Shown here piece by piece: positions 1 through 64,000 of a DNA stretch of 64,000 bases. The stretch's first letter is position 1; each line of letters opens with the position of its first letter. Under the pieces are notes generated by a model. The model made no database searches. It was not told the origin of the DNA and was given only the letters and a program-made list of their open reading frames with translations. The position numbers and the translations under genes were made by a program. Source of the stretch: a virus; IMG/VR virus record IMGVR_UViG_3300043570_000986, positions 23,246 through 87,245 of that record. One strand, written 5' to 3'.

Positions 1-1
1 A

Positions 2-1282
2 GAAGCTAACGTTAATACATTAACTCCAGGTAAATTAGGAGTATTTAAAGCTGATCAATCAGTTTTAGCAGCAGCTCAACCTTATGTTGCAGGAACTGCA
101 ACTAATGATATTCAGTTATCTGAAACATTTGCTGATGGTTCATTTAAAAAATCAATGAAAATTGATGGTCGTGCAGTACAATCTGCAAGATTTGAAAAAT
201 ATGCTCCTGCATCTCGTGATGTATGGACTATTGGTTATCAACGTGGTTATAGAAATGCTGATGGTACTACTTACACAGCAGCAGGTGGTTCAATTGAAGT
301 AAACAATTCTTCTGATTATACAGCTAGTATTCGTTTTAAAAATGATAAATCTTTGTATTCTGAAAGACCAGAAATGTTAAGAATTAACTTTACATCTTCT
401 GCAACAGCTACTCAATTATCTATTGCTACTCAAATTGCAGCATCAATTAATAACAGTGGTTTTAAAACATTAGTAAAAGCAGTTGTAATTGGTAATGGTA
501 CAGGTATTTTTGGTTTAACAGGTGCTACAGCATATGGTGTTGAAATTACAGCATTAGATATTAATCAATTCCGTAGTTCAACTTATAAAGAAAATCGTGT
601 ATATTTTTCAGTTCAAGTAGAAGATGCTACAGGATTTGGAACAAGTACAACTTGTACACAAATTTCTGCAAATAGTCCAGGTGAAGGAACTTATAATTAT
701 GTTTATAACAAAGAAAACTTTGATTATCAATATGAAGGTTTATCTAATCGTAGATTATGGCCAGCACAACAAGTTAGTTTTAATGTAGTTAATACAGGAG
801 TATTAACTGGAAATATGGCTGCTGTTGTAACTAATCCTACAGGTAACGTAGTAACAATACTTGATGAAGATGTAGCAACTGTTACTTCAACATTAGCCTT
901 AAGAGCAGGTGAAATTATTGATGTAGATGGTGTTAAATATGAAATTAAATACATTGTTAGTGCTACTAAATTTGTACTTACTTCACAAGCATCTGTAGCA
1001 TATTCAGGAGCAAATCTTAAATTAAGATATTTTTATGATGTTTTAGTAATTACTTTTGCAGACAATACTTTTACTTCAGGTGCTGATCTTCAAGCATTAG
1101 CTCCAAAATCAATCTATATAGCTACACCATCAATTATTACTGGAGCAACAGATCCTTTACTTAGACCAGCAGTACCAACAACGGTAAGTTATTCTACAGA
1201 AGGTGTTGCTTTATTAGTAAATATTGGTGCTTGGTTAGCTGGAACTTCAACTAATATTACAACTGCAGTATTAGTAGCATAG
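2..1282 (+). CDS. Virion structural protein, probably auxiliary capsid/decoration protein (5'-truncated by window edge)
   Basis: Frame is open from base 2 into the listed ATG at 155. Thr/Ala/Val-rich beta-type composition, upstream of the tail genes in a crAss-like late operon, followed by a terminator. Confidence 0.55.
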   Translation, partial: EANVNTLTPGKLGVFKADQSVLAAAQPYVAGTATNDIQLSETFADGSFKKSMKIDGRAVQSARFEKYAPASRDVWTIGYQRGYRNADGTTYTAAGGSIEVNNSSDYTASIRFKNDKSLYSERPEMLRINFTSSATATQLSIATQIAASINNSGFKTLVKAVVIGNGTGIFGLTGATAYGVEITALDINQFRSSTYKENRVYFSVQVEDATGFGTSTTCTQISANSPGEGTYNYVYNKENFDYQYEGLSNRRLWPAQQVSFNVVNTGVLTGNMAAVVTNPTGNVVTILDEDVATVTSTLALRAGEIIDVDGVKYEIKYIVSATKFVLTSQASVAYSGANLKLRYFYDVLVITFADNTFTSGADLQALAPKSIYIATPSIITGATDPLLRPAVPTTVSYSTEGVALLVNIGAWLAGTSTNITTAVLVA

Positions 1283-1349
1283 TCTAGTTCTTAGACTACA
1301 ACTCACATCATTCTGATGTGTCAAACTTTAAAGCCTTAATTAGTATAAT

Positions 1350-1395
1350 AAGCCCCTGGTTTCTCTTCCTTAAAAGTTTTCCAGGGGCTTTATTT
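1350..1395 (+). terminator. Intrinsic terminator
   Basis: 10-bp stem aagcccctgg/ccaggggctt followed by a T-rich tract; a second hairpin cacatca-ttc-tgatgtg lies just upstream (about 1304-1320). Confidence 0.7.
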
Positions 1396-1414
1396 ATGCT
1401 TAAAAAATAAAAAT

Positions 1415-1990
1415 ATGTTATCACTAAAATTTGATCTTTGTGTAGTTAATGCGTGTACACAATTAAGATTTACAGAAACTACAGGAATTTATTCAACAGC
1501 TAATTTAGGTGGATGGGGATTACCTAATATACAAATATCTGATGCTGTTACAGCAACTTTAGCAATAACTCCTTATGGTTCTACAACAACCTATACAATA
1601 GACTTATTAGCTACTACATTATTTCCTACAGATAATACTTCATTTACTGCTGATATACCATTAGGTACTATTGGTAATCCTACAAGTATTGCAGATGGAA
1701 AATGGTTATTTACATATACTGTAACAGATGCTACAGATACATATACTAAAAATATCTATAAATACTTCTACTGTAATACTGAATGTTGTGTAACAAATAT
1801 GTTAGCAGCATTAGATTTATCATGTGATTGTTGTAAAGATTCAACAGAATACAAAAATTATATTCTTGCGTGGACTCAATTACAATCTCTTAAAAAAGCA
1901 GCAGCTTGTGGAGATGAAGCTAATTTTACAGCTATTAAAAAAATAGTAGATAAATTATGCTTAAATAGTGGGTGTAAAACTTGCAAATAA
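1415..1990 (+). CDS. Virion structural protein with Cys-rich C-terminus
   Basis: 191 aa; beta-rich N-terminus; C-terminal CNTECC, CDCC and GCKTCK; located in the structural operon. Confidence 0.55.
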   Translation: MLSLKFDLCVVNACTQLRFTETTGIYSTANLGGWGLPNIQISDAVTATLAITPYGSTTTYTIDLLATTLFPTDNTSFTADIPLGTIGNPTSIADGKWLFTYTVTDATDTYTKNIYKYFYCNTECCVTNMLAALDLSCDCCKDSTEYKNYILAWTQLQSLKKAAACGDEANFTAIKKIVDKLCLNSGCKTCK

Positions 1991-2023
1991 CAAATAAAAA
2001 CCTTATATTAATATATAGAAAAT

Positions 2024-2605
2024 ATGTGTACAGATTGTAATGAAATAACAATACCTACAGGTCCAACTGGAGCTACAGGAGCTACAGGAGAAACTGGTCC
2101 TGCTGGTACCGATGGAACTAATGGAACTAATGGTACAAATGGTACTACAATATTAAGTACTTATAATAGTACTACTGGTGTAGGTACACCTTCAGGATTA
2201 ACTGAAACAACATTATTTACATATAATATACCTGCTAATACATTAGCTATAAATGGTGATGAATTAGAATTATACGCATATTATGAATACTTTAATAATG
2301 ATCCTGTTACATTAAGAATAAAATTAGGAGCAAAAATAGTTAGTTTTACAGTAGCAGATGCAGAAAATGATTATAGAATTTTAAAAATTAAAATCTCTAG
2401 AATTTCTTCTAATTCTCAGTTATGGACAATTGAAGAATCAATTAGACAAGCAGGAGAAGGAACTGTTGCAGGTTCTATTAGAGTAGATTCATCTACTGTA
2501 GATTTAACAACTATTTTAGCTTTTGAAATTACTGCTCAAAATACAGCAACTGGTGCTAATCAATTATTACTTAAAAAAGCGACACTTTATAAATATGCAA
2601 TTTAA
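2024..2605 (+). CDS. Collagen-like repeat fibre protein
   Basis: Ten consecutive G-X-Y triplets (GPT GAT GAT GET GPA GTD GTN GTN GTN GTT) after an N-terminal CTDC. Confidence 0.75.
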   Translation: MCTDCNEITIPTGPTGATGATGETGPAGTDGTNGTNGTNGTTILSTYNSTTGVGTPSGLTETTLFTYNIPANTLAINGDELELYAYYEYFNNDPVTLRIKLGAKIVSFTVADAENDYRILKIKISRISSNSQLWTIEESIRQAGEGTVAGSIRVDSSTVDLTTILAFEITAQNTATGANQLLLKKATLYKYAI

Positions 2606-3462
2606 TGATAATAGGTTTTTTAAATACTGTTAAATCTCCAGGAACAATTACTATTATTAGTGATGATAGTGGTAATGTAATCCCAGGAGATATTGTTTCT
2701 TATGAGAAATTAATAGGAACATTTAATATTGAAGATGTTGTAACTTTTGATATAGATTTTACACAAAGAACACCTATAGCAAGTAATGTTACATTATATA
2801 CTGCTCCTCAGCAAAATATAACTAATTTAAATACTGTAAATAATCTAAATACAGTAAATAATTTAAATATAGTATTAACTAACTCTTTGTGTTGTATTTC
2901 AGAACAAGCTGTTAAGGTATCTAAACTATATTCTATAGGTGATAAGTGTGCTGATTCTGAATTACAGAAGTTAAAACTAATGAATGATTGGTTTGAAGCT
3001 TTAAGATGTTATAATGCTAATGAAAGTATTAATGCAGAATTTGCATTAACAATTACTTATAGTGCTTATACTGCATTATCAAATGTATTAAGAAATTATA
3101 CAGTTAATGTTAATGGTGTTGAATCTACTTTACCTGGAGATGGTATTAAAACAAGATTTGAAATACTTTCAGAATTATTAGATATTGTATTACCTAATAA
3201 TATTACTAATATAGTTATAGATCCTGATGGTAGAGATGAAAGATATGTTACAATATACGTTATAGGATTATGTGATACTGAAAATATTACACTATCAACA
3301 TCATTAATATCTACAGGAGCATTATTAAGTACTATAAATTTTACTAAATATAAAAATGGATTATGTACAGTTTTAAATTGTTTAACAGAAGCTGATTTTA
3401 ATATTTTACTAAGTAAACTAATGAAAGAATGTGATATTTGTGATTGCCAATTAACAACTTAA
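2605..3462 (+). CDS. Cys-containing structural protein
   Basis: 285 aa, coupled to the upstream gene (TAATG); short NLNTVN repeat; C-terminal ECDICDC. Confidence 0.5.
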   Translation: MIIGFLNTVKSPGTITIISDDSGNVIPGDIVSYEKLIGTFNIEDVVTFDIDFTQRTPIASNVTLYTAPQQNITNLNTVNNLNTVNNLNIVLTNSLCCISEQAVKVSKLYSIGDKCADSELQKLKLMNDWFEALRCYNANESINAEFALTITYSAYTALSNVLRNYTVNVNGVESTLPGDGIKTRFEILSELLDIVLPNNITNIVIDPDGRDERYVTIYVIGLCDTENITLSTSLISTGALLSTINFTKYKNGLCTVLNCLTEADFNILLSKLMKECDICDCQLTT

Positions 3463-3473
3463 AATAAAATAAA

Positions 3474-3824
3474 ATGAATTTACAATTCGGAAATCAAAGT
3501 AAAAGTTATTTAGACCAGTTACTTAAACAAAATCTTAATAGTTTTAAAGCTTTTAGTTATCAAAAACTAACAGTTACAGGTACTGCAGCAACTTTAACTG
3601 TTCCTGCAAATGCTAAATATGCAGAAATTAGATTAGAATCTACAATTACTGCAACTATTGCAGCAAGATATTTAATTACAGGTGGTGTTCCTACAGCAAC
3701 TGATGGTATGGCTTTAAATAATTTAGATCTATTTGACATAAGTGATTATCAAAATCTAGTTAACTTTCAAGTAATACAAACTGGTGCAGGTACTCATACT
3801 TTACATATACAATACTATAAATAA
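3474..3824 (+). CDS. Small beta-rich structural protein
   Basis: 116-aa ORF in a tightly packed virion operon. Confidence 0.5.
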   Translation: MNLQFGNQSKSYLDQLLKQNLNSFKAFSYQKLTVTGTAATLTVPANAKYAEIRLESTITATIAARYLITGGVPTATDGMALNNLDLFDISDYQNLVNFQVIQTGAGTHTLHIQYYK

Positions 3825-3830
3825 TAAAAC

Positions 3831-4271
3831 ATGATTTCAGCTATTAAAAATATAAAAAGAGTATTTTCTCAAAATGGAGGAAGTGGTGGAGCTGCTGTTA
3901 ACTTAGTAGGCTCTCCATGTGAAATCCAATTAGCTGCAAGTGATGAATCTACTGCTTTAACAACAGGTACATCTAAGGTTAGCTTTAGAATGCCTTACGC
4001 TATGACCTTAACAGAAGTTAGAGCTTCTTTAGTTACTGCTCAAGCAAGTGGAACTATATTTACAGTAGATATTAATGAGGCAGGAGTTAGTGTTTTATCA
4101 ACTTTATTAACAATAGATAATACTGAATTAACTAGTGTAACTGCTGCAACACCTCCTGTAATATCAGATAGTGGTTTAGCAGATGATGCTTTAATAACTA
4201 TTGATATTGACCAAATAGGAGATGGTACTGCTAAAGGTTTAAAGATATTATTAAAAGGAACTAGGGCATGA
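3831..4271 (+). CDS. Tail fibre-associated beta-sandwich protein
   Basis: 146 aa; FRMPYAMTL..VDIN..IDIDQIG..AKGLK pattern resembles phage fibre C-terminal modules. Confidence 0.5.
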   Translation: MISAIKNIKRVFSQNGGSGGAAVNLVGSPCEIQLAASDESTALTTGTSKVSFRMPYAMTLTEVRASLVTAQASGTIFTVDINEAGVSVLSTLLTIDNTELTSVTAATPPVISDSGLADDALITIDIDQIGDGTAKGLKILLKGTRA

Positions 4272-5860
4272 TAATAAATCCGTACATATATGGAGTTGCA
4301 TCTACCTATGACCCAGATGCTCAACTATTTTTTAATGCTCAAACAGCAGCAGGAGTAACTCTTTCTACTACTGAAAAAAATGCTGTTAATCAATGGGTAG
4401 TAGATAGCAAAGCAGCAGGTATATGGGCTAAGTTTAAAGCTATTTATCCTTTTGTAGGAAGCACAGCAACATCTCAAAAGTTCAACCTTAAAAATCCTTT
4501 AGATACCAATGCAGCCTTTAGACTAAGTTTTGTAGGTGGTGGAACTCATAGTTCTAATGGCTACCAACCTAATGGTATAAATGCCTATGCAGATACTTTT
4601 TTAATACCAGCACCAAATTTATTGGTAAATAGTACCCACTTATCTTACTATTCAAGAACAACAAGTAATGGTCTTGAAGTAGAAATTGGATGTCGAGATT
4701 TATCAATGAATAGTTCTTTGCTTGAAATAAGAACTACTGGAGTAACTTATGGAGCATTAAATAGTTCTCCAACTTATATAAGTTTTACAGATTCTGATAG
4801 TAAAGGGATGTACACATTAAATAGAAGTGCATCAAATGTTGTTAAAATATTTAAAAATAATATAATAGGTGTTAGTGGAACAACAGTAAGTACATCAGCA
4901 CCCACAACCTACCCAATAACTATTGGTGCATTTAATGGAGCAGGAACTACTCAATACTATTCCGCTAAACAATGTGCTTTTTCAACAATAGGAGATGGGC
5001 TTACTGATTTAGAATCTCAATTATTCTACCAAATAACTGAAAAATATCAAGTAGCTTTAGGTAGAAATATAAATGCTCTACAATCATTCTACTATAATAG
5101 TGCTTATAACAATGAAACTAATGCTTTCTTATTTAGTACACAAATAACAGATAACACTATTCAAACTGCTACAAACACTTTAGTGAGTGATTTAAAGACT
5201 GCTAATATCTTTACTAAGATGAAAGCTATCTACCCTATGGTTGGTGGAACTGCAACTACTTGTAAATTTAACTTAGTTAATGCACAAGATACTAATGCTG
5301 CTTATAGATTAGTGTTTAGCGGTGGTGGCACGTTTAGCGCAAACGGGTATCAGCCAAATGGAACTAATGCTTATGCAAATACTTTTTTAGCACCGTCTGC
5401 ATTTTATTCAACAAACATGCACTTGTCTTACTATTCAAGAACATCTGCTATTGGAACTGTTTTAGAAATAGGCAACTCTCAAATAATATCGGGTGGAACA
5501 ACTTATTCTACATTAGCAACAGCAAGAAATTCTATTTTTGGTTTTACAACAAATGGGTTAATTAGTTATTTAGCACAAGCTAATTCTTTAGGTTTTTTCT
5601 TAGGTCAAAAATTAACAAATTCATCTAGAAAAATTTTTAGAAATGGTATTGTAAATAATTTAACAGTAACAACTGATGCAAATAATTTACCAAATACAAA
5701 TGCTTATATAGGTGCTATAAATGACAATGGAACTTCTGCATTTTATTCATCTAAAGAATGCGCCTTTGCATCAATAGGTGATGGATTAACAGATGCTGAG
5801 GCCTTAGCGTTTTACAATGCAGTTAATGCCTTCCAAGTAAGTTTAGCTAGAAATGTTTAA
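4268..5860 (+). CDS. Tail fibre/receptor-binding-like protein with an internal two-fold domain duplication
   Basis: Two approx. 260-aa halves share KAIYPxVG, SxNGYQPNGxNAYAxTFL, HLSYYSRT and CAFxxIGDGLTDxE. Confidence 0.65.
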   Translation: MIINPYIYGVASTYDPDAQLFFNAQTAAGVTLSTTEKNAVNQWVVDSKAAGIWAKFKAIYPFVGSTATSQKFNLKNPLDTNAAFRLSFVGGGTHSSNGYQPNGINAYADTFLIPAPNLLVNSTHLSYYSRTTSNGLEVEIGCRDLSMNSSLLEIRTTGVTYGALNSSPTYISFTDSDSKGMYTLNRSASNVVKIFKNNIIGVSGTTVSTSAPTTYPITIGAFNGAGTTQYYSAKQCAFSTIGDGLTDLESQLFYQITEKYQVALGRNINALQSFYYNSAYNNETNAFLFSTQITDNTIQTATNTLVSDLKTANIFTKMKAIYPMVGGTATTCKFNLVNAQDTNAAYRLVFSGGGTFSANGYQPNGTNAYANTFLAPSAFYSTNMHLSYYSRTSAIGTVLEIGNSQIISGGTTYSTLATARNSIFGFTTNGLISYLAQANSLGFFLGQKLTNSSRKIFRNGIVNNLTVTTDANNLPNTNAYIGAINDNGTSAFYSSKECAFASIGDGLTDAEALAFYNAVNAFQVSLARNV

Positions 5861-5872
5861 CAAATAAAAATT

Positions 5873-6133
5873 ATGAAACTAACAGATATAACAAGAGCAG
5901 AATACACTACTTATGTAGGACTTCTAACAGTGGAACAAAAAGATGAATTAGTAGGGCAGATGTATGCTCCAGATTGTTATTTTAATCCTATAATGGATAA
6001 TGCAGATAATTGGGTTATCTCTATTGAGGAGATGGAATATAACATAAATCCTGTATATGCTTGGGTAAAAGATTTAGACTTAATATTGTATATACCTAAA
6101 GAAAATCCTTTTCCACCAATTAGTGAAAATTAA
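5873..6133 (+). CDS. Small acidic protein, possible fibre chaperone
   Basis: 86-aa ORF directly after the fibre-like gene. Confidence 0.45.
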   Translation: MKLTDITRAEYTTYVGLLTVEQKDELVGQMYAPDCYFNPIMDNADNWVISIEEMEYNINPVYAWVKDLDLILYIPKENPFPPISEN

Positions 6134-6138
6134 TAAAT

Positions 6139-7680
6139 ATGGGACAGTCAGCAGTAAAGAATCCTAGAAAAATATTCAGTCAAGCTGGGGCAGACCCTGC
6201 ATTAAATAATCGTGTAACAAATTTAGAAAATAATGAATATAAAATCCTTTACTTCCAGACCATCAGTTCAACAACAGGCACAATCACGAAACCCACAGGT
6301 GCGACAATACTTTTGGACCAATTTTATAGTGGTGGTGATGCTCTTGTTGAAACACTTAGTAATGGGCAACCAACTGGACAATCTCCGCTTACCATTGGTG
6401 GTGCAGTGGTATCGGTTACTAGTTTTGATACTAGTGGGAATTATGTCCTTAGTGGTACTCCTTCCGCTTATCCTGTAGCATTAGTCTACATATTTAAAAT
6501 TAAAGCTATTGATTTACCTAATCTAAACATGACTAACATCATGCAAATGGATGCTAATGGGTATGTACCTTATGTAGGTGCAATTACAGATTTAGATTTA
6601 GGGGAATATGAATTAAAAGCAGGTCAAATAGAATTAGATCAAAGTCCAACAGGAACAGCAGGTGTTGCAGTTACTAGATGGAATGATACTATTGGTAGTA
6701 CAGAAACTACTTTAAAAGGTGGTAGCGTTGTTATAAAAAATGGAGTTGATTTAATGGCTAGAGTAGTTAATAAAGTTACTCCAAACACTACATTAACTAA
6801 GGCGGCTTATCAAGTAGTTAAAGTAAGTGGCGCACAAGGTCAAAGATTAGCAATTGATTTTGCTCAAGGTAATAATGACTTAAATAGTGCGGACACAATC
6901 GGAGTAGTTACTGAAACTATTTTAACTAATCAAGAAGGCTTTATTTTAACAGTAGGTCAAATTGAAGAAATAAATACAACAGGTTCTTTACAAAGCGAAA
7001 CTTGGGTAGATGGGGATGTATTATATTTAAGTCCTACAGTTGCAGGTGCTATGACTAATATTAAACCAACTGGATTAACTGGTCATATAGTTGTTTTAGG
7101 ATATGTAGAATATGCACACGCTATTCATGGTAAAATCTATGTTAAGATAATGAATGGATGGGAATTAGATGAATTACATAACGTTTATATAAACCCAACT
7201 ACATTAGCAAATAACGATGTACTGCAATACGAAAGTTCTACAAGTTTATGGAAAAATAAACAAATAGATAATATATTTACAGTTCAATTTGAAACAGGCC
7301 CATTAAGCCCAGCGGATGCGACAACTTATTATTTTGGTGACGTAAGAATAACTCCAAATCTAACTGCAACTAATTTTAATTACAACTTAGGTTCTGCTTA
7401 TACAATAATTGGTGCTAGAATAAGTATTGGTAACAATACCAGTAGTGGCACAACTGAATTAGCAACTTTACAAATTAGAAATATAACACAAAGTACAACT
7501 TCTAGTTTAGGTACATTTAGAACAGATGCTACAAGTACTTCAATTAAAGGCACTACATTTACAGGTGCAAGTATATCCGTTGCTGCTAGTGATGATATTG
7601 TTGCTCAAATTGACTTTCCAACGTACGCTACTAATCCAACAACTATCTTAATTTTTTTAACTTTAATTTGTAAAAAATAA
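6139..7680 (+). CDS. Tail fibre/spike protein
   Basis: 513 aa, Thr/Gly-rich; GDVLYLS and ELDELHNV..NNDVLQY..WKN motifs typical of phage fibres. Confidence 0.65.
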   Translation: MGQSAVKNPRKIFSQAGADPALNNRVTNLENNEYKILYFQTISSTTGTITKPTGATILLDQFYSGGDALVETLSNGQPTGQSPLTIGGAVVSVTSFDTSGNYVLSGTPSAYPVALVYIFKIKAIDLPNLNMTNIMQMDANGYVPYVGAITDLDLGEYELKAGQIELDQSPTGTAGVAVTRWNDTIGSTETTLKGGSVVIKNGVDLMARVVNKVTPNTTLTKAAYQVVKVSGAQGQRLAIDFAQGNNDLNSADTIGVVTETILTNQEGFILTVGQIEEINTTGSLQSETWVDGDVLYLSPTVAGAMTNIKPTGLTGHIVVLGYVEYAHAIHGKIYVKIMNGWELDELHNVYINPTTLANNDVLQYESSTSLWKNKQIDNIFTVQFETGPLSPADATTYYFGDVRITPNLTATNFNYNLGSAYTIIGARISIGNNTSSGTTELATLQIRNITQSTTSSLGTFRTDATSTSIKGTTFTGASISVAASDDIVAQIDFPTYATNPTTILIFLTLICKK

Positions 7681-7847
7681 TGAAAACTTACGAGATTAAA
7701 TACGAACCAATTACTATTGATGGTAAAGTTATTGATAAATATAACATCTATTATTATATAGATAATGTTTTAGAAAATAAAGAATTTTATGGATATAATT
7801 TAGAATTACCGTTAATTAAAATAAGAGAAAATTATAATTTAAAATAA
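7680..7847 (+). CDS. Small hypothetical protein (55 aa, not in the ORF track)
   Basis: ATG overlaps the upstream TAA (TAATG); reads MKTYEIKYEP...NYNLK* and fills the gap. Confidence 0.55.
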   Translation: MKTYEIKYEPITIDGKVIDKYNIYYYIDNVLENKEFYGYNLELPLIKIRENYNLK

Positions 7848-7863
7848 AAGAACTTAAAAAACT

Positions 7864-8262
7864 ATGAATGCCTCAGAATTAATATTTGGAATAAAAGACG
7901 TAGTAGCAATTATCATAGGATTAGGTTCTATAGTTAGTTTTGTTTATGTTATAAAATCAAGTTCAGAAAAAGCTAACATTAAAATATCTGAAGTTAATGA
8001 TGAATTAGATGAATTTAAAAAAGTTGTAACTGAGAAGTTTTTACATTCTAAAAATACAAAAAAAGCAACAGTAGAATATATCATGGATACAGTAGAAAAA
8101 AAAGAGAATTTAATTTACAGTAAAATAACTGAAATAAAAAGTGAACAAGAAGTAGCTCACAATAAGTTATGGAACAAGTTAGACACTGTAGAGAAGATGC
8201 AGCAAAACATTAGTAATAATTTAGCTGAACTAACAGGTTATTTAAAAGCTAAAAATATTTAG
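7864..8262 (+). CDS. Membrane-anchored coiled-coil protein (lysis cluster)
   Basis: One N-terminal TM segment (VVAIIIGLGSIVSFVYVI) followed by a charged helical region. Confidence 0.55.
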   Translation: MNASELIFGIKDVVAIIIGLGSIVSFVYVIKSSSEKANIKISEVNDELDEFKKVVTEKFLHSKNTKKATVEYIMDTVEKKENLIYSKITEIKSEQEVAHNKLWNKLDTVEKMQQNISNNLAELTGYLKAKNI

Positions 8263-8264
8263 TT

Positions 8265-8810
8265 ATGAAAAAATACAAAGTTGAAGAATTACAATTACAA
8301 TTTAACAAGTTAGGTTATAAGTGGTTGCCATTTCAGATAGTTGGTATTAGATCAAAAACAGATAGTCCAAATAAGTTTGATGACTTAATAGGACTTATTG
8401 AAAAAAATAATATCACTTGGTTTACAGGTACAACTAATCCTGGAGTACATTGGTTAAAGAATTTACTAAATCCAAAAGGTGCAGCATTACTTAAACCTAA
8501 TCAGTATTTAGATACTTGGAAATTAGATTTACATCAAGGTAAATACTTAGCTCTTTGTCAAAGAAAACCTGTAACTGTTTACAGAGATTCTAATAAGAAT
8601 AATTTTGCTGAAGAAACAGCAATAGTTGATACAGGATTATTTGGTATTAATATACATAGAGCAAATCCATCTGTAATATCTAGTATAATAGATAAATATT
8701 CGGCGGGCTGTCAAGTATTAAATGATCCTACTGATTTTAACTTCTTAATAAAAAGATGTAAAGAATCAGGATTAAAAGATTTTAGTTATGTTTTACTTAA
8801 AGAATTTTAA
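8265..8810 (+). CDS. Putative endolysin with an L,D-transpeptidase-like catalytic motif
   Basis: GINIHRA...SAGCQV fits the H-x14-17-SxGC signature; flanked by TM and lipoprotein genes. Confidence 0.65.
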   Translation: MKKYKVEELQLQFNKLGYKWLPFQIVGIRSKTDSPNKFDDLIGLIEKNNITWFTGTTNPGVHWLKNLLNPKGAALLKPNQYLDTWKLDLHQGKYLALCQRKPVTVYRDSNKNNFAEETAIVDTGLFGINIHRANPSVISSIIDKYSAGCQVLNDPTDFNFLIKRCKESGLKDFSYVLLKEF

Positions 8811-8811
8811 T

Positions 8812-9000
8812 ATGACAAAGAAAAGAATAGCAGACTATGGAGCAACAGTACTAAGTTTAATAGTAGCAATAGCTTCTGCATGGATGACAATAGATTGGAC
8901 AACTTTTGATATTAAAAAAGAATGGCCTAAATTAGTACTTTCTGCAGTTATTGCTGCAGGTGGTTATGTGTCAACTTTTAAATTAAAGAATAAAGCATAA
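8812..9000 (+). CDS. Holin-like two-TM protein
   Basis: Two hydrophobic helices and a basic C-tail; the likely start is MTKKR at 8812 rather than 8788. Confidence 0.6.
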   Translation: MTKKRIADYGATVLSLIVAIASAWMTIDWTTFDIKKEWPKLVLSAVIAAGGYVSTFKLKNKA

Positions 9001-9006
9001 TTAAAT

Positions 9007-9591
9007 ATGTGGTCTAAAATAAAAGATAATTGGAATTTAATAGCTACAGTTTTAATAATCTGTGTAATATTTTTATGGGGTAAAAGTTGTGGAACTAAAG
9101 AGTTTAAACCTGAAGAACCTACTGTTATTACTATAACTAATTACAGAGATACTATATTTCCTAAAGATACTATTTATGAAAGTAAGTGGTATCCTAGTAA
9201 ACCTAAACATGATACAGTATGGGTACCTTTAGATTCAGTAGATTGTAATAAAGTATTAGTATATAATGATACTATTAAAAAAGTTGAATATGAAGCATAT
9301 ACTCAAACTACTATTCAAGGTGTGTTAAGAGATATAAAGTTAGGTATTAAACTTAAAGTTCCTTTAATGATTAAAGATTGTACAGTAGTTAAAAAAGATA
9401 GTTTGATCTATAGACCATATAAATATGAAATACATGGTGGATTAATTGTAGGACTTACAATGTTAGCACCTACAATTGATTTAAGTATAGACAGATGTAC
9501 TTATAGTATTGGATATAATCCATTTAATAGACAACCTATAATTGGATTTAAATATAGAATGTTTGGTTGGACACCTAAAAAGAAAAAATAA
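9007..9591 (+). CDS. Spanin-like membrane/lipoprotein
   Basis: N-terminal hydrophobic helix ending in GKSC, DT-rich linker and amphipathic beta C-terminus; next to endolysin and holin candidates. Confidence 0.45.
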   Translation: MWSKIKDNWNLIATVLIICVIFLWGKSCGTKEFKPEEPTVITITNYRDTIFPKDTIYESKWYPSKPKHDTVWVPLDSVDCNKVLVYNDTIKKVEYEAYTQTTIQGVLRDIKLGIKLKVPLMIKDCTVVKKDSLIYRPYKYEIHGGLIVGLTMLAPTIDLSIDRCTYSIGYNPFNRQPIIGFKYRMFGWTPKKKK

Positions 9592-9593
9592 TT

Positions 9594-10274
9594 ATGTTAA
9601 GTTTACGGAAAATTGTTGCAGATATTAGAAATATTGCTGATTCAGGTGAGAATAACTACTCATTTAGAATTAGTGATGAACAATTTGCTTTTTGGATAAG
9701 TGAAATAAGATCAATGCTTATTTCTCAAGCTGTTAGTAAACGTCAAGATATTTCAGATATTTGGGTACAGTCAATACCTTGTCTAGAATTAGAATTAGTT
9801 GATAATTCTGATTGTTGTATTATTACAACAGATTGTTATATTCTTAGAACTAAAGTAAGATTACCATCTACTATTGAAACTAGTAGTGATAATTTTATAT
9901 TAAGAGTTACTACTCCAACAGGAGATATTATATCTAAATCAAATCCTTTTGAAGTTAAATATAATAAGTATAATAAATATACTTCTAAAAAAGCTAATTG
10001 GTATCTTCAAGATGGATATTTATATATTACTTCAGAATTACTTTTGGAATATGTAAATATATTTGCTATCTTTGAAAATCCGGAAGAACTAGTTGAATAT
10101 TCTACTTGTGGAGGTTCAGCATGTTTTAACTGGGATAGTAATTATCCATGTTCATTGAAGATGGCTAATGATATAACAAATATTATTATGCAAACTAAAG
10201 TAATGCCTTTCTTACAAATGCCACATGATACTAGTAATGATGCATTATCTCAAAATCAATTAGGTAAAAAATGA
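9594..10274 (+). CDS. Tail ring/tubular-type protein
   Basis: 226 aa; position before the IHF-like and muzzle genes matches crAss-like gene order. Confidence 0.55.
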   Translation: MLSLRKIVADIRNIADSGENNYSFRISDEQFAFWISEIRSMLISQAVSKRQDISDIWVQSIPCLELELVDNSDCCIITTDCYILRTKVRLPSTIETSSDNFILRVTTPTGDIISKSNPFEVKYNKYNKYTSKKANWYLQDGYLYITSELLLEYVNIFAIFENPEELVEYSTCGGSACFNWDSNYPCSLKMANDITNIIMQTKVMPFLQMPHDTSNDALSQNQLGKK

Positions 10275-10762
10275 TAGAATTTAAAGCAACTAAAAGAACT
10301 AAAGGAAAATTTACTAAAGATTTATCAACTAAAGATTTTTACAAAGATTATTGTAGAGCATCTTTTAACAACAAAAGAATACCTGTTGACTATGCTGTAT
10401 ATTATAAAGTTGTAAGAGCATTTAATAAATCTTTACAAAGTAAAATAGTTAGTGAAGCTGGATCTTTTAAGATGCCATATAATTTAGGTTATCTAGGAAT
10501 TATTAAATATGATGTCAACTTTGACATAGATAAAATAAAAAACTGGAAAGTTAATTATGGTGAATCTAAAAAACAAGGTATGTTAATTTACTATGATCAA
10601 CCATTTAGATATAAATGGAAATGGGATAAAACTAAATTAAAACTTACAGGTAAAAAATATTATAAATTTTCTCCATGTAGAGAAGCATCTAGAGCTATCC
10701 CTGAACATATTAGGAATACTCCAGGTTTTGATTATTATGAAACTTTAACTAGAAAACAATGA
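10271..10762 (+). CDS. IHF/HU-like basic DNA-binding protein of the crAss-like tail module
   Basis: Very basic; FKMPYNLGYLGIIK resembles the HU/IHF beta-arm start; crAss-like phages carry an IHF-like gene here. Confidence 0.55.
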   Translation: MIEFKATKRTKGKFTKDLSTKDFYKDYCRASFNNKRIPVDYAVYYKVVRAFNKSLQSKIVSEAGSFKMPYNLGYLGIIKYDVNFDIDKIKNWKVNYGESKKQGMLIYYDQPFRYKWKWDKTKLKLTGKKYYKFSPCREASRAIPEHIRNTPGFDYYETLTRKQ

Positions 10763-11460
10763 TAGTAAATTTTAAATCATCTAAAGCATTAATTGCTGGG
10801 TTATATAGAGATCTTGGAAACAATACTGAGATTAATGAAAGTGATATAATTGAATGGTTGGCGGAAGCTCTATCTATGATAGGTTCTTATGCTCAAAATA
10901 AAGAAGTATCTACAGTTCTTACTGTTGCAAATCATACTGTAACATTACCTTGTGATTTTATATATCCTAAAGATATTACCCATAATGGTAAAGCATTATC
11001 TTGGTCAACTAAATCTGCAGCTAATAATTATAAGTGTGATACTTGTAACGCAATACCAACATGCTGTACAGATTATAATTTTTATATCTCTGATGGATGT
11101 TTAAACACATCATTAGAGTCTGGAGATTTGTGTATAGTATATCAAGCAATACCTGTAGATGAAGATGGTTTTCCATTAGTTCCAGATAATGTATATTTTG
11201 ATAAAGCTTTAAAAGCTTATGTAACTTACATGTTAGATAAAATACAATTTAGAAGAGGATTAGTTCCTGAAGTTGTCTTTAGAATGTCAGAAAAAGATTG
11301 GTATTTTTATGTTAACTCTGCTAGAGGTTCAGCATATATGCCTGATGCTGCTCAAATGGATAGATTACAAAAAGTTTGGGTAAGATTAATTCCTAAACCA
11401 CATGAGTTTTCTAATAACTTTAGAAATCTTGAAAATCATGAAAGAAGAAATTTAAGATAA
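10759..11460 (+). CDS. Tail tubular/ring protein (P22 gp4-like position)
   Basis: 233 aa; YQAIPVDEDGFPLVPD motif; immediately upstream of the stabilization protein. Confidence 0.6.
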   Translation: MIVNFKSSKALIAGLYRDLGNNTEINESDIIEWLAEALSMIGSYAQNKEVSTVLTVANHTVTLPCDFIYPKDITHNGKALSWSTKSAANNYKCDTCNAIPTCCTDYNFYISDGCLNTSLESGDLCIVYQAIPVDEDGFPLVPDNVYFDKALKAYVTYMLDKIQFRRGLVPEVVFRMSEKDWYFYVNSARGSAYMPDAAQMDRLQKVWVRLIPKPHEFSNNFRNLENHERRNLR

Positions 11461-11461
11461 T

Positions 11462-14400
11462 ATGGAAAGTATAAATTCATTTTCGTCAGGGATGAACTCT
11501 GATCAGTCTAAAACTATTTTAAATAAGGAAACTTATTTACAAGCATTGAATTTTCGTGGATTAAGTGAGCTAGGATCTTCTAATGGTTCATTAGTTAATA
11601 TTAAAGGTAATGAATGTAAACTTACATTCCCTGATTTACAACCTGTTTTTAAAATAGAAGTAATTCAAGCAGAATCTGATACGGCTAACCCTACAGATAT
11701 TACTATTAATGGTGTTACAGATAGTATAGATATTTTAAATACTACTACAGGATTTGATTTATTTACATTCATAACTAGCAAATTTTCAAACTGTTATCAA
11801 TATACAGGTACTACAGTAGCTACTAAAACATTTGCTGTAGCTTATGAAGATAATTACATTGTAATTTATAATCAACCAGTATATCAAAATTGTACAACAG
11901 TAGCTTCTATTGCTCCAACAATAGTATTAACACCAGATGAAGATGATGGTACTAGAGCATTATTATATTTTATTAATCAAAATGCAGCTAATAGTTTAAC
12001 TCAAAATACAGCTAAGCCATATGTGGCAGGTTGTCCAAGTTCTTTAGTTAAACCTATTGGTTCTACATTTATATTAAATGATATTTATATATTAACAGCT
12101 ACTGATAATCCAACTTATGGACCAGCAGGTGCTCCAAATGAAATACCATCTAATGATGAATTACAATTTGGTGGAGCTATATGGAAATTAAATATTGATG
12201 ATATATCTAAACAACATACATTAACTTTAGTATATTCTAATAACTTAGATTTTACTAAATATCATCCAATTCCACCATCTGCTATTACAGGTAGATATGA
12301 GAGTATTGATATTAAACGTATATACTGGTCTGACAACTATAATAAGATTAGAACTATAAATACAGAAGCTCCTCAATTAATGGCTTTAAATCCAACAATA
12401 TTGAGTATAATGCCTCTTGTAGAATACACTCAAGGAATATTAAATTCTATAGGAATAGGTTCTTTACCTGCTGGATGCTATCAGTTAGCTTATAGATTAT
12501 CTAAAGTACTAGGTTCTGTAACTAATTTTTCTGAATTAAGTAATCCAGTATACCTTACAACTAGTCCTGAATCTAATGCTTTTCATTTATATGAAGGTGG
12601 ACTTGGTGCTACAGGTAAAAACATTACTTGGAAATTAGATAATTTAGATTTAAATTTTGATCAAATTGAATCTATTATAATATATAGAAGTTCAGATTCT
12701 TCAATACCTACAATAACATCTTTAGGTGTTCAAACAATATCTAGTACAATGAATATTGTTTACAGTGATCCTAATGCTACAACTAATAGTGAAATTACAC
12801 TAGATGAATTTTTATTATTTAATGGTACATTTACACATGCTAAAACTTGTGATACAAAAGATAATAGATTGTTTTGGGGTAATGTTAGAGCTCCAAGAAA
12901 AGATTTAGAGCTTTATGATGCTAGAGCTTTTAGAGCTAATGATGCAGGTGAAATAAGATTAGTTAATAATGCAGATGGTGGAGCACCATATACTTTTTCT
13001 CAAGCTAAAGCATTAGCACAAACTGAAGATACTATTAACGAATATTATAATTCTAATACCGGAGATTATTCAACAAATGCTTGTTATTTAAAACCAACTG
13101 ATTTAACAAAATTAGGAGGAGAAGGTGCAAATATTTCATATGAATTTGGTACATATATATTATCAACAGATGATCAAGCAGGTCCACAAGGAGAAGATAA
13201 TTGGGATTTATATATTAATCATGTAGGTTCTCCATATAGAGGTTCTATTACAGAATCATCTCCTATTACTAATAGTAATTTAGTTTATAGTTATCCTCAA
13301 AATGGAAAATTTGCCGCTTTAAAACAACCTGAAAGAACTTCAATCTTAAAAGGATTTCAACATGAAGAAATTTATAGATTTGGTATTCAGTTTTTTGATA
13401 AAGAAGGTAATCCTTATTTTACTAAATGGATAGGTGATATTAAAATGCCTAGTTATGGGGATAAAAATGATAATCCAGGTGGTTCAGTAAATGATTTTAG
13501 ATTATCATATCAAGGAGCGTTTAATGATATTATATCACAAGCATTGTATATTAAATTTACAGTTGATATTTCTTTCATTCAAGATTTAATAGGAGGTTAT
13601 CAAATAGTTAGAGTTAAAAGAGAAGGTACTAATAAAACTATTTGGGGAGTAGGATTAATTAACCCTATGATTTCTTATGATGGAACTGACGGAGGAGGCA
13701 CTGCTTCTTTACCTGCAGGATTTGAAAGTGAGTTTACTAACTTTACAATGCCTCCTGTATTTGGACCTGTTCCTTTTCCTAGAAGATATTATAAACCATA
13801 TCCTTCACAAGATTCTGTTGAAACATTAAATATTTCTTATGATAATTCTTCTAATCCTAATTTTGCAAGATTTAAAACATTTGATTGTTGGGATTTTGAT
13901 TTAGGTAATAGACCATCATTTGCAAATACTGATAAATTATTTATTAGAAGTAGATTAGAGTCTGTAAATTACAGAAATTCAGCAGGTGGTTATAGACAAT
14001 GGTTTGATAAAGATTATGGGACAACAGCAGGACAAGAAGTTCCAACAGATGCAGCAAGTATAGATAATGGTACAACTCCACCTTTTTTTTCATCTTTAGG
14101 TTCAAATAATGATAATTCACATCAACCATTTTTTATATTTAAATTAGTTGATAATTTTTTACATACTGATTATACTCAATTTGTAACAAGTGGTACAAAT
14201 AAATTTAATTATAATTTAGTACATGCTGAATATATTCCAGGTAATGATTCTATTACATGGTCAGGTTATTCAATTAATAATAAAGGATTAGATAATCCAA
14301 TTGCTCCAGCTACTACAACAGGCAGCCCAGCAGGAGGTAAACAAACTTTATTTTTAGTAGTATCAAATAATCTTCCCAATACTAAAGCTTCTTTATTTAC

Positions 14401-16201
14401 AAGTGACAATGATGCTGCATTTAATTATAACTGTACAGATACTTCAAATCCATTTTATAAATTATTAGCATTATATTATAAACCAAATTCATCATTATAT
14501 GGTGGAGCAACTTATGTAGCTAGAACTAATAATGAATATATTCCTTGTGGAGAATATGTACCAACAATGCAAAATGGTTCATTTACAATACCTTCGGGTA
14601 TTAAAACATTAATGACTTTTGGTGGTGATGTTTTTACTGTAACTTATGATTTTCAAAAAACATTTAAACCTTTATCAGGTGGTGCTACATATTTTAGATT
14701 TGATTACAATAGTTCAGGTACAGTTTTAAATTTGTTATCTGCTGAAGCAAGATTTAGTACATCTTTTTTTGTGCCTTGTACAAGTATATCAAATCAAGAA
14801 TTAAGATTGGGAAATCATCCTAATAAAAGTATTACTGCAGAAGCAGGTTATGAAGAAGATGATTATTCATATAATACATATAATAATGCTGAAAATGATG
14901 TTAAAACATATTTTCCCAAACCATTAAACTTTCAAACATCTGAAGAATGGATTAATAGAATATATTGGTCAGAAGTTAAGTTTAATAATGAAATACAAGA
15001 TTCATGGTCAGTATATCTTACAGATAGTTTTTATGATGTAGAAGGTAACTATGGTGGTATTAATGCATTAGTATCTCTTAAAGAAAATATGTATTACTTA
15101 CAAGAACGTGGTGTTGGTTCACTAATGATTAATCCTGTATCATTAATTAATGATCAAATGGGACAACCTATTAAATTAGGTGGTAGTGCTTCTAATAGTC
15201 CTGTAATACAAAAACATTATTATAAATCTATTGATACTGGTACTTTTCATCAGTGGTCAGTATATAGATCTCAATCTACAATAACATTTGTTGATGCTAG
15301 ACATAAAAAGATTTATTTATTTAATGGTGAATCTGTAAGTCCTATTTCTGATATTAAAGGACAAAGAAATTTTGTTATTAAAAGATTACATAATGAATTA
15401 TTAAAATTTGATAACCCTGTAATTAATAAAGGTGTATTAACTACTTATGATTATTATCATAATGAATTTTTATATACTTTTAACAATGACTTAGAAGGAG
15501 ATACTATTAATAATGAAAATCTTACATTAGCTTATTCTGAAGTATTAAATGCATTTACAGGAATGTATTCATTTACACCTAACTTATACATCAATAGTAA
15601 TAAGTATTTAATTAGTACAAAAAATTCTAATGTAGGTCCATATTATCCTAGTAACAAATTATGGTTTCATAATTATGGTGCTTATGGATCATTCTATAAT
15701 ACAGTATATCCTAGTACATTAAAATTATTAATTAATGATAATCCTTTATATACTAAAGTATTTGATAACATGACTATTGAATCAGAAGCTATAGATGATA
15801 ATGTTGAATGGAATGATGATTTAAATATCTATCCAGGTTCACCAACTAATCCTTCATATCCAGATGATGTAAATATTAAAGACTCTACTTTTCAAGAAGT
15901 TAGATGTTACAATCAATATCAAAATACTGATTGGACTACATTAACTATTGCTCCACCTAATAATAACATTAGAAAAGTTGAACAAGGATTTAACTTACAA
16001 TTACCTAGAAATAAGTTTGATTATGATACTTATAATCCATCTACTTATTCAATCTTTGATCCTAGTAAATTAACTAAAACTACCTTTGGAGAAAGGCTTA
16101 GAGATAAGTGGTTAATTGCAGACTTTAAATATGACAATCTATTAGGTCTAAGATTTATAATTCACAATATTAAAACACTACTTAGAATATCTGATAGATA
16201 A
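11462..16201 (+). CDS. Tail stabilization/muzzle protein (P22 gp10-like)
   Basis: 1579-aa beta-rich protein starting NSFSSGMNSD, with IYWSD, YRFGIQF and FGGDVF motifs and a C-terminal RLRDKW. Confidence 0.7.
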   Translation: MESINSFSSGMNSDQSKTILNKETYLQALNFRGLSELGSSNGSLVNIKGNECKLTFPDLQPVFKIEVIQAESDTANPTDITINGVTDSIDILNTTTGFDLFTFITSKFSNCYQYTGTTVATKTFAVAYEDNYIVIYNQPVYQNCTTVASIAPTIVLTPDEDDGTRALLYFINQNAANSLTQNTAKPYVAGCPSSLVKPIGSTFILNDIYILTATDNPTYGPAGAPNEIPSNDELQFGGAIWKLNIDDISKQHTLTLVYSNNLDFTKYHPIPPSAITGRYESIDIKRIYWSDNYNKIRTINTEAPQLMALNPTILSIMPLVEYTQGILNSIGIGSLPAGCYQLAYRLSKVLGSVTNFSELSNPVYLTTSPESNAFHLYEGGLGATGKNITWKLDNLDLNFDQIESIIIYRSSDSSIPTITSLGVQTISSTMNIVYSDPNATTNSEITLDEFLLFNGTFTHAKTCDTKDNRLFWGNVRAPRKDLELYDARAFRANDAGEIRLVNNADGGAPYTFSQAKALAQTEDTINEYYNSNTGDYSTNACYLKPTDLTKLGGEGANISYEFGTYILSTDDQAGPQGEDNWDLYINHVGSPYRGSITESSPITNSNLVYSYPQNGKFAALKQPERTSILKGFQHEEIYRFGIQFFDKEGNPYFTKWIGDIKMPSYGDKNDNPGGSVNDFRLSYQGAFNDIISQALYIKFTVDISFIQDLIGGYQIVRVKREGTNKTIWGVGLINPMISYDGTDGGGTASLPAGFESEFTNFTMPPVFGPVPFPRRYYKPYPSQDSVETLNISYDNSSNPNFARFKTFDCWDFDLGNRPSFANTDKLFIRSRLESVNYRNSAGGYRQWFDKDYGTTAGQEVPTDAASIDNGTTPPFFSSLGSNNDNSHQPFFIFKLVDNFLHTDYTQFVTSGTNKFNYNLVHAEYIPGNDSITWSGYSINNKGLDNPIAPATTTGSPAGGKQTLFLVVSNNLPNTKASLFTSDNDAAFNYNCTDTSNPFYKLLALYYKPNSSLYGGATYVARTNNEYIPCGEYVPTMQNGSFTIPSGIKTLMTFGGDVFTVTYDFQKTFKPLSGGATYFRFDYNSSGTVLNLLSAEARFSTSFFVPCTSISNQELRLGNHPNKSITAEAGYEEDDYSYNTYNNAENDVKTYFPKPLNFQTSEEWINRIYWSEVKFNNEIQDSWSVYLTDSFYDVEGNYGGINALVSLKENMYYLQERGVGSLMINPVSLINDQMGQPIKLGGSASNSPVIQKHYYKSIDTGTFHQWSVYRSQSTITFVDARHKKIYLFNGESVSPISDIKGQRNFVIKRLHNELLKFDNPVINKGVLTTYDYYHNEFLYTFNNDLEGDTINNENLTLAYSEVLNAFTGMYSFTPNLYINSNKYLISTKNSNVGPYYPSNKLWFHNYGAYGSFYNTVYPSTLKLLINDNPLYTKVFDNMTIESEAIDDNVEWNDDLNIYPGSPTNPSYPDDVNIKDSTFQEVRCYNQYQNTDWTTLTIAPPNNNIRKVEQGFNLQLPRNKFDYDTYNPSTYSIFDPSKLTKTTFGERLRDKWLIADFKYDNLLGLRFIIHNIKTLLRISDR

Positions 16202-16230
16202 CTAAAATAATTATACTTAACACATATAAC

Positions 16231-16272
16231 AGCCCTGGTTATTACTTAACTGTAAATACTAGGGTTTTTATT
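16231..16272 (+). terminator. Intrinsic terminator
   Basis: Imperfect stem agccctggt...actagggtt followed by a T-run. Confidence 0.55.
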
Positions 16273-16331
16273 TGCATATTACAAAAAAATAAACTATATT
16301 ATATAGTACACATATAACCAAATTTGTTATC

Positions 16332-19325
16332 ATGAAAAAATCAAATAAGAAAATTCCTAAAACACATTTACCTAAATATTTTTATGGTGATGAAGTTCCT
16401 ATGAATCAACAATCTTCATATAATCCTAATGTAAATCCTATGTATAGAACTAATGATTCTGGTATGGGACCTAATGGACAAGCAGATGCTTATCAAGCAC
16501 CTAGTGCTACTGATCAAGGTGGAGGTACTCAAAATATTTATAATCAAAAAAGATCTTTTGGTAAAAATATAGGACAGTATGCAGGTTATGCTGCGGCTGC
16601 AGGACAAACTGCTAGTAATTTAGCAGCTATTAATAATCAAAACTATAATGGTGATACTAAAGCTGCTTATCAATCACAAGCTATAGGTAGTGGTATTACT
16701 CAAGGTATGGGTAGTCTTAGTCCTTATATTGCTATGGGTACAGGTATTAGAAAATCTGCTACAGGGATGATTGGTGATAAACAGGGAGCTAATAGAACAT
16801 TATCTAATTGGGCGGCAGCACCTCATGAAGCAGCTAGTTCAGATATTGCTGCAGCTAATAATTCACAAAATACTCAATCTCAAAAGATTGGAGGATATAT
16901 GTCAGCTATTGGTGATATTACAGGTATGAGTAAGATGCGTCAAATGTTTTCTTATGGTACAGGTAATGATGAAAAGACTACAGGATTTTGGGGTAAGTAT
17001 AATGATTTATCAGGTATTAGTGCTAGAAATAACCAGAAAAATTCTTTAGAACAAGAAAATTTAGCAGCTCAGAAAGCTCAAGAAGATGCTTATGCTCAAC
17101 AACAAACTGATTATCAAAATCAACAACAATCAATGATGGATGCTGCTTTTGCTAGAGGATACGCAAATCAAAATCAAACAGGAGGAGGTGCATATGTTCA
17201 ATATGCTAAATATGGTGGACAAATGAAATATGCCATGGGTGGTATGAACATACAACCTAATGCTGAAGTTGAGGGTAATGAAATGATTACTTCAAATACA
17301 CCACCACAAGTATTTGCTAATGGTGGAGTTGAATTAGCTTCCAATAATCCATATGGTACACCTACTTATAAAACTAATGGTGCTAGTCATGAAAATGGTG
17401 GAATACCTATGAATATGGCTCCAGGTTCTATTGTTAATGGTAAAACTAAAAATCCTTTAACAGGAAATAAGTTTACCAAAGATGTTGATATTATTGCTAA
17501 AATGGAAAATAAATATACTAAAAAAGCAGAAAGCGGTGATAAATTTTCTAATACAAATGCTAAACTTATATTACCTATTTTAGCACAAAAGAAAGATTAT
17601 TTAAATAATTTACAAAATGCTATTATTGCTAATCAAAAACAAGCTAAAGCATTAAGTAGAGGGGAGTTACCTCAAGTTCCTATGGATAATCAACAAATGC
17701 AATCTCAAGGTATGCCTGGACAACCTCAAAATGCAGTAGCAATTGGTAAACATGGTGGTATGATGAATAAGATGGCAATGGGTGGAGTACAACTACCTTT
17801 TTATAATACTGATAATGCAGGTAATCCAATGTATGCAATGGGTGGTGGTTATCCAGCAATGACTAATCCTTATAATAACTTCAGAGGTAGTATACCTATG
17901 TATCCTGATGGTGGTATAAATGCACAAGGATTAACTAAACCTGAATATGAACAAGCACAAAGAGATAGTAGTGTAATTTATAAATCTGGACTTGCTAAAA
18001 TTCCTAATTATCAATTTCCAGGTTTTACAGAATCTTCAATGAGAGAAGGTCTTCGTACTAATCCTAGATCACCAGCGATAAAAACAGCTACAGGACAACC
18101 ATATGGTAGTGATGCTGGTGTTAATATGATGGACAGTGAAGCTTCTGATTTTAGTAATTTTAAAACTACAAGAGTTCCTTGGCAAGAATATATTCCCGGT
18201 ACTGAAAAAAGTGGTGTTGCTATTGAAAATAAACCACTTGAAAAACCTGTTAGTTCTCCAAATTGGGGATCTACTACTATTTTAAAAGATGGTAGACATT
18301 TAAGAGCTTATCCAGATGGACATACTGAAATAGTAGGAAATCCAAGAAAAGTAGTAAATGTAGGTAATCTTGAAAAGAAAAAATACGGTGGTCAAATGTT
18401 ACCTAAGTTTTTAGTAGGTGGAAGATATATTGATGGAGTTTGGGTAGAAGATAATCAACCTACTGCAGGATTTCAAACTGATGCTTGGCAACAATCAAGT
18501 GGTCCTGTTAATAATATAGGAGAAAATTCTAATGTAAATAATTTAATTACTAATAAAGATTTTAATAAGTTTAAAAATGCAAATGCTGAAATAACAAATG
18601 ATCAAATTATAAATCAAAATAATAAAGATCGAATGATTGGTAACACTAATGCAAGAATGCATCAAGCCAATAGATTATCAGGAGAATCTCAATATTTACC
18701 AGATAATAACAATGTTAGAAATAATCCTAATTTAAAACAAACTCAAAGAGAAACTGATCCTAATTCTAAAAACTTTGATTGGGGTAGCTTAGCGTTAAAT
18801 GCTGGTAACTTTGCAGGACAAAACATGGGTAATATTTATGATTTAAGTAGAAAGAATGCTCCTTTACAAAAGTATGATAGAGCTACTGGAAAATTTTTAG
18901 ATCCTACAAAAGCAATTGCTGGTGAAAATTATATATACAGACAAACTAAAAATACATTACCTGGTCTTACTGGCGGAAATGCAGGAGCAACTATGGCTTT
19001 ATTATTTGCTAATAAAGCAAATACTGCTACTAGAATTGGTAGACTTCGTGAAACATATGATAATGCTAATGCACAAATTGGTAATCAATTAAGTCAGTAT
19101 AATACTGAGATTGCTTATCGTGAAGCAGAAGCTAGAGCTAAAGATGCTGCAATGAAAGAAAATATTAGAAGTCAAGCTATTCATGGTATTGGTTCAAGTT
19201 TTGGTAAAGCTACTAAATCAGGTAAACAAGATGAAATGGATGAAAAAACTTTAGCCATGTATAAAGAATATTATAATAATCCTCAATTTAGAGCTGCATT
19301 AAAAAAAGCAGGTTATGATGTTTAA
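16332..19325 (+). CDS. Virion cargo/ejection protein 1
   Basis: 997 aa, low-complexity Q/N/G/M; AEVEGNE and GASHENGGIP motifs; repeated KYGG/AMGG motifs. Confidence 0.65.
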   Translation: MKKSNKKIPKTHLPKYFYGDEVPMNQQSSYNPNVNPMYRTNDSGMGPNGQADAYQAPSATDQGGGTQNIYNQKRSFGKNIGQYAGYAAAAGQTASNLAAINNQNYNGDTKAAYQSQAIGSGITQGMGSLSPYIAMGTGIRKSATGMIGDKQGANRTLSNWAAAPHEAASSDIAAANNSQNTQSQKIGGYMSAIGDITGMSKMRQMFSYGTGNDEKTTGFWGKYNDLSGISARNNQKNSLEQENLAAQKAQEDAYAQQQTDYQNQQQSMMDAAFARGYANQNQTGGGAYVQYAKYGGQMKYAMGGMNIQPNAEVEGNEMITSNTPPQVFANGGVELASNNPYGTPTYKTNGASHENGGIPMNMAPGSIVNGKTKNPLTGNKFTKDVDIIAKMENKYTKKAESGDKFSNTNAKLILPILAQKKDYLNNLQNAIIANQKQAKALSRGELPQVPMDNQQMQSQGMPGQPQNAVAIGKHGGMMNKMAMGGVQLPFYNTDNAGNPMYAMGGGYPAMTNPYNNFRGSIPMYPDGGINAQGLTKPEYEQAQRDSSVIYKSGLAKIPNYQFPGFTESSMREGLRTNPRSPAIKTATGQPYGSDAGVNMMDSEASDFSNFKTTRVPWQEYIPGTEKSGVAIENKPLEKPVSSPNWGSTTILKDGRHLRAYPDGHTEIVGNPRKVVNVGNLEKKKYGGQMLPKFLVGGRYIDGVWVEDNQPTAGFQTDAWQQSSGPVNNIGENSNVNNLITNKDFNKFKNANAEITNDQIINQNNKDRMIGNTNARMHQANRLSGESQYLPDNNNVRNNPNLKQTQRETDPNSKNFDWGSLALNAGNFAGQNMGNIYDLSRKNAPLQKYDRATGKFLDPTKAIAGENYIYRQTKNTLPGLTGGNAGATMALLFANKANTATRIGRLRETYDNANAQIGNQLSQYNTEIAYREAEARAKDAAMKENIRSQAIHGIGSSFGKATKSGKQDEMDEKTLAMYKEYYNNPQFRAALKKAGYDV

Positions 19326-19362
19326 ATTTTGTTTCTAACTAATTAATTAATACCTTTACAAA

Positions 19363-21423
19363 ATGCCAATAAATAGATTTTCTACCGTAGGTCAAAGTGA
19401 ATATACTCCACAACATGTACCATTACCTTTTGAGGCAATAGGTGCATTAGGTGAAAGAACTCAAAAAGCACATGATGCTGCTATTGATGATACTTATAAA
19501 TTAAAAGATTTAATGACTAAAGTACCAGCAATTTATGATCCTAATTTAGGTTTATCTAATATTCAAAAGAAAAAAGAATTAGATGCTCAATTTGCACCTA
19601 AGATTGATGAACTTACTAATAAGATAATGGCAGGAGATTCTAATGCTCCTAGAGAATTAGAACAACTTAAAAGAGATTTTGCTAATAATCCTATTAGACA
19701 AGAACTTGAAAATTCATATGTAGACTATCAAGCATATAAAAAAGATATGATGGATAAAAAAGATGCATATGCTGTTTATAAAGATCCATATAGAAATAAA
19801 GCGTTAATTAATGAAGCTGGTGAACTTCAACCATTTAGATATTCTGGTATGGGTGAAAAACAAGATCATGCAACTGAAGCTAGAGCTCAAATGTCAGATA
19901 TTGCTAAATGGGGATATGATTCTAAAAATTCATATTTAGATCCTAAAGATGGTAATATTTATACTAAAGGTTCTAGTGGTAAATATATTAAAGATGAAAG
20001 AGTTAGACAATTAGCAAATACCAAAGCTGATAAATTTATTCAAACTCAAAAAGGTCAAGATTATTTACAATTATTACATTATCAAAATCCCAATGCTACA
20101 CCTCAAGAATTAATGCAAGGAGTATCTGATTATTTATATGCTGCTGGTGCTAATCAAGTATTTCAAGATGTTGGTGGAATGACTGATGTTCAAGCAACAA
20201 GTATGTCTGGAGATATTAGAAAAGAAAAACAAGAATTTGCTGGACCAATGCCTACATATCAAAATCCATTAGCAACTACTGGAACAACACTTACTCCTAA
20301 ATCAGGATTAGGTTGGTTAGGTATTAATACAAATTCTATTAATGATGATGGAACAGTTAATCATAGAACAAATATTGATTCTAAATATATTGTAACAAAA
20401 ATTGATGGTACAACTTCTACATATTATACAAGTCAAGAAGCTCATAAAGCTGCTGGAAATACAGGTATTATAACTCAACAAAAAACAGATAAAGGTGAAC
20501 AACAGCAAAACTTAACTAAATTTTACAATGATTTATTAACTACAGCTAGAGGTTTAGGTTTAGAAATACCTAAAAAATCTAATGATAAATCTAGAACAGA
20601 TTATGATGAATTACAAAAACAATTATCAAAATATGGTCAAAATATGCAACAACAAGGTAATACTTCTGCAGGATTACAATCAAGATTTGGTAATAATTTA
20701 TCTAATGAATTATTAGGAACTGTTACTGCAAAAGATGATGGTACTACAGTATTTAAAAAATCTCCATTATTAGGAGGTGCTAAAATTGTAGATCAATCTA
20801 CAGGAGAAGTTATTTCAGAAAATAAAGAAGAAGTAGCAAAAGATGGAGCTATTAGAGGTATTAATTATTTTGCTCCTGAAGCAGGTACTTATAGAATGGA
20901 TTCTAAAAACAAAGCTTACAATTATAATCCTGGAGATAATAATTTAAACGCTATGACTAAAAATACACATAGTTTAACACAAGATATTGTTAAAGCTAGA
21001 CAAGGTAAACAAAATAGTAAAACAATTATTGATAGTGATAATAATACTGTTGGAGATTATGCTAACAATATTGTAAATAGTTTAAAAGAAAACTTTAAAA
21101 CAATACCTGCAAATAACCCACAAGGATTAATATTAGCTAATCATTTAAGTGAAAATCTTGCTAAATTAAATGGATATGAACCAGTTAGTGTTAAAACTAG
21201 TGATATTTTAATACAAGAAGGTTCTCGTAGAGGATCTCCAAAATATAATTATGTAGCTTATGAACATAAAGGATTTGGTACTACTAATGAAGCTGATGAT
21301 AAAATATTAAGAGTGGATGCTGAAAGTGGACAAACAGAAATTATGACATTAGGTGATATTCATGCTAGTGAAAGAGATTATTTACAACAAAATTATGCAG
21401 GTGCATTTGAACCAACTAAATAA
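19363..21423 (+). CDS. Virion cargo/ejection protein 2
   Basis: 686 aa, starting NRF..YTPQHVPLPFE, between cargo 1 and the virion RNAP. Confidence 0.6.
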   Translation: MPINRFSTVGQSEYTPQHVPLPFEAIGALGERTQKAHDAAIDDTYKLKDLMTKVPAIYDPNLGLSNIQKKKELDAQFAPKIDELTNKIMAGDSNAPRELEQLKRDFANNPIRQELENSYVDYQAYKKDMMDKKDAYAVYKDPYRNKALINEAGELQPFRYSGMGEKQDHATEARAQMSDIAKWGYDSKNSYLDPKDGNIYTKGSSGKYIKDERVRQLANTKADKFIQTQKGQDYLQLLHYQNPNATPQELMQGVSDYLYAAGANQVFQDVGGMTDVQATSMSGDIRKEKQEFAGPMPTYQNPLATTGTTLTPKSGLGWLGINTNSINDDGTVNHRTNIDSKYIVTKIDGTTSTYYTSQEAHKAAGNTGIITQQKTDKGEQQQNLTKFYNDLLTTARGLGLEIPKKSNDKSRTDYDELQKQLSKYGQNMQQQGNTSAGLQSRFGNNLSNELLGTVTAKDDGTTVFKKSPLLGGAKIVDQSTGEVISENKEEVAKDGAIRGINYFAPEAGTYRMDSKNKAYNYNPGDNNLNAMTKNTHSLTQDIVKARQGKQNSKTIIDSDNNTVGDYANNIVNSLKENFKTIPANNPQGLILANHLSENLAKLNGYEPVSVKTSDILIQEGSRRGSPKYNYVAYEHKGFGTTNEADDKILRVDAESGQTEIMTLGDIHASERDYLQQNYAGAFEPTK

Positions 21424-21429
21424 TAAATT

Positions 21430-24400
21430 ATGCCAGAAAATCCTATAATTACACCAATTACATTTGATCCAGATAAACAAATAAAATCTTTAACAGGTGG
21501 TCAAGCTACACAATTAGGAATTGAAAGTGGAGAAGCTTTTGGTTTAAGTGCACCATCATTTGGAACATCTCAATATGATAAACCTCAAGAAACATCTTGG
21601 AGTGAAGTAAAATCAGGAGATTTTAAATATCTTCGTGGAGAAAGACAAACTAAGTTAGATAAACTAGGTAATGGTTTAATTAACATGGCAGGTAAAACTC
21701 TTACTACTGCTGCAGAAGGTATTGTTAATCCATTTTATGGAACTATTGCAGCATTAACTAATACTAATGAAAAAGGTGAGTGGGATCCAAGTGCTAATGC
21801 TTATTATAATAATGCTTTAACTCAAAGTTTAGATAATGTAGGTAAAGGATTTGAAGAATTTGCACCTACCTATGAAACTAAAAAAGAAGCCACGGCTACA
21901 GGATTAGGTAAATTATGGTCATTTAATACTATATCAAGAGATATATTAGGTGGTGCTGGTACTACTATTGGTGCTGCATTAACAGGTGCTGCATGGTCTA
22001 AAGGAATGTCTTTAGTTGGTAAAGCATTAGGTGCTGCAGGATCTTCTCAAGAAGCTGCTACAATAATTGCTGAAGCTGCTGAGTCAGGTATTGCTGCATC
22101 TGCAGATAAATTAAAATATGTTGCTAATGAATCTTTAAAGAAAACTATTAAAGATGGTGCTAGACAAGGAACTATTGCTATAACTTCTGCATCAGGTGAA
22201 GCAGGAGCAGAAGCTCGTGAAGCTGAAAAGAATGTATATTATAAATTAACTCATGATGACTTTGGTAATGAAAAAAGAATGTCTGAAGGTGAGTTAGAAT
22301 ATGCTAAGATGATGTCTAAACAAGCAGGTGATGCAGCTTTTGCAATGAACTTACCTGTAATTATGGCTGATAACTGGATTACTTTTGGTAAAGCTTTATT
22401 TGGAAATAAGACAAATGACTTTGCTAAAAAAATTATTAAAGAAGGTTCTGTATTAGATGAAGCTACTGGAGCTTATAAAGCTATTGAAAAAGGTAAATAT
22501 GCTAACTTAGGATATAGAGCAGGTAAAATAGGTGGTACTATGGCTTCTGAGGGAACTCAAGAGCAACTACAATTTGGTATTGGTAAAACTGTTGAAGATT
22601 ATTATAAAAATAAATATTACAATCCTAATGCTGCAGACTTTGCAGATTCAATGACTAAAGGTTTAGCTGAAGCTTATGGAACTCAAGAAGGATGGCATTC
22701 AGGCATCATAGGAGCATTGTCAGCAGGTATTGCAGGGCCAGGTATAGTATTAGCTAGTAAAGGAGGTAAAGCTTTTAAAGATGAATATATTACTAATCCT
22801 GAAGATGCTATTATTGCTAAAGGAGTTGAATCTTTAAATCAATATAGTGCAGAAGTTATTAGAAAAAAGTTTGTAGATAATTTTGTAAGATCTGCAAATA
22901 TTACTGAAAATAAAGATGAAGCATTAGCTAATAATGATGATTTTAATTATCATAATGCAAATGAAGATATGATATTTTCATATGTTTATAATAGAATGCA
23001 AAATGGTAAGTTAGAAGATCTTAAACAAGAATTAAATGCTTTTAAAGATTTAACTGTAGAAGAATTAAAAAATCAATATGGTATAGAAATTAATGTTAAT
23101 AATAAAAGTAAGTTTGATGAATTAACTTCAACAAATGCTGTTAAAAAGTTTGTTGAATCTAGAATGGAAAAAGTTGCAGCTATTGAAGATACTTACAATT
23201 CTGTAACTAAATTATTTCCTAATGCTAATCCTGATGTAAAAGAGTTACTTATGTATTCTGCTCAAGGTATGGAAAATACTAAAGAGAGAAGAAAATCATT
23301 AGGTGTTGAAATTAGTGAAACTGTAGGACAACCTGTATTACAAGAATTAATTACAAGAGCAGTACCTGAACAAGAAGTATTGTCTACATTTATAACAGCT
23401 ACTCCAGAAAACTTTGGTACAAGATACGCAAGTTTAAGTTTAGAAAATCAAGAAAACTTTAAAGCTTTTTTAAAAGCTACTAAAAATGTTAATGAGTTAA
23501 AAAAAGATGAAGTAATTAAAAAACTTGATGATTTAAGTTCTTTAACAAATAGAGAAAAAGATTTTGTTGCTGCTTATAATGCATTAAAAACTCCTCAATT
23601 ACAAGATCAATTTTTACAACAATCTCAAACTCTTTGGGATAAATATGCTAATATAGAAAAACAAAAGAATAAGCAAGATGTAGCTGAAGAACAAGCTGCA
23701 AATCAACCTCCTGTTCAACCTCCGGCTAATCCATTAGATCCTAATGATCCAAATAATGCTAATCCACCAGCACCAGGACAACAACCTGTTTCTGCACCTG
23801 CTGCAAAAGTTGATCCAAGTAATCCTTTAGCTCAATGGTATACTGCTAATAAAATAGATTATAGTATTTCTGAAAAAGATTTAACAGATGCATTAAATAG
23901 AGATGTTGCTAATAAAACAATTAGTGAAGAAGAAGCAGGAAATATATTTGCTGATTGGAGTGATAATCAAAATAAACAACCTGCACCTATACAAGGTATT
24001 ACTCCTGAAAGTATAGAAAGAGAAAAACAAAAAGAACTTGAATTTTGGAAAGATAATCTTGATGATGCTTGGAAAGCTGGAAGTAAAGAAACTATAAGAG
24101 AACACATAGAAAAAAAATATAATGATCTTTTAGCTTCTATTGGTAAACAACCTGCACCTGAACAAAATACTAAAGATCCTAAAAGACCTCAGTCATTTTT
24201 AATGACTCAAACTAAAGATAGAGATACTGCATTGCAATCTAATGGTGCTGTTATAGGTAACTTTAGAGGAACTAAAGAAGATGGTACACCTAAATATGGA
24301 ATACCAGTTAATGGTCAACCTGTAGTATTATCTACATTTGCTGAAGTACAAGGTAAATTAAAAGAATTAATTGATTCTAAAGAAAATTTAAATGATCATA

Positions 24401-27400
24401 TTAATTTTGAAATTACAGATTCAGGATTTGTATTAATACTTATAGATGATATGCCAGTATCTGTTATAGATAATGGTAAAAACTTTAAAGGTACTGAAGA
24501 ACAAAAGAAAGATTTTTTTGAAGTAAATTATTTATTTTATAAAAATACTGTAGCTAGAACTATTGAAGAACTAAATGCTAATAAAGCATTAATTAACTTT
24601 ACAGCTACTTCATTATTAAACTTTACAACTAATAATGAAGATACTCAAACTACATTAGAAACTTTACAACAAGAAAATCCTCAAATACCTTTTGTATTAA
24701 AAATAGGTCCTAATATGTTAGACCCTTTAAATACTGATACAGATATTTATTATAATGAAGAAACAAAAGGTCAATCTGTTAGTAGCAATGAATCTATTGC
24801 TAATATTCAAGATGGACTACATTTAGAAATAACTGAAAACTCATATCCTCAATTACCTATTAAAGTTAGAATTGCACCTCATGCTAATCTTCAAGAAGAA
24901 TTAGATAAAGTTAATGCTGCTACAACTCCAGAAGAAAAGATTGCTGCAGTTAAAGCATTTAATAATGAAGTATTTATTGCATTAAAACCTGTTAAAGGAG
25001 TTAATAGAAAAATATCATTATTCTATGATACTAAATCTGATATTTTTGCTTTACAAGTTGAAGAAAAAACATCTGGTTCTAAATGGGGTGGTGAAACTAC
25101 TAAAAAGACTGCTGAAATTGTATTACCTAATGTTTCTACTGAATCTATTTTACAAGGATTAAATGCTAGACAAGTTAATGGTAAAGATGCTAGAGCATTA
25201 GTTGAAGCAGATATTAAATACAACAATTATATTGATGAAGATAATCAAGTTATCCCATCTAGACTTTCTACACCTATTGGACAAGAAGGTTTATTTAAAT
25301 ATGATTTACAAGCACAAATTGCTGATGATGTTAAACCTGCAAGTTCAACTGTAGTTACTACTACACCTGCTCAACAAACACCTGCTCAAACTACAACAAC
25401 TACAACTCTTACAAATGAAGAACAAATTGCTAAATATAGAGCAGATGAACAAGCAGAACTTCTTAAAGCAATACCTAATATAGCTGATTATTCAGATACT
25501 TATGGTGAAAATCAAGGCAATATGCCTGATAATTTATATGCTATATACAAACCTATTTATGATAAATATAATAAATTAATTACTGATGTATCAGAAAGTA
25601 AACCTACTACAGATGCTAAAGCTGATATAGAAAGAAGAAGACAAGAGGAATTAGAAGCTTTACCATTTGATGAAGAAGCTAAACAAAGACTAGAATTTGC
25701 AAAAACAAAAGGGCAAGAAAGATATTTAAGAGAATTAAAATTACAAGCATCTAAAATAGCAGGAAGAGTAGATACCTCAACAGGTAAAAGCATACTTATT
25801 CCTAGTGGTAGTGATATAATAGAAAAACATAATGCTGAAGATGTATTAAATAATTCAAATTCTGATATTGAAAGTAGAATTATGGCTATTCAAAAATTAG
25901 CTGAAATAAGTAAACCATATAATGAAGGAAGAAAATCTGATATTTTAAAAAGCATTGTTAAAATAAAATCAGGAGAGATCTTAGGTGTTGAAGATCTTGA
26001 AATTAAAAAAATATATGATGCAGAACTAGCTGCTTTAAAAACTAAACCTGTTACAACGTCTACTGCTAATACAGAATTAGAAGCAGATTTTGCTACAATG
26101 AATAATAGTACTGCATTTGTAGGTAAAGTTAAAGAAGATTTAATTAATAAATGGAATCAAATATTAGGTACTAATTTTCCAACTAAACCTAAGTCTGCAC
26201 AATTAAGTTTATTTAAATCTGCTGTTGAATCTTATCTTAATAAAATTAATCCTGAAAGAGGTAAAGATATTGTATATTCAATTGGATTAGAAGAATCTAC
26301 TGGTATTACTCAACAAGAAATTGATGCAATTAAAGCAATACTTCCTAAGTTTATATCTATTGATGATATTAAAACTATTGCTCAAAATTTAAGAGTTAAA
26401 GGTATTCCTTATGGTGCATTTAAAAATAAAGTAATTTATTTAAATACTGCTAAAGGTAAACCAGGTACAGCATACCATGAAGCATTCCATGCTGTATTCA
26501 GAACAATGTTAACTGATGCTCAGATACAAAAGTATTTAATGGCTTCTGCTAAAGACTTTGTTAAATCTGGTAAAAACATGCAAGAAGAAGTTGCTAAACT
26601 TCGTGAAACAGTTGCTGACTATTTAACTAAATCTGATTTAGAATTACAAACTATTGTGTTAGAAGAACACATGGCGGATAAGTTTCAAGCTTTTTCTGAA
26701 AATAAAGTAGGTAGAGAAACTGAACCTTTTTTAAGACAATTGTTTATTAAAATTAAAGAATTTTTTAAACAATTATTTAGAATGGGTAATGAGTTAGACA
26801 TGTTCTATAGTAACATTCTAAAAGGTGCATTTGTTAATGCTACACCTATTTCTAATGTCTATACTAAGTCTAATGATACAGTATTTAAATTATTACCTAA
26901 TAAGTTTACAGCTACAGATAATGGATTCTTTACTGCACAAGAATCTAGAAAAATAATAAACTCTTTTGCTATTGATATTTATAAGTTTAAAACTGGTAAG
27001 TATGGTAAGATTGAAGAATTAACTAATAAAGATGGTTCTGTTAAATCAGATGAACAAATTTTAAAATATTTTGTCAATAAGCGTGTTAATGATTTAACAA
27101 CCAAAGGTTATGATTATGCTGATAGTTTCATGGATACTAATGAAGTTATGGCTAATGAAATTAGTAGTAACATTGAAAAAGAACTTTATTTGTATGATGA
27201 TAAAAATACAAATAGTTCTAACACAAATGGTTATGAAGTATTGAGTAGTTCAGTTTTAGAAAAATTAAAAATATTTAATTTTAAAAATTCTAGTGAAGAT
27301 ATAACTGAACAAGAAGGTGGTGATGAAAATCAAGAAATTAAAGAAAAGTTTAGTTCTCAAGATGCTTGGTTATCAGGAGGTCATGATTCATTATCTCAAA

Positions 27401-30400
27401 CTATTAAAAAGTATGCAGCATTTACTACTAGAACTGAAAAAGATCCTTTAACTGGTGAAAATAGAGAAGTTGCAATTGATGATGTTACTTTATATAATGG
27501 ATTAACTAGAATATTAGCAGATACTGCTGAAGAAAATATGATTGCAAAATTACATTATGCTTCAGAAAGTAATCCTAATGTTAAAGCTTTTTATGAGCAA
27601 ATGATTAAAGATTTAGGTGTTACATTTAATTCTGAAGATGGAACTATTACAACACCTAGTAATTCTAATAATTATAATATTTACAGAGCATTCTTAAGTA
27701 ACTTTAAAAAATCTAGAATATCTCAATTAGATGTATTATTAGGTAAAACAGGTTTAACTTGGGGTAATGCTAATCAAAATGATCCAGCTAAAGTTTCTTT
27801 AACTCAATGGGAAAATAATTTATTAGTTGCTTCTGTTAAAAATAAAGCAACTGTTATTGCTGCTTCTGCTAAAATTTATGAAGAAGCTAATGATTTTATT
27901 AAACCTAAAAAAGATAATGCTGTTGCATTAGAAAAGAAAGTTGAAACATTAAAAAAAGAATTTGCTAAGTTAGGTATTAATATTACTACTGCTTATATTA
28001 GATTTTCTATTTTAAAACAAAAATCTTTATTAAAAACAGTACAAGAAAATCCTAGTGCTTATTTAACTAAAGATCAAATAACTTTTTTAAATAGTTATGA
28101 TATAGAAATACCTATTAACTTTGGTACTTTTGCACCAAAATCTGCAAACTTAAAAACATTTAGTATTGAAACTTTATTACAAAATGATCCTATTAGTATT
28201 TATAAAAAAGATGCAGGGTTAAGTGAGTTAAAAAGTATAGCTGAAAACAATGCTTTATTTGATGAATCTATTGGTAACTTTTCATTTACTAATGCTGAAG
28301 GAGAAAGAGTTTATGAAATTATTAATAAGTCTTATGTATTAGAAGCTATTTCTAAATTTAAAGATGGTACTTATTTAAAAAGTTTAATTAATGGTACTGC
28401 TATAGGTTTAAATGAAACTGAAACTAAAAATAATTATTTTTTAAAGAATAACTTGTTAGTTAACAAGTATCAAGATTACTTAAAAGATTTAAAATTAAAT
28501 ATTCTTAGTGGTATTAGAGATACTAATCCAGGTCCTAATAATGAAAATAGAGCAGGTATTACTTTTGGTAAATTTGATGGTAGAAGTTATTTAGTAAGTG
28601 CTTTAGCATTATTTAATAACAATGGTAATAAAGAATCTGGTAAGTATATATTCAGACAAAATGAAGCTTCTAGTACTGCTTATGTTGCAGAGTTACCTAA
28701 GTTAGCTTTAGTTGGTGAAAATACAATGGATGACAAAACCATTAATGATTTCTTTGGTAGACAGTTTTTAAATGAATTTGAAAGAATTGGTAGAGAAAAG
28801 AAATTATTTGATGCTGGTAAAGGTACTAAATATGAAAAATATAATACTGCATTAACAGATAGAGCTTTTGATTTTACTGAATTCCAATATTTAAAAGATA
28901 TAATGGGTGAAGCTAAATATCAAGAATTAGTTGATACAGCTTTAGCAGGTACACAATTAACTGATGTTCAAATGGCAGAAGTTTTAGGTGCTGTTAATAC
29001 TTATTTAAATAGTGGTTTTGCTGATTTCTTAAAATTAGTAGATGACTATGGACTTAAATTTGTTGATGGTATTTCTAAAGAAATGTTATCTAATGCAAAT
29101 TTAAAAAACTTCTACATTAATGATTATATGATGTCTACATCAATAAATGAATTATTAGATGGAGATTATGCATTAGGTAGAAAAGATAAAACAGATATTT
29201 CTAAAAGAAATAAATCTGCAATGGCTTCTGGTGTTGATTATGGTAAAGGTAGTCATAACTCTGCTATCATTAAAGATATTCCAGTTTATGTAAGACAAAA
29301 TCCTCAAACTAAAGTTTTAGAAAGAGTTGATGCTTCACAAGTTACTAAAAAAGGAAAAAAATATTTTGATAATGAAAATAATGAAGTTAATGAAATAACT
29401 AGTAATGATGCTCAATCTTATGCTGCTCAACATCATATTATGATGGGTTCATTAAGAATGGGTAGACTAGATGAAAAAACTAAAGAGATTTATAAAAACA
29501 TTATTCAGTTTACCAAAAGAGATGAGAAAGGTAAAGTTGTAAGAAATGTTAATATTGGTAATAAAAATCAATCTCATTTATCTGATGCTTTAGCTTCATT
29601 AAACTCTAAAAAAACAGTAGCTTTTGATGGTGTTAATTCATTAATCTTAAAGATGTCTGAATTTGGTTTAGTTAGAAGTTCAATATCTTATATTGAAGAT
29701 AAAGATGTAGATAATTTTACAAACTTAACAAATCAGTTAACTGATTTAATGTTTAATAAAGATGACTTTGAAAGTGAAGAATTTAGAAGTCTTACTGCTC
29801 AAATAGCTAAGTTATATAAACCAGTACCAGGAATGGAATACTGGCATAATTTAGCTAACAATATGGATAAGAATGCTGTAGATCATGTTGCTACACAATC
29901 TGCTTCTAAAGGAGCTACAACACTTGCTGAAGATAGTTTATCTGGTGATTTAAACTTATCTAAATCAAGATTTAAAGTTGCTAATAATACTAAAAGATTA
30001 CAAGTAGAAACTCCTACTGGTAAAAAAGAAATTGTATTTGGTTCTCAAATATTAACTATTATTACTAGTGAGTTAGATGACAATTCAGATGTTAATTTTT
30101 TAATTGGTGGTAAAGAAATTAAAAATTTAGGTGAATTAAGAGCTGCTTATAATGATGCAATTAATGATTCTAGAAATTCTGAATTTACTAAAGCAATTGC
30201 TGTTATTAAAGATTTAAAAGGTAAGGCTTTAAGTCCAGATAGTAATTATGATGGAATGATTGATACTACGGAGTTAGATGAGATTGTTAAAAGATCTTTA
30301 GCTGCAAGTGGTGCTGATGTTCAACAAATGCAATATTTTGAAGGTGGTTATAACTATAACATGATTCAAATGTTAGTTAAAGCTGAACAAGTTATTTTAG

Positions 30401-33400
30401 CACATTTTAGTAAAGGTGTTTTAAATCAAAAAGTTAATGGTGATAAAGTATCATTGTTATCTGGTTCAGGTATTACTGTTGTTAGAAATATTGCTACAGG
30501 TAATGTTATATCTCATCATGAAGTTGTTAAAAACCCTTCTAAATATACTGACAAAACTAAATATTCTACAAATACTACTTTAAAATATAATGAAGAAGAT
30601 AAAGATGGTAGAAGATATTCTGAATGTATTTTATCTCAAGCTATTTTAACTAGACATGGTTTAAAAGTAGGAGATGAAATTACTGAAAAACATCCAGAGT
30701 TATTAAAAATGTTTGGATACCGTATTCCTACAGGTGATAAACAATCTGCTATGTCATTAAAAGTAGTTAGTTTATTACCAGATTATTACAATGGTGTAGG
30801 TATATTTCCTGATGAAATTGTGTATTTATCTGGAGCTGACTTTGATATTGACTCTGAGTTTATTCAAATGCCTGCATTTTGGATTAATTCAGAAGGTGTA
30901 CCAGTTAAATTTGGTACTGAAAAAACTAATGCTGAAAAGTTTGAAGCTTATAAATATTATAACAAAAAATATGATAAGAATTTTAAAGCAGTATACAACA
31001 ACATATTATCTAAAGATGCTAGACTTACTTCGTTAATAGGTAATGAAGATTTAGATAAAGATCAAGTTTCAGCTATTAAAACAATTGTATTTGATGAAGC
31101 TTATAAAGAAGCATCTATTAAATTAGGTTTACCTTTTAATGAAAAAGACTTTATTAAATCTAAATTACAACCTACAGCTAATTACAATAATATAGCAGTA
31201 GATTCAATGATTTCTATTTTAACTAATGATTCATTAAATGGTATTACTAATAATACTACATCAACAGATGCTTTAAAAGATGTTGCTGAAAATTTAATTA
31301 ATGGTGGATTTATTAAACAAACTAAAGGTAATATTCAAGAAAAAAATAAATCTGCTCATGATATTAATGGTAAGTTTGATGCTAATAAAAAGAACTCTGA
31401 TGGTAAAAATGGTATTGGTATAGCCGCTAATAAAATTCAACAGTTTGCTTTTTTAATGTCTAAAATAGGAAATAAAAGTGTCATATTTAATGAAGAATCT
31501 TTTAAATTTGAAATTGCTGGACAAGTTGGTGGTATATATCAAGAAAAAAATAAAGAAGGTCAACGTATTGCAGATAACTTAAACTTACTTTTAAATGCTT
31601 TTACAGATAATGCTAAAGATCCTATTGCTGGTAGATTAAACTTAAAGTTTGAATTACTTGGTGGTGCTATGGAATTAATTATGCAAGGTATGACATTTGA
31701 AAATACTATGAAGTTAATTAATTTACCTATTATTCAAGAATATGGTGAGTTAGCTAAAACTTTAAAATATGCACTTAAGACTGGTGTAGAATCTAGTTTT
31801 ACTAAAGAGTCTATTAAAATTGCAGCAATTGCTAAAATACTTTATCCAGAAGAAGCTAAAAAGAAATTAAGTAGTGCTATTGAATTAGTAAAAAATGCTA
31901 AACAAAATAAAGATCCAGAATTACAAACTATATCTAAAAATAATATTGAAAATATCTTATTAGGTAAAGGTTTTGAAAGTTCAGATGCTAATGATTTTGA
32001 AAATAATAATGATGTACAAATACAAGCATTATTTCAATTTTTAAAAGTTGTTGATCAAAATAATGTAATGTCTAACATTAATACATTCCTTAAATTAAAT
32101 CAAGGATTAGATGTATCATTTACAAACTTACATGATGATTTACATCAAGCAATTGATACTTTTAAAATTAATGATTTAGTAGAAACACCTAGTGAAGAAT
32201 TACAAGTAACTGATGAACCACATATTGATATTACTAGTTTATTAGAAGGAGATAAAAATACTTTAAATAATATTAAGCGTGCTTTAATTGTAGAAAAACA
32301 AGTAGGTCAAAAGATATTTATTGAACAAACTAAAGTATTTAAAAATGAGTTTCAAAAGTTTTTAAGTAGTTTAAGTCCTTCTTTTACTAAGACTGGAGAT
32401 AATTTAGCTAAAATAAGTAGAGAGTTTTTAGGATTCTTAGCTGTTAAATCTTATATTGCAGATTTAGAAAAATTAAAAAAAGACTTAAATACTTCTGAGG
32501 ATAACAAAGAAAAAGTAGAAGCAGTTGACAAAAGATTAAAATCAATTGATTTAGGTTTAGTATTTAATGAATTAAATGCTGAAGGTAAAAAAACTTTAGC
32601 TCAACAATTAATTGTCTTAAAAGCTGATCAAGCAACTAAAAATAATTATATTGTTAACTATTTTTCAGCTAAAATAAATGATGTTAATTTACAACCAGAA
32701 GATCAATCTATATATGAAGCTGATGTTATAGATACTAAATCTTTTGTTAAAGAAAGTAATGAAACTATATCTTTATTAATAGATTCAGTTAAATCTTTAT
32801 ATAGTGATAATACAACTAAATTAGATGAAACAGGATTAACACCAAGAGATTTTGTTAATAACATGTTAGGTTATTTAATGGTTAAAGATAACATGACATT
32901 TAAAAATAATAGTGTTGCAAAATACTTACCTGTTGAAATGTTTGGTAATTATTCTAAATCATTAGATAATATTATTGAAGCATTAGTTACTAAGTCTGAT
33001 AAATTATCTGTTAAGTTAGATGATTTAGGATATAACTTTAGAAAACTATATGCTACAGATTTAAATACTCCTTACAATGCTCTTAAGTTTGCAGGTATTC
33101 AAGATAATGGTAGTTCAATTACAATTACTGAAAATAATCAAGAAATTACATTTAAAACTAAGAGTAATACTGCATTAGAAATTGCTAAGATAAAATTTCA
33201 AATTAGTCAAACTTCTAATGAACAAGTATTAGCAGAATTACAAAAACAACAAAGTATATTAGAAAATAAGTTATCTAAAGAAAAACCTATTATTGAAAAT
33301 AAAGAAGTTTTAGATAAAATGTTTAAATCTGAAAAGACTGAAGAAAAAGGTAGTTATAAAGATAAAGATGGTAAAACAGTTACGTATGATAAATCTTCTT

Positions 33401-34077
33401 ATATCTTTCCTCAGTTTATGCAAATTAGAGTTGGAGAAAAAGGTGAAGCTAAAGCTCAAGTTTATGAATTAGTTAGTTACACTAGTGAATTAAATAAAAA
33501 TAAAACTATAGGTATGCAAAAGCATACACTAAATGAAGGTTTTGCTATAGGTGAATCTGCTGTATATAAATTAGTTGAAAAGACAGGTAATAAAGGTGTT
33601 AGTATATTTTCTACTGGAACTTACGATAATGCAGTTAGTATATTTAGTAAAATTACTAAAAAGACTCCTGCTCAAAGAGATGCTGAAAATGTTGTTAATA
33701 CTGAAGAAGAAGTAGCTGCTCAATTAACTGCAGCTAAAACTACATTAAGTCCTAAAGAACAACTTCGTGCAGATATTCTTAAAAGAAATCCTAAGTTAGA
33801 AACTGAAGCTAATACTCAAGTTATTAATGTAATTCCTGATGAAAATTTGGAAACTACTAAAAAAAGCATTAACTTAGATGCAAAAACACAGATGCTTAAA
33901 GGTATTGTAAAAGATTTAATTAGTTCTAATAAAGATAAAATTGATTTATTACTTACACCTGAAGAAAGAGATATAATGAATACAAGATATAAAAATGTTA
34001 GTTCTGTTGAAGAAATTAAAGCATTAAGAGATGATGTATTTCAAATGATTGAAGGTAAAAACCCATTTAAATGTTAA
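21430..34077 (+). CDS. Giant virion-packaged DNA-dependent RNA polymerase polyprotein with a zincin-like domain
   Basis: 4215 aa. YRIPT..GADFDIDS (DxDxD at about 30838-30852) and TDNAKDP fit the crAss-like two-barrel RNAP; AYHEAFH (26473-26490) plus EEHMAD is a zincin motif; the Gly/Ala-rich hydrophobic N-terminal region is ejection-protein-like. Confidence 0.85.
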   Translation: MPENPIITPITFDPDKQIKSLTGGQATQLGIESGEAFGLSAPSFGTSQYDKPQETSWSEVKSGDFKYLRGERQTKLDKLGNGLINMAGKTLTTAAEGIVNPFYGTIAALTNTNEKGEWDPSANAYYNNALTQSLDNVGKGFEEFAPTYETKKEATATGLGKLWSFNTISRDILGGAGTTIGAALTGAAWSKGMSLVGKALGAAGSSQEAATIIAEAAESGIAASADKLKYVANESLKKTIKDGARQGTIAITSASGEAGAEAREAEKNVYYKLTHDDFGNEKRMSEGELEYAKMMSKQAGDAAFAMNLPVIMADNWITFGKALFGNKTNDFAKKIIKEGSVLDEATGAYKAIEKGKYANLGYRAGKIGGTMASEGTQEQLQFGIGKTVEDYYKNKYYNPNAADFADSMTKGLAEAYGTQEGWHSGIIGALSAGIAGPGIVLASKGGKAFKDEYITNPEDAIIAKGVESLNQYSAEVIRKKFVDNFVRSANITENKDEALANNDDFNYHNANEDMIFSYVYNRMQNGKLEDLKQELNAFKDLTVEELKNQYGIEINVNNKSKFDELTSTNAVKKFVESRMEKVAAIEDTYNSVTKLFPNANPDVKELLMYSAQGMENTKERRKSLGVEISETVGQPVLQELITRAVPEQEVLSTFITATPENFGTRYASLSLENQENFKAFLKATKNVNELKKDEVIKKLDDLSSLTNREKDFVAAYNALKTPQLQDQFLQQSQTLWDKYANIEKQKNKQDVAEEQAANQPPVQPPANPLDPNDPNNANPPAPGQQPVSAPAAKVDPSNPLAQWYTANKIDYSISEKDLTDALNRDVANKTISEEEAGNIFADWSDNQNKQPAPIQGITPESIEREKQKELEFWKDNLDDAWKAGSKETIREHIEKKYNDLLASIGKQPAPEQNTKDPKRPQSFLMTQTKDRDTALQSNGAVIGNFRGTKEDGTPKYGIPVNGQPVVLSTFAEVQGKLKELIDSKENLNDHINFEITDSGFVLILIDDMPVSVIDNGKNFKGTEEQKKDFFEVNYLFYKNTVARTIEELNANKALINFTATSLLNFTTNNEDTQTTLETLQQENPQIPFVLKIGPNMLDPLNTDTDIYYNEETKGQSVSSNESIANIQDGLHLEITENSYPQLPIKVRIAPHANLQEELDKVNAATTPEEKIAAVKAFNNEVFIALKPVKGVNRKISLFYDTKSDIFALQVEEKTSGSKWGGETTKKTAEIVLPNVSTESILQGLNARQVNGKDARALVEADIKYNNYIDEDNQVIPSRLSTPIGQEGLFKYDLQAQIADDVKPASSTVVTTTPAQQTPAQTTTTTTLTNEEQIAKYRADEQAELLKAIPNIADYSDTYGENQGNMPDNLYAIYKPIYDKYNKLITDVSESKPTTDAKADIERRRQEELEALPFDEEAKQRLEFAKTKGQERYLRELKLQASKIAGRVDTSTGKSILIPSGSDIIEKHNAEDVLNNSNSDIESRIMAIQKLAEISKPYNEGRKSDILKSIVKIKSGEILGVEDLEIKKIYDAELAALKTKPVTTSTANTELEADFATMNNSTAFVGKVKEDLINKWNQILGTNFPTKPKSAQLSLFKSAVESYLNKINPERGKDIVYSIGLEESTGITQQEIDAIKAILPKFISIDDIKTIAQNLRVKGIPYGAFKNKVIYLNTAKGKPGTAYHEAFHAVFRTMLTDAQIQKYLMASAKDFVKSGKNMQEEVAKLRETVADYLTKSDLELQTIVLEEHMADKFQAFSENKVGRETEPFLRQLFIKIKEFFKQLFRMGNELDMFYSNILKGAFVNATPISNVYTKSNDTVFKLLPNKFTATDNGFFTAQESRKIINSFAIDIYKFKTGKYGKIEELTNKDGSVKSDEQILKYFVNKRVNDLTTKGYDYADSFMDTNEVMANEISSNIEKELYLYDDKNTNSSNTNGYEVLSSSVLEKLKIFNFKNSSEDITEQEGGDENQEIKEKFSSQDAWLSGGHDSLSQTIKKYAAFTTRTEKDPLTGENREVAIDDVTLYNGLTRILADTAEENMIAKLHYASESNPNVKAFYEQMIKDLGVTFNSEDGTITTPSNSNNYNIYRAFLSNFKKSRISQLDVLLGKTGLTWGNANQNDPAKVSLTQWENNLLVASVKNKATVIAASAKIYEEANDFIKPKKDNAVALEKKVETLKKEFAKLGINITTAYIRFSILKQKSLLKTVQENPSAYLTKDQITFLNSYDIEIPINFGTFAPKSANLKTFSIETLLQNDPISIYKKDAGLSELKSIAENNALFDESIGNFSFTNAEGERVYEIINKSYVLEAISKFKDGTYLKSLINGTAIGLNETETKNNYFLKNNLLVNKYQDYLKDLKLNILSGIRDTNPGPNNENRAGITFGKFDGRSYLVSALALFNNNGNKESGKYIFRQNEASSTAYVAELPKLALVGENTMDDKTINDFFGRQFLNEFERIGREKKLFDAGKGTKYEKYNTALTDRAFDFTEFQYLKDIMGEAKYQELVDTALAGTQLTDVQMAEVLGAVNTYLNSGFADFLKLVDDYGLKFVDGISKEMLSNANLKNFYINDYMMSTSINELLDGDYALGRKDKTDISKRNKSAMASGVDYGKGSHNSAIIKDIPVYVRQNPQTKVLERVDASQVTKKGKKYFDNENNEVNEITSNDAQSYAAQHHIMMGSLRMGRLDEKTKEIYKNIIQFTKRDEKGKVVRNVNIGNKNQSHLSDALASLNSKKTVAFDGVNSLILKMSEFGLVRSSISYIEDKDVDNFTNLTNQLTDLMFNKDDFESEEFRSLTAQIAKLYKPVPGMEYWHNLANNMDKNAVDHVATQSASKGATTLAEDSLSGDLNLSKSRFKVANNTKRLQVETPTGKKEIVFGSQILTIITSELDDNSDVNFLIGGKEIKNLGELRAAYNDAINDSRNSEFTKAIAVIKDLKGKALSPDSNYDGMIDTTELDEIVKRSLAASGADVQQMQYFEGGYNYNMIQMLVKAEQVILAHFSKGVLNQKVNGDKVSLLSGSGITVVRNIATGNVISHHEVVKNPSKYTDKTKYSTNTTLKYNEEDKDGRRYSECILSQAILTRHGLKVGDEITEKHPELLKMFGYRIPTGDKQSAMSLKVVSLLPDYYNGVGIFPDEIVYLSGADFDIDSEFIQMPAFWINSEGVPVKFGTEKTNAEKFEAYKYYNKKYDKNFKAVYNNILSKDARLTSLIGNEDLDKDQVSAIKTIVFDEAYKEASIKLGLPFNEKDFIKSKLQPTANYNNIAVDSMISILTNDSLNGITNNTTSTDALKDVAENLINGGFIKQTKGNIQEKNKSAHDINGKFDANKKNSDGKNGIGIAANKIQQFAFLMSKIGNKSVIFNEESFKFEIAGQVGGIYQEKNKEGQRIADNLNLLLNAFTDNAKDPIAGRLNLKFELLGGAMELIMQGMTFENTMKLINLPIIQEYGELAKTLKYALKTGVESSFTKESIKIAAIAKILYPEEAKKKLSSAIELVKNAKQNKDPELQTISKNNIENILLGKGFESSDANDFENNNDVQIQALFQFLKVVDQNNVMSNINTFLKLNQGLDVSFTNLHDDLHQAIDTFKINDLVETPSEELQVTDEPHIDITSLLEGDKNTLNNIKRALIVEKQVGQKIFIEQTKVFKNEFQKFLSSLSPSFTKTGDNLAKISREFLGFLAVKSYIADLEKLKKDLNTSEDNKEKVEAVDKRLKSIDLGLVFNELNAEGKKTLAQQLIVLKADQATKNNYIVNYFSAKINDVNLQPEDQSIYEADVIDTKSFVKESNETISLLIDSVKSLYSDNTTKLDETGLTPRDFVNNMLGYLMVKDNMTFKNNSVAKYLPVEMFGNYSKSLDNIIEALVTKSDKLSVKLDDLGYNFRKLYATDLNTPYNALKFAGIQDNGSSITITENNQEITFKTKSNTALEIAKIKFQISQTSNEQVLAELQKQQSILENKLSKEKPIIENKEVLDKMFKSEKTEEKGSYKDKDGKTVTYDKSSYIFPQFMQIRVGEKGEAKAQVYELVSYTSELNKNKTIGMQKHTLNEGFAIGESAVYKLVEKTGNKGVSIFSTGTYDNAVSIFSKITKKTPAQRDAENVVNTEEEVAAQLTAAKTTLSPKEQLRADILKRNPKLETEANTQVINVIPDENLETTKKSINLDAKTQMLKGIVKDLISSNKDKIDLLLTPEERDIMNTRYKNVSSVEEIKALRDDVFQMIEGKNPFKC

Positions 34078-34080
34078 ACT

Positions 34081-34524
34081 ATGGCTTGTAATGTATTAAA
34101 TAACGCAATAAAAGACATGTATTATAAAGGTATTATGTCTGAAGCTAGGATGGTAAATCCTAATAAAATAACTGAATTCGATATTGCTAATGAAGAACTT
34201 AAAAAAGTTGCTCAAGATTTATATGGAGTTAAAGATAAAGGATTACCTTTTACTATTATAGATGAAGGTTTAAAAAAAGAAATAACTGGTTCTACTTATC
34301 GTAGAGATAATACTTCTAATGTATTAAGAGCTGAACCTAATAATGAATTTTTTAATGAACTTCAGACAAATTTTGATTTAATTGAAACTGAAAATGATAA
34401 GTTAGATTATGAAGAAGAAAATAAAATGTCTGAAGATATGTATGAAAGATCAGATTATGATGGAATACAAGATTTTGAAAAATTATTAGAGTCAGGAGAA
34501 ATAACACAATTTTGTAGTAGATAA
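34081..34524 (+). CDS. Small acidic cargo-cluster protein
   Basis: 147 aa, begins MAC and ends FCSR; lies between two giant cargo genes. Confidence 0.6.
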   Translation: MACNVLNNAIKDMYYKGIMSEARMVNPNKITEFDIANEELKKVAQDLYGVKDKGLPFTIIDEGLKKEITGSTYRRDNTSNVLRAEPNNEFFNELQTNFDLIETENDKLDYEEENKMSEDMYERSDYDGIQDFEKLLESGEITQFCSR

Positions 34525-34538
34525 TTAAAAATAATAAT

Positions 34539-37500
34539 ATGGCATGTTTATACTCCCACAATGGGAAAACTTATACTAAAGAAGAATTAATTGATTATTT
34601 AAAAAATAATCCTAATATTTATAATATTAAACCAGATTTTAGTAATATTAATGAAATTATTGAACAAATAGCTAATGAACCTGAGGTCACTGAAAAAAAA
34701 GTGTTAGGCAATCAAACTATTAAGCGTTTAAACAACTTGATTCAAAATCAAATTAAAATTTTACAAAGTAGAATACTTGAGTTTGAATCAGCTAAAGAAA
34801 GAAAAGGTTATTTACCTAAAGAAGATACTATTAATAGGTTAAAAGATTTAAAAGAAAAGTTATCTACTTTAGAAAATGTAGATGCGTTTACAAATACTGC
34901 TGATTTTATTCATCAAGAATTAGGTATTGTTGAAAATTTTTTAGATAATACGTTTGATGTAAATAATGAAAATCATATTAATTTTGTTTTACAAATTAGA
35001 AAACAATTAGAATCTTATAAAGAGTTTGCTACATTTTTACCTGAAATGTCTGATTTAAATTCAGAAATTAAAAAGATTGCTAGTGAAATAGATTCTATGT
35101 ATAAAAATACTCAAGAAAGAGTTGAAGAAATTCTTGAAGAATACATGATTAATTTTGTTAAAACTAATACTAAAAGAAATATTAGTAAAGAAGATATTAA
35201 GCAAATGTTAGATGAGTCTAAAGATATATCTTGGCAAGAAATGAAGATGGGTGGTTTATCTAATAGTATGGATCCACTATTACAATTATTGCAAAGACAT
35301 GTTGAAAAGACTAGAGAAGAAGTTTATGAAAACACTAATAACTGGATTGCTAAAGTTAAAAATCAAATATCAAAACTTAAGAAAGCAGGAATAGATGGAT
35401 TTGATTGGATGTTTCAAAAAACAAAAGATGGTAAATTAACAGGTAGAATACTACAAAGAGTTAATGAATTATATTATAAAGATAGAACTGCTATTTTTAG
35501 TATTTTAAGAGATGCTAAAGGAGATAAGAGAGAGTATATTTATAAACCAGGAGAAACTTTATCTGAAGCTGAAAAACAACATAATTTAAAATTTTCAGAA
35601 GATAAAAAGAAAGTTGGTTCATTTTTAAGTGCTGAAACAGTTGATAATACTGGTGCTAGAGATGGTGAAAATCATAAATATTCTGATGAGTTTAAACAAG
35701 AAAGAAATAACTTTGAAAAATTAGTTAGTTATGAATCAGGATATACTGAATGGGTTAAAAAACCATTTGTACCAGGAACTAAAAAACTTAATGGTGAAGA
35801 ATTGACTCAAAAAGAATATGATAGATTATATACTACATATAAAAGAAAATATTACACTGAACTTAAAGAAGGTTTTAGATTAAAAAGTACTTATGATAAT
35901 GCAACTAAAAGTTGGGTTAGTGATGGTACTGTTGAAAGAACTGAAACTTCTAGAGTTAAACCTGAATATGTTGAAGTTGTTACTGAAATAAATGGTGCAA
36001 CAACTAAATATGCAGATAAACAATATCATTCTCTAATGAATGATAATAGTCCTGCAGGTATTGCAAGAAAAGAGTTTTTTGAATTTTATAGAAATACTTC
36101 TAATGAATTATTAGATAAATTACCTTTAGCTACTAAGCAAAAAATGCAAGGTAAAATGTTTAGAGTTAGAAGTTCTATTGCTAAAGATATTAAATCTATA
36201 GGTATATTTAATACTGTTAAAAAATCTATTAGACAATATGTTAATCCTGATGTAATTTTTACTTCTAGAGAATTAGATGAAGAAGGAAATATGTTAGAAG
36301 ATGTGCCTATTTTTTATACAGGAGAATTAAAAAGTAATAGAAAAATTGAGCAATTAACTAAGAAATTAGAAGAATTAAGAAAAGAACTTCAAACTAATGC
36401 TAAAGATAAATCCTTAGCAAATAAAATTAAGATGACTAAAAATCTTTTATTAATTGAAGAATCTAAACTTACTCCTGATGAATTAGAATTAGATATGGGT
36501 AAATCATTAATTAAAGCTGCTCAAATGGCTGAGAATTATGATTTAATGAAACAAGCTGAAGCTACATTACTTATTGCTAAAAAAGTAATTGAACAAAAAA
36601 ACTTTTTTAAACTTAATGCTGCAGGGCAAAAAGAAATAATTAAAGGTATTGATTCTAATGTAAATAAAAGAATGAAAAGTTACATGACAATGATATTTTA
36701 TTCTAATTCTACAGCTAATCAAGATCAAATATCTAAACTCATACAGAATTTTAATAGTTTTGTAGCTTATAAATCCTTAGGTTTAAATCCATTTTCAGCT
36801 ATTAATAATACTGTAATGGCTAAAATTAATAATAGAATAGAAGGATTTGGTAAACAATTTGGATTTACTAATAAACATTTAAATTCTGCAATTGCAGATA
36901 CTGCAGAGTATATTAGAAGTTTAAGTTATATGAAAAATTTAGGTAAAGATGAATACTTGTTAGATCCTTCTAATAAGTTTGAAGCAATGCTTAAAAAGTT
37001 TAACTGGTTAGATAGAAATCAAATTATTGAAGATAGTTCTGCTATTAGTAAAGTGATGTTTATGGGTATTACAGGTGGTGAATTTATTGCACAATCTAAT
37101 ACTGCTATTGCTAAACTTAGATCTCAAATACTTACTAATTCTAAAACTGGTGAAAAATTATCAGTTTGGGAAGCACATGAATTTATCAATGGAGAATTAA
37201 AACTTAAAGATGGTTTTGAATATTCTGCACAAGAAAAAAGAAGTATATCTGTAGATATTAAAAACATGAATAAAATGATTCATGGTAACTACAGTGGAAA
37301 TGATAAAGTTGCTATGCAAGAACATGCTTTAGGTCAATCTGCAATGCAATTTAAAAAGTGGGTATATAACTTTGCTAAATCTAGATATGGTAATACTTAT
37401 TATGATGAAACTTCTGGAGATTACCAAGAAGGTAGATATAGAACTTTTAAAGATTTTATAATGATTTTAAAAGCTGGTGCAGCATTTGATTTTAAAACTA

Positions 37501-37973
37501 TTAAAAATACTTTTGAATCTTTAGAAGATTATCAAAAATCTAATCTTAAAAAATTACAAGTAGAAGCTATTTATTGGGCGACAAGTGTAGTATTAATGTT
37601 ATTATTAGAAGGATTATCTAAAGGTATTGATGATGATGATGAAGAACTTAAAATGTTTGTAAACTTTTTAAGAAAACAGTCAGATAGAGTTGGTGGTGAA
37701 TTAGATGCTGCAATTAATCCTAAGTCTATTGCTGCTAATATTAAAAATCCTGTATCAGGAATAAGAGCAGCAAATGATTTTGGTGATATTTTAGTAGAGT
37801 TTATAAAACTTCCATTTAATTATGCTGGTGATTCTAAAGATTTGTATGTTCAAAAAGGATCTCACAAAGGTCAGTTAAGATTAAATAAAGAAATACAAGA
37901 TATTATTCCTATTGCAAATTTAGAAAATCAATTTGACAACTTATTAACATCAGGAAATTTCTATTTTAAATAA
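34539..37973 (+). CDS. Large helical virion cargo/ejection protein
   Basis: 1144 aa, coiled-coil rich; IHGNY, QFKKW and EGRYRT motifs plus a hydrophobic segment near the C-terminus; last gene of the + arm. Confidence 0.65.
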   Translation: MACLYSHNGKTYTKEELIDYLKNNPNIYNIKPDFSNINEIIEQIANEPEVTEKKVLGNQTIKRLNNLIQNQIKILQSRILEFESAKERKGYLPKEDTINRLKDLKEKLSTLENVDAFTNTADFIHQELGIVENFLDNTFDVNNENHINFVLQIRKQLESYKEFATFLPEMSDLNSEIKKIASEIDSMYKNTQERVEEILEEYMINFVKTNTKRNISKEDIKQMLDESKDISWQEMKMGGLSNSMDPLLQLLQRHVEKTREEVYENTNNWIAKVKNQISKLKKAGIDGFDWMFQKTKDGKLTGRILQRVNELYYKDRTAIFSILRDAKGDKREYIYKPGETLSEAEKQHNLKFSEDKKKVGSFLSAETVDNTGARDGENHKYSDEFKQERNNFEKLVSYESGYTEWVKKPFVPGTKKLNGEELTQKEYDRLYTTYKRKYYTELKEGFRLKSTYDNATKSWVSDGTVERTETSRVKPEYVEVVTEINGATTKYADKQYHSLMNDNSPAGIARKEFFEFYRNTSNELLDKLPLATKQKMQGKMFRVRSSIAKDIKSIGIFNTVKKSIRQYVNPDVIFTSRELDEEGNMLEDVPIFYTGELKSNRKIEQLTKKLEELRKELQTNAKDKSLANKIKMTKNLLLIEESKLTPDELELDMGKSLIKAAQMAENYDLMKQAEATLLIAKKVIEQKNFFKLNAAGQKEIIKGIDSNVNKRMKSYMTMIFYSNSTANQDQISKLIQNFNSFVAYKSLGLNPFSAINNTVMAKINNRIEGFGKQFGFTNKHLNSAIADTAEYIRSLSYMKNLGKDEYLLDPSNKFEAMLKKFNWLDRNQIIEDSSAISKVMFMGITGGEFIAQSNTAIAKLRSQILTNSKTGEKLSVWEAHEFINGELKLKDGFEYSAQEKRSISVDIKNMNKMIHGNYSGNDKVAMQEHALGQSAMQFKKWVYNFAKSRYGNTYYDETSGDYQEGRYRTFKDFIMILKAGAAFDFKTIKNTFESLEDYQKSNLKKLQVEAIYWATSVVLMLLLEGLSKGIDDDDEELKMFVNFLRKQSDRVGGELDAAINPKSIAANIKNPVSGIRAANDFGDILVEFIKLPFNYAGDSKDLYVQKGSHKGQLRLNKEIQDIIPIANLENQFDNLLTSGNFYFK

Positions 37974-38070
37974 CCATCACTGAATAAAGACAATAAAGCC
38001 TTTCTTTTCATAGTTTGTAGCTGACTGCTACTTGTTGTGATGGTTTTCATAGTTGATAGTTTTAGGGTTA

Positions 38071-38112
38071 AAAAATTAAACCCCTTAGTGATTGCTAAGG
38101 GGTTTTTAGTTT
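38071..38112. terminator. Bidirectional intrinsic terminator between the convergent arms
   Basis: 11-bp stem aaaccccttag/ctaaggggttt with an A-run before and a T-run after. Confidence 0.85.
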
Positions 38113-38115
38113 ATT

Positions 38116-38310
38116 TTAATCAGGTAATTCACCTGGTTCTTTAATTCTGTTTTCATTAATGTGTTCAAAATCTGATTCATTAAGTGTTTTTTCTAAACCA
38201 CATACATACCAACTAGTACATATACCACTTAGTTTTATATGTTTTTCAAATATTGCTATTTGAAAAATACCTTCATATTTAACCCAATAATATCCTTCTT
38301 GTCTTTCCAT
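38116..38310 (-). CDS. Small hypothetical protein
   Basis: 64 aa, GYYWVK motif, coupled to the upstream gene. Confidence 0.55.
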   Translation of the reverse strand: MERQEGYYWVKYEGIFQIAIFEKHIKLSGICTSWYVCGLEKTLNESDFEHINENRIKEPGELPD

Positions 38311-38705
38311 TATACTGAATCTTTAATTCTAAAAATTAATTCTTCTTTAAATAATTCTTCATAAAAAGGATTATTTTTAGCATAATTACCATCTAATATT
38401 GCTTGAATATGATCAGAAGTCATATCTTTAATTGGACTATAGATTGTTTCAGGTAATCTATTCATATCTTTATCATAGTTTTTACCCCATGTAAGATATT
38501 GCCTTCTAAGTTCATGTGTACCATCATCTTCTATTGAAGTATCTGTAAAATCAGATATTTCAGTAAACATTGTTCTTTTATAATCTTTACCTCCATCTAC
38601 GGCAACTTTACCACAAGTGCATTTAACAAAATCATGTCTATGTTTAGACTCTATCTCATCATTACAATGATTACATTTTATACTATTTCTTAACATTATC
38701 TTCAT
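38310..38705 (-). CDS. Zn-finger-like hypothetical protein
   Basis: CNHC...HRHDFVKCTCGKVAVDGG. Confidence 0.6.
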   Translation of the reverse strand: MKIMLRNSIKCNHCNDEIESKHRHDFVKCTCGKVAVDGGKDYKRTMFTEISDFTDTSIEDDGTHELRRQYLTWGKNYDKDMNRLPETIYSPIKDMTSDHIQAILDGNYAKNNPFYEELFKEELIFRIKDSV

Positions 38706-38970
38706 ATACTTTTAAACCCCACATTAAATCTATTTGTGATATAACATTGTTAATTTTGTGAGGATTGTAATTAACTTTTGCTTTTAAAAACTTTTTTAAC
38801 CAATCTAAAAATTCTTGTTTACTTTCAGGAGTATCCCAATAGTATTCAAACCAATCTACATTGTTAATTCTAGGTTTCTTTTTAACTGATTTATAATCAG
38901 CATCAAACTCTCTTAACATGTAATCTACAACTGTAGATACAAATTCTTCACTATTTAATTTTATTTTCAT
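38683..38970 (-). CDS. Hypothetical protein
   Basis: 95-aa ORF overlapping neighbours in operon fashion. Confidence 0.5.
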   Translation of the reverse strand: MKIKLNSEEFVSTVVDYMLREFDADYKSVKKKPRINNVDWFEYYWDTPESKQEFLDWLKKFLKAKVNYNPHKINNVISQIDLMWGLKVYEDNVKK

Positions 38971-39286
38971 TTAATTCTTTTTTAAGTCTTGTTAAAAATG
39001 TTTCTGGTCCATCATCACCACTCAACAGCCAATCTATTCGATGAGCATAAATATAAGCTTCTTTAAGCTTTTTTACACCTATTTTAAATTCATTAATTAC
39101 TTCATCAGAATATTTGTAATAGAATTTTTCTTCAGGATATTTTTCATAATATTCAGGATCATATCCACCCCATTCTCTTAATTCTTCTTTGGTTTTTGCT
39201 CTACCACTTCTATCAATTTGTGCTTCAATTGACTCAATTATATCATTGATTCTATGTTGTTGGTATTCAAAATGTCCTCCACTCAT
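38951..39286 (-). CDS. Hypothetical phage protein
   Basis: 111 aa; MSGGHFEY...RIDWLLSGDDG. Confidence 0.55.
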   Translation of the reverse strand: MSGGHFEYQQHRINDIIESIEAQIDRSGRAKTKEELREWGGYDPEYYEKYPEEKFYYKYSDEVINEFKIGVKKLKEAYIYAHRIDWLLSGDDGPETFLTRLKKELNENKIK

Positions 39287-39291
39287 GTTTT

Positions 39292-39678
39292 TTAAATTAA
39301 AGTTTTATTATTATATTGTTCTTTGCATATTTCTAATAATTTAGGATCATTAAATTCATACATATCTGGTATATCTAAAACATAGCACTTATGTATTACA
39401 TTTAATTTTTCTAATTCTTCTTTTACATGTTGATAATTTTCATTATTAACAAATACTATTTCATCAGCCCACATTACTAAAGCTTCACTAATAGGTATTA
39501 ATGCATAAGATTCTACTGTACCACAGTTCCTAACATTATATCCATATTCTTTAATAAGCATATTTTGAAGAGTTGCAGATCTTAATAATCCTGCAGAACA
39601 TACTGTTAATACTTTCTTAGTTTCTCCTTGAGAAGCATTATTAACATTGTATAATTGATTTCTAGTTCCTTTTATCAT
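39292..39678 (-). CDS. Low-molecular-weight protein tyrosine phosphatase-like protein
   Basis: P-loop VCSAGLLRS (C-x5-R-S), WADEI and LDIPD. Confidence 0.75.
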   Translation of the reverse strand: MIKGTRNQLYNVNNASQGETKKVLTVCSAGLLRSATLQNMLIKEYGYNVRNCGTVESYALIPISEALVMWADEIVFVNNENYQHVKEELEKLNVIHKCYVLDIPDMYEFNDPKLLEICKEQYNNKTLI

Positions 39679-39694
39679 AATTATTTTTTAATTT

Positions 39695-40135
39695 TAAAAA
39701 TACCAGGCGAAGTTAGCTTCCTGGATTAATATAAGCACTAGACATCTCTATCAAGGGATACAAATGTGGTATACTAATCTTATATAGCTACTTAGACTTA
39801 CACTCGAGTTGTATCTAAGGCACTCAACTTTAAACATATTCAGAGGTTGTTGGTACAATGTTTTTAAATAACTACAAAATATTAGGTGTAAAAAATTTAA
39901 ATTACCAACTTTAAAAGTTAGAGGTTAAACTAATATATGTAGTTATTTAATGTTTTAACAGAGGGTTGTTCAGCTCAACCCATAACTTGTTTTTCTTATT
40001 AGCGATAAAGCTATGCATGGCACAAGTTAGAAAGTATAATATTGGCATATTATGTGTAAGCTCTACAATCGTGGGCCAAAATCCACCTAGTCTTCACACT
40101 TCAACCCGAGTCTGTTTTTATTTTATCTGTTAAAT
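39695..40135 (-). ncRNA. Candidate structured non-coding RNA locus
   Basis: About 470-nt ORF-free gap with several hairpins, including a 13-bp stem 39864-39876/39938-39950 and a terminator-like hairpin at 39703-39724. Strand inferred from context. Confidence 0.45.
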
Positions 40136-40147
40136 GTTAATTAATAC

Positions 40148-41017
40148 TTATAAATCCATAGGTAATAAAATTGGTAATTTTCCTTTATTAAGTATTACTC
40201 CACAAGAAATAATAAATTTTCTAGGATTAGCTTTAGCATAATCAAATGCATATTTTCTATCATCTACTCCACAACCTACTTGCATACCATAAATTATATC
40301 ATTTTTAGATACATTATAACGTATATTAGATTCTGAATGAAGATGACCTTGAACTACAGACATTCTTCTATTTAAAGCTTTATTGTAAGCTGCATTTTGA
40401 CCAGAAGTACCTGTTCCATGTGTAAACAATACATTATGTTCAGTATGTTCAATATCAAAATTCCAACCTGGAACTTCTAAAACATCTTCTAGCCCTTTAA
40501 TCCATCTTTTAGATAGTCCAGAACTAAAAGCTTTACGATTAATAATTAAATCATGATTACCAAGACATACTCTAACTTTTGGAAATTCTTTATACATTGT
40601 TTTAAGTTGATCAATAGCATATTCTAATTCATCTCCTGCACTATGTCCATCAGGATTAGTTTCATGAAATGATGAATATGCATTATCTACAACATCTCCA
40701 ATATGAATTATTGTTCCACAATTATAGTCTTTTCTACACTTTATTAAATGTTCTAAGTAACCTTCTCTCATAAATGGATAATGAGTATCACCAATTACTA
40801 AAATGTTATTAGGATCTAAATTAGTAGATTTTTTAATGTTAACTTTAGGTAAACTAGTTTTCATTTTAATCCTAGCTTGCTCTAATGCAATAATTATATG
40901 CTTAACATCTACTGTTTTAGGATAATTTTTAGCAATTACTTTAGGACTACATTTAAGATAGCCAGTTTTAGATAATAACCAATCATAAATTGGTTTTTGT
41001 ATTTTGTTTAACGTCAT
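40148..41017 (-). CDS. Calcineurin-like metallophosphoesterase
   Basis: GDTH, GDVVD, GNHD, THG and GHLH motifs. Confidence 0.85.
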   Translation of the reverse strand: MTLNKIQKPIYDWLLSKTGYLKCSPKVIAKNYPKTVDVKHIIIALEQARIKMKTSLPKVNIKKSTNLDPNNILVIGDTHYPFMREGYLEHLIKCRKDYNCGTIIHIGDVVDNAYSSFHETNPDGHSAGDELEYAIDQLKTMYKEFPKVRVCLGNHDLIINRKAFSSGLSKRWIKGLEDVLEVPGWNFDIEHTEHNVLFTHGTGTSGQNAAYNKALNRRMSVVQGHLHSESNIRYNVSKNDIIYGMQVGCGVDDRKYAFDYAKANPRKFIISCGVILNKGKLPILLPMDL

Positions 41018-41052
41018 ATGTTTTATATATTAATGTATTATTATTATTTGAT

Positions 41053-41907
41053 TTATTTATATTTAAATATAAATCCATTTGTTTGTTTTCTTTCACCTTT
41101 TAATACACTATTTATATGAGTTAATTTTCCATATTTATTATTTATTTCTGCAATAGAATCCCATTCTTGTATAAATTCATTATTTAAATTATATTGTAAT
41201 ATTTTAATTTCTTTACCTGGTATAAATTTATCTATTTTTAAACATATATTATTATTTTTTTTATATCTCCATAAAAAATTACCAGCTTTATTTAATTTAC
41301 CATTAACAGCACGATTTATACATAAATTATTAATATTTAAATTTTTACTTGCTTTTGTACAATTTAACCATTCCTTAATAAAATCACCTTCTAAACTATA
41401 TTGAAGAATTGGGGTTTTAGATCTATTTATAGACATTTTTTGACAAGTTTCTTTAGTTCTTTTTAAACCTTGTGCTTTCAAATTAGGTTTATTCAAATGA
41501 GATTTACTCATTTTATCTTTAGATTCTTGTGAAAACTGATATCCCATCTTAGATAAACTAATTTTTAAACAAACTTCTTTACTAACAGATTGATAAAAAT
41601 CATTAATTTTAGGCAATTTTAAATTTAAACCTTTATCTTTATCTAATACATCATAATAATTACCTAAAATAGCTTCATATCTTAACATATCATTAATGTC
41701 ACCTCTCCAAAGTTCTTCAAAAATATGATTTTCATATCCATATTTTAAAAGAGAGCGGTAAAGTTTTACTTGTTTTTTACAATCTAAAGTTTTATATCTT
41801 TTCCACCTTTTTTCTAAACTTAAAGATGTACTTCCAATATAAATCTTACCTTTTGGATTTGTAATCATATACACATATCCGCTACTTAAATTTAATATAC
41901 TATTCAT
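41053..41907 (-). mobile_element. Free-standing GIY-YIG homing endonuclease with NUMOD-type DNA-binding repeats
   Basis: GYVYMITN..KIYIGS; SKDKMSKS and TCQKMS (NUMOD3-like); two ILQYxL..FIxEW repeats (NUMOD1-like). Confidence 0.8.
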
Positions 41908-41942
41908 ACACTAATATAACGAATAATACCCAATAATACAAG

Positions 41943-42326
41943 TTATTTAGTATTTATTTTTTCAGTTTCATGTATTAATCCTTGTAAATTAAATAAAGCA
42001 GCAGATAAATGATCTATTTCAGGTTCAAGACTTGCATCGTCATATTTATTAGCAAGATATTTTTGAATATGTCTCATTAATGATTTTTCATATTCTTCAA
42101 TTGGTATTCCTTTTTTCCAATTACCTCTACCATATTTAGACTCCTGAGTTTTCATATACTTACAATATCTTTGTAAAGTTATCCAAGAAATACTTTCAAT
42201 ATAATCTTCTTTATCTGTATCGGAATCTCTTTTTGCTCCAGATTCAAACATTCGATGTGTTTTTTCTTTAATATGTTCAATTTTTTCTTCTAAAGGAATT
42301 AATTCTTTTTTATTCTCCAGTACCAT
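41943..42326 (-). CDS. dATP/dGTP diphosphohydrolase-like (DUF5664-type) protein
   Basis: FESGAKRD, KYGRGNWKKG, SLMRH and DHLSAALFN motifs. Confidence 0.7.
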   Translation of the reverse strand: MVLENKKELIPLEEKIEHIKEKTHRMFESGAKRDSDTDKEDYIESISWITLQRYCKYMKTQESKYGRGNWKKGIPIEEYEKSLMRHIQKYLANKYDDASLEPEIDHLSAALFNLQGLIHETEKINTK

Positions 42327-43140
42327 ATTTTCTAATTTTTTGTTTAATTCTAAATAATTCTACACTTATTTGACCTTTAGGGATTTTAAATATTTCAGAT
42401 ATTTCTGTCATACTAACACCTTGCAAATATAAAGAATATAATTTAATATTTTTAATATTTTTACTTTTAAAAATAATATCAAAATTATTAATTTTAGATT
42501 TAAGAAAATCTACATCATCTTCTTTTAAATTTTTAGTAGTTCTTGTTTTATCAACTAAAGGTCTAACAGGTTTAGGTTTTTTAACAACATCTTTTTTTGC
42601 TACTTTTGATAATTTATTTCTAATAAGATAATCAAGAAAACCTCTACGCTTATTACATATTTTATCAATTTCTTTAATAGCATACCCTTGTAAATACAAA
42701 TCTATAGCCTTAACTTCTATAGGTGTTAATGTTTTAATATAATATTGATAGTCAATACTTTTTTTAAAATCTAAATGTATTTTAGCTGGTTCATAATTAG
42801 CTTGTTCAAACACAAAAAAATCTTTAGGTGAATCATCAATTCTATTTAAACTTCTATATATTCTTGAATTTGCTGTAGTAATTCTTCTATGAAAAGTCCA
42901 ATAAGTACAATTTTTCATCATTTGAATAAACTTACCCTCATAAATTGGCTCTTTAGGTTTGTTAAAATAATTATCATGTACATACAAAAAAACTTCTTGA
43001 TATAGTTCTTTAGCATCAGCTAAGTCCCTACACCAAAAAGTTTCTGTTTTCTTTTGAGTTAAATTAATACAATATTCAAATATAATAGGTTCTATTTTTA
43101 AAAAATCATCTATTGTATAATTATATAATGTCTTGTTCAT
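42310..43140 (-). CDS. Sigma-70/ECF-like protein with two region-4-like HTH domains
   Basis: DAKELYQEVFL (region 2-like); LYLQGYAIKEI and LYLQGVSMTEISEIF..ELFRIKQKI. Confidence 0.6.
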   Translation of the reverse strand: MNKTLYNYTIDDFLKIEPIIFEYCINLTQKKTETFWCRDLADAKELYQEVFLYVHDNYFNKPKEPIYEGKFIQMMKNCTYWTFHRRITTANSRIYRSLNRIDDSPKDFFVFEQANYEPAKIHLDFKKSIDYQYYIKTLTPIEVKAIDLYLQGYAIKEIDKICNKRRGFLDYLIRNKLSKVAKKDVVKKPKPVRPLVDKTRTTKNLKEDDVDFLKSKINNFDIIFKSKNIKNIKLYSLYLQGVSMTEISEIFKIPKGQISVELFRIKQKIRKYGTGE

Positions 43141-43357
43141 CTATTTCTTCATTTACATGTTCATCTATATGTTCATCTAATTTTTTAGTTAATTCTAAGT
43201 CATCTAAATTACTATTTAATCCTAAAGTATTTATAACTTCACAAAAAGTAAGTTCTGAATTATTAGTCCAAAATCTATCTAATTTATTTAATATAGGAAA
43301 TATTCTATCTTTAGATTTTTCTTTAATTAATTGCCCTATTCTTTCGTTAATTTCCAT
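43121..43357 (-). CDS. Hypothetical protein
   Basis: 78-aa ORF in the operon. Confidence 0.5.
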   Translation of the reverse strand: MEINERIGQLIKEKSKDRIFPILNKLDRFWTNNSELTFCEVINTLGLNSNLDDLELTKKLDEHIDEHVNEEIDEQDII

Positions 43358-43940
43358 AATCTTCTTTTAATTGATCTATTGTTTTATATACTTCATAAGG
43401 TAATTTAGGTCTACTACATACTTCTTTGATAAGCATTACTTCTACATTTAAAAAGTCAGCATATTGCTTTCTTTTAATATCAGTAGGATATAATACATCA
43501 TGTACAGTAGACAAGTGGTTGGCTGAGTTATTCTGAATACCATATACTCTGAGCATTATCTCTTTATATGGTACACTAGTTTCTGAATATTTGCCTTCTA
43601 AGATTAGTTCATAATCTTCATTAAAATGTTTAGGTAACTGATAAATTAAAATATATTCTTGTTCTTCTTCAATATAATCAACAAAATGTTCATTAAGATT
43701 TTGAAGTAAAACATAATCTCTAGATTCTTCAGGTGAATCTAATTTATTAAGAATAATGTAAATTAATTTATCTTCTTTACTTTTAATATGAGCATTAATT
43801 AACATCTTAGGATGTAAAAAATTAACACTTAACTCTGATATGCCTATTAAAGGCATTAAAAATGTTGTGGTTTTGGTGTTATTGACTATACCATTAGTGG
43901 TATATCCATTATTCTCCAACCATTCCAAGCGTTCTTGCAT
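43347..43940 (-). CDS. Hypothetical protein
   Basis: Long ORF; the start at 43940 (MQERL) reduces overlap with the exonuclease gene compared with 43970. Confidence 0.55.
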   Translation of the reverse strand: MQERLEWLENNGYTTNGIVNNTKTTTFLMPLIGISELSVNFLHPKMLINAHIKSKEDKLIYIILNKLDSPEESRDYVLLQNLNEHFVDYIEEEQEYILIYQLPKHFNEDYELILEGKYSETSVPYKEIMLRVYGIQNNSANHLSTVHDVLYPTDIKRKQYADFLNVEVMLIKEVCSRPKLPYEVYKTIDQLKEDYGN

Positions 43941-44661
43941 AAACTTCTGTGCTTTTAATTGGTGTAACAAACTCCATACCTTCGTATGAGTCTTTAATTT
44001 TTAGGCACTTATAGTTCTTATAAAATTCATCAATTCCTACTTCTTCACCAAAATAATTTATATATTCACAAATTACTCTACTTTTAAATAAATTTATTTC
44101 TTTACATTCTTCCCACAATTTTTTAATAAAAGCAGGACCTTTACCAGGAACACCTTTAATATTATCTGCAGTATCTCCTGTAATTACAGAACCCCAGAAA
44201 TATTGTTCAGCATATTCTGTATCCACTAATCTTGCAACATCATTTTTTATATCATAATTTAATCCAAATAAATTATTAATATCTTTGTCAGTAGATATTA
44301 CAATATAAGAAGTTAAATCTTTAATATACTTATTCTTATAGATATTAAGTATATCATCTGCTTCTAGATTATAACCATAAATACCACTATATTCTTTAAC
44401 TAAGTATTCTTTTACTTCATTAAAAAATGGTGGTTTTTCATTGTTCTTTCTATTAGCTTTGTACTCTGGATATATATCATATCTAAAGTTTTTTCCCGTA
44501 GTAAAATACAAATGAAATTCATCTATTTTACTACCATTAATTAAACCTGAAAGATAACTATTAGCAGAACTAATAGCTTCTTCCATAGTTTTTTCAGGTT
44601 CACCTATTTTATTATAACATACAATGTATGGTATAAAATCTGCATCAATCAGTCCTATCAT
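43909..44661 (-). CDS. 5'-3' exonuclease (FEN/T7 gp6-like)
   Basis: LIDAD, YKANR, LEADD, DKD and GDTADNIKGVPGKG motifs. Confidence 0.9.
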   Translation of the reverse strand: MIGLIDADFIPYIVCYNKIGEPEKTMEEAISSANSYLSGLINGSKIDEFHLYFTTGKNFRYDIYPEYKANRKNNEKPPFFNEVKEYLVKEYSGIYGYNLEADDILNIYKNKYIKDLTSYIVISTDKDINNLFGLNYDIKNDVARLVDTEYAEQYFWGSVITGDTADNIKGVPGKGPAFIKKLWEECKEINLFKSRVICEYINYFGEEVGIDEFYKNYKCLKIKDSYEGMEFVTPIKSTEVYARTLGMVGE

Positions 44662-44824
44662 AATCAGGTTTAATTTCAGTGTATTTATCTTTGATCATTT
44701 TAGATAATTTAATAGAATTAGTATAAACTAACATATCTATTTTAATTCTAGGATTTTTAGGTGGTTTAATACTATCTAAAAACTTTGTAACCTCTTCAAG
44801 GTCTTTCGTGTCTACTTTATACAT
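44645..44824 (-). CDS. Small hypothetical protein (59 aa, not in the ORF track)
   Basis: MYKVDTKDLEEV...DYDRTD*; overlaps both neighbours. Confidence 0.45.
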   Translation of the reverse strand: MYKVDTKDLEEVTKFLDSIKPPKNPRIKIDMLVYTNSIKLSKMIKDKYTEIKPDYDRTD

Positions 44825-44987
44825 AATTTAACGCATTTATATCAGTTTTTAATTCTCTAAGAATATTTACTTGTGATAATTCCACAATATAATTATTAAT
44901 CTTAGGATCTTCAGACATTAAAGTATCTATTTGAGATCTCAATGTTTGAATCTTATTATCTATTAAACTTATTATTTTTTCAGACAT
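44817..44987 (-). CDS. Small coiled-coil protein (56 aa, not in the ORF track)
   Basis: MSEKIISLIDNKIQTLRSQ...ALNYV*; 8-nt overlaps at both ends. Confidence 0.5.
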   Translation of the reverse strand: MSEKIISLIDNKIQTLRSQIDTLMSEDPKINNYIVELSQVNILRELKTDINALNYV

Positions 44988-45471
44988 CTTTAAATTGTTT
45001 TAATTTGTTAATATAATTAGTATCTGATGCATATTTAACTCTAATTAAAAAGTTGTAATAATTCTCATCTTCTCTTAATCTGTTCATTTGCCAACATTTA
45101 TAATGTATAACAGATTCTTTCCAAGATTTATATTTTATAATATTAGATTCAGATTTTTGAAATCCAAATAAAGCATTATACTTTATAAATCTATTAGATG
45201 TAAAATTACCAGATTCTAATTTAGCTTGAGCTAATACTATATCCGGATATTCCATTTCAACAAGTTTCATAAATTCTATCAACTTATTCTCACTAAAGCC
45301 TTCTATTTTAATAGTATCTGCATAAGGAATTGGTTTAGGTAACAATAGTTGTTCTTTAGTCTTTAAAAAGTCTAATTGCATACCAATAGTCCAACCTAAA
45401 GCTAATCCTAAAATACCAACTGTTATAATAAAAGCTATTTTATTTTTTTTTAATTTAGTTCTATAATCCAT
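44980..45471 (-). CDS. Membrane-anchored glucosaminidase/lysozyme-like (GH73-like) protein
   Basis: N-terminal TM; AQAKLESG, NALFG and YASDTNY motifs. Confidence 0.7.
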   Translation of the reverse strand: MDYRTKLKKNKIAFIITVGILGLALGWTIGMQLDFLKTKEQLLLPKPIPYADTIKIEGFSENKLIEFMKLVEMEYPDIVLAQAKLESGNFTSNRFIKYNALFGFQKSESNIIKYKSWKESVIHYKCWQMNRLREDENYYNFLIRVKYASDTNYINKLKQFKDV

Positions 45472-46036
45472 AGTATTTTTCTTTAATTAATTTAATACAC
45501 TTATTTACATTAGTTAAGTTATTAGGTGCAAAATAATCTATAGTCCATCCATTCATAGTCCACCAATATTTAAATAATCTTAACTTAAGAAGATACTCAT
45601 TAGTATAATCTCCCTTAGTTTCTATGATCCAACCAGTCTTAGTGTCTTTATTAAGACAACTAAAATCAGGTTTAATAGAGATTGCTCTAATTTTATTAGT
45701 AACTTCTCCAAATTGATAAACATATTTAGATTTATTTTTGTCTTTAAATCTAGCATTAATTCCTGCAGATTGAGCTTCAGTATAACTCATCATTCTTTTA
45801 TAAAGCTGATGACAAGTTCCTGTAACTTCAAACTTTGGTTGTAGTTCAAATATATCATCTTCATAGTTAAAGTATGTTATATTAGCTTTTTGTAAAGCCT
45901 GATAGCATACTTTTTCTAATCCAGATCTTAATTGAACTCCATCATGTATTGTAGGTACTCCATGAGGAACTGCTTTCTTTTTAGGTTTTTTAATAACCTT
46001 AAACTTTTTAGCAAGGTTTTGTTTTCTCACATTCAT
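45461..46036 (-). CDS. PD-(D/E)xK endonuclease, resolvase-like (T7 endonuclease I-like)
   Basis: RSGLE, KPDF and IIETKG motifs. Confidence 0.75.
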   Translation of the reverse strand: MNVRKQNLAKKFKVIKKPKKKAVPHGVPTIHDGVQLRSGLEKVCYQALQKANITYFNYEDDIFELQPKFEVTGTCHQLYKRMMSYTEAQSAGINARFKDKNKSKYVYQFGEVTNKIRAISIKPDFSCLNKDTKTGWIIETKGDYTNEYLLKLRLFKYWWTMNGWTIDYFAPNNLTNVNKCIKLIKEKYYGL

Positions 46037-46454
46037 CTCCCCTTTCTCTCATAATTGCCATTGTCCAAGTATCTAAGTTCTTAATATACTTAAGTCCCAT
46101 ACCTGGATAATCTATTTTTCTATCTACTAAAATACCTACAGGTAAAAGTGTAGTATTAGGTCTTAAAGTATTAATAATAACTTGATCACCATCAAAGTGA
46201 ATGTCACTATTTAATATAATAATACCTACTTTAGTAGAGTCATTTAAACACATTTGAACTCTTTCTGATGGAATATCAAACTGACTAGCAATTGCATTGA
46301 TATAATTTAAACTATCATTTGTAGTGATAATCCATAATTCATATTCAAATCCTAGATGTGAATAATCATTTTCTTTAATACCTTTAATTAATTGTCTAAA
46401 ATCTTCATGATTCCATGACTCCGTGGGCTCGAAACTTATTTTTATTTTTTCCAT
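46008..46454 (-). CDS. Degenerate HAD-fold-like protein
   Basis: KISFE.., LWIITT, K and IHFDGD are spaced like HAD motifs I-IV, but DxD is missing. Confidence 0.4.
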   Translation of the reverse strand: MEKIKISFEPTESWNHEDFRQLIKGIKENDYSHLGFEYELWIITTNDSLNYINAIASQFDIPSERVQMCLNDSTKVGIIILNSDIHFDGDQVIINTLRPNTTLLPVGILVDRKIDYPGMGLKYIKNLDTWTMAIMRERGDECEKTKPC

Positions 46455-46456
46455 AA

Positions 46457-46747
46457 TTATTCTTTTATTTCATAACCATCTTCTAATCTTACTTCAGTTT
46501 TTTCTTCTAAAGTATATTCATCTCTTGCTACTAAATACCCTAGTGCATTAATAAACCATAATCCATTAAGAATAAACATATCTTCTCCATCATTATTATC
46601 TAATAGTGTCCATATTTTATTCTTAGGAATATTTTTTAAGTGATCAGTATCTTGAAATAAGTGTCCATCACATGCAGCATCTTTTACAAATGTATTCTTT
46701 ATTGGAGAATACTTTTCAACAAATTGTTGCCAATTTAAATTTATCAT
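46457..46747 (-). CDS. Hypothetical protein
   Basis: 96-aa ORF in the operon. Confidence 0.55.
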   Translation of the reverse strand: MINLNWQQFVEKYSPIKNTFVKDAACDGHLFQDTDHLKNIPKNKIWTLLDNNDGEDMFILNGLWFINALGYLVARDEYTLEEKTEVRLEDGYEIKE

Positions 46748-47736
46748 TTTAGTTTCTTTTTAATTAAGTTAAAAGCTTTCTTATAGCCATATTTTTTAAT
46801 GTAATCACTTATATCTTTTTCATCAGGTATAAAGAAAAACTCTACATCATATTCTAATAAGAAATCACCAGTAGAGGTATATCCTTGATCATCATTATCA
46901 AGCACTAAGATAACTCTTTTAAATCTTTTAACCAATTCATTATAAGATTTTTTACTTAATTTATTAGTTTCTGCTTGTAAACCTACTGCTGAATATCCAA
47001 ATTCATAGAAAGTCATAACATCTTTAAGTGACTTAGTTATAAACAATATATCACCAGTTTCAGGTAATTGATCATAACCCTGTAAACAATCTGCACCTAC
47101 ATTACTTAACCATTTACCTTCTTTAGTAATAGAATAAGGACTATAGATTTTAAGATACTCAGAATTATTTTTAAAGAACTTATAAGAATATAAAGGATTA
47201 TCATTCTTATGATTAAATACATAATGCTTATCTCCTTTAACTAAATATACATTCTTACAAGCTTTGACATTAAAGAATTGTAGAGTTGTTAGTGAAATAT
47301 GATATTGATTCCAATAGTGATAATCTAACATGTTAAATGGTCTTACAACTACTTGAATATTAGATTTAACTTTAACTAACTTAGGAGCATCATTACTTAA
47401 CAATAATTGAGGGGTAACTTTAAAGTTACTATCTTTTAACCCAAAGTCATTAGCAATGATATTACAAGTTTCATGATAGTTAGATCCATATTTTCTACTT
47501 ACATAATCAAATGCTAGAAAATAATCTCCATTACCAAAATCTTTATAATAAGGTATTCCTGATGCACTGATTACTATTCTACAACTTGCATTTCTATCAT
47601 TATAAAATTCTGATTTAAAACTAGATTCTAATGAATTATAATTACTACAATATCTTTCTAATATCTGTAACTCTGTAACATACTTAAGTATTTCTTCTTT
47701 TGTTATTTGTAAACTTGCACTATCAAAATTGAACAT
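46744..47736 (-). CDS. DnaG-type (TOPRIM) DNA primase
   Basis: YKDFG, ITKSLKD, LDNDDQG and KDISD motifs typical of crAss-like primases. Confidence 0.8.
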   Translation of the reverse strand: MFNFDSASLQITKEEILKYVTELQILERYCSNYNSLESSFKSEFYNDRNASCRIVISASGIPYYKDFGNGDYFLAFDYVSRKYGSNYHETCNIIANDFGLKDSNFKVTPQLLLSNDAPKLVKVKSNIQVVVRPFNMLDYHYWNQYHISLTTLQFFNVKACKNVYLVKGDKHYVFNHKNDNPLYSYKFFKNNSEYLKIYSPYSITKEGKWLSNVGADCLQGYDQLPETGDILFITKSLKDVMTFYEFGYSAVGLQAETNKLSKKSYNELVKRFKRVILVLDNDDQGYTSTGDFLLEYDVEFFFIPDEKDISDYIKKYGYKKAFNLIKKKLK

Positions 47737-47751
47737 AATTTAATTTTTAAA

Positions 47752-47838
47752 AAGTAATAATAGGCTGTAACAGATGCATTTATCTAGACATATGCTCCAT
47801 AAGTTTCCAAATAGTTTCTAGCCACCTATTATTACTTA
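47752..47838 (-). promoter_or_regulatory. Structured intergenic element upstream of primase
   Basis: 13-bp inverted repeat aagtaataatagg/cctattattactt enclosing about 60 nt. Confidence 0.55.
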
Positions 47839-47845
47839 ATTATTT

Positions 47846-47876
47846 ATTGTCACAAATATACAAAAATATGTGACAA
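47846..47876 (-). promoter_or_regulatory. Bacteroidota-type -7 promoter box inside an inverted repeat
   Basis: Minus strand TATATTTG fits the TAnnTTTG consensus and overlaps the ttgtcaca/tgtgacaa inverted repeat. Confidence 0.45.
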
Positions 47877-47877
47877 A

Positions 47878-48471
47878 TTAGAATGTAACTGAATCTGCTG
47901 CTGGACTTGAGAATCCTGCTTGAGGTGCATTATCAGTTGCTGGTTCAATAGCTAATTTCTTAACATTTTTATCAGCATTAAAGAATAATTTACTATCTGC
48001 TTCAGCAATTGCTTTAGACTCACAGAATACACCATTACCAAAAGAAGAAGCTACATACTTAGTTCCCTTTTGAGAGATCTTTTCTTCACCATTAACTTTT
48101 AATCTGAACTCTTTACCAATAACTAACATAGCTAATTTTTGAGCTAATTCTTCAGCAGATTTAGCATTAGGCATTTTAGTTTTAGCTGTAGCTTCATCTA
48201 AATTATTAGATGCTGCAACTAATGCTAAGATTGCATTCTTAGAAATATCCCAAGCTGATTTTTGTTTACCAGGATTAACTACTGTACTTAAATAATACTG
48301 TTGCTTTAATTCAGCACCATGACTATCTTCTACTGTAAACTCTAAATAAGGAGTTTGTTTTTGTGTACTAAGACCATTAGTAATACTTGTTACTTTAGTA
48401 ATACAAATACCTGGTTTAATAGTTTCTTTGTAATTACCTTTAGATACTTCTGCGTTTTCAAAATTGAACAT
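47878..48471 (-). CDS. Putative single-stranded DNA-binding protein
   Basis: OB-like beta pattern (PG..KVTSI..YLEFTV), flexible tail ending DSVTF, positioned between the AAA ATPase and primase. Confidence 0.55.
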   Translation of the reverse strand: MFNFENAEVSKGNYKETIKPGICITKVTSITNGLSTQKQTPYLEFTVEDSHGAELKQQYYLSTVVNPGKQKSAWDISKNAILALVAASNNLDEATAKTKMPNAKSAEELAQKLAMLVIGKEFRLKVNGEEKISQKGTKYVASSFGNGVFCESKAIAEADSKLFFNADKNVKKLAIEPATDNAPQAGFSSPAADSVTF

Positions 48472-48513
48472 AATTTTATATTTTAATTGTTTAATAATTT
48501 AATTTAAGAGAAG

Positions 48514-49182
48514 TTATTCTCCTAATTGATATTTTGCTATTTTATCCAAGATTAACTTATAATCATTTGGTTCAAACTTATCTAAACATCCTTCTGGAGA
48601 TTTAGCAAGTCTTAAGCCATCATAATTAGTTAAAAATGAATATTCCATTTTTCCATTTACTTCTTTCACATCAGCATGTAGAACATAAGTAAAATAAGAA
48701 GGAATCTTAATCTGGTTATCCAATAACTTACCTACAGTTTGTAAAGTAATTTCTGTATCACCATTTATATTGGTACTTCTTTCAGTATGTCCTATCACTA
48801 TCACATTTAAATCATCACGCAACTTTTCTTCCATTTTAATTAAGCCTTGGAATACGTCAACAGCTAAATCTGACCACTTTTGAAAACCATTAATTTTGGC
48901 ATCAGCCATAACTCTGTTAGTTAAAAAGTGAGTAAAATCCTCAACAACAATTGTCTTGAATTTTGTACCATCATTAGCTTTTGTTAGTATAACTTTAAGC
49001 TCTGGAAACGTAGAACAATTTACTACATTGCCTTTTTCTGTACTGTATTTCACAGCACCACCCTTAAAAGGTAATTCTTTTCTATTAGGTTTAACCAATA
49101 GAGTTGTATTCTCATCTAGATTTAATATGGCTCTAGATTTGCCACTACCAGGATTTCCGATAGCTAAGATAATTCTTCCCAT
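48514..49182 (-). CDS. AAA_24/Sak4-like P-loop ATPase
   Basis: GNPGSGKS, IVVED, VIGH and AKSP motifs. Confidence 0.75.
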   Translation of the reverse strand: MGRIILAIGNPGSGKSRAILNLDENTTLLVKPNRKELPFKGGAVKYSTEKGNVVNCSTFPELKVILTKANDGTKFKTIVVEDFTHFLTNRVMADAKINGFQKWSDLAVDVFQGLIKMEEKLRDDLNVIVIGHTERSTNINGDTEITLQTVGKLLDNQIKIPSYFTYVLHADVKEVNGKMEYSFLTNYDGLRLAKSPEGCLDKFEPNDYKLILDKIAKYQLGE

Positions 49183-49183
49183 T

Positions 49184-57662: not shown

Positions 57663-59495
57663 TTAAAATAAACTTAATTGTAAATTATTACTTATTTGAT
57701 TAATAATTTTATTAATTTCAGCAATATAAAATTTATAGTTAATATCTGTAGGAAATACATCTGGATTATGATTGTTGTAAATCATTACACCTGAATCTTT
57801 CAATAAATGATTAGATTTACCTTCTCTACATTTGTAGATATAACCACCTTTAGTTGAAGCATAAAACCTATTTAATCTTTGTTGTTTAGATTTAATAAAA
57901 TTAGGTGAAGTCCATTCAACATGATAAGATTTATCTACTTTTTGTGAACAACAAAAATCAAATATATTTGTATGTGATTCAACAAATTGTTTAACAGGTA
58001 CATTATCTATGTAATAAGCTTTTAATGCTTTAGGTATAATAAGATAATCTACACTATTACCTAATTCAGGCTTTTCAACAAACAAACCTTTTTGTTTAAG
58101 TTTAGATCCTTCAGCTAAATAATTATTTACATTCATGTAGATAATTTTTTGATAAGTATCATGCTCAAACTCTAAGTTAAATTCTTTACCAACTTGATCA
58201 ATAATTTGTTTATATTCTAACACTTTATCTTTAGGTACAATAACTTCTATACCATCTGTATTTGCACTAATTACTTGATAATCAGCTAATATCAATCTTT
58301 CTATTGCCATAGTAAGAATTAATTGACCCATCAATCTAAGTTTCATTGCACCTTCTGGATAATATAACCAAGAATATTTATTATCAATCATACCTGAAGT
58401 TGAATTAAGAATTAACTTTAACAAAGCATCTTTAGATTTATCTTTATTCTTTTTAGCTTCAATTCTATCAGATTTAACTTTAGTATATAAAGCTAATACT
58501 TCAGGTTGTCTTAAAAGATTATAGTTAATAATAAGATTTGGATATAAACTAGCTACATCACTTGTTATTATACAATTATCATCATCTTCAAAATAAGATT
58601 CATTTTTATTTACTGAATGTAAACCACCTTTACCATAAGTTAATTTTAATGTAGTATTGTTTTTAATTATAATGATTTCCTTGCTAAATTCATTTAAAGA
58701 ATCTGACATTTCATCATATAAATCTCTAAAACATTCCATTTTAAAATTAATTTCAGGTAATTCTAATTTATTAGTATGTTCAAACTTAAGTGATTTAACA
58801 TACTTTGGATCTTTTTTAGTTATCTTACAATATTCCTGTAACAATAATTCAGATGCCATTTTAGGTGCATCCCAACTATAACATTTTAAGTTATATGTTT
58901 CATTAATATATTGTCTTAACTTGACATCAGATAACATTGAATTATATAGTAATTCAGTTATACCTAAATCATGTACACTATTATAGTGCCTTAATTCATC
59001 AATTTGAGCATGATTTAAGCTCATTGCAGGATCAAATGGTAATTCCTGTACTACAGGATAATTAAGTTGAATAGCAAGCCCTTTAAGACTTAACTTTTTA
59101 CTTAATCTAAGCATTTTACTCCAATATAAAAATAGATCTATGTCTATCCATTTATTATGATATTTGTATTTACTTAATTCTTTGTCATTCCACCAAAAAT
59201 CATTTTGAATTATATAGTCTGACCATTCTTTAAGTTTTTGTAGATAATTATCCACATTATCTAATTTATTGTGGATAATATACATCAATATACAATCATC
59301 ATAATGTATTCCATTAAACGTAATAAGATATTGATTGAATTTATTAAAAAATTCTACAACTTTATCATACTCATTTATTCTATCTGAAATTTCCCAAACT
59401 ATTTTCTCTTTACTATCTACATCTTGAATAGCACAGAGAAAACAGTTTGAATAAACTTCAACATCACAAATTACTTTTTGCCATTTACTTCCCAT
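57663..59495 (-). CDS. Family B DNA polymerase
   Basis: Exo motifs DVE and FNGIHYD; Pol motifs DVASLYPN, KLILNSTSG, NTDG and NNY. Confidence 0.9.
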   Translation of the reverse strand: MGSKWQKVICDVEVYSNCFLCAIQDVDSKEKIVWEISDRINEYDKVVEFFNKFNQYLITFNGIHYDDCILMYIIHNKLDNVDNYLQKLKEWSDYIIQNDFWWNDKELSKYKYHNKWIDIDLFLYWSKMLRLSKKLSLKGLAIQLNYPVVQELPFDPAMSLNHAQIDELRHYNSVHDLGITELLYNSMLSDVKLRQYINETYNLKCYSWDAPKMASELLLQEYCKITKKDPKYVKSLKFEHTNKLELPEINFKMECFRDLYDEMSDSLNEFSKEIIIIKNNTTLKLTYGKGGLHSVNKNESYFEDDDNCIITSDVASLYPNLIINYNLLRQPEVLALYTKVKSDRIEAKKNKDKSKDALLKLILNSTSGMIDNKYSWLYYPEGAMKLRLMGQLILTMAIERLILADYQVISANTDGIEVIVPKDKVLEYKQIIDQVGKEFNLEFEHDTYQKIIYMNVNNYLAEGSKLKQKGLFVEKPELGNSVDYLIIPKALKAYYIDNVPVKQFVESHTNIFDFCCSQKVDKSYHVEWTSPNFIKSKQQRLNRFYASTKGGYIYKCREGKSNHLLKDSGVMIYNNHNPDVFPTDINYKFYIAEINKIINQISNNLQLSLF

Positions 59496-59697
59496 CAGTT
59501 TGATAATATTGTTTAGCTGTTTGATACATGTGTAACATTAAAATGAACATGCCTTGATCTTGAGGAGGATTAATTGATCTATTAGATATATCTTGTTTAG
59601 TTTTATCAAAGATATATTTAACAATAACTTGTATTTGTTCTAATTCTCCGGGATTATGTTTAGATATAATTTCTAATACTTTATCTTTATTTATCAT
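59485..59697 (-). CDS. Hypothetical protein
   Basis: 70 aa, overlapping neighbours. Confidence 0.5.
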   Translation of the reverse strand: MINKDKVLEIISKHNPGELEQIQVIVKYIFDKTKQDISNRSINPPQDQGMFILMLHMYQTAKQYYQTDGK

Positions 59698-59918
59698 TCT
59701 ACACCTCCTTCAGGTAATTCTTCAGTTTGTTTAGATTTTAAATCTTCTACAAATTTCTCTTTCATTACTGAAAGACAAACTTCTTTGTAGCCACCACCTA
59801 ATAGAGGTAGCATTTCTTCTAATTCCTGAATTGTTTTTAAAGAATATTCTTTGTATTTAGTATGTAATTTAGCATGCTGTCTAATAGCTTGTGACAATGG
59901 TTGTCTTTTCTTTTGCAT
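59694..59918 (-). CDS. Hypothetical protein
   Basis: 74 aa, ATGA overlap with the downstream gene. Confidence 0.5.
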   Translation of the reverse strand: MQKKRQPLSQAIRQHAKLHTKYKEYSLKTIQELEEMLPLLGGGYKEVCLSVMKEKFVEDLKSKQTEELPEGGVE

Positions 59919-59980
59919 ATTATTTAATTTTAGTTTCTAAATATTTTTTGTATAATTCATAATTAAATGAATCCCACCAT

Positions 59981-60469
59981 TTAGTTTGTAATAAGATATT
60001 TATATCCATTTTTTAATATTAAATTATAATAATTAATATATTCTTTTTTGCTTACACGATGTACTATATAATTTAAAGGAAAATTTTTAATACAATCTTT
60101 AATTCTTTCTTCTTTAGATTTAAATTTATTAGTATTTCTTTCATAATATAACCAAGTTTCCCAATAATGATGTTGTTCTGGAGCAATAAATATAATAGCC
60201 ATTTGCCATTTAAAAAATACAAAACTCCATATTGGTGCCCATTCAAACCTATAATCAATTTCAGTCCATTTAGTTTTCCAACCTAATCCTACAAAATCAA
60301 AACCTATTTTTTTAGGAATTGCTTTTTGATAACCAGGTTTTTCTAAATCTTTAACCCATTTTCTCGGAAAGAAATATGGTGTTCCAATAGCTACCTTACC
60401 ACAATACCATTTTAATTTAAATGGTTTAAATGGTGACCATAATGCTTTTATAAATTCTAATTTATTCAT
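59981..60469 (-). CDS. Trp-rich hypothetical protein
   Basis: 162 aa; LGWKTKW..RFEW. Confidence 0.55.
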   Translation of the reverse strand: MNKLEFIKALWSPFKPFKLKWYCGKVAIGTPYFFPRKWVKDLEKPGYQKAIPKKIGFDFVGLGWKTKWTEIDYRFEWAPIWSFVFFKWQMAIIFIAPEQHHYWETWLYYERNTNKFKSKEERIKDCIKNFPLNYIVHRVSKKEYINYYNLILKNGYKYLITN

Positions 60470-60480
60470 TTTATTTATTT

Positions 60481-61338
60481 TTAAAATATGTATCTAATTG
60501 TATTCCAAGGAATTATCTCATCATGTAGTTTTACAAAAGACTTTATGAAATCATTTTTTAAATCATGTCTATATCTTATGTTTAAACCACCATATTGAGA
60601 TACTTTGTTTTCTTGTATTGTAGGAACCCATAAATATTCTTCTTCACCTGGAATGTTATTAACAATGTTATAAACATGTTTATTTTCATTGTGAGTAAGA
60701 AATATTACTTCTGCTTTAACAACATTTTTATAACTAACATAATCATTAACCATGTGAAATAAATATTCATATTCTTCTAACCAGTTACCTGCAACTATTA
60801 CAGGACTAAAGTTAATATGAACATCATATCCTGCATCTATGAATGCATCAATAGCTTTAATTCTATCAATGATTTTAGATGTGTTAGGTTCTAATTTATC
60901 AGACATAATTTGTGGCATTAGACTAAATCTTATTCTAATCTTACCTTCAGGATTATAACCTGTTAAACTTGGGTTCACATACTTAGTAGCAAATGAACCC
61001 ATAGCTGTAGGATGTTGTTTAAAGAAGTCAAATATCTTTTGCCATTCATGATGTTTAGCATGTAATGCAAAATCTTCATTACATGAAATATCATAAGTAA
61101 TATAATCATTGTGTGTTTGATTAGGTTTTTCAACATCAGCAAAAGCACAATGATTATTAATTGCTGTAAGTATGTCCATTGTATTAGTTGCTACATCTAA
61201 ACCTTCAGGTTTATGTCTTTTCATATAGCAATATCCACAATTATATAAACAGCCATATCCAAAGCTTGGACTAATAAAATCAGTTGATCTACCTGATGGT
61301 CTAATCAACATAGATTTTCTTTTAATTTTTTCTAGCAT
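60481..61338 (-). CDS. Spore photoproduct lyase-like radical SAM protein
   Basis: GCLYNCGYCY (CxxxCxxC); SCNED, FATK, RIRFSL and FSPVI match the SplB family pattern. Confidence 0.8.
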   Translation of the reverse strand: MLEKIKRKSMLIRPSGRSTDFISPSFGYGCLYNCGYCYMKRHKPEGLDVATNTMDILTAINNHCAFADVEKPNQTHNDYITYDISCNEDFALHAKHHEWQKIFDFFKQHPTAMGSFATKYVNPSLTGYNPEGKIRIRFSLMPQIMSDKLEPNTSKIIDRIKAIDAFIDAGYDVHINFSPVIVAGNWLEEYEYLFHMVNDYVSYKNVVKAEVIFLTHNENKHVYNIVNNIPGEEEYLWVPTIQENKVSQYGGLNIRYRHDLKNDFIKSFVKLHDEIIPWNTIRYIF

Positions 61339-61660
61339 ATAATTTATATTGTTTTTCTGTTTTAATCATCATGTTTAATAATTCATTAGATAGTTTTTCA
61401 GCATTAGTTAATGCTTTGTTAGCTAATCTAGTTTCAATCATTACTTCTTTATGATTTTTAACATTGGCTCTACATTTAATGATATATTTTACAGCATTAA
61501 TGTATTCTGATTTATCATAACCATTAAGCAATCCTTGAGGATATTTGTTAATGTGTAATAATATACCATTTAATTCCCAATTACTTAGTTTACTAAGTAT
61601 TGTTGGTTTACCTTTGCAAAAATATAACATTTTGCAATACTTGTCAAGTAGTCTGTTCAT
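61322..61660 (-). CDS. Hypothetical protein
   Basis: ORF overlapping the SPL-like gene start; the likely start is MNRLL at 61660 because 61690 falls in the terminator. Confidence 0.5.
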   Translation of the reverse strand: MNRLLDKYCKMLYFCKGKPTILSKLSNWELNGILLHINKYPQGLLNGYDKSEYINAVKYIIKCRANVKNHKEVMIETRLANKALTNAEKLSNELLNMMIKTEKQYKLYARKN

Positions 61661-61679
61661 CTTGTGATTGTTTTTTAAA

Positions 61680-61712
61680 TTAAAAACCACCTAGGACTTT
61701 CCTAAGTGGTTA
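61680..61712 (-). terminator. Intrinsic terminator downstream of the tRNA-like RNA
   Basis: Stem aaccac-ctagg/cctaa-gtggtt followed on the minus strand by a T-run. Confidence 0.6.
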
Positions 61713-61734
61713 TTTGTTATTTACTTTTAATTAG

Positions 61735-62086
61735 AGAGATAATCAGGAGTCGAACCTGAGGCATCTTAAACACTATTGTGTTTTAAGAAGTTGCATCCTG
61801 GACCACACCAACTAGTATTTATGTTTCCATTATCCCATAGTGATGTCTTTCCATCAGTCATAACTTATCTTGCAGTTAACCGTGTTCCCTTTTATTTCAG
61901 AGACCAATCACCGCTTATGTTAAAGTGCTTTGCGGTAACACTATTTGTGAGCACAAGTTATCTCCTCTTACTATAAGATATGAATGAAGCCAAGCAGGGC
62001 ATCATATCTCCTTACCTGACGTGAATAGTCAATCAGAGACCCCAGCTAGGATTTTAGAGTCCAGCGGTGGCTTTACCTTGTGCTCA
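61735..62086 (-). ncRNA. Structured RNA ending in a tRNA-like T-arm and acceptor stem
   Basis: Minus strand TCAGG-TTCGACT-CCTGA-TTATCTC-T; complementary 5' strands at 61830-61836 and 61958-61964; upstream domain closed by a 10-bp stem. Confidence 0.6.
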
Positions 62087-62091
62087 ATATT

Positions 62092-62406
62092 TTAATTTTC
62101 TATTAGTTTTAAATTACTTTCTTCAATTAATTCCATAATGTCAATCTTACCCAATTCAGTACATTCTTTCATTAGTTCTATTAATTGATTTAAACCATCT
62201 TGAGTAAAAGCAAATCTATCTAATCTATAACTTGTATATTCTAATGATTTAGTTTGTACTTCATTTAAAGTAACACCTTGAATTCCTTGATTAACATGGT
62301 AATATACATAATTTATAGTATATTTTGTTCCTTCAATAATCCAGTTTTCAGGTAGTATTTCATTAGGTTTATTTTTATCATTTATACATAAGCAAGGTAC
62401 ATTCAT
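62092..62406 (-). CDS. Hypothetical protein
   Basis: 104 aa; CINDKNKP..YRLDRF. Confidence 0.55.
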   Translation of the reverse strand: MNVPCLCINDKNKPNEILPENWIIEGTKYTINYVYYHVNQGIQGVTLNEVQTKSLEYTSYRLDRFAFTQDGLNQLIELMKECTELGKIDIMELIEESNLKLIEN

Positions 62407-62875
62407 TTTTAATTTGTAGATTTTTTAATACTTAATTTGTAAAGTCTTTTTAATTCTTTAAGTTTAGCTTTCTCTTCTTTAGTTTTTTTAAAACATTCTC
62501 TGTCAATGTTTATTTTTTCTATTACTATTGCCATAATTAATCTATTATTTCTGTTTTTAATTTATCAATTTCTTTTTTTACTTTAGCAAACTGAACATTG
62601 TTTTTAAATGTTTGTGCTGTTAAATTTGGATGGTTCATGTAAAACATTGACCAAGAAAATAAATTCTCCATTTTTTTAAATTTTGATTCTTGCATATATT
62701 ATTTGTTTTTAATTTTTATTGTCTTATTTTTTACACATTTTACAGGTTAATTTATGATACTTATCTTGTACCCATAGTCCTAATAAAAGAACTAGAACTA
62801 TGGGTAGGCCAAGTGTTATCCAAAAGCCTATCCAGGCATAGTACATTATCTTTCTCATATTAGTCTTGTTTGTTT

Positions 62876-63040
62876 TTAGTTGTTAATGTTTTGTTGTTCC
62901 ATTTCCAATGCTACTTTAAGAATATTATTTAATTCTTCGTAATATTCAATAAGAGAAATAGCTCCTAAAGCAAGTTTACCTCTTAAATCTTCTGATTTTG
63001 ACGCAAACCATTGTACTGGTGTTAATTTGTTTGTTTCCAT
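62876..63040 (-). CDS. Small protein of the 'TAVEW...MEQQ' paralog group (54 aa, not in the ORF track)
   Basis: METNKLTPVQWF...ALEMEQQNINN*. Confidence 0.55.
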   Translation of the reverse strand: METNKLTPVQWFASKSEDLRGKLALGAISLIEYYEELNNILKVALEMEQQNINN

Positions 63041-63052
63041 TTTTATTTGTTT

Positions 63053-63256
63053 TTAGTCTTGTTTAAAGGTTTGGTTGTAGTATTGTTCTGCATCATTTTT
63101 ATAATGACCTGAACATGCTCCTATAAACATCTGTCCTGCTATATTAGCATCTATTATCTGTTGTTCTTCCATTTTTTTGGCTTGTTCAAATACTGATTCA
63201 ATATCTTTTGATAATATTCTTTGATAAAACCATTCTACTGCTGTTTGTTTTTCCAT
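63053..63256 (-). CDS. Small protein of the 'MEKQTAVE' paralog group
   Basis: MEKQTAVEWF..AKKMEEQQII. Confidence 0.65.
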   Translation of the reverse strand: MEKQTAVEWFYQRILSKDIESVFEQAKKMEEQQIIDANIAGQMFIGACSGHYKNDAEQYYNQTFKQD

Positions 63257-63417
63257 TTTTATTTATTTTTAATTATTAATTGATTTATTTCTTTTTTAAC
63301 ATCTTCCCAATAAGAATAATAGTTTTGTTTATCTTCAAATTCATCTAAATAAGCTCCATAACGTAAATTCAAGCCACCATTATATATTTCATCAACTGCT
63401 ATTAAAGCACATTGTTT
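63232..63417. repeat. Direct repeat, copy 1
   Basis: Identical by eye to 63815-64000 (offset 583). Confidence 0.9.
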
Positions 63418-63498
63418 TGCTTTACTTTTAGATTCTAAATAAGTTAGTGTAGTATCGTATTTTTCTACTAATTCCTTTGCTTTTTCTTTTGGTGTCAT
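63259..63498 (-). CDS. Small protein 'MTPKEKAKEL' (copy 1)
   Basis: 79 aa; its 3' part is duplicated exactly at the window end. Confidence 0.65.
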   Translation of the reverse strand: MTPKEKAKELVEKYDTTLTYLESKSKAKQCALIAVDEIYNGGLNLRYGAYLDEFEDKQNYYSYWEDVKKEINQLIIKNK

Positions 63499-63499
63499 T

Positions 63500-63628
63500 T
63501 TATTTGTTTTTAGATTTTTCTTTTAGTTTATTATTTTCTTCAACTGATTTATTTATTGTATTTTGTTTTACTCTGATATTAAATAATCTTCCTCCGTATC
63601 TGAATTTTATGTATTGTCCTTTTTCCAT
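63500..63628 (-). CDS. Small basic protein (42 aa)
   Basis: MEKGQYIK start lies directly after the recurring junction motif; the longer 63769 start overlaps another gene. Confidence 0.45.
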   Translation of the reverse strand: MEKGQYIKFRYGGRLFNIRVKQNTINKSVEENNKLKEKSKNK

Positions 63629-63650
63629 TTTATTTGTTTTTAGTTTATGA

Positions 63651-63839
63651 TTAAATCTCTTTGCCCATTGGCAAACTTCCCTTGTAAAAACCAATATGAT
63701 ACTTTTCTTTAAGTTGCTCTTTCTCCATTTCTTTGGCTTTTTCATAATATTGTTTTTTATCAATATCATATAATGCTGTTTTTGGAATCATTCTTTCAAG
63801 TCTTTCGTATAAGTATTCTACTGCTGTTTGTTTTTCCAT
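63651..63839 (-). CDS. Small protein of the 'MEKQTAVE' paralog group
   Basis: MEKQTAVEYL..AKEMEKEQL. Confidence 0.65.
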   Translation of the reverse strand: MEKQTAVEYLYERLERMIPKTALYDIDKKQYYEKAKEMEKEQLKEKYHIGFYKGSLPMGKEI

Positions 63840-64000
63840 TTTTATTTATTTTTAATTATTAATTGATTTATTTCTTTTTTAACATCTTCCCAATAAGAAT
63901 AATAGTTTTGTTTATCTTCAAATTCATCTAAATAAGCTCCATAACGTAAATTCAAGCCACCATTATATATTTCATCAACTGCTATTAAAGCACATTGTTT
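63815..64000. repeat. Direct repeat, copy 2 (runs off the window edge)
   Basis: Identical by eye to 63232-63417; includes the 3' part of a second MTPKEKAKEL-type gene. Confidence 0.9.

Follow-up and report, generated by a model that had tools for sequence, protein, structure and literature searches.

Facing terminal cysteines at the gene breaks of a crAss-like phage RNA polymerase module: a candidate head-to-tail tether

How does a phage store a virion RNA polymerase of roughly 0.6-0.7 MDa, made as separate gene products, and deliver it through a narrow tail? We take up this question with a 64,000-nucleotide stretch of viral DNA (IMG/VR virus record IMGVR_UViG_3300043570_000986, positions 23,246 to 87,245), here called the window. 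The phage is uncultured, and its DNA is present in lake-water and freshwater metagenomes: 20 entries from 16 studies contain some or all of it, and eight of these entries may be the source sample itself.

The window carries a five-protein cargo block, encoded on the plus strand. Specifically, the block comprises a 997-aa protein (16332..19325), a 686-aa protein (19363..21423), a 4215-aa virion RNA polymerase (21430-34077, with the stop codon TAA at 34075-34077), a 147-aa linker subunit (34081..34524), and a 1144-aa polymerase-associated subunit (34539..37973). Cysteine is nearly absent from it, with 5 Cys in 7,189 residues (0.07%) compared to 179 in 12,399 residues (1.44%) in the other 51 tabulated ORFs of the window. 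Four of the five cargo cysteines reside at two junctions. At junction 1, the polymerase ends EGKNPFKC, its last residue being Cys4215 (TGT, 34072-34074), and the 147-aa protein starts MACNVL, with Cys3 encoded at 34087-34089. At junction 2, the 147-aa protein ends EITQFCSR, with Cys145 at 34513-34515, and the 1144-aa protein starts MACLYS, with Cys3 at 34545-34547. These motifs had been described in a sequence-only reading of the DNA, and rereading the ORFs bore them out, along with the reported near-absence of other cysteines: the 147-aa protein possesses only Cys3 and Cys145, and the 1144-aa protein only Cys3. The C-end of the latter is Cys-free and is the terminus of the chain. The polymerase harbors one further cysteine, Cys3066, that the sequence-only reading did not mention. 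If the five cysteines of these three proteins were placed uniformly, the probability that at least four would fall within the 30 junction-end residues of 5,506 is 4e-9. In 226 control ORFs of 150-1299 aa, drawn from the window and 14 named phage loci, Cys occurs in the first 6 residues of 3.1% and in the last 9 residues of 9.7%. The 997-aa and 686-aa proteins have no Cys and no Pfam or PHROG match, and they lie outside the Cys chain. Thus, the chain proposed earlier for consecutive cargo proteins would be confined to the three proteins of the polymerase module and would not span the cargo as a whole.

The module is recognizable from its relatives. By blastp, the 4215-aa protein combines a gp47/g067-like part (residues ~69-1804) with a catalytic gp50/g066-like part (~2558-3443) as a fusion; its matches include gp47 of the Bacteroides phage crAss001 (E 9e-25) and g066 of the Cellulophaga phage phi14:2 (E 3e-14). 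The catalytic site of the virion RNAP is described as a DFDxD motif (10.1101/2020.03.07.982082). Here, the motif of this two-barrel enzyme reads DFDID (residues 3137-3141, 30838..30852, plus strand) within GADFDIDSEF (3135-3144), which is invariant in the 18 relatives of alignment A5. The flanking homologs expected of a crAss-like module are likewise present: residues 69-1804 match both gp47 and g067, and the 1144-aa protein is a homolog of crAss001 gp49 and phi14:2 g065 (tblastn, blastp), with tblastn matches annotated "putative RNA-polymerase subunit." Among 19 polymerase homologs, all have a Cys 0-2 residues from the C-end, all have an internal equivalent of Cys3066 located 1024-1159 residues from the C-end, and 18 have exactly two Cys. 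Cys3066 itself (30625..30627, plus strand, motif YSEC) is invariant in the 18 aligned relatives of A5 and precedes the catalytic motif by 71 residues. We do not count it in the chain.

The 147-aa protein is probably the split-off N-end of a gp49/g065-type subunit, judging from profile comparison. Specifically, hhalign of its family alignment, A3, against residues 1-300 of g065 returned a probability of 87% (E 3.9e-6), with residues 1-100 aligned to 1-96. All 24 of its homologs are like it in having just two Cys, one at position 3 or 4 and one at -2; in A3, both columns are invariant. The best-conserved stretch is the last ~25 residues, and Cys145 closes this tail (...DFEKLLESGEITQFCSR). An AF2 model of the protein has a mean pLDDT of 71.5, with a low-confidence tail at 114-147, and a Foldseek search of the model against the PDB returned nothing at E <= 0.001. 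Homologs of the 1144-aa protein behave similarly, with 34 of 36 possessing exactly one Cys, at position 2-4, and C3 invariant in alignments A1 and A4. The two exceptions are the window's own protein read from an internal start call and a protein designated P0060, whose 88% relative is a 2198-aa ORF (locus L032) that starts MAC and is preceded by a protein ending ...KECY.

The sequence-only reading had suggested tabulating terminal cysteines across crAss-like cargo operons, and doing so revealed that they are conserved as pairs. Across 15 genomes, including crAss001, phi14:2, p-crAssphage, and a Leptolyngbya phage, Cys is present on both sides of 20 of 20 junctions (within the last 9 residues upstream and the first 6 downstream), whereas none of the 15 outer N-ends or 15 outer C-ends has one; given the shared ancestry of the genomes, the 20 junctions are not 20 independent events. 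In seven IMG/VR contigs, junction 2 is kept in all seven and junction 1 in six, the remaining contig (L007) having a frame break at junction 1. The rule also holds in 16 of 16 loci containing the junction in a further lineage (P0059). The upstream Cys can be the last residue or have up to 8 residues after it, and the downstream Cys falls anywhere between positions 2 and 6, a spread at both ends that implies a loose geometry. We found no published description of a terminal-Cys rule for Crassvirales.

Two cultured phages illustrate the rule. In phi14:2, the homologous module is g067-g066-g065, of which g066 is the virion RNAP gp66 (PDB 6VR4). A single Cys closes g067; g066, 2180 residues long, contains Cys3 and Cys2179 and no others; and Cys3 is the sole Cys of g065, whose N-end matches the 147-aa protein of the window. 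The two modules differ in that the gp47-like and catalytic parts are separate in phi14:2 and fused in the window, whereas g065 is unsplit and its window counterpart is split into 147 and 1144 aa. The gp66 preprint, which regards fused forms as "likely cleaved," contains zero occurrences of "cysteine," "disulfide," or "Cys." In crAss001, the homologous RNA-polymerase-associated cargo module consists of gp47, with a single Cys at -2; gp50, with Cys5, Cys2404 (-8), and one internal Cys; and gp49, with a single Cys5. Unlike in the window, gp47 is encoded on the opposite strand. Virion presence is annotated as "experimental MS/MS" for the phi14:2 proteins; for crAss001, mass spectrometry found the polymerase-associated proteins in virions, and the same paper argues that passage through the tail requires them to unfold in part (Nature 2023, PMC10172136). 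Its maps do not resolve the polymerase proteins.

Cysteine pairs track the breaks of the module: they occur at every break and at no outer end. Where a break is absent, the pair is not conserved. Specifically, the window protein and cr1_1 gp076 both have the gp47|gp50 joint in fused form, and no Cys lies within ~1,100 residues (window) or ~1,800 residues (cr1_1) of the projected joint. The Intestiviridae fused module, for example p-crAssphage gp44, annotated "RNAP catalytic subunit fused to unknown RNAP subunit," has the same domain order as the window, and Cys3 of gp44 is opposite a C-terminal Cys in the gp45-type protein that precedes it; the difference is that a peptide bond replaces the window's two Cys-flanked breaks. 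In six such gp50+gp49 fusions, the N-terminal Cys column is conserved in 6/6 and no other Cys column in more than 3/6. The Lbo-JY46 fusion, 2,748 aa long, contains a single Cys. In cr118_1, gp14 has a single Cys, at 2041, roughly 70-370 residues from the projected fused joint, a projection too coarse to place it. Overall, a conserved Cys is lacking at the fused joints. Conversely, the lineage-specific break between the 147-aa and 1144-aa proteins has its own Cys pair, as does the cr116_1 gp049|gp048 break.

These comparisons strongly support the idea that facing terminal cysteines pair neighboring proteins head to tail. The sequence-only reading had proposed linkage by disulfide, metal bridge, or ligation; the pairing has stood up to comparison, and ligation and the metal bridge have gained no support. 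We regard a disulfide as the likeliest chemistry by analogy to the nearest case with experimental data, Anabaena phage A-4L (A4), a cyanopodophage whose cryo-EM structure reveals a disulfide between gp27 Cys1715 and gp26 Cys5 (PNAS 2025, PMC12002296), and to other disulfides of crAss001 virions. In A4, gp26 (PDB 9K3A chain A) and gp27 reside in the pre-ejectosome. The A-4L record shows them to be giant ejection proteins from adjacent genes, with one Cys each, located 2 residues from the C-end of gp27 (1715 of 1717) and at position 5 of gp26 (MSKHC). The same placement, a lone Cys near the upstream C-end and a lone Cys ~3-5 residues into the downstream protein, is found in the window. Comparing A-4L gp26-gp29 to 26 crAss-module proteins by blastp and phmmer yielded nothing below E 0.1, and thus we take A4 as an analogy and not as a homolog. 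There are further differences: A4 has a single Cys pair and no virion RNA polymerase; its heterodimers form a pentameric ring around the portal axis, an arrangement described for A4 and not for the crAss cargo; and PMC12002296 reports its bond for that one phage as a detail of structure, with no rule linking it to gene breaks and fusions. Regarding crAss001, inter-subunit disulfides are described for the gp57 dimer and for the tail hub and ring proteins, and the main-text passages considered here report none for gp47, gp49, or gp50 (PMC10172136).

Our favored proposal, to which we give a better than even chance, is that the three module polypeptides are joined head to tail in the particle via their facing terminal cysteines, most likely as disulfides. 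Cys4215 of the polymerase would be bonded to Cys3 of the 147-aa linker, and Cys145 of the linker to Cys3 of the 1144-aa subunit. The two inter-chain disulfides would arise after enclosure in the capsid or when the particle reaches oxic lake water. The product would be a single thread of ~5,500 residues, topologically equivalent to the fused polypeptide of other crAss-like phages. The notion is that the remaining cysteines have been purged from the three proteins so that wrong cross-links cannot form, that a thread without branches still permits unfolding and passage down the tail, and that the links would then be reduced in the host cytoplasm. Three points count against the proposal: synthesis and packaging take place in a reducing cytoplasm, so that any bond must form late; many crAss phages of the anoxic gut still keep the pattern; and the geometry of the termini is loose.

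A broader version of the proposal is that peptide bond and disulfide are interchangeable joints, and that the module always enters as one thread of ~5,000-6,500 residues, a reduction-cleavable polyprotein. This generalization is more tentative, and we hold it to be less likely than not. If it is correct, terminal cysteines would stitch the pieces wherever evolution broke the gene, the 147-aa protein would be a free-standing double-ended link, and the reducing cytoplasm would separate the thread into working subunits.

The competitor that survives best dispenses with the covalent bond: facing ends would dock, their thiols sharing a metal ion or belonging to a conserved docking peptide, and never form a disulfide. 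In its favor, there is only one Cys per side, and the pre-Cys tail of the 147-aa protein (...DFEKLLESGEITQFC) is its best-conserved stretch, which would suit a docking peptide. In addition, gut crAss phages live anaerobically, and in A4, as described in PMC12002296, gp27 places its C-terminal helix in a cleft of gp26, with the disulfide providing further stabilization. However, a pair of thiolates is by itself a poor site for a metal, and the termini compared have no conserved adjacent His or Cys. Moreover, a plain docking residue need not be Cys in every lineage amid freely varying neighbors, the purge of other cysteines from thousands of residues is expected if stray disulfides are harmful, and crAss001 virions do form disulfides (PMC10172136). 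We consider docking alone unlikely.

Less likely still is that the terminal cysteines are not mutual partners but serve separately in attachment to capsid, portal, or membrane, or undergo modification, such as acylation after entry, with the head-to-tail appearance a by-product. That explanation leaves three features unaccounted for: the contrast between 0/15 at each outer end and 20/20 junctions, the missing conserved Cys at fused joints, and the new pair at a new break. Its appeal comes from lone terminal cysteines that have no head-to-tail partner, at -1 in p-crAssphage gp47, in Intestiviridae proteins ending in RCGG and a basic tail, and at the N-ends of Lbo-JY46 protein b (MKKKC) and cr8_1 gp90 (MTKKC). 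Such cases indicate that terminal cysteines may have more than one purpose.

We find it very improbable that the Cys codons are themselves signals, for read-through, for a ribosome hop between matching TGT codons, or as a constraint on start context. Junction 1, TGT TAA ACT ATG GCT TGT, invites the thought: the two genes share a frame there, one Cys codon directly precedes the stop, and a second follows 12 nt downstream. At junction 2, the frames differ. In relatives, the distance from the upstream Cys to the stop ranges from 0 to 8 codons, and the downstream Cys comes 1 to 5 codons after a retained ATG; Met and Cys are separated by a variable residue (A, P, G, S, I, N, K), but the Cys itself is constant. 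Finally, crAss001, cr128_1, cr116_1, and IAS virus encode the gp47-like protein and its partner on opposite strands, and thus neither adjacency nor translation can explain the pairs. Programmed bypass or read-through was rejected for its superficial fit at junction 1 only, its variable stop spacing, and the opposite-strand partners. Chance has a negligible claim, as does the possibility that the pattern follows from a general Cys depletion in proteins that are unfolded when they cross the envelope: ejected proteins of other phages are also Cys-poor (A-4L gp29 has 0 Cys, gp28 has 2), but depletion alone predicts zero Cys, not one per inner end, and both the uniform-placement probability and the control ORF frequencies, set against 20/20 junctions, contradict it.

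A split intein, or trans-splicing, was also tried as a candidate and rejected. Split-intein halves span tens of residues between the extein ends, with nucleophilic cysteines at the first intein residue and at C-extein +1. Here, the stretch beyond the upstream Cys is 0-8 residues long and that ahead of the downstream Cys 1-5, leaving no space for intein blocks.

The terminal-Cys rule is of practical use, helping annotators of these giant ORFs to locate genuine termini, introns, and wrongly called genes. It has already exposed a mis-annotated start in crAss002 gp33 and the truncation of the call P0060. From the standpoint of phage biology, a conserved end-to-end tether, if true, would account for how separate gene products are packaged in equal number, for how they are fed through the channel in order as a single chain, and for how freely the genes of the module have been fused and split in evolution.

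The large late genes of the window form a consecutive run on its + strand that includes a 1579-aa virion structural protein (11462-16201; match to PHROG 28748) and the polymerase-containing cargo block, with proteins of 997, 686, 4215, 147, and 1144 aa. Within this block, the 4215-aa virion RNA polymerase (21430-34077, + strand) ends ...NPFKC followed by TAA, and its Cys residues lie only at the C-end and at position 3066. The open reading frame (ORF) for the 147-aa small protein (34081-34524, + strand) begins three bases past the polymerase stop; the protein starts MAC, ends ...TQFCSR, and carries Cys3 and Cys145 only. The 1144-aa large subunit (34539-37973, + strand) also starts MAC, and Cys3 is its sole Cys. 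The sequence-only reading had drawn attention to these four ends, which agree exactly with the sequence and with the ORF tabulation, and to their near-isolation: the two terminal Cys of the 147-aa protein and the single N-terminal Cys of the 1144-aa protein are borne out, and Cys3066 of the polymerase is the one additional internal Cys. The five cargo proteins together hold 5 Cys in 7,189 residues (0.07%), compared with 179 in 12,399 (1.44%) for the window's other 51 tabulated ORFs. Under uniform placement, the probability that at least 4 of the three proteins' 5 Cys fall within the 30 junction-end residues is 4e-9. The terminal-Cys arrangement is real and far exceeds chance.

Unlike the cargo block, several small proteins of the structural block are Cys-rich: those encoded at 1415-1990, 2605-3462, 9594-10274, and 10759-11460 contain 7-12 Cys each (3-6%). 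Metagenomes from lake water and other freshwater sources contain the window's DNA, at least in part; the matches number 20 rows across 16 studies, and 8 of these rows possibly represent the source sample.

The pattern persists within the same lineage. In seven IMG/VR contigs carrying relatives, the Cys pair at the junction between the small and large proteins is present in 7 of 7, and that between polymerase and small protein in 6 of 7, the seventh (L007) having a frame break at the site. Both pairs are kept even where the small protein has diverged to 38% identity across the alignable region (...TPACDGGMSI, MGC...QFCKIR, MACLY). In a large protein collection, each of the 24 small-protein relatives carries one Cys at residue 3 or 4, a second two residues from the end, and none besides. 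Polymerase relatives, 38-99% identical over the last 566 residues, place a Cys 0-2 residues from the C-end in 19 of 19 cases; 18 of these proteins, which are 3,289-4,296 residues long, contain two Cys and no more. A single Cys at position 2-4 characterizes 34 of 36 large-subunit relatives. Of the two that depart from this, the first is the window protein itself, predicted from an internal start codon, and the second is P0060; an 88% relative of P0060 on contig L032 is a 2198-aa ORF that starts MAC and comes after a protein ending ...KECY.

Some relatives vary in other respects. P0054-P0056 start MC..., with Cys at position 2, and loss of the first Met would give these large subunits a genuine N-terminal cysteine. 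On contig L004, a 227-aa ORF with 5 Cys (5305-5988) separates the genes for the small protein and the large subunit; the junction Cys pair is retained on either side, and the ORF may be a mobile insertion. On contig L030 (9680-13176), a possible counter-example to the pattern, the large subunit is just 849 aa, its similarity to the window protein is confined to residues 1-523, and the remainder of the window's subunit is absent from the contig; a 314-aa ORF ending ...VSCG follows. A search of this locus against Rfam gave no intron match, and P0057 represents a second 849-aa form.

At usual thresholds, Pfam and PHROGs assign no family to the 997-, 686-, 147-, 1144-, or 4215-aa proteins, the 1144-aa protein having two sub-threshold Pfam matches. 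In tblastn comparisons with phage records, the 1144-aa protein shares about 21-26% identity with proteins annotated "putative RNA-polymerase subunit" in crAss001 and numerous further Crassvirales, and the last third of the 4215-aa protein matches catalytic RNA polymerases, that of phi14:2 among them. By blastp, crAss001 gp47 and phi14:2 g067 align to residues 69-1804 of the latter, and phi14:2 g066 and crAss001 gp50 to residues 2558-3443. The motif GADFDIDSEF (residues 3135-3144) is invariant across 18 relatives. Because of these matches and the catalytic motif, the 4215-aa protein is identified as a fusion of a gp47-type protein to the catalytic virion RNA polymerase. A phmmer search of its C-terminal 1692 aa against PDB sequences returned no match. 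Cys3066, likewise invariant, lies 71 residues ahead of the catalytic motif and is taken to be part of the enzyme core, outside the Cys chain.

For the 147-aa protein, tblastn against phage records gives no match. Its family alignment does match phi14:2 g065 over residues 1-96, beginning at Met1, at a moderate level (hhalign probability 87%, E 3.9e-6); against a seven-sequence alignment of gp49-type N-ends, a probably poor target at 10-21% identity, the hhalign probability is 0.4%. With moderate confidence, we regard the 147-aa protein as an N-end split from a gp49/g065-type subunit. An AlphaFold2 model built from a 20-row alignment (mean pLDDT 71.5) has a moderately confident N-terminal domain and a low-confidence tail (residues 114-147), in which a short helix at 128-137 sits within a conserved stretch closing at Cys145. 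This predicted tail fits a flexible docking tail. Foldseek finds no match to the model in the PDB at E <= 0.001. A complex prediction for polymerase residues 3900-4215, large-subunit residues 1-420, and the 147-aa protein, with each of the three chains supplied its own alignment, scored 0.00 against a threshold of 0.32 with an uncertain partner fold, a result that favors binding no more than its absence.

Across crAss-like phages, we read the ends of every module protein in polymerase regions from 16 named phage records. In crAss001, gp47 has its sole Cys at -2, gp50 has Cys5, Cys1334, and Cys2404 (-8), and gp49 has Cys5 alone. In phi14:2, g067 carries its sole Cys as the final residue, the 2180-aa g066 contains Cys3 and Cys2179 and no others, and g065 only Cys3. 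Leptolyngbya phage Lbo-JY46 encodes a 1552-aa protein with a C-terminal residue that is its sole Cys; the next protein, of 2748 aa, has a sole Cys at position 4. Terminal Cys are conserved as pairs across Crassvirales: tabulating 15 genomes, one of them the window, shows that at 20 of 20 junctions the upstream protein has a Cys among its final 9 residues and the downstream protein one among its initial 6. The genomes share ancestry, and these counts are not independent trials. The outer ends of the chain carry none, with N-terminal Cys in 0/15 first proteins and C-terminal Cys in 0/15 last proteins. This table leaves aside cr116_1, IAS virus, and all IMG/VR contigs, the last being counted separately. 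In a further lineage, reached through P0059, paired Cys occur in 16/16 loci containing the junction; the other 4 of 20 loci are truncated before it. Control ORFs (226, drawn from the loci of the table) show a Cys within the first 6 residues in 3.1% of cases and within the last 9 in 9.7%.

Three records required individual treatment. In cr116_1, group-I-intron-like pieces and a homing-endonuclease-like ORF lie between gp051 and gp049, and the remaining junctions carry the pair. Two RF00028 matches (20956-21066 and 21701-21798; E 3.5e-6 and 6.7e-7, both under the gathering score) flank gp050, a Cys-rich 215-aa ORF; the polymerase gene may be interrupted here by a homing-endonuclease-bearing intron. 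In IAS virus, ambiguous bases were read as X and gp055 and gp056 overlap; the ends still carry paired Cys. At 16146-16241 of the crAss002 record, the annotated start of gp33 lies 32 codons ahead of MSCTPSNPKL, and we took the MSC start, which is used by gp41 of the close relative cr107_1; the Cys pattern suggests that this shorter form is the real one.

Other terminal Cys have no obvious partner. Among smaller cargo proteins of Intestiviridae (L011 gp48/gp47, L020 gp20, L024 gp62, L013 gp30, and L016 gp38), a conserved RCGG or CGGG near the C-end precedes a basic tail, and p-crAssphage gp47 (857 aa) has its sole Cys at -1, the next protein lacking a facing N-terminal Cys.

The positions of the breaks within the module differ between lineages, and a Cys pair is present at every break. 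The gp47-gp50 joint is broken in Steigviridae and Intestiviridae and fused in the window, cr118_1, and cr1_1; the gp50-gp49 joint is broken in Steigviridae, Suoliviridae, and the window lineage, whereas Intestiviridae and Lbo-JY46 have it fused. An additional break divides the gp49-type protein in the window lineage (147/1144) and in cr116_1 (833/1281). Where the gp47-gp50 joint is fused, no Cys lies within about 1,100 residues of its projected position in the window, or within about 1,800 in cr1_1 gp076; in cr118_1 gp14, a single Cys lies 70-370 residues away, the projection being too coarse to place it. Across six Intestiviridae fusions, the N-terminal Cys column alone is conserved, with Cys in at most 3 of 6 sequences at any other column, and the whole Lbo-JY46 fusion has one Cys. 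After the bond seen in cyanopodophage A4, this comparison of breaks with fusions is the strongest argument that paired Cys act together, substituting for the peptide bond present in fused forms.

The A4 bond, a disulfide seen by cryo-EM, joins terminal Cys of the ejection proteins gp27 (Cys1715) and gp26 (Cys5; PMC12002296). In the A-4L record, gp27 (1717 aa) and gp26 (1114 aa; PDB 9K3A) each have the bonded Cys as their only Cys; no sequence similarity was found between the A4 ejection proteins and the crAss module. In crAss001, the available portion of the virion atlas (PMC10172136) describes disulfides linking subunits of the gp57 dimer and holding the tail hub and ring proteins, and reports none for gp47, gp49, or gp50. 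The words cysteine and disulfide appear nowhere in the phi14:2 polymerase preprint, which proposes cleavage of fused forms, nor do disulfide, cysteine, or Cys in the N4 paper PMC13434306. Our literature searches found no paper describing terminal Cys pairing in Crassvirales. By analogy with A4, a disulfide would be the likely link.

Two other readings are rejected. The sequence at the first junction, TGT TAA ACT ATG GCT TGT, hints at read-through or a ribosome hop joining the two proteins, but the reading frame changes across the second junction, relatives differ in the distance from the upstream Cys to the stop (0-8 codons), a start codon is retained immediately ahead of the downstream Cys, and the gp47-type gene and its partner are on opposite strands in crAss001, cr128_1, cr116_1, and IAS virus. 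Ligation, which the sequence-only reading had also entertained, is rejected, split inteins included, since the protein ends leave no space for intein blocks.

Pairing of facing terminal Cys between consecutive polymerase-module proteins is thus the predicted arrangement, and sequence comparison supports it well. The original proposal of a chain through consecutive cargo proteins is supported for this module and stops there: the 997- and 686-aa proteins have zero Cys, and the chain is confined to the polymerase module, the other cargo proteins lying outside it. For crAss001 gp46, gp47, gp49, and gp50, partial unfolding is argued to be necessary for tail passage in the accessible part of PMC10172136. 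We infer that the Cys chain would function in co-packaging and ordered ejection of the polymerase module, with release through reduction.
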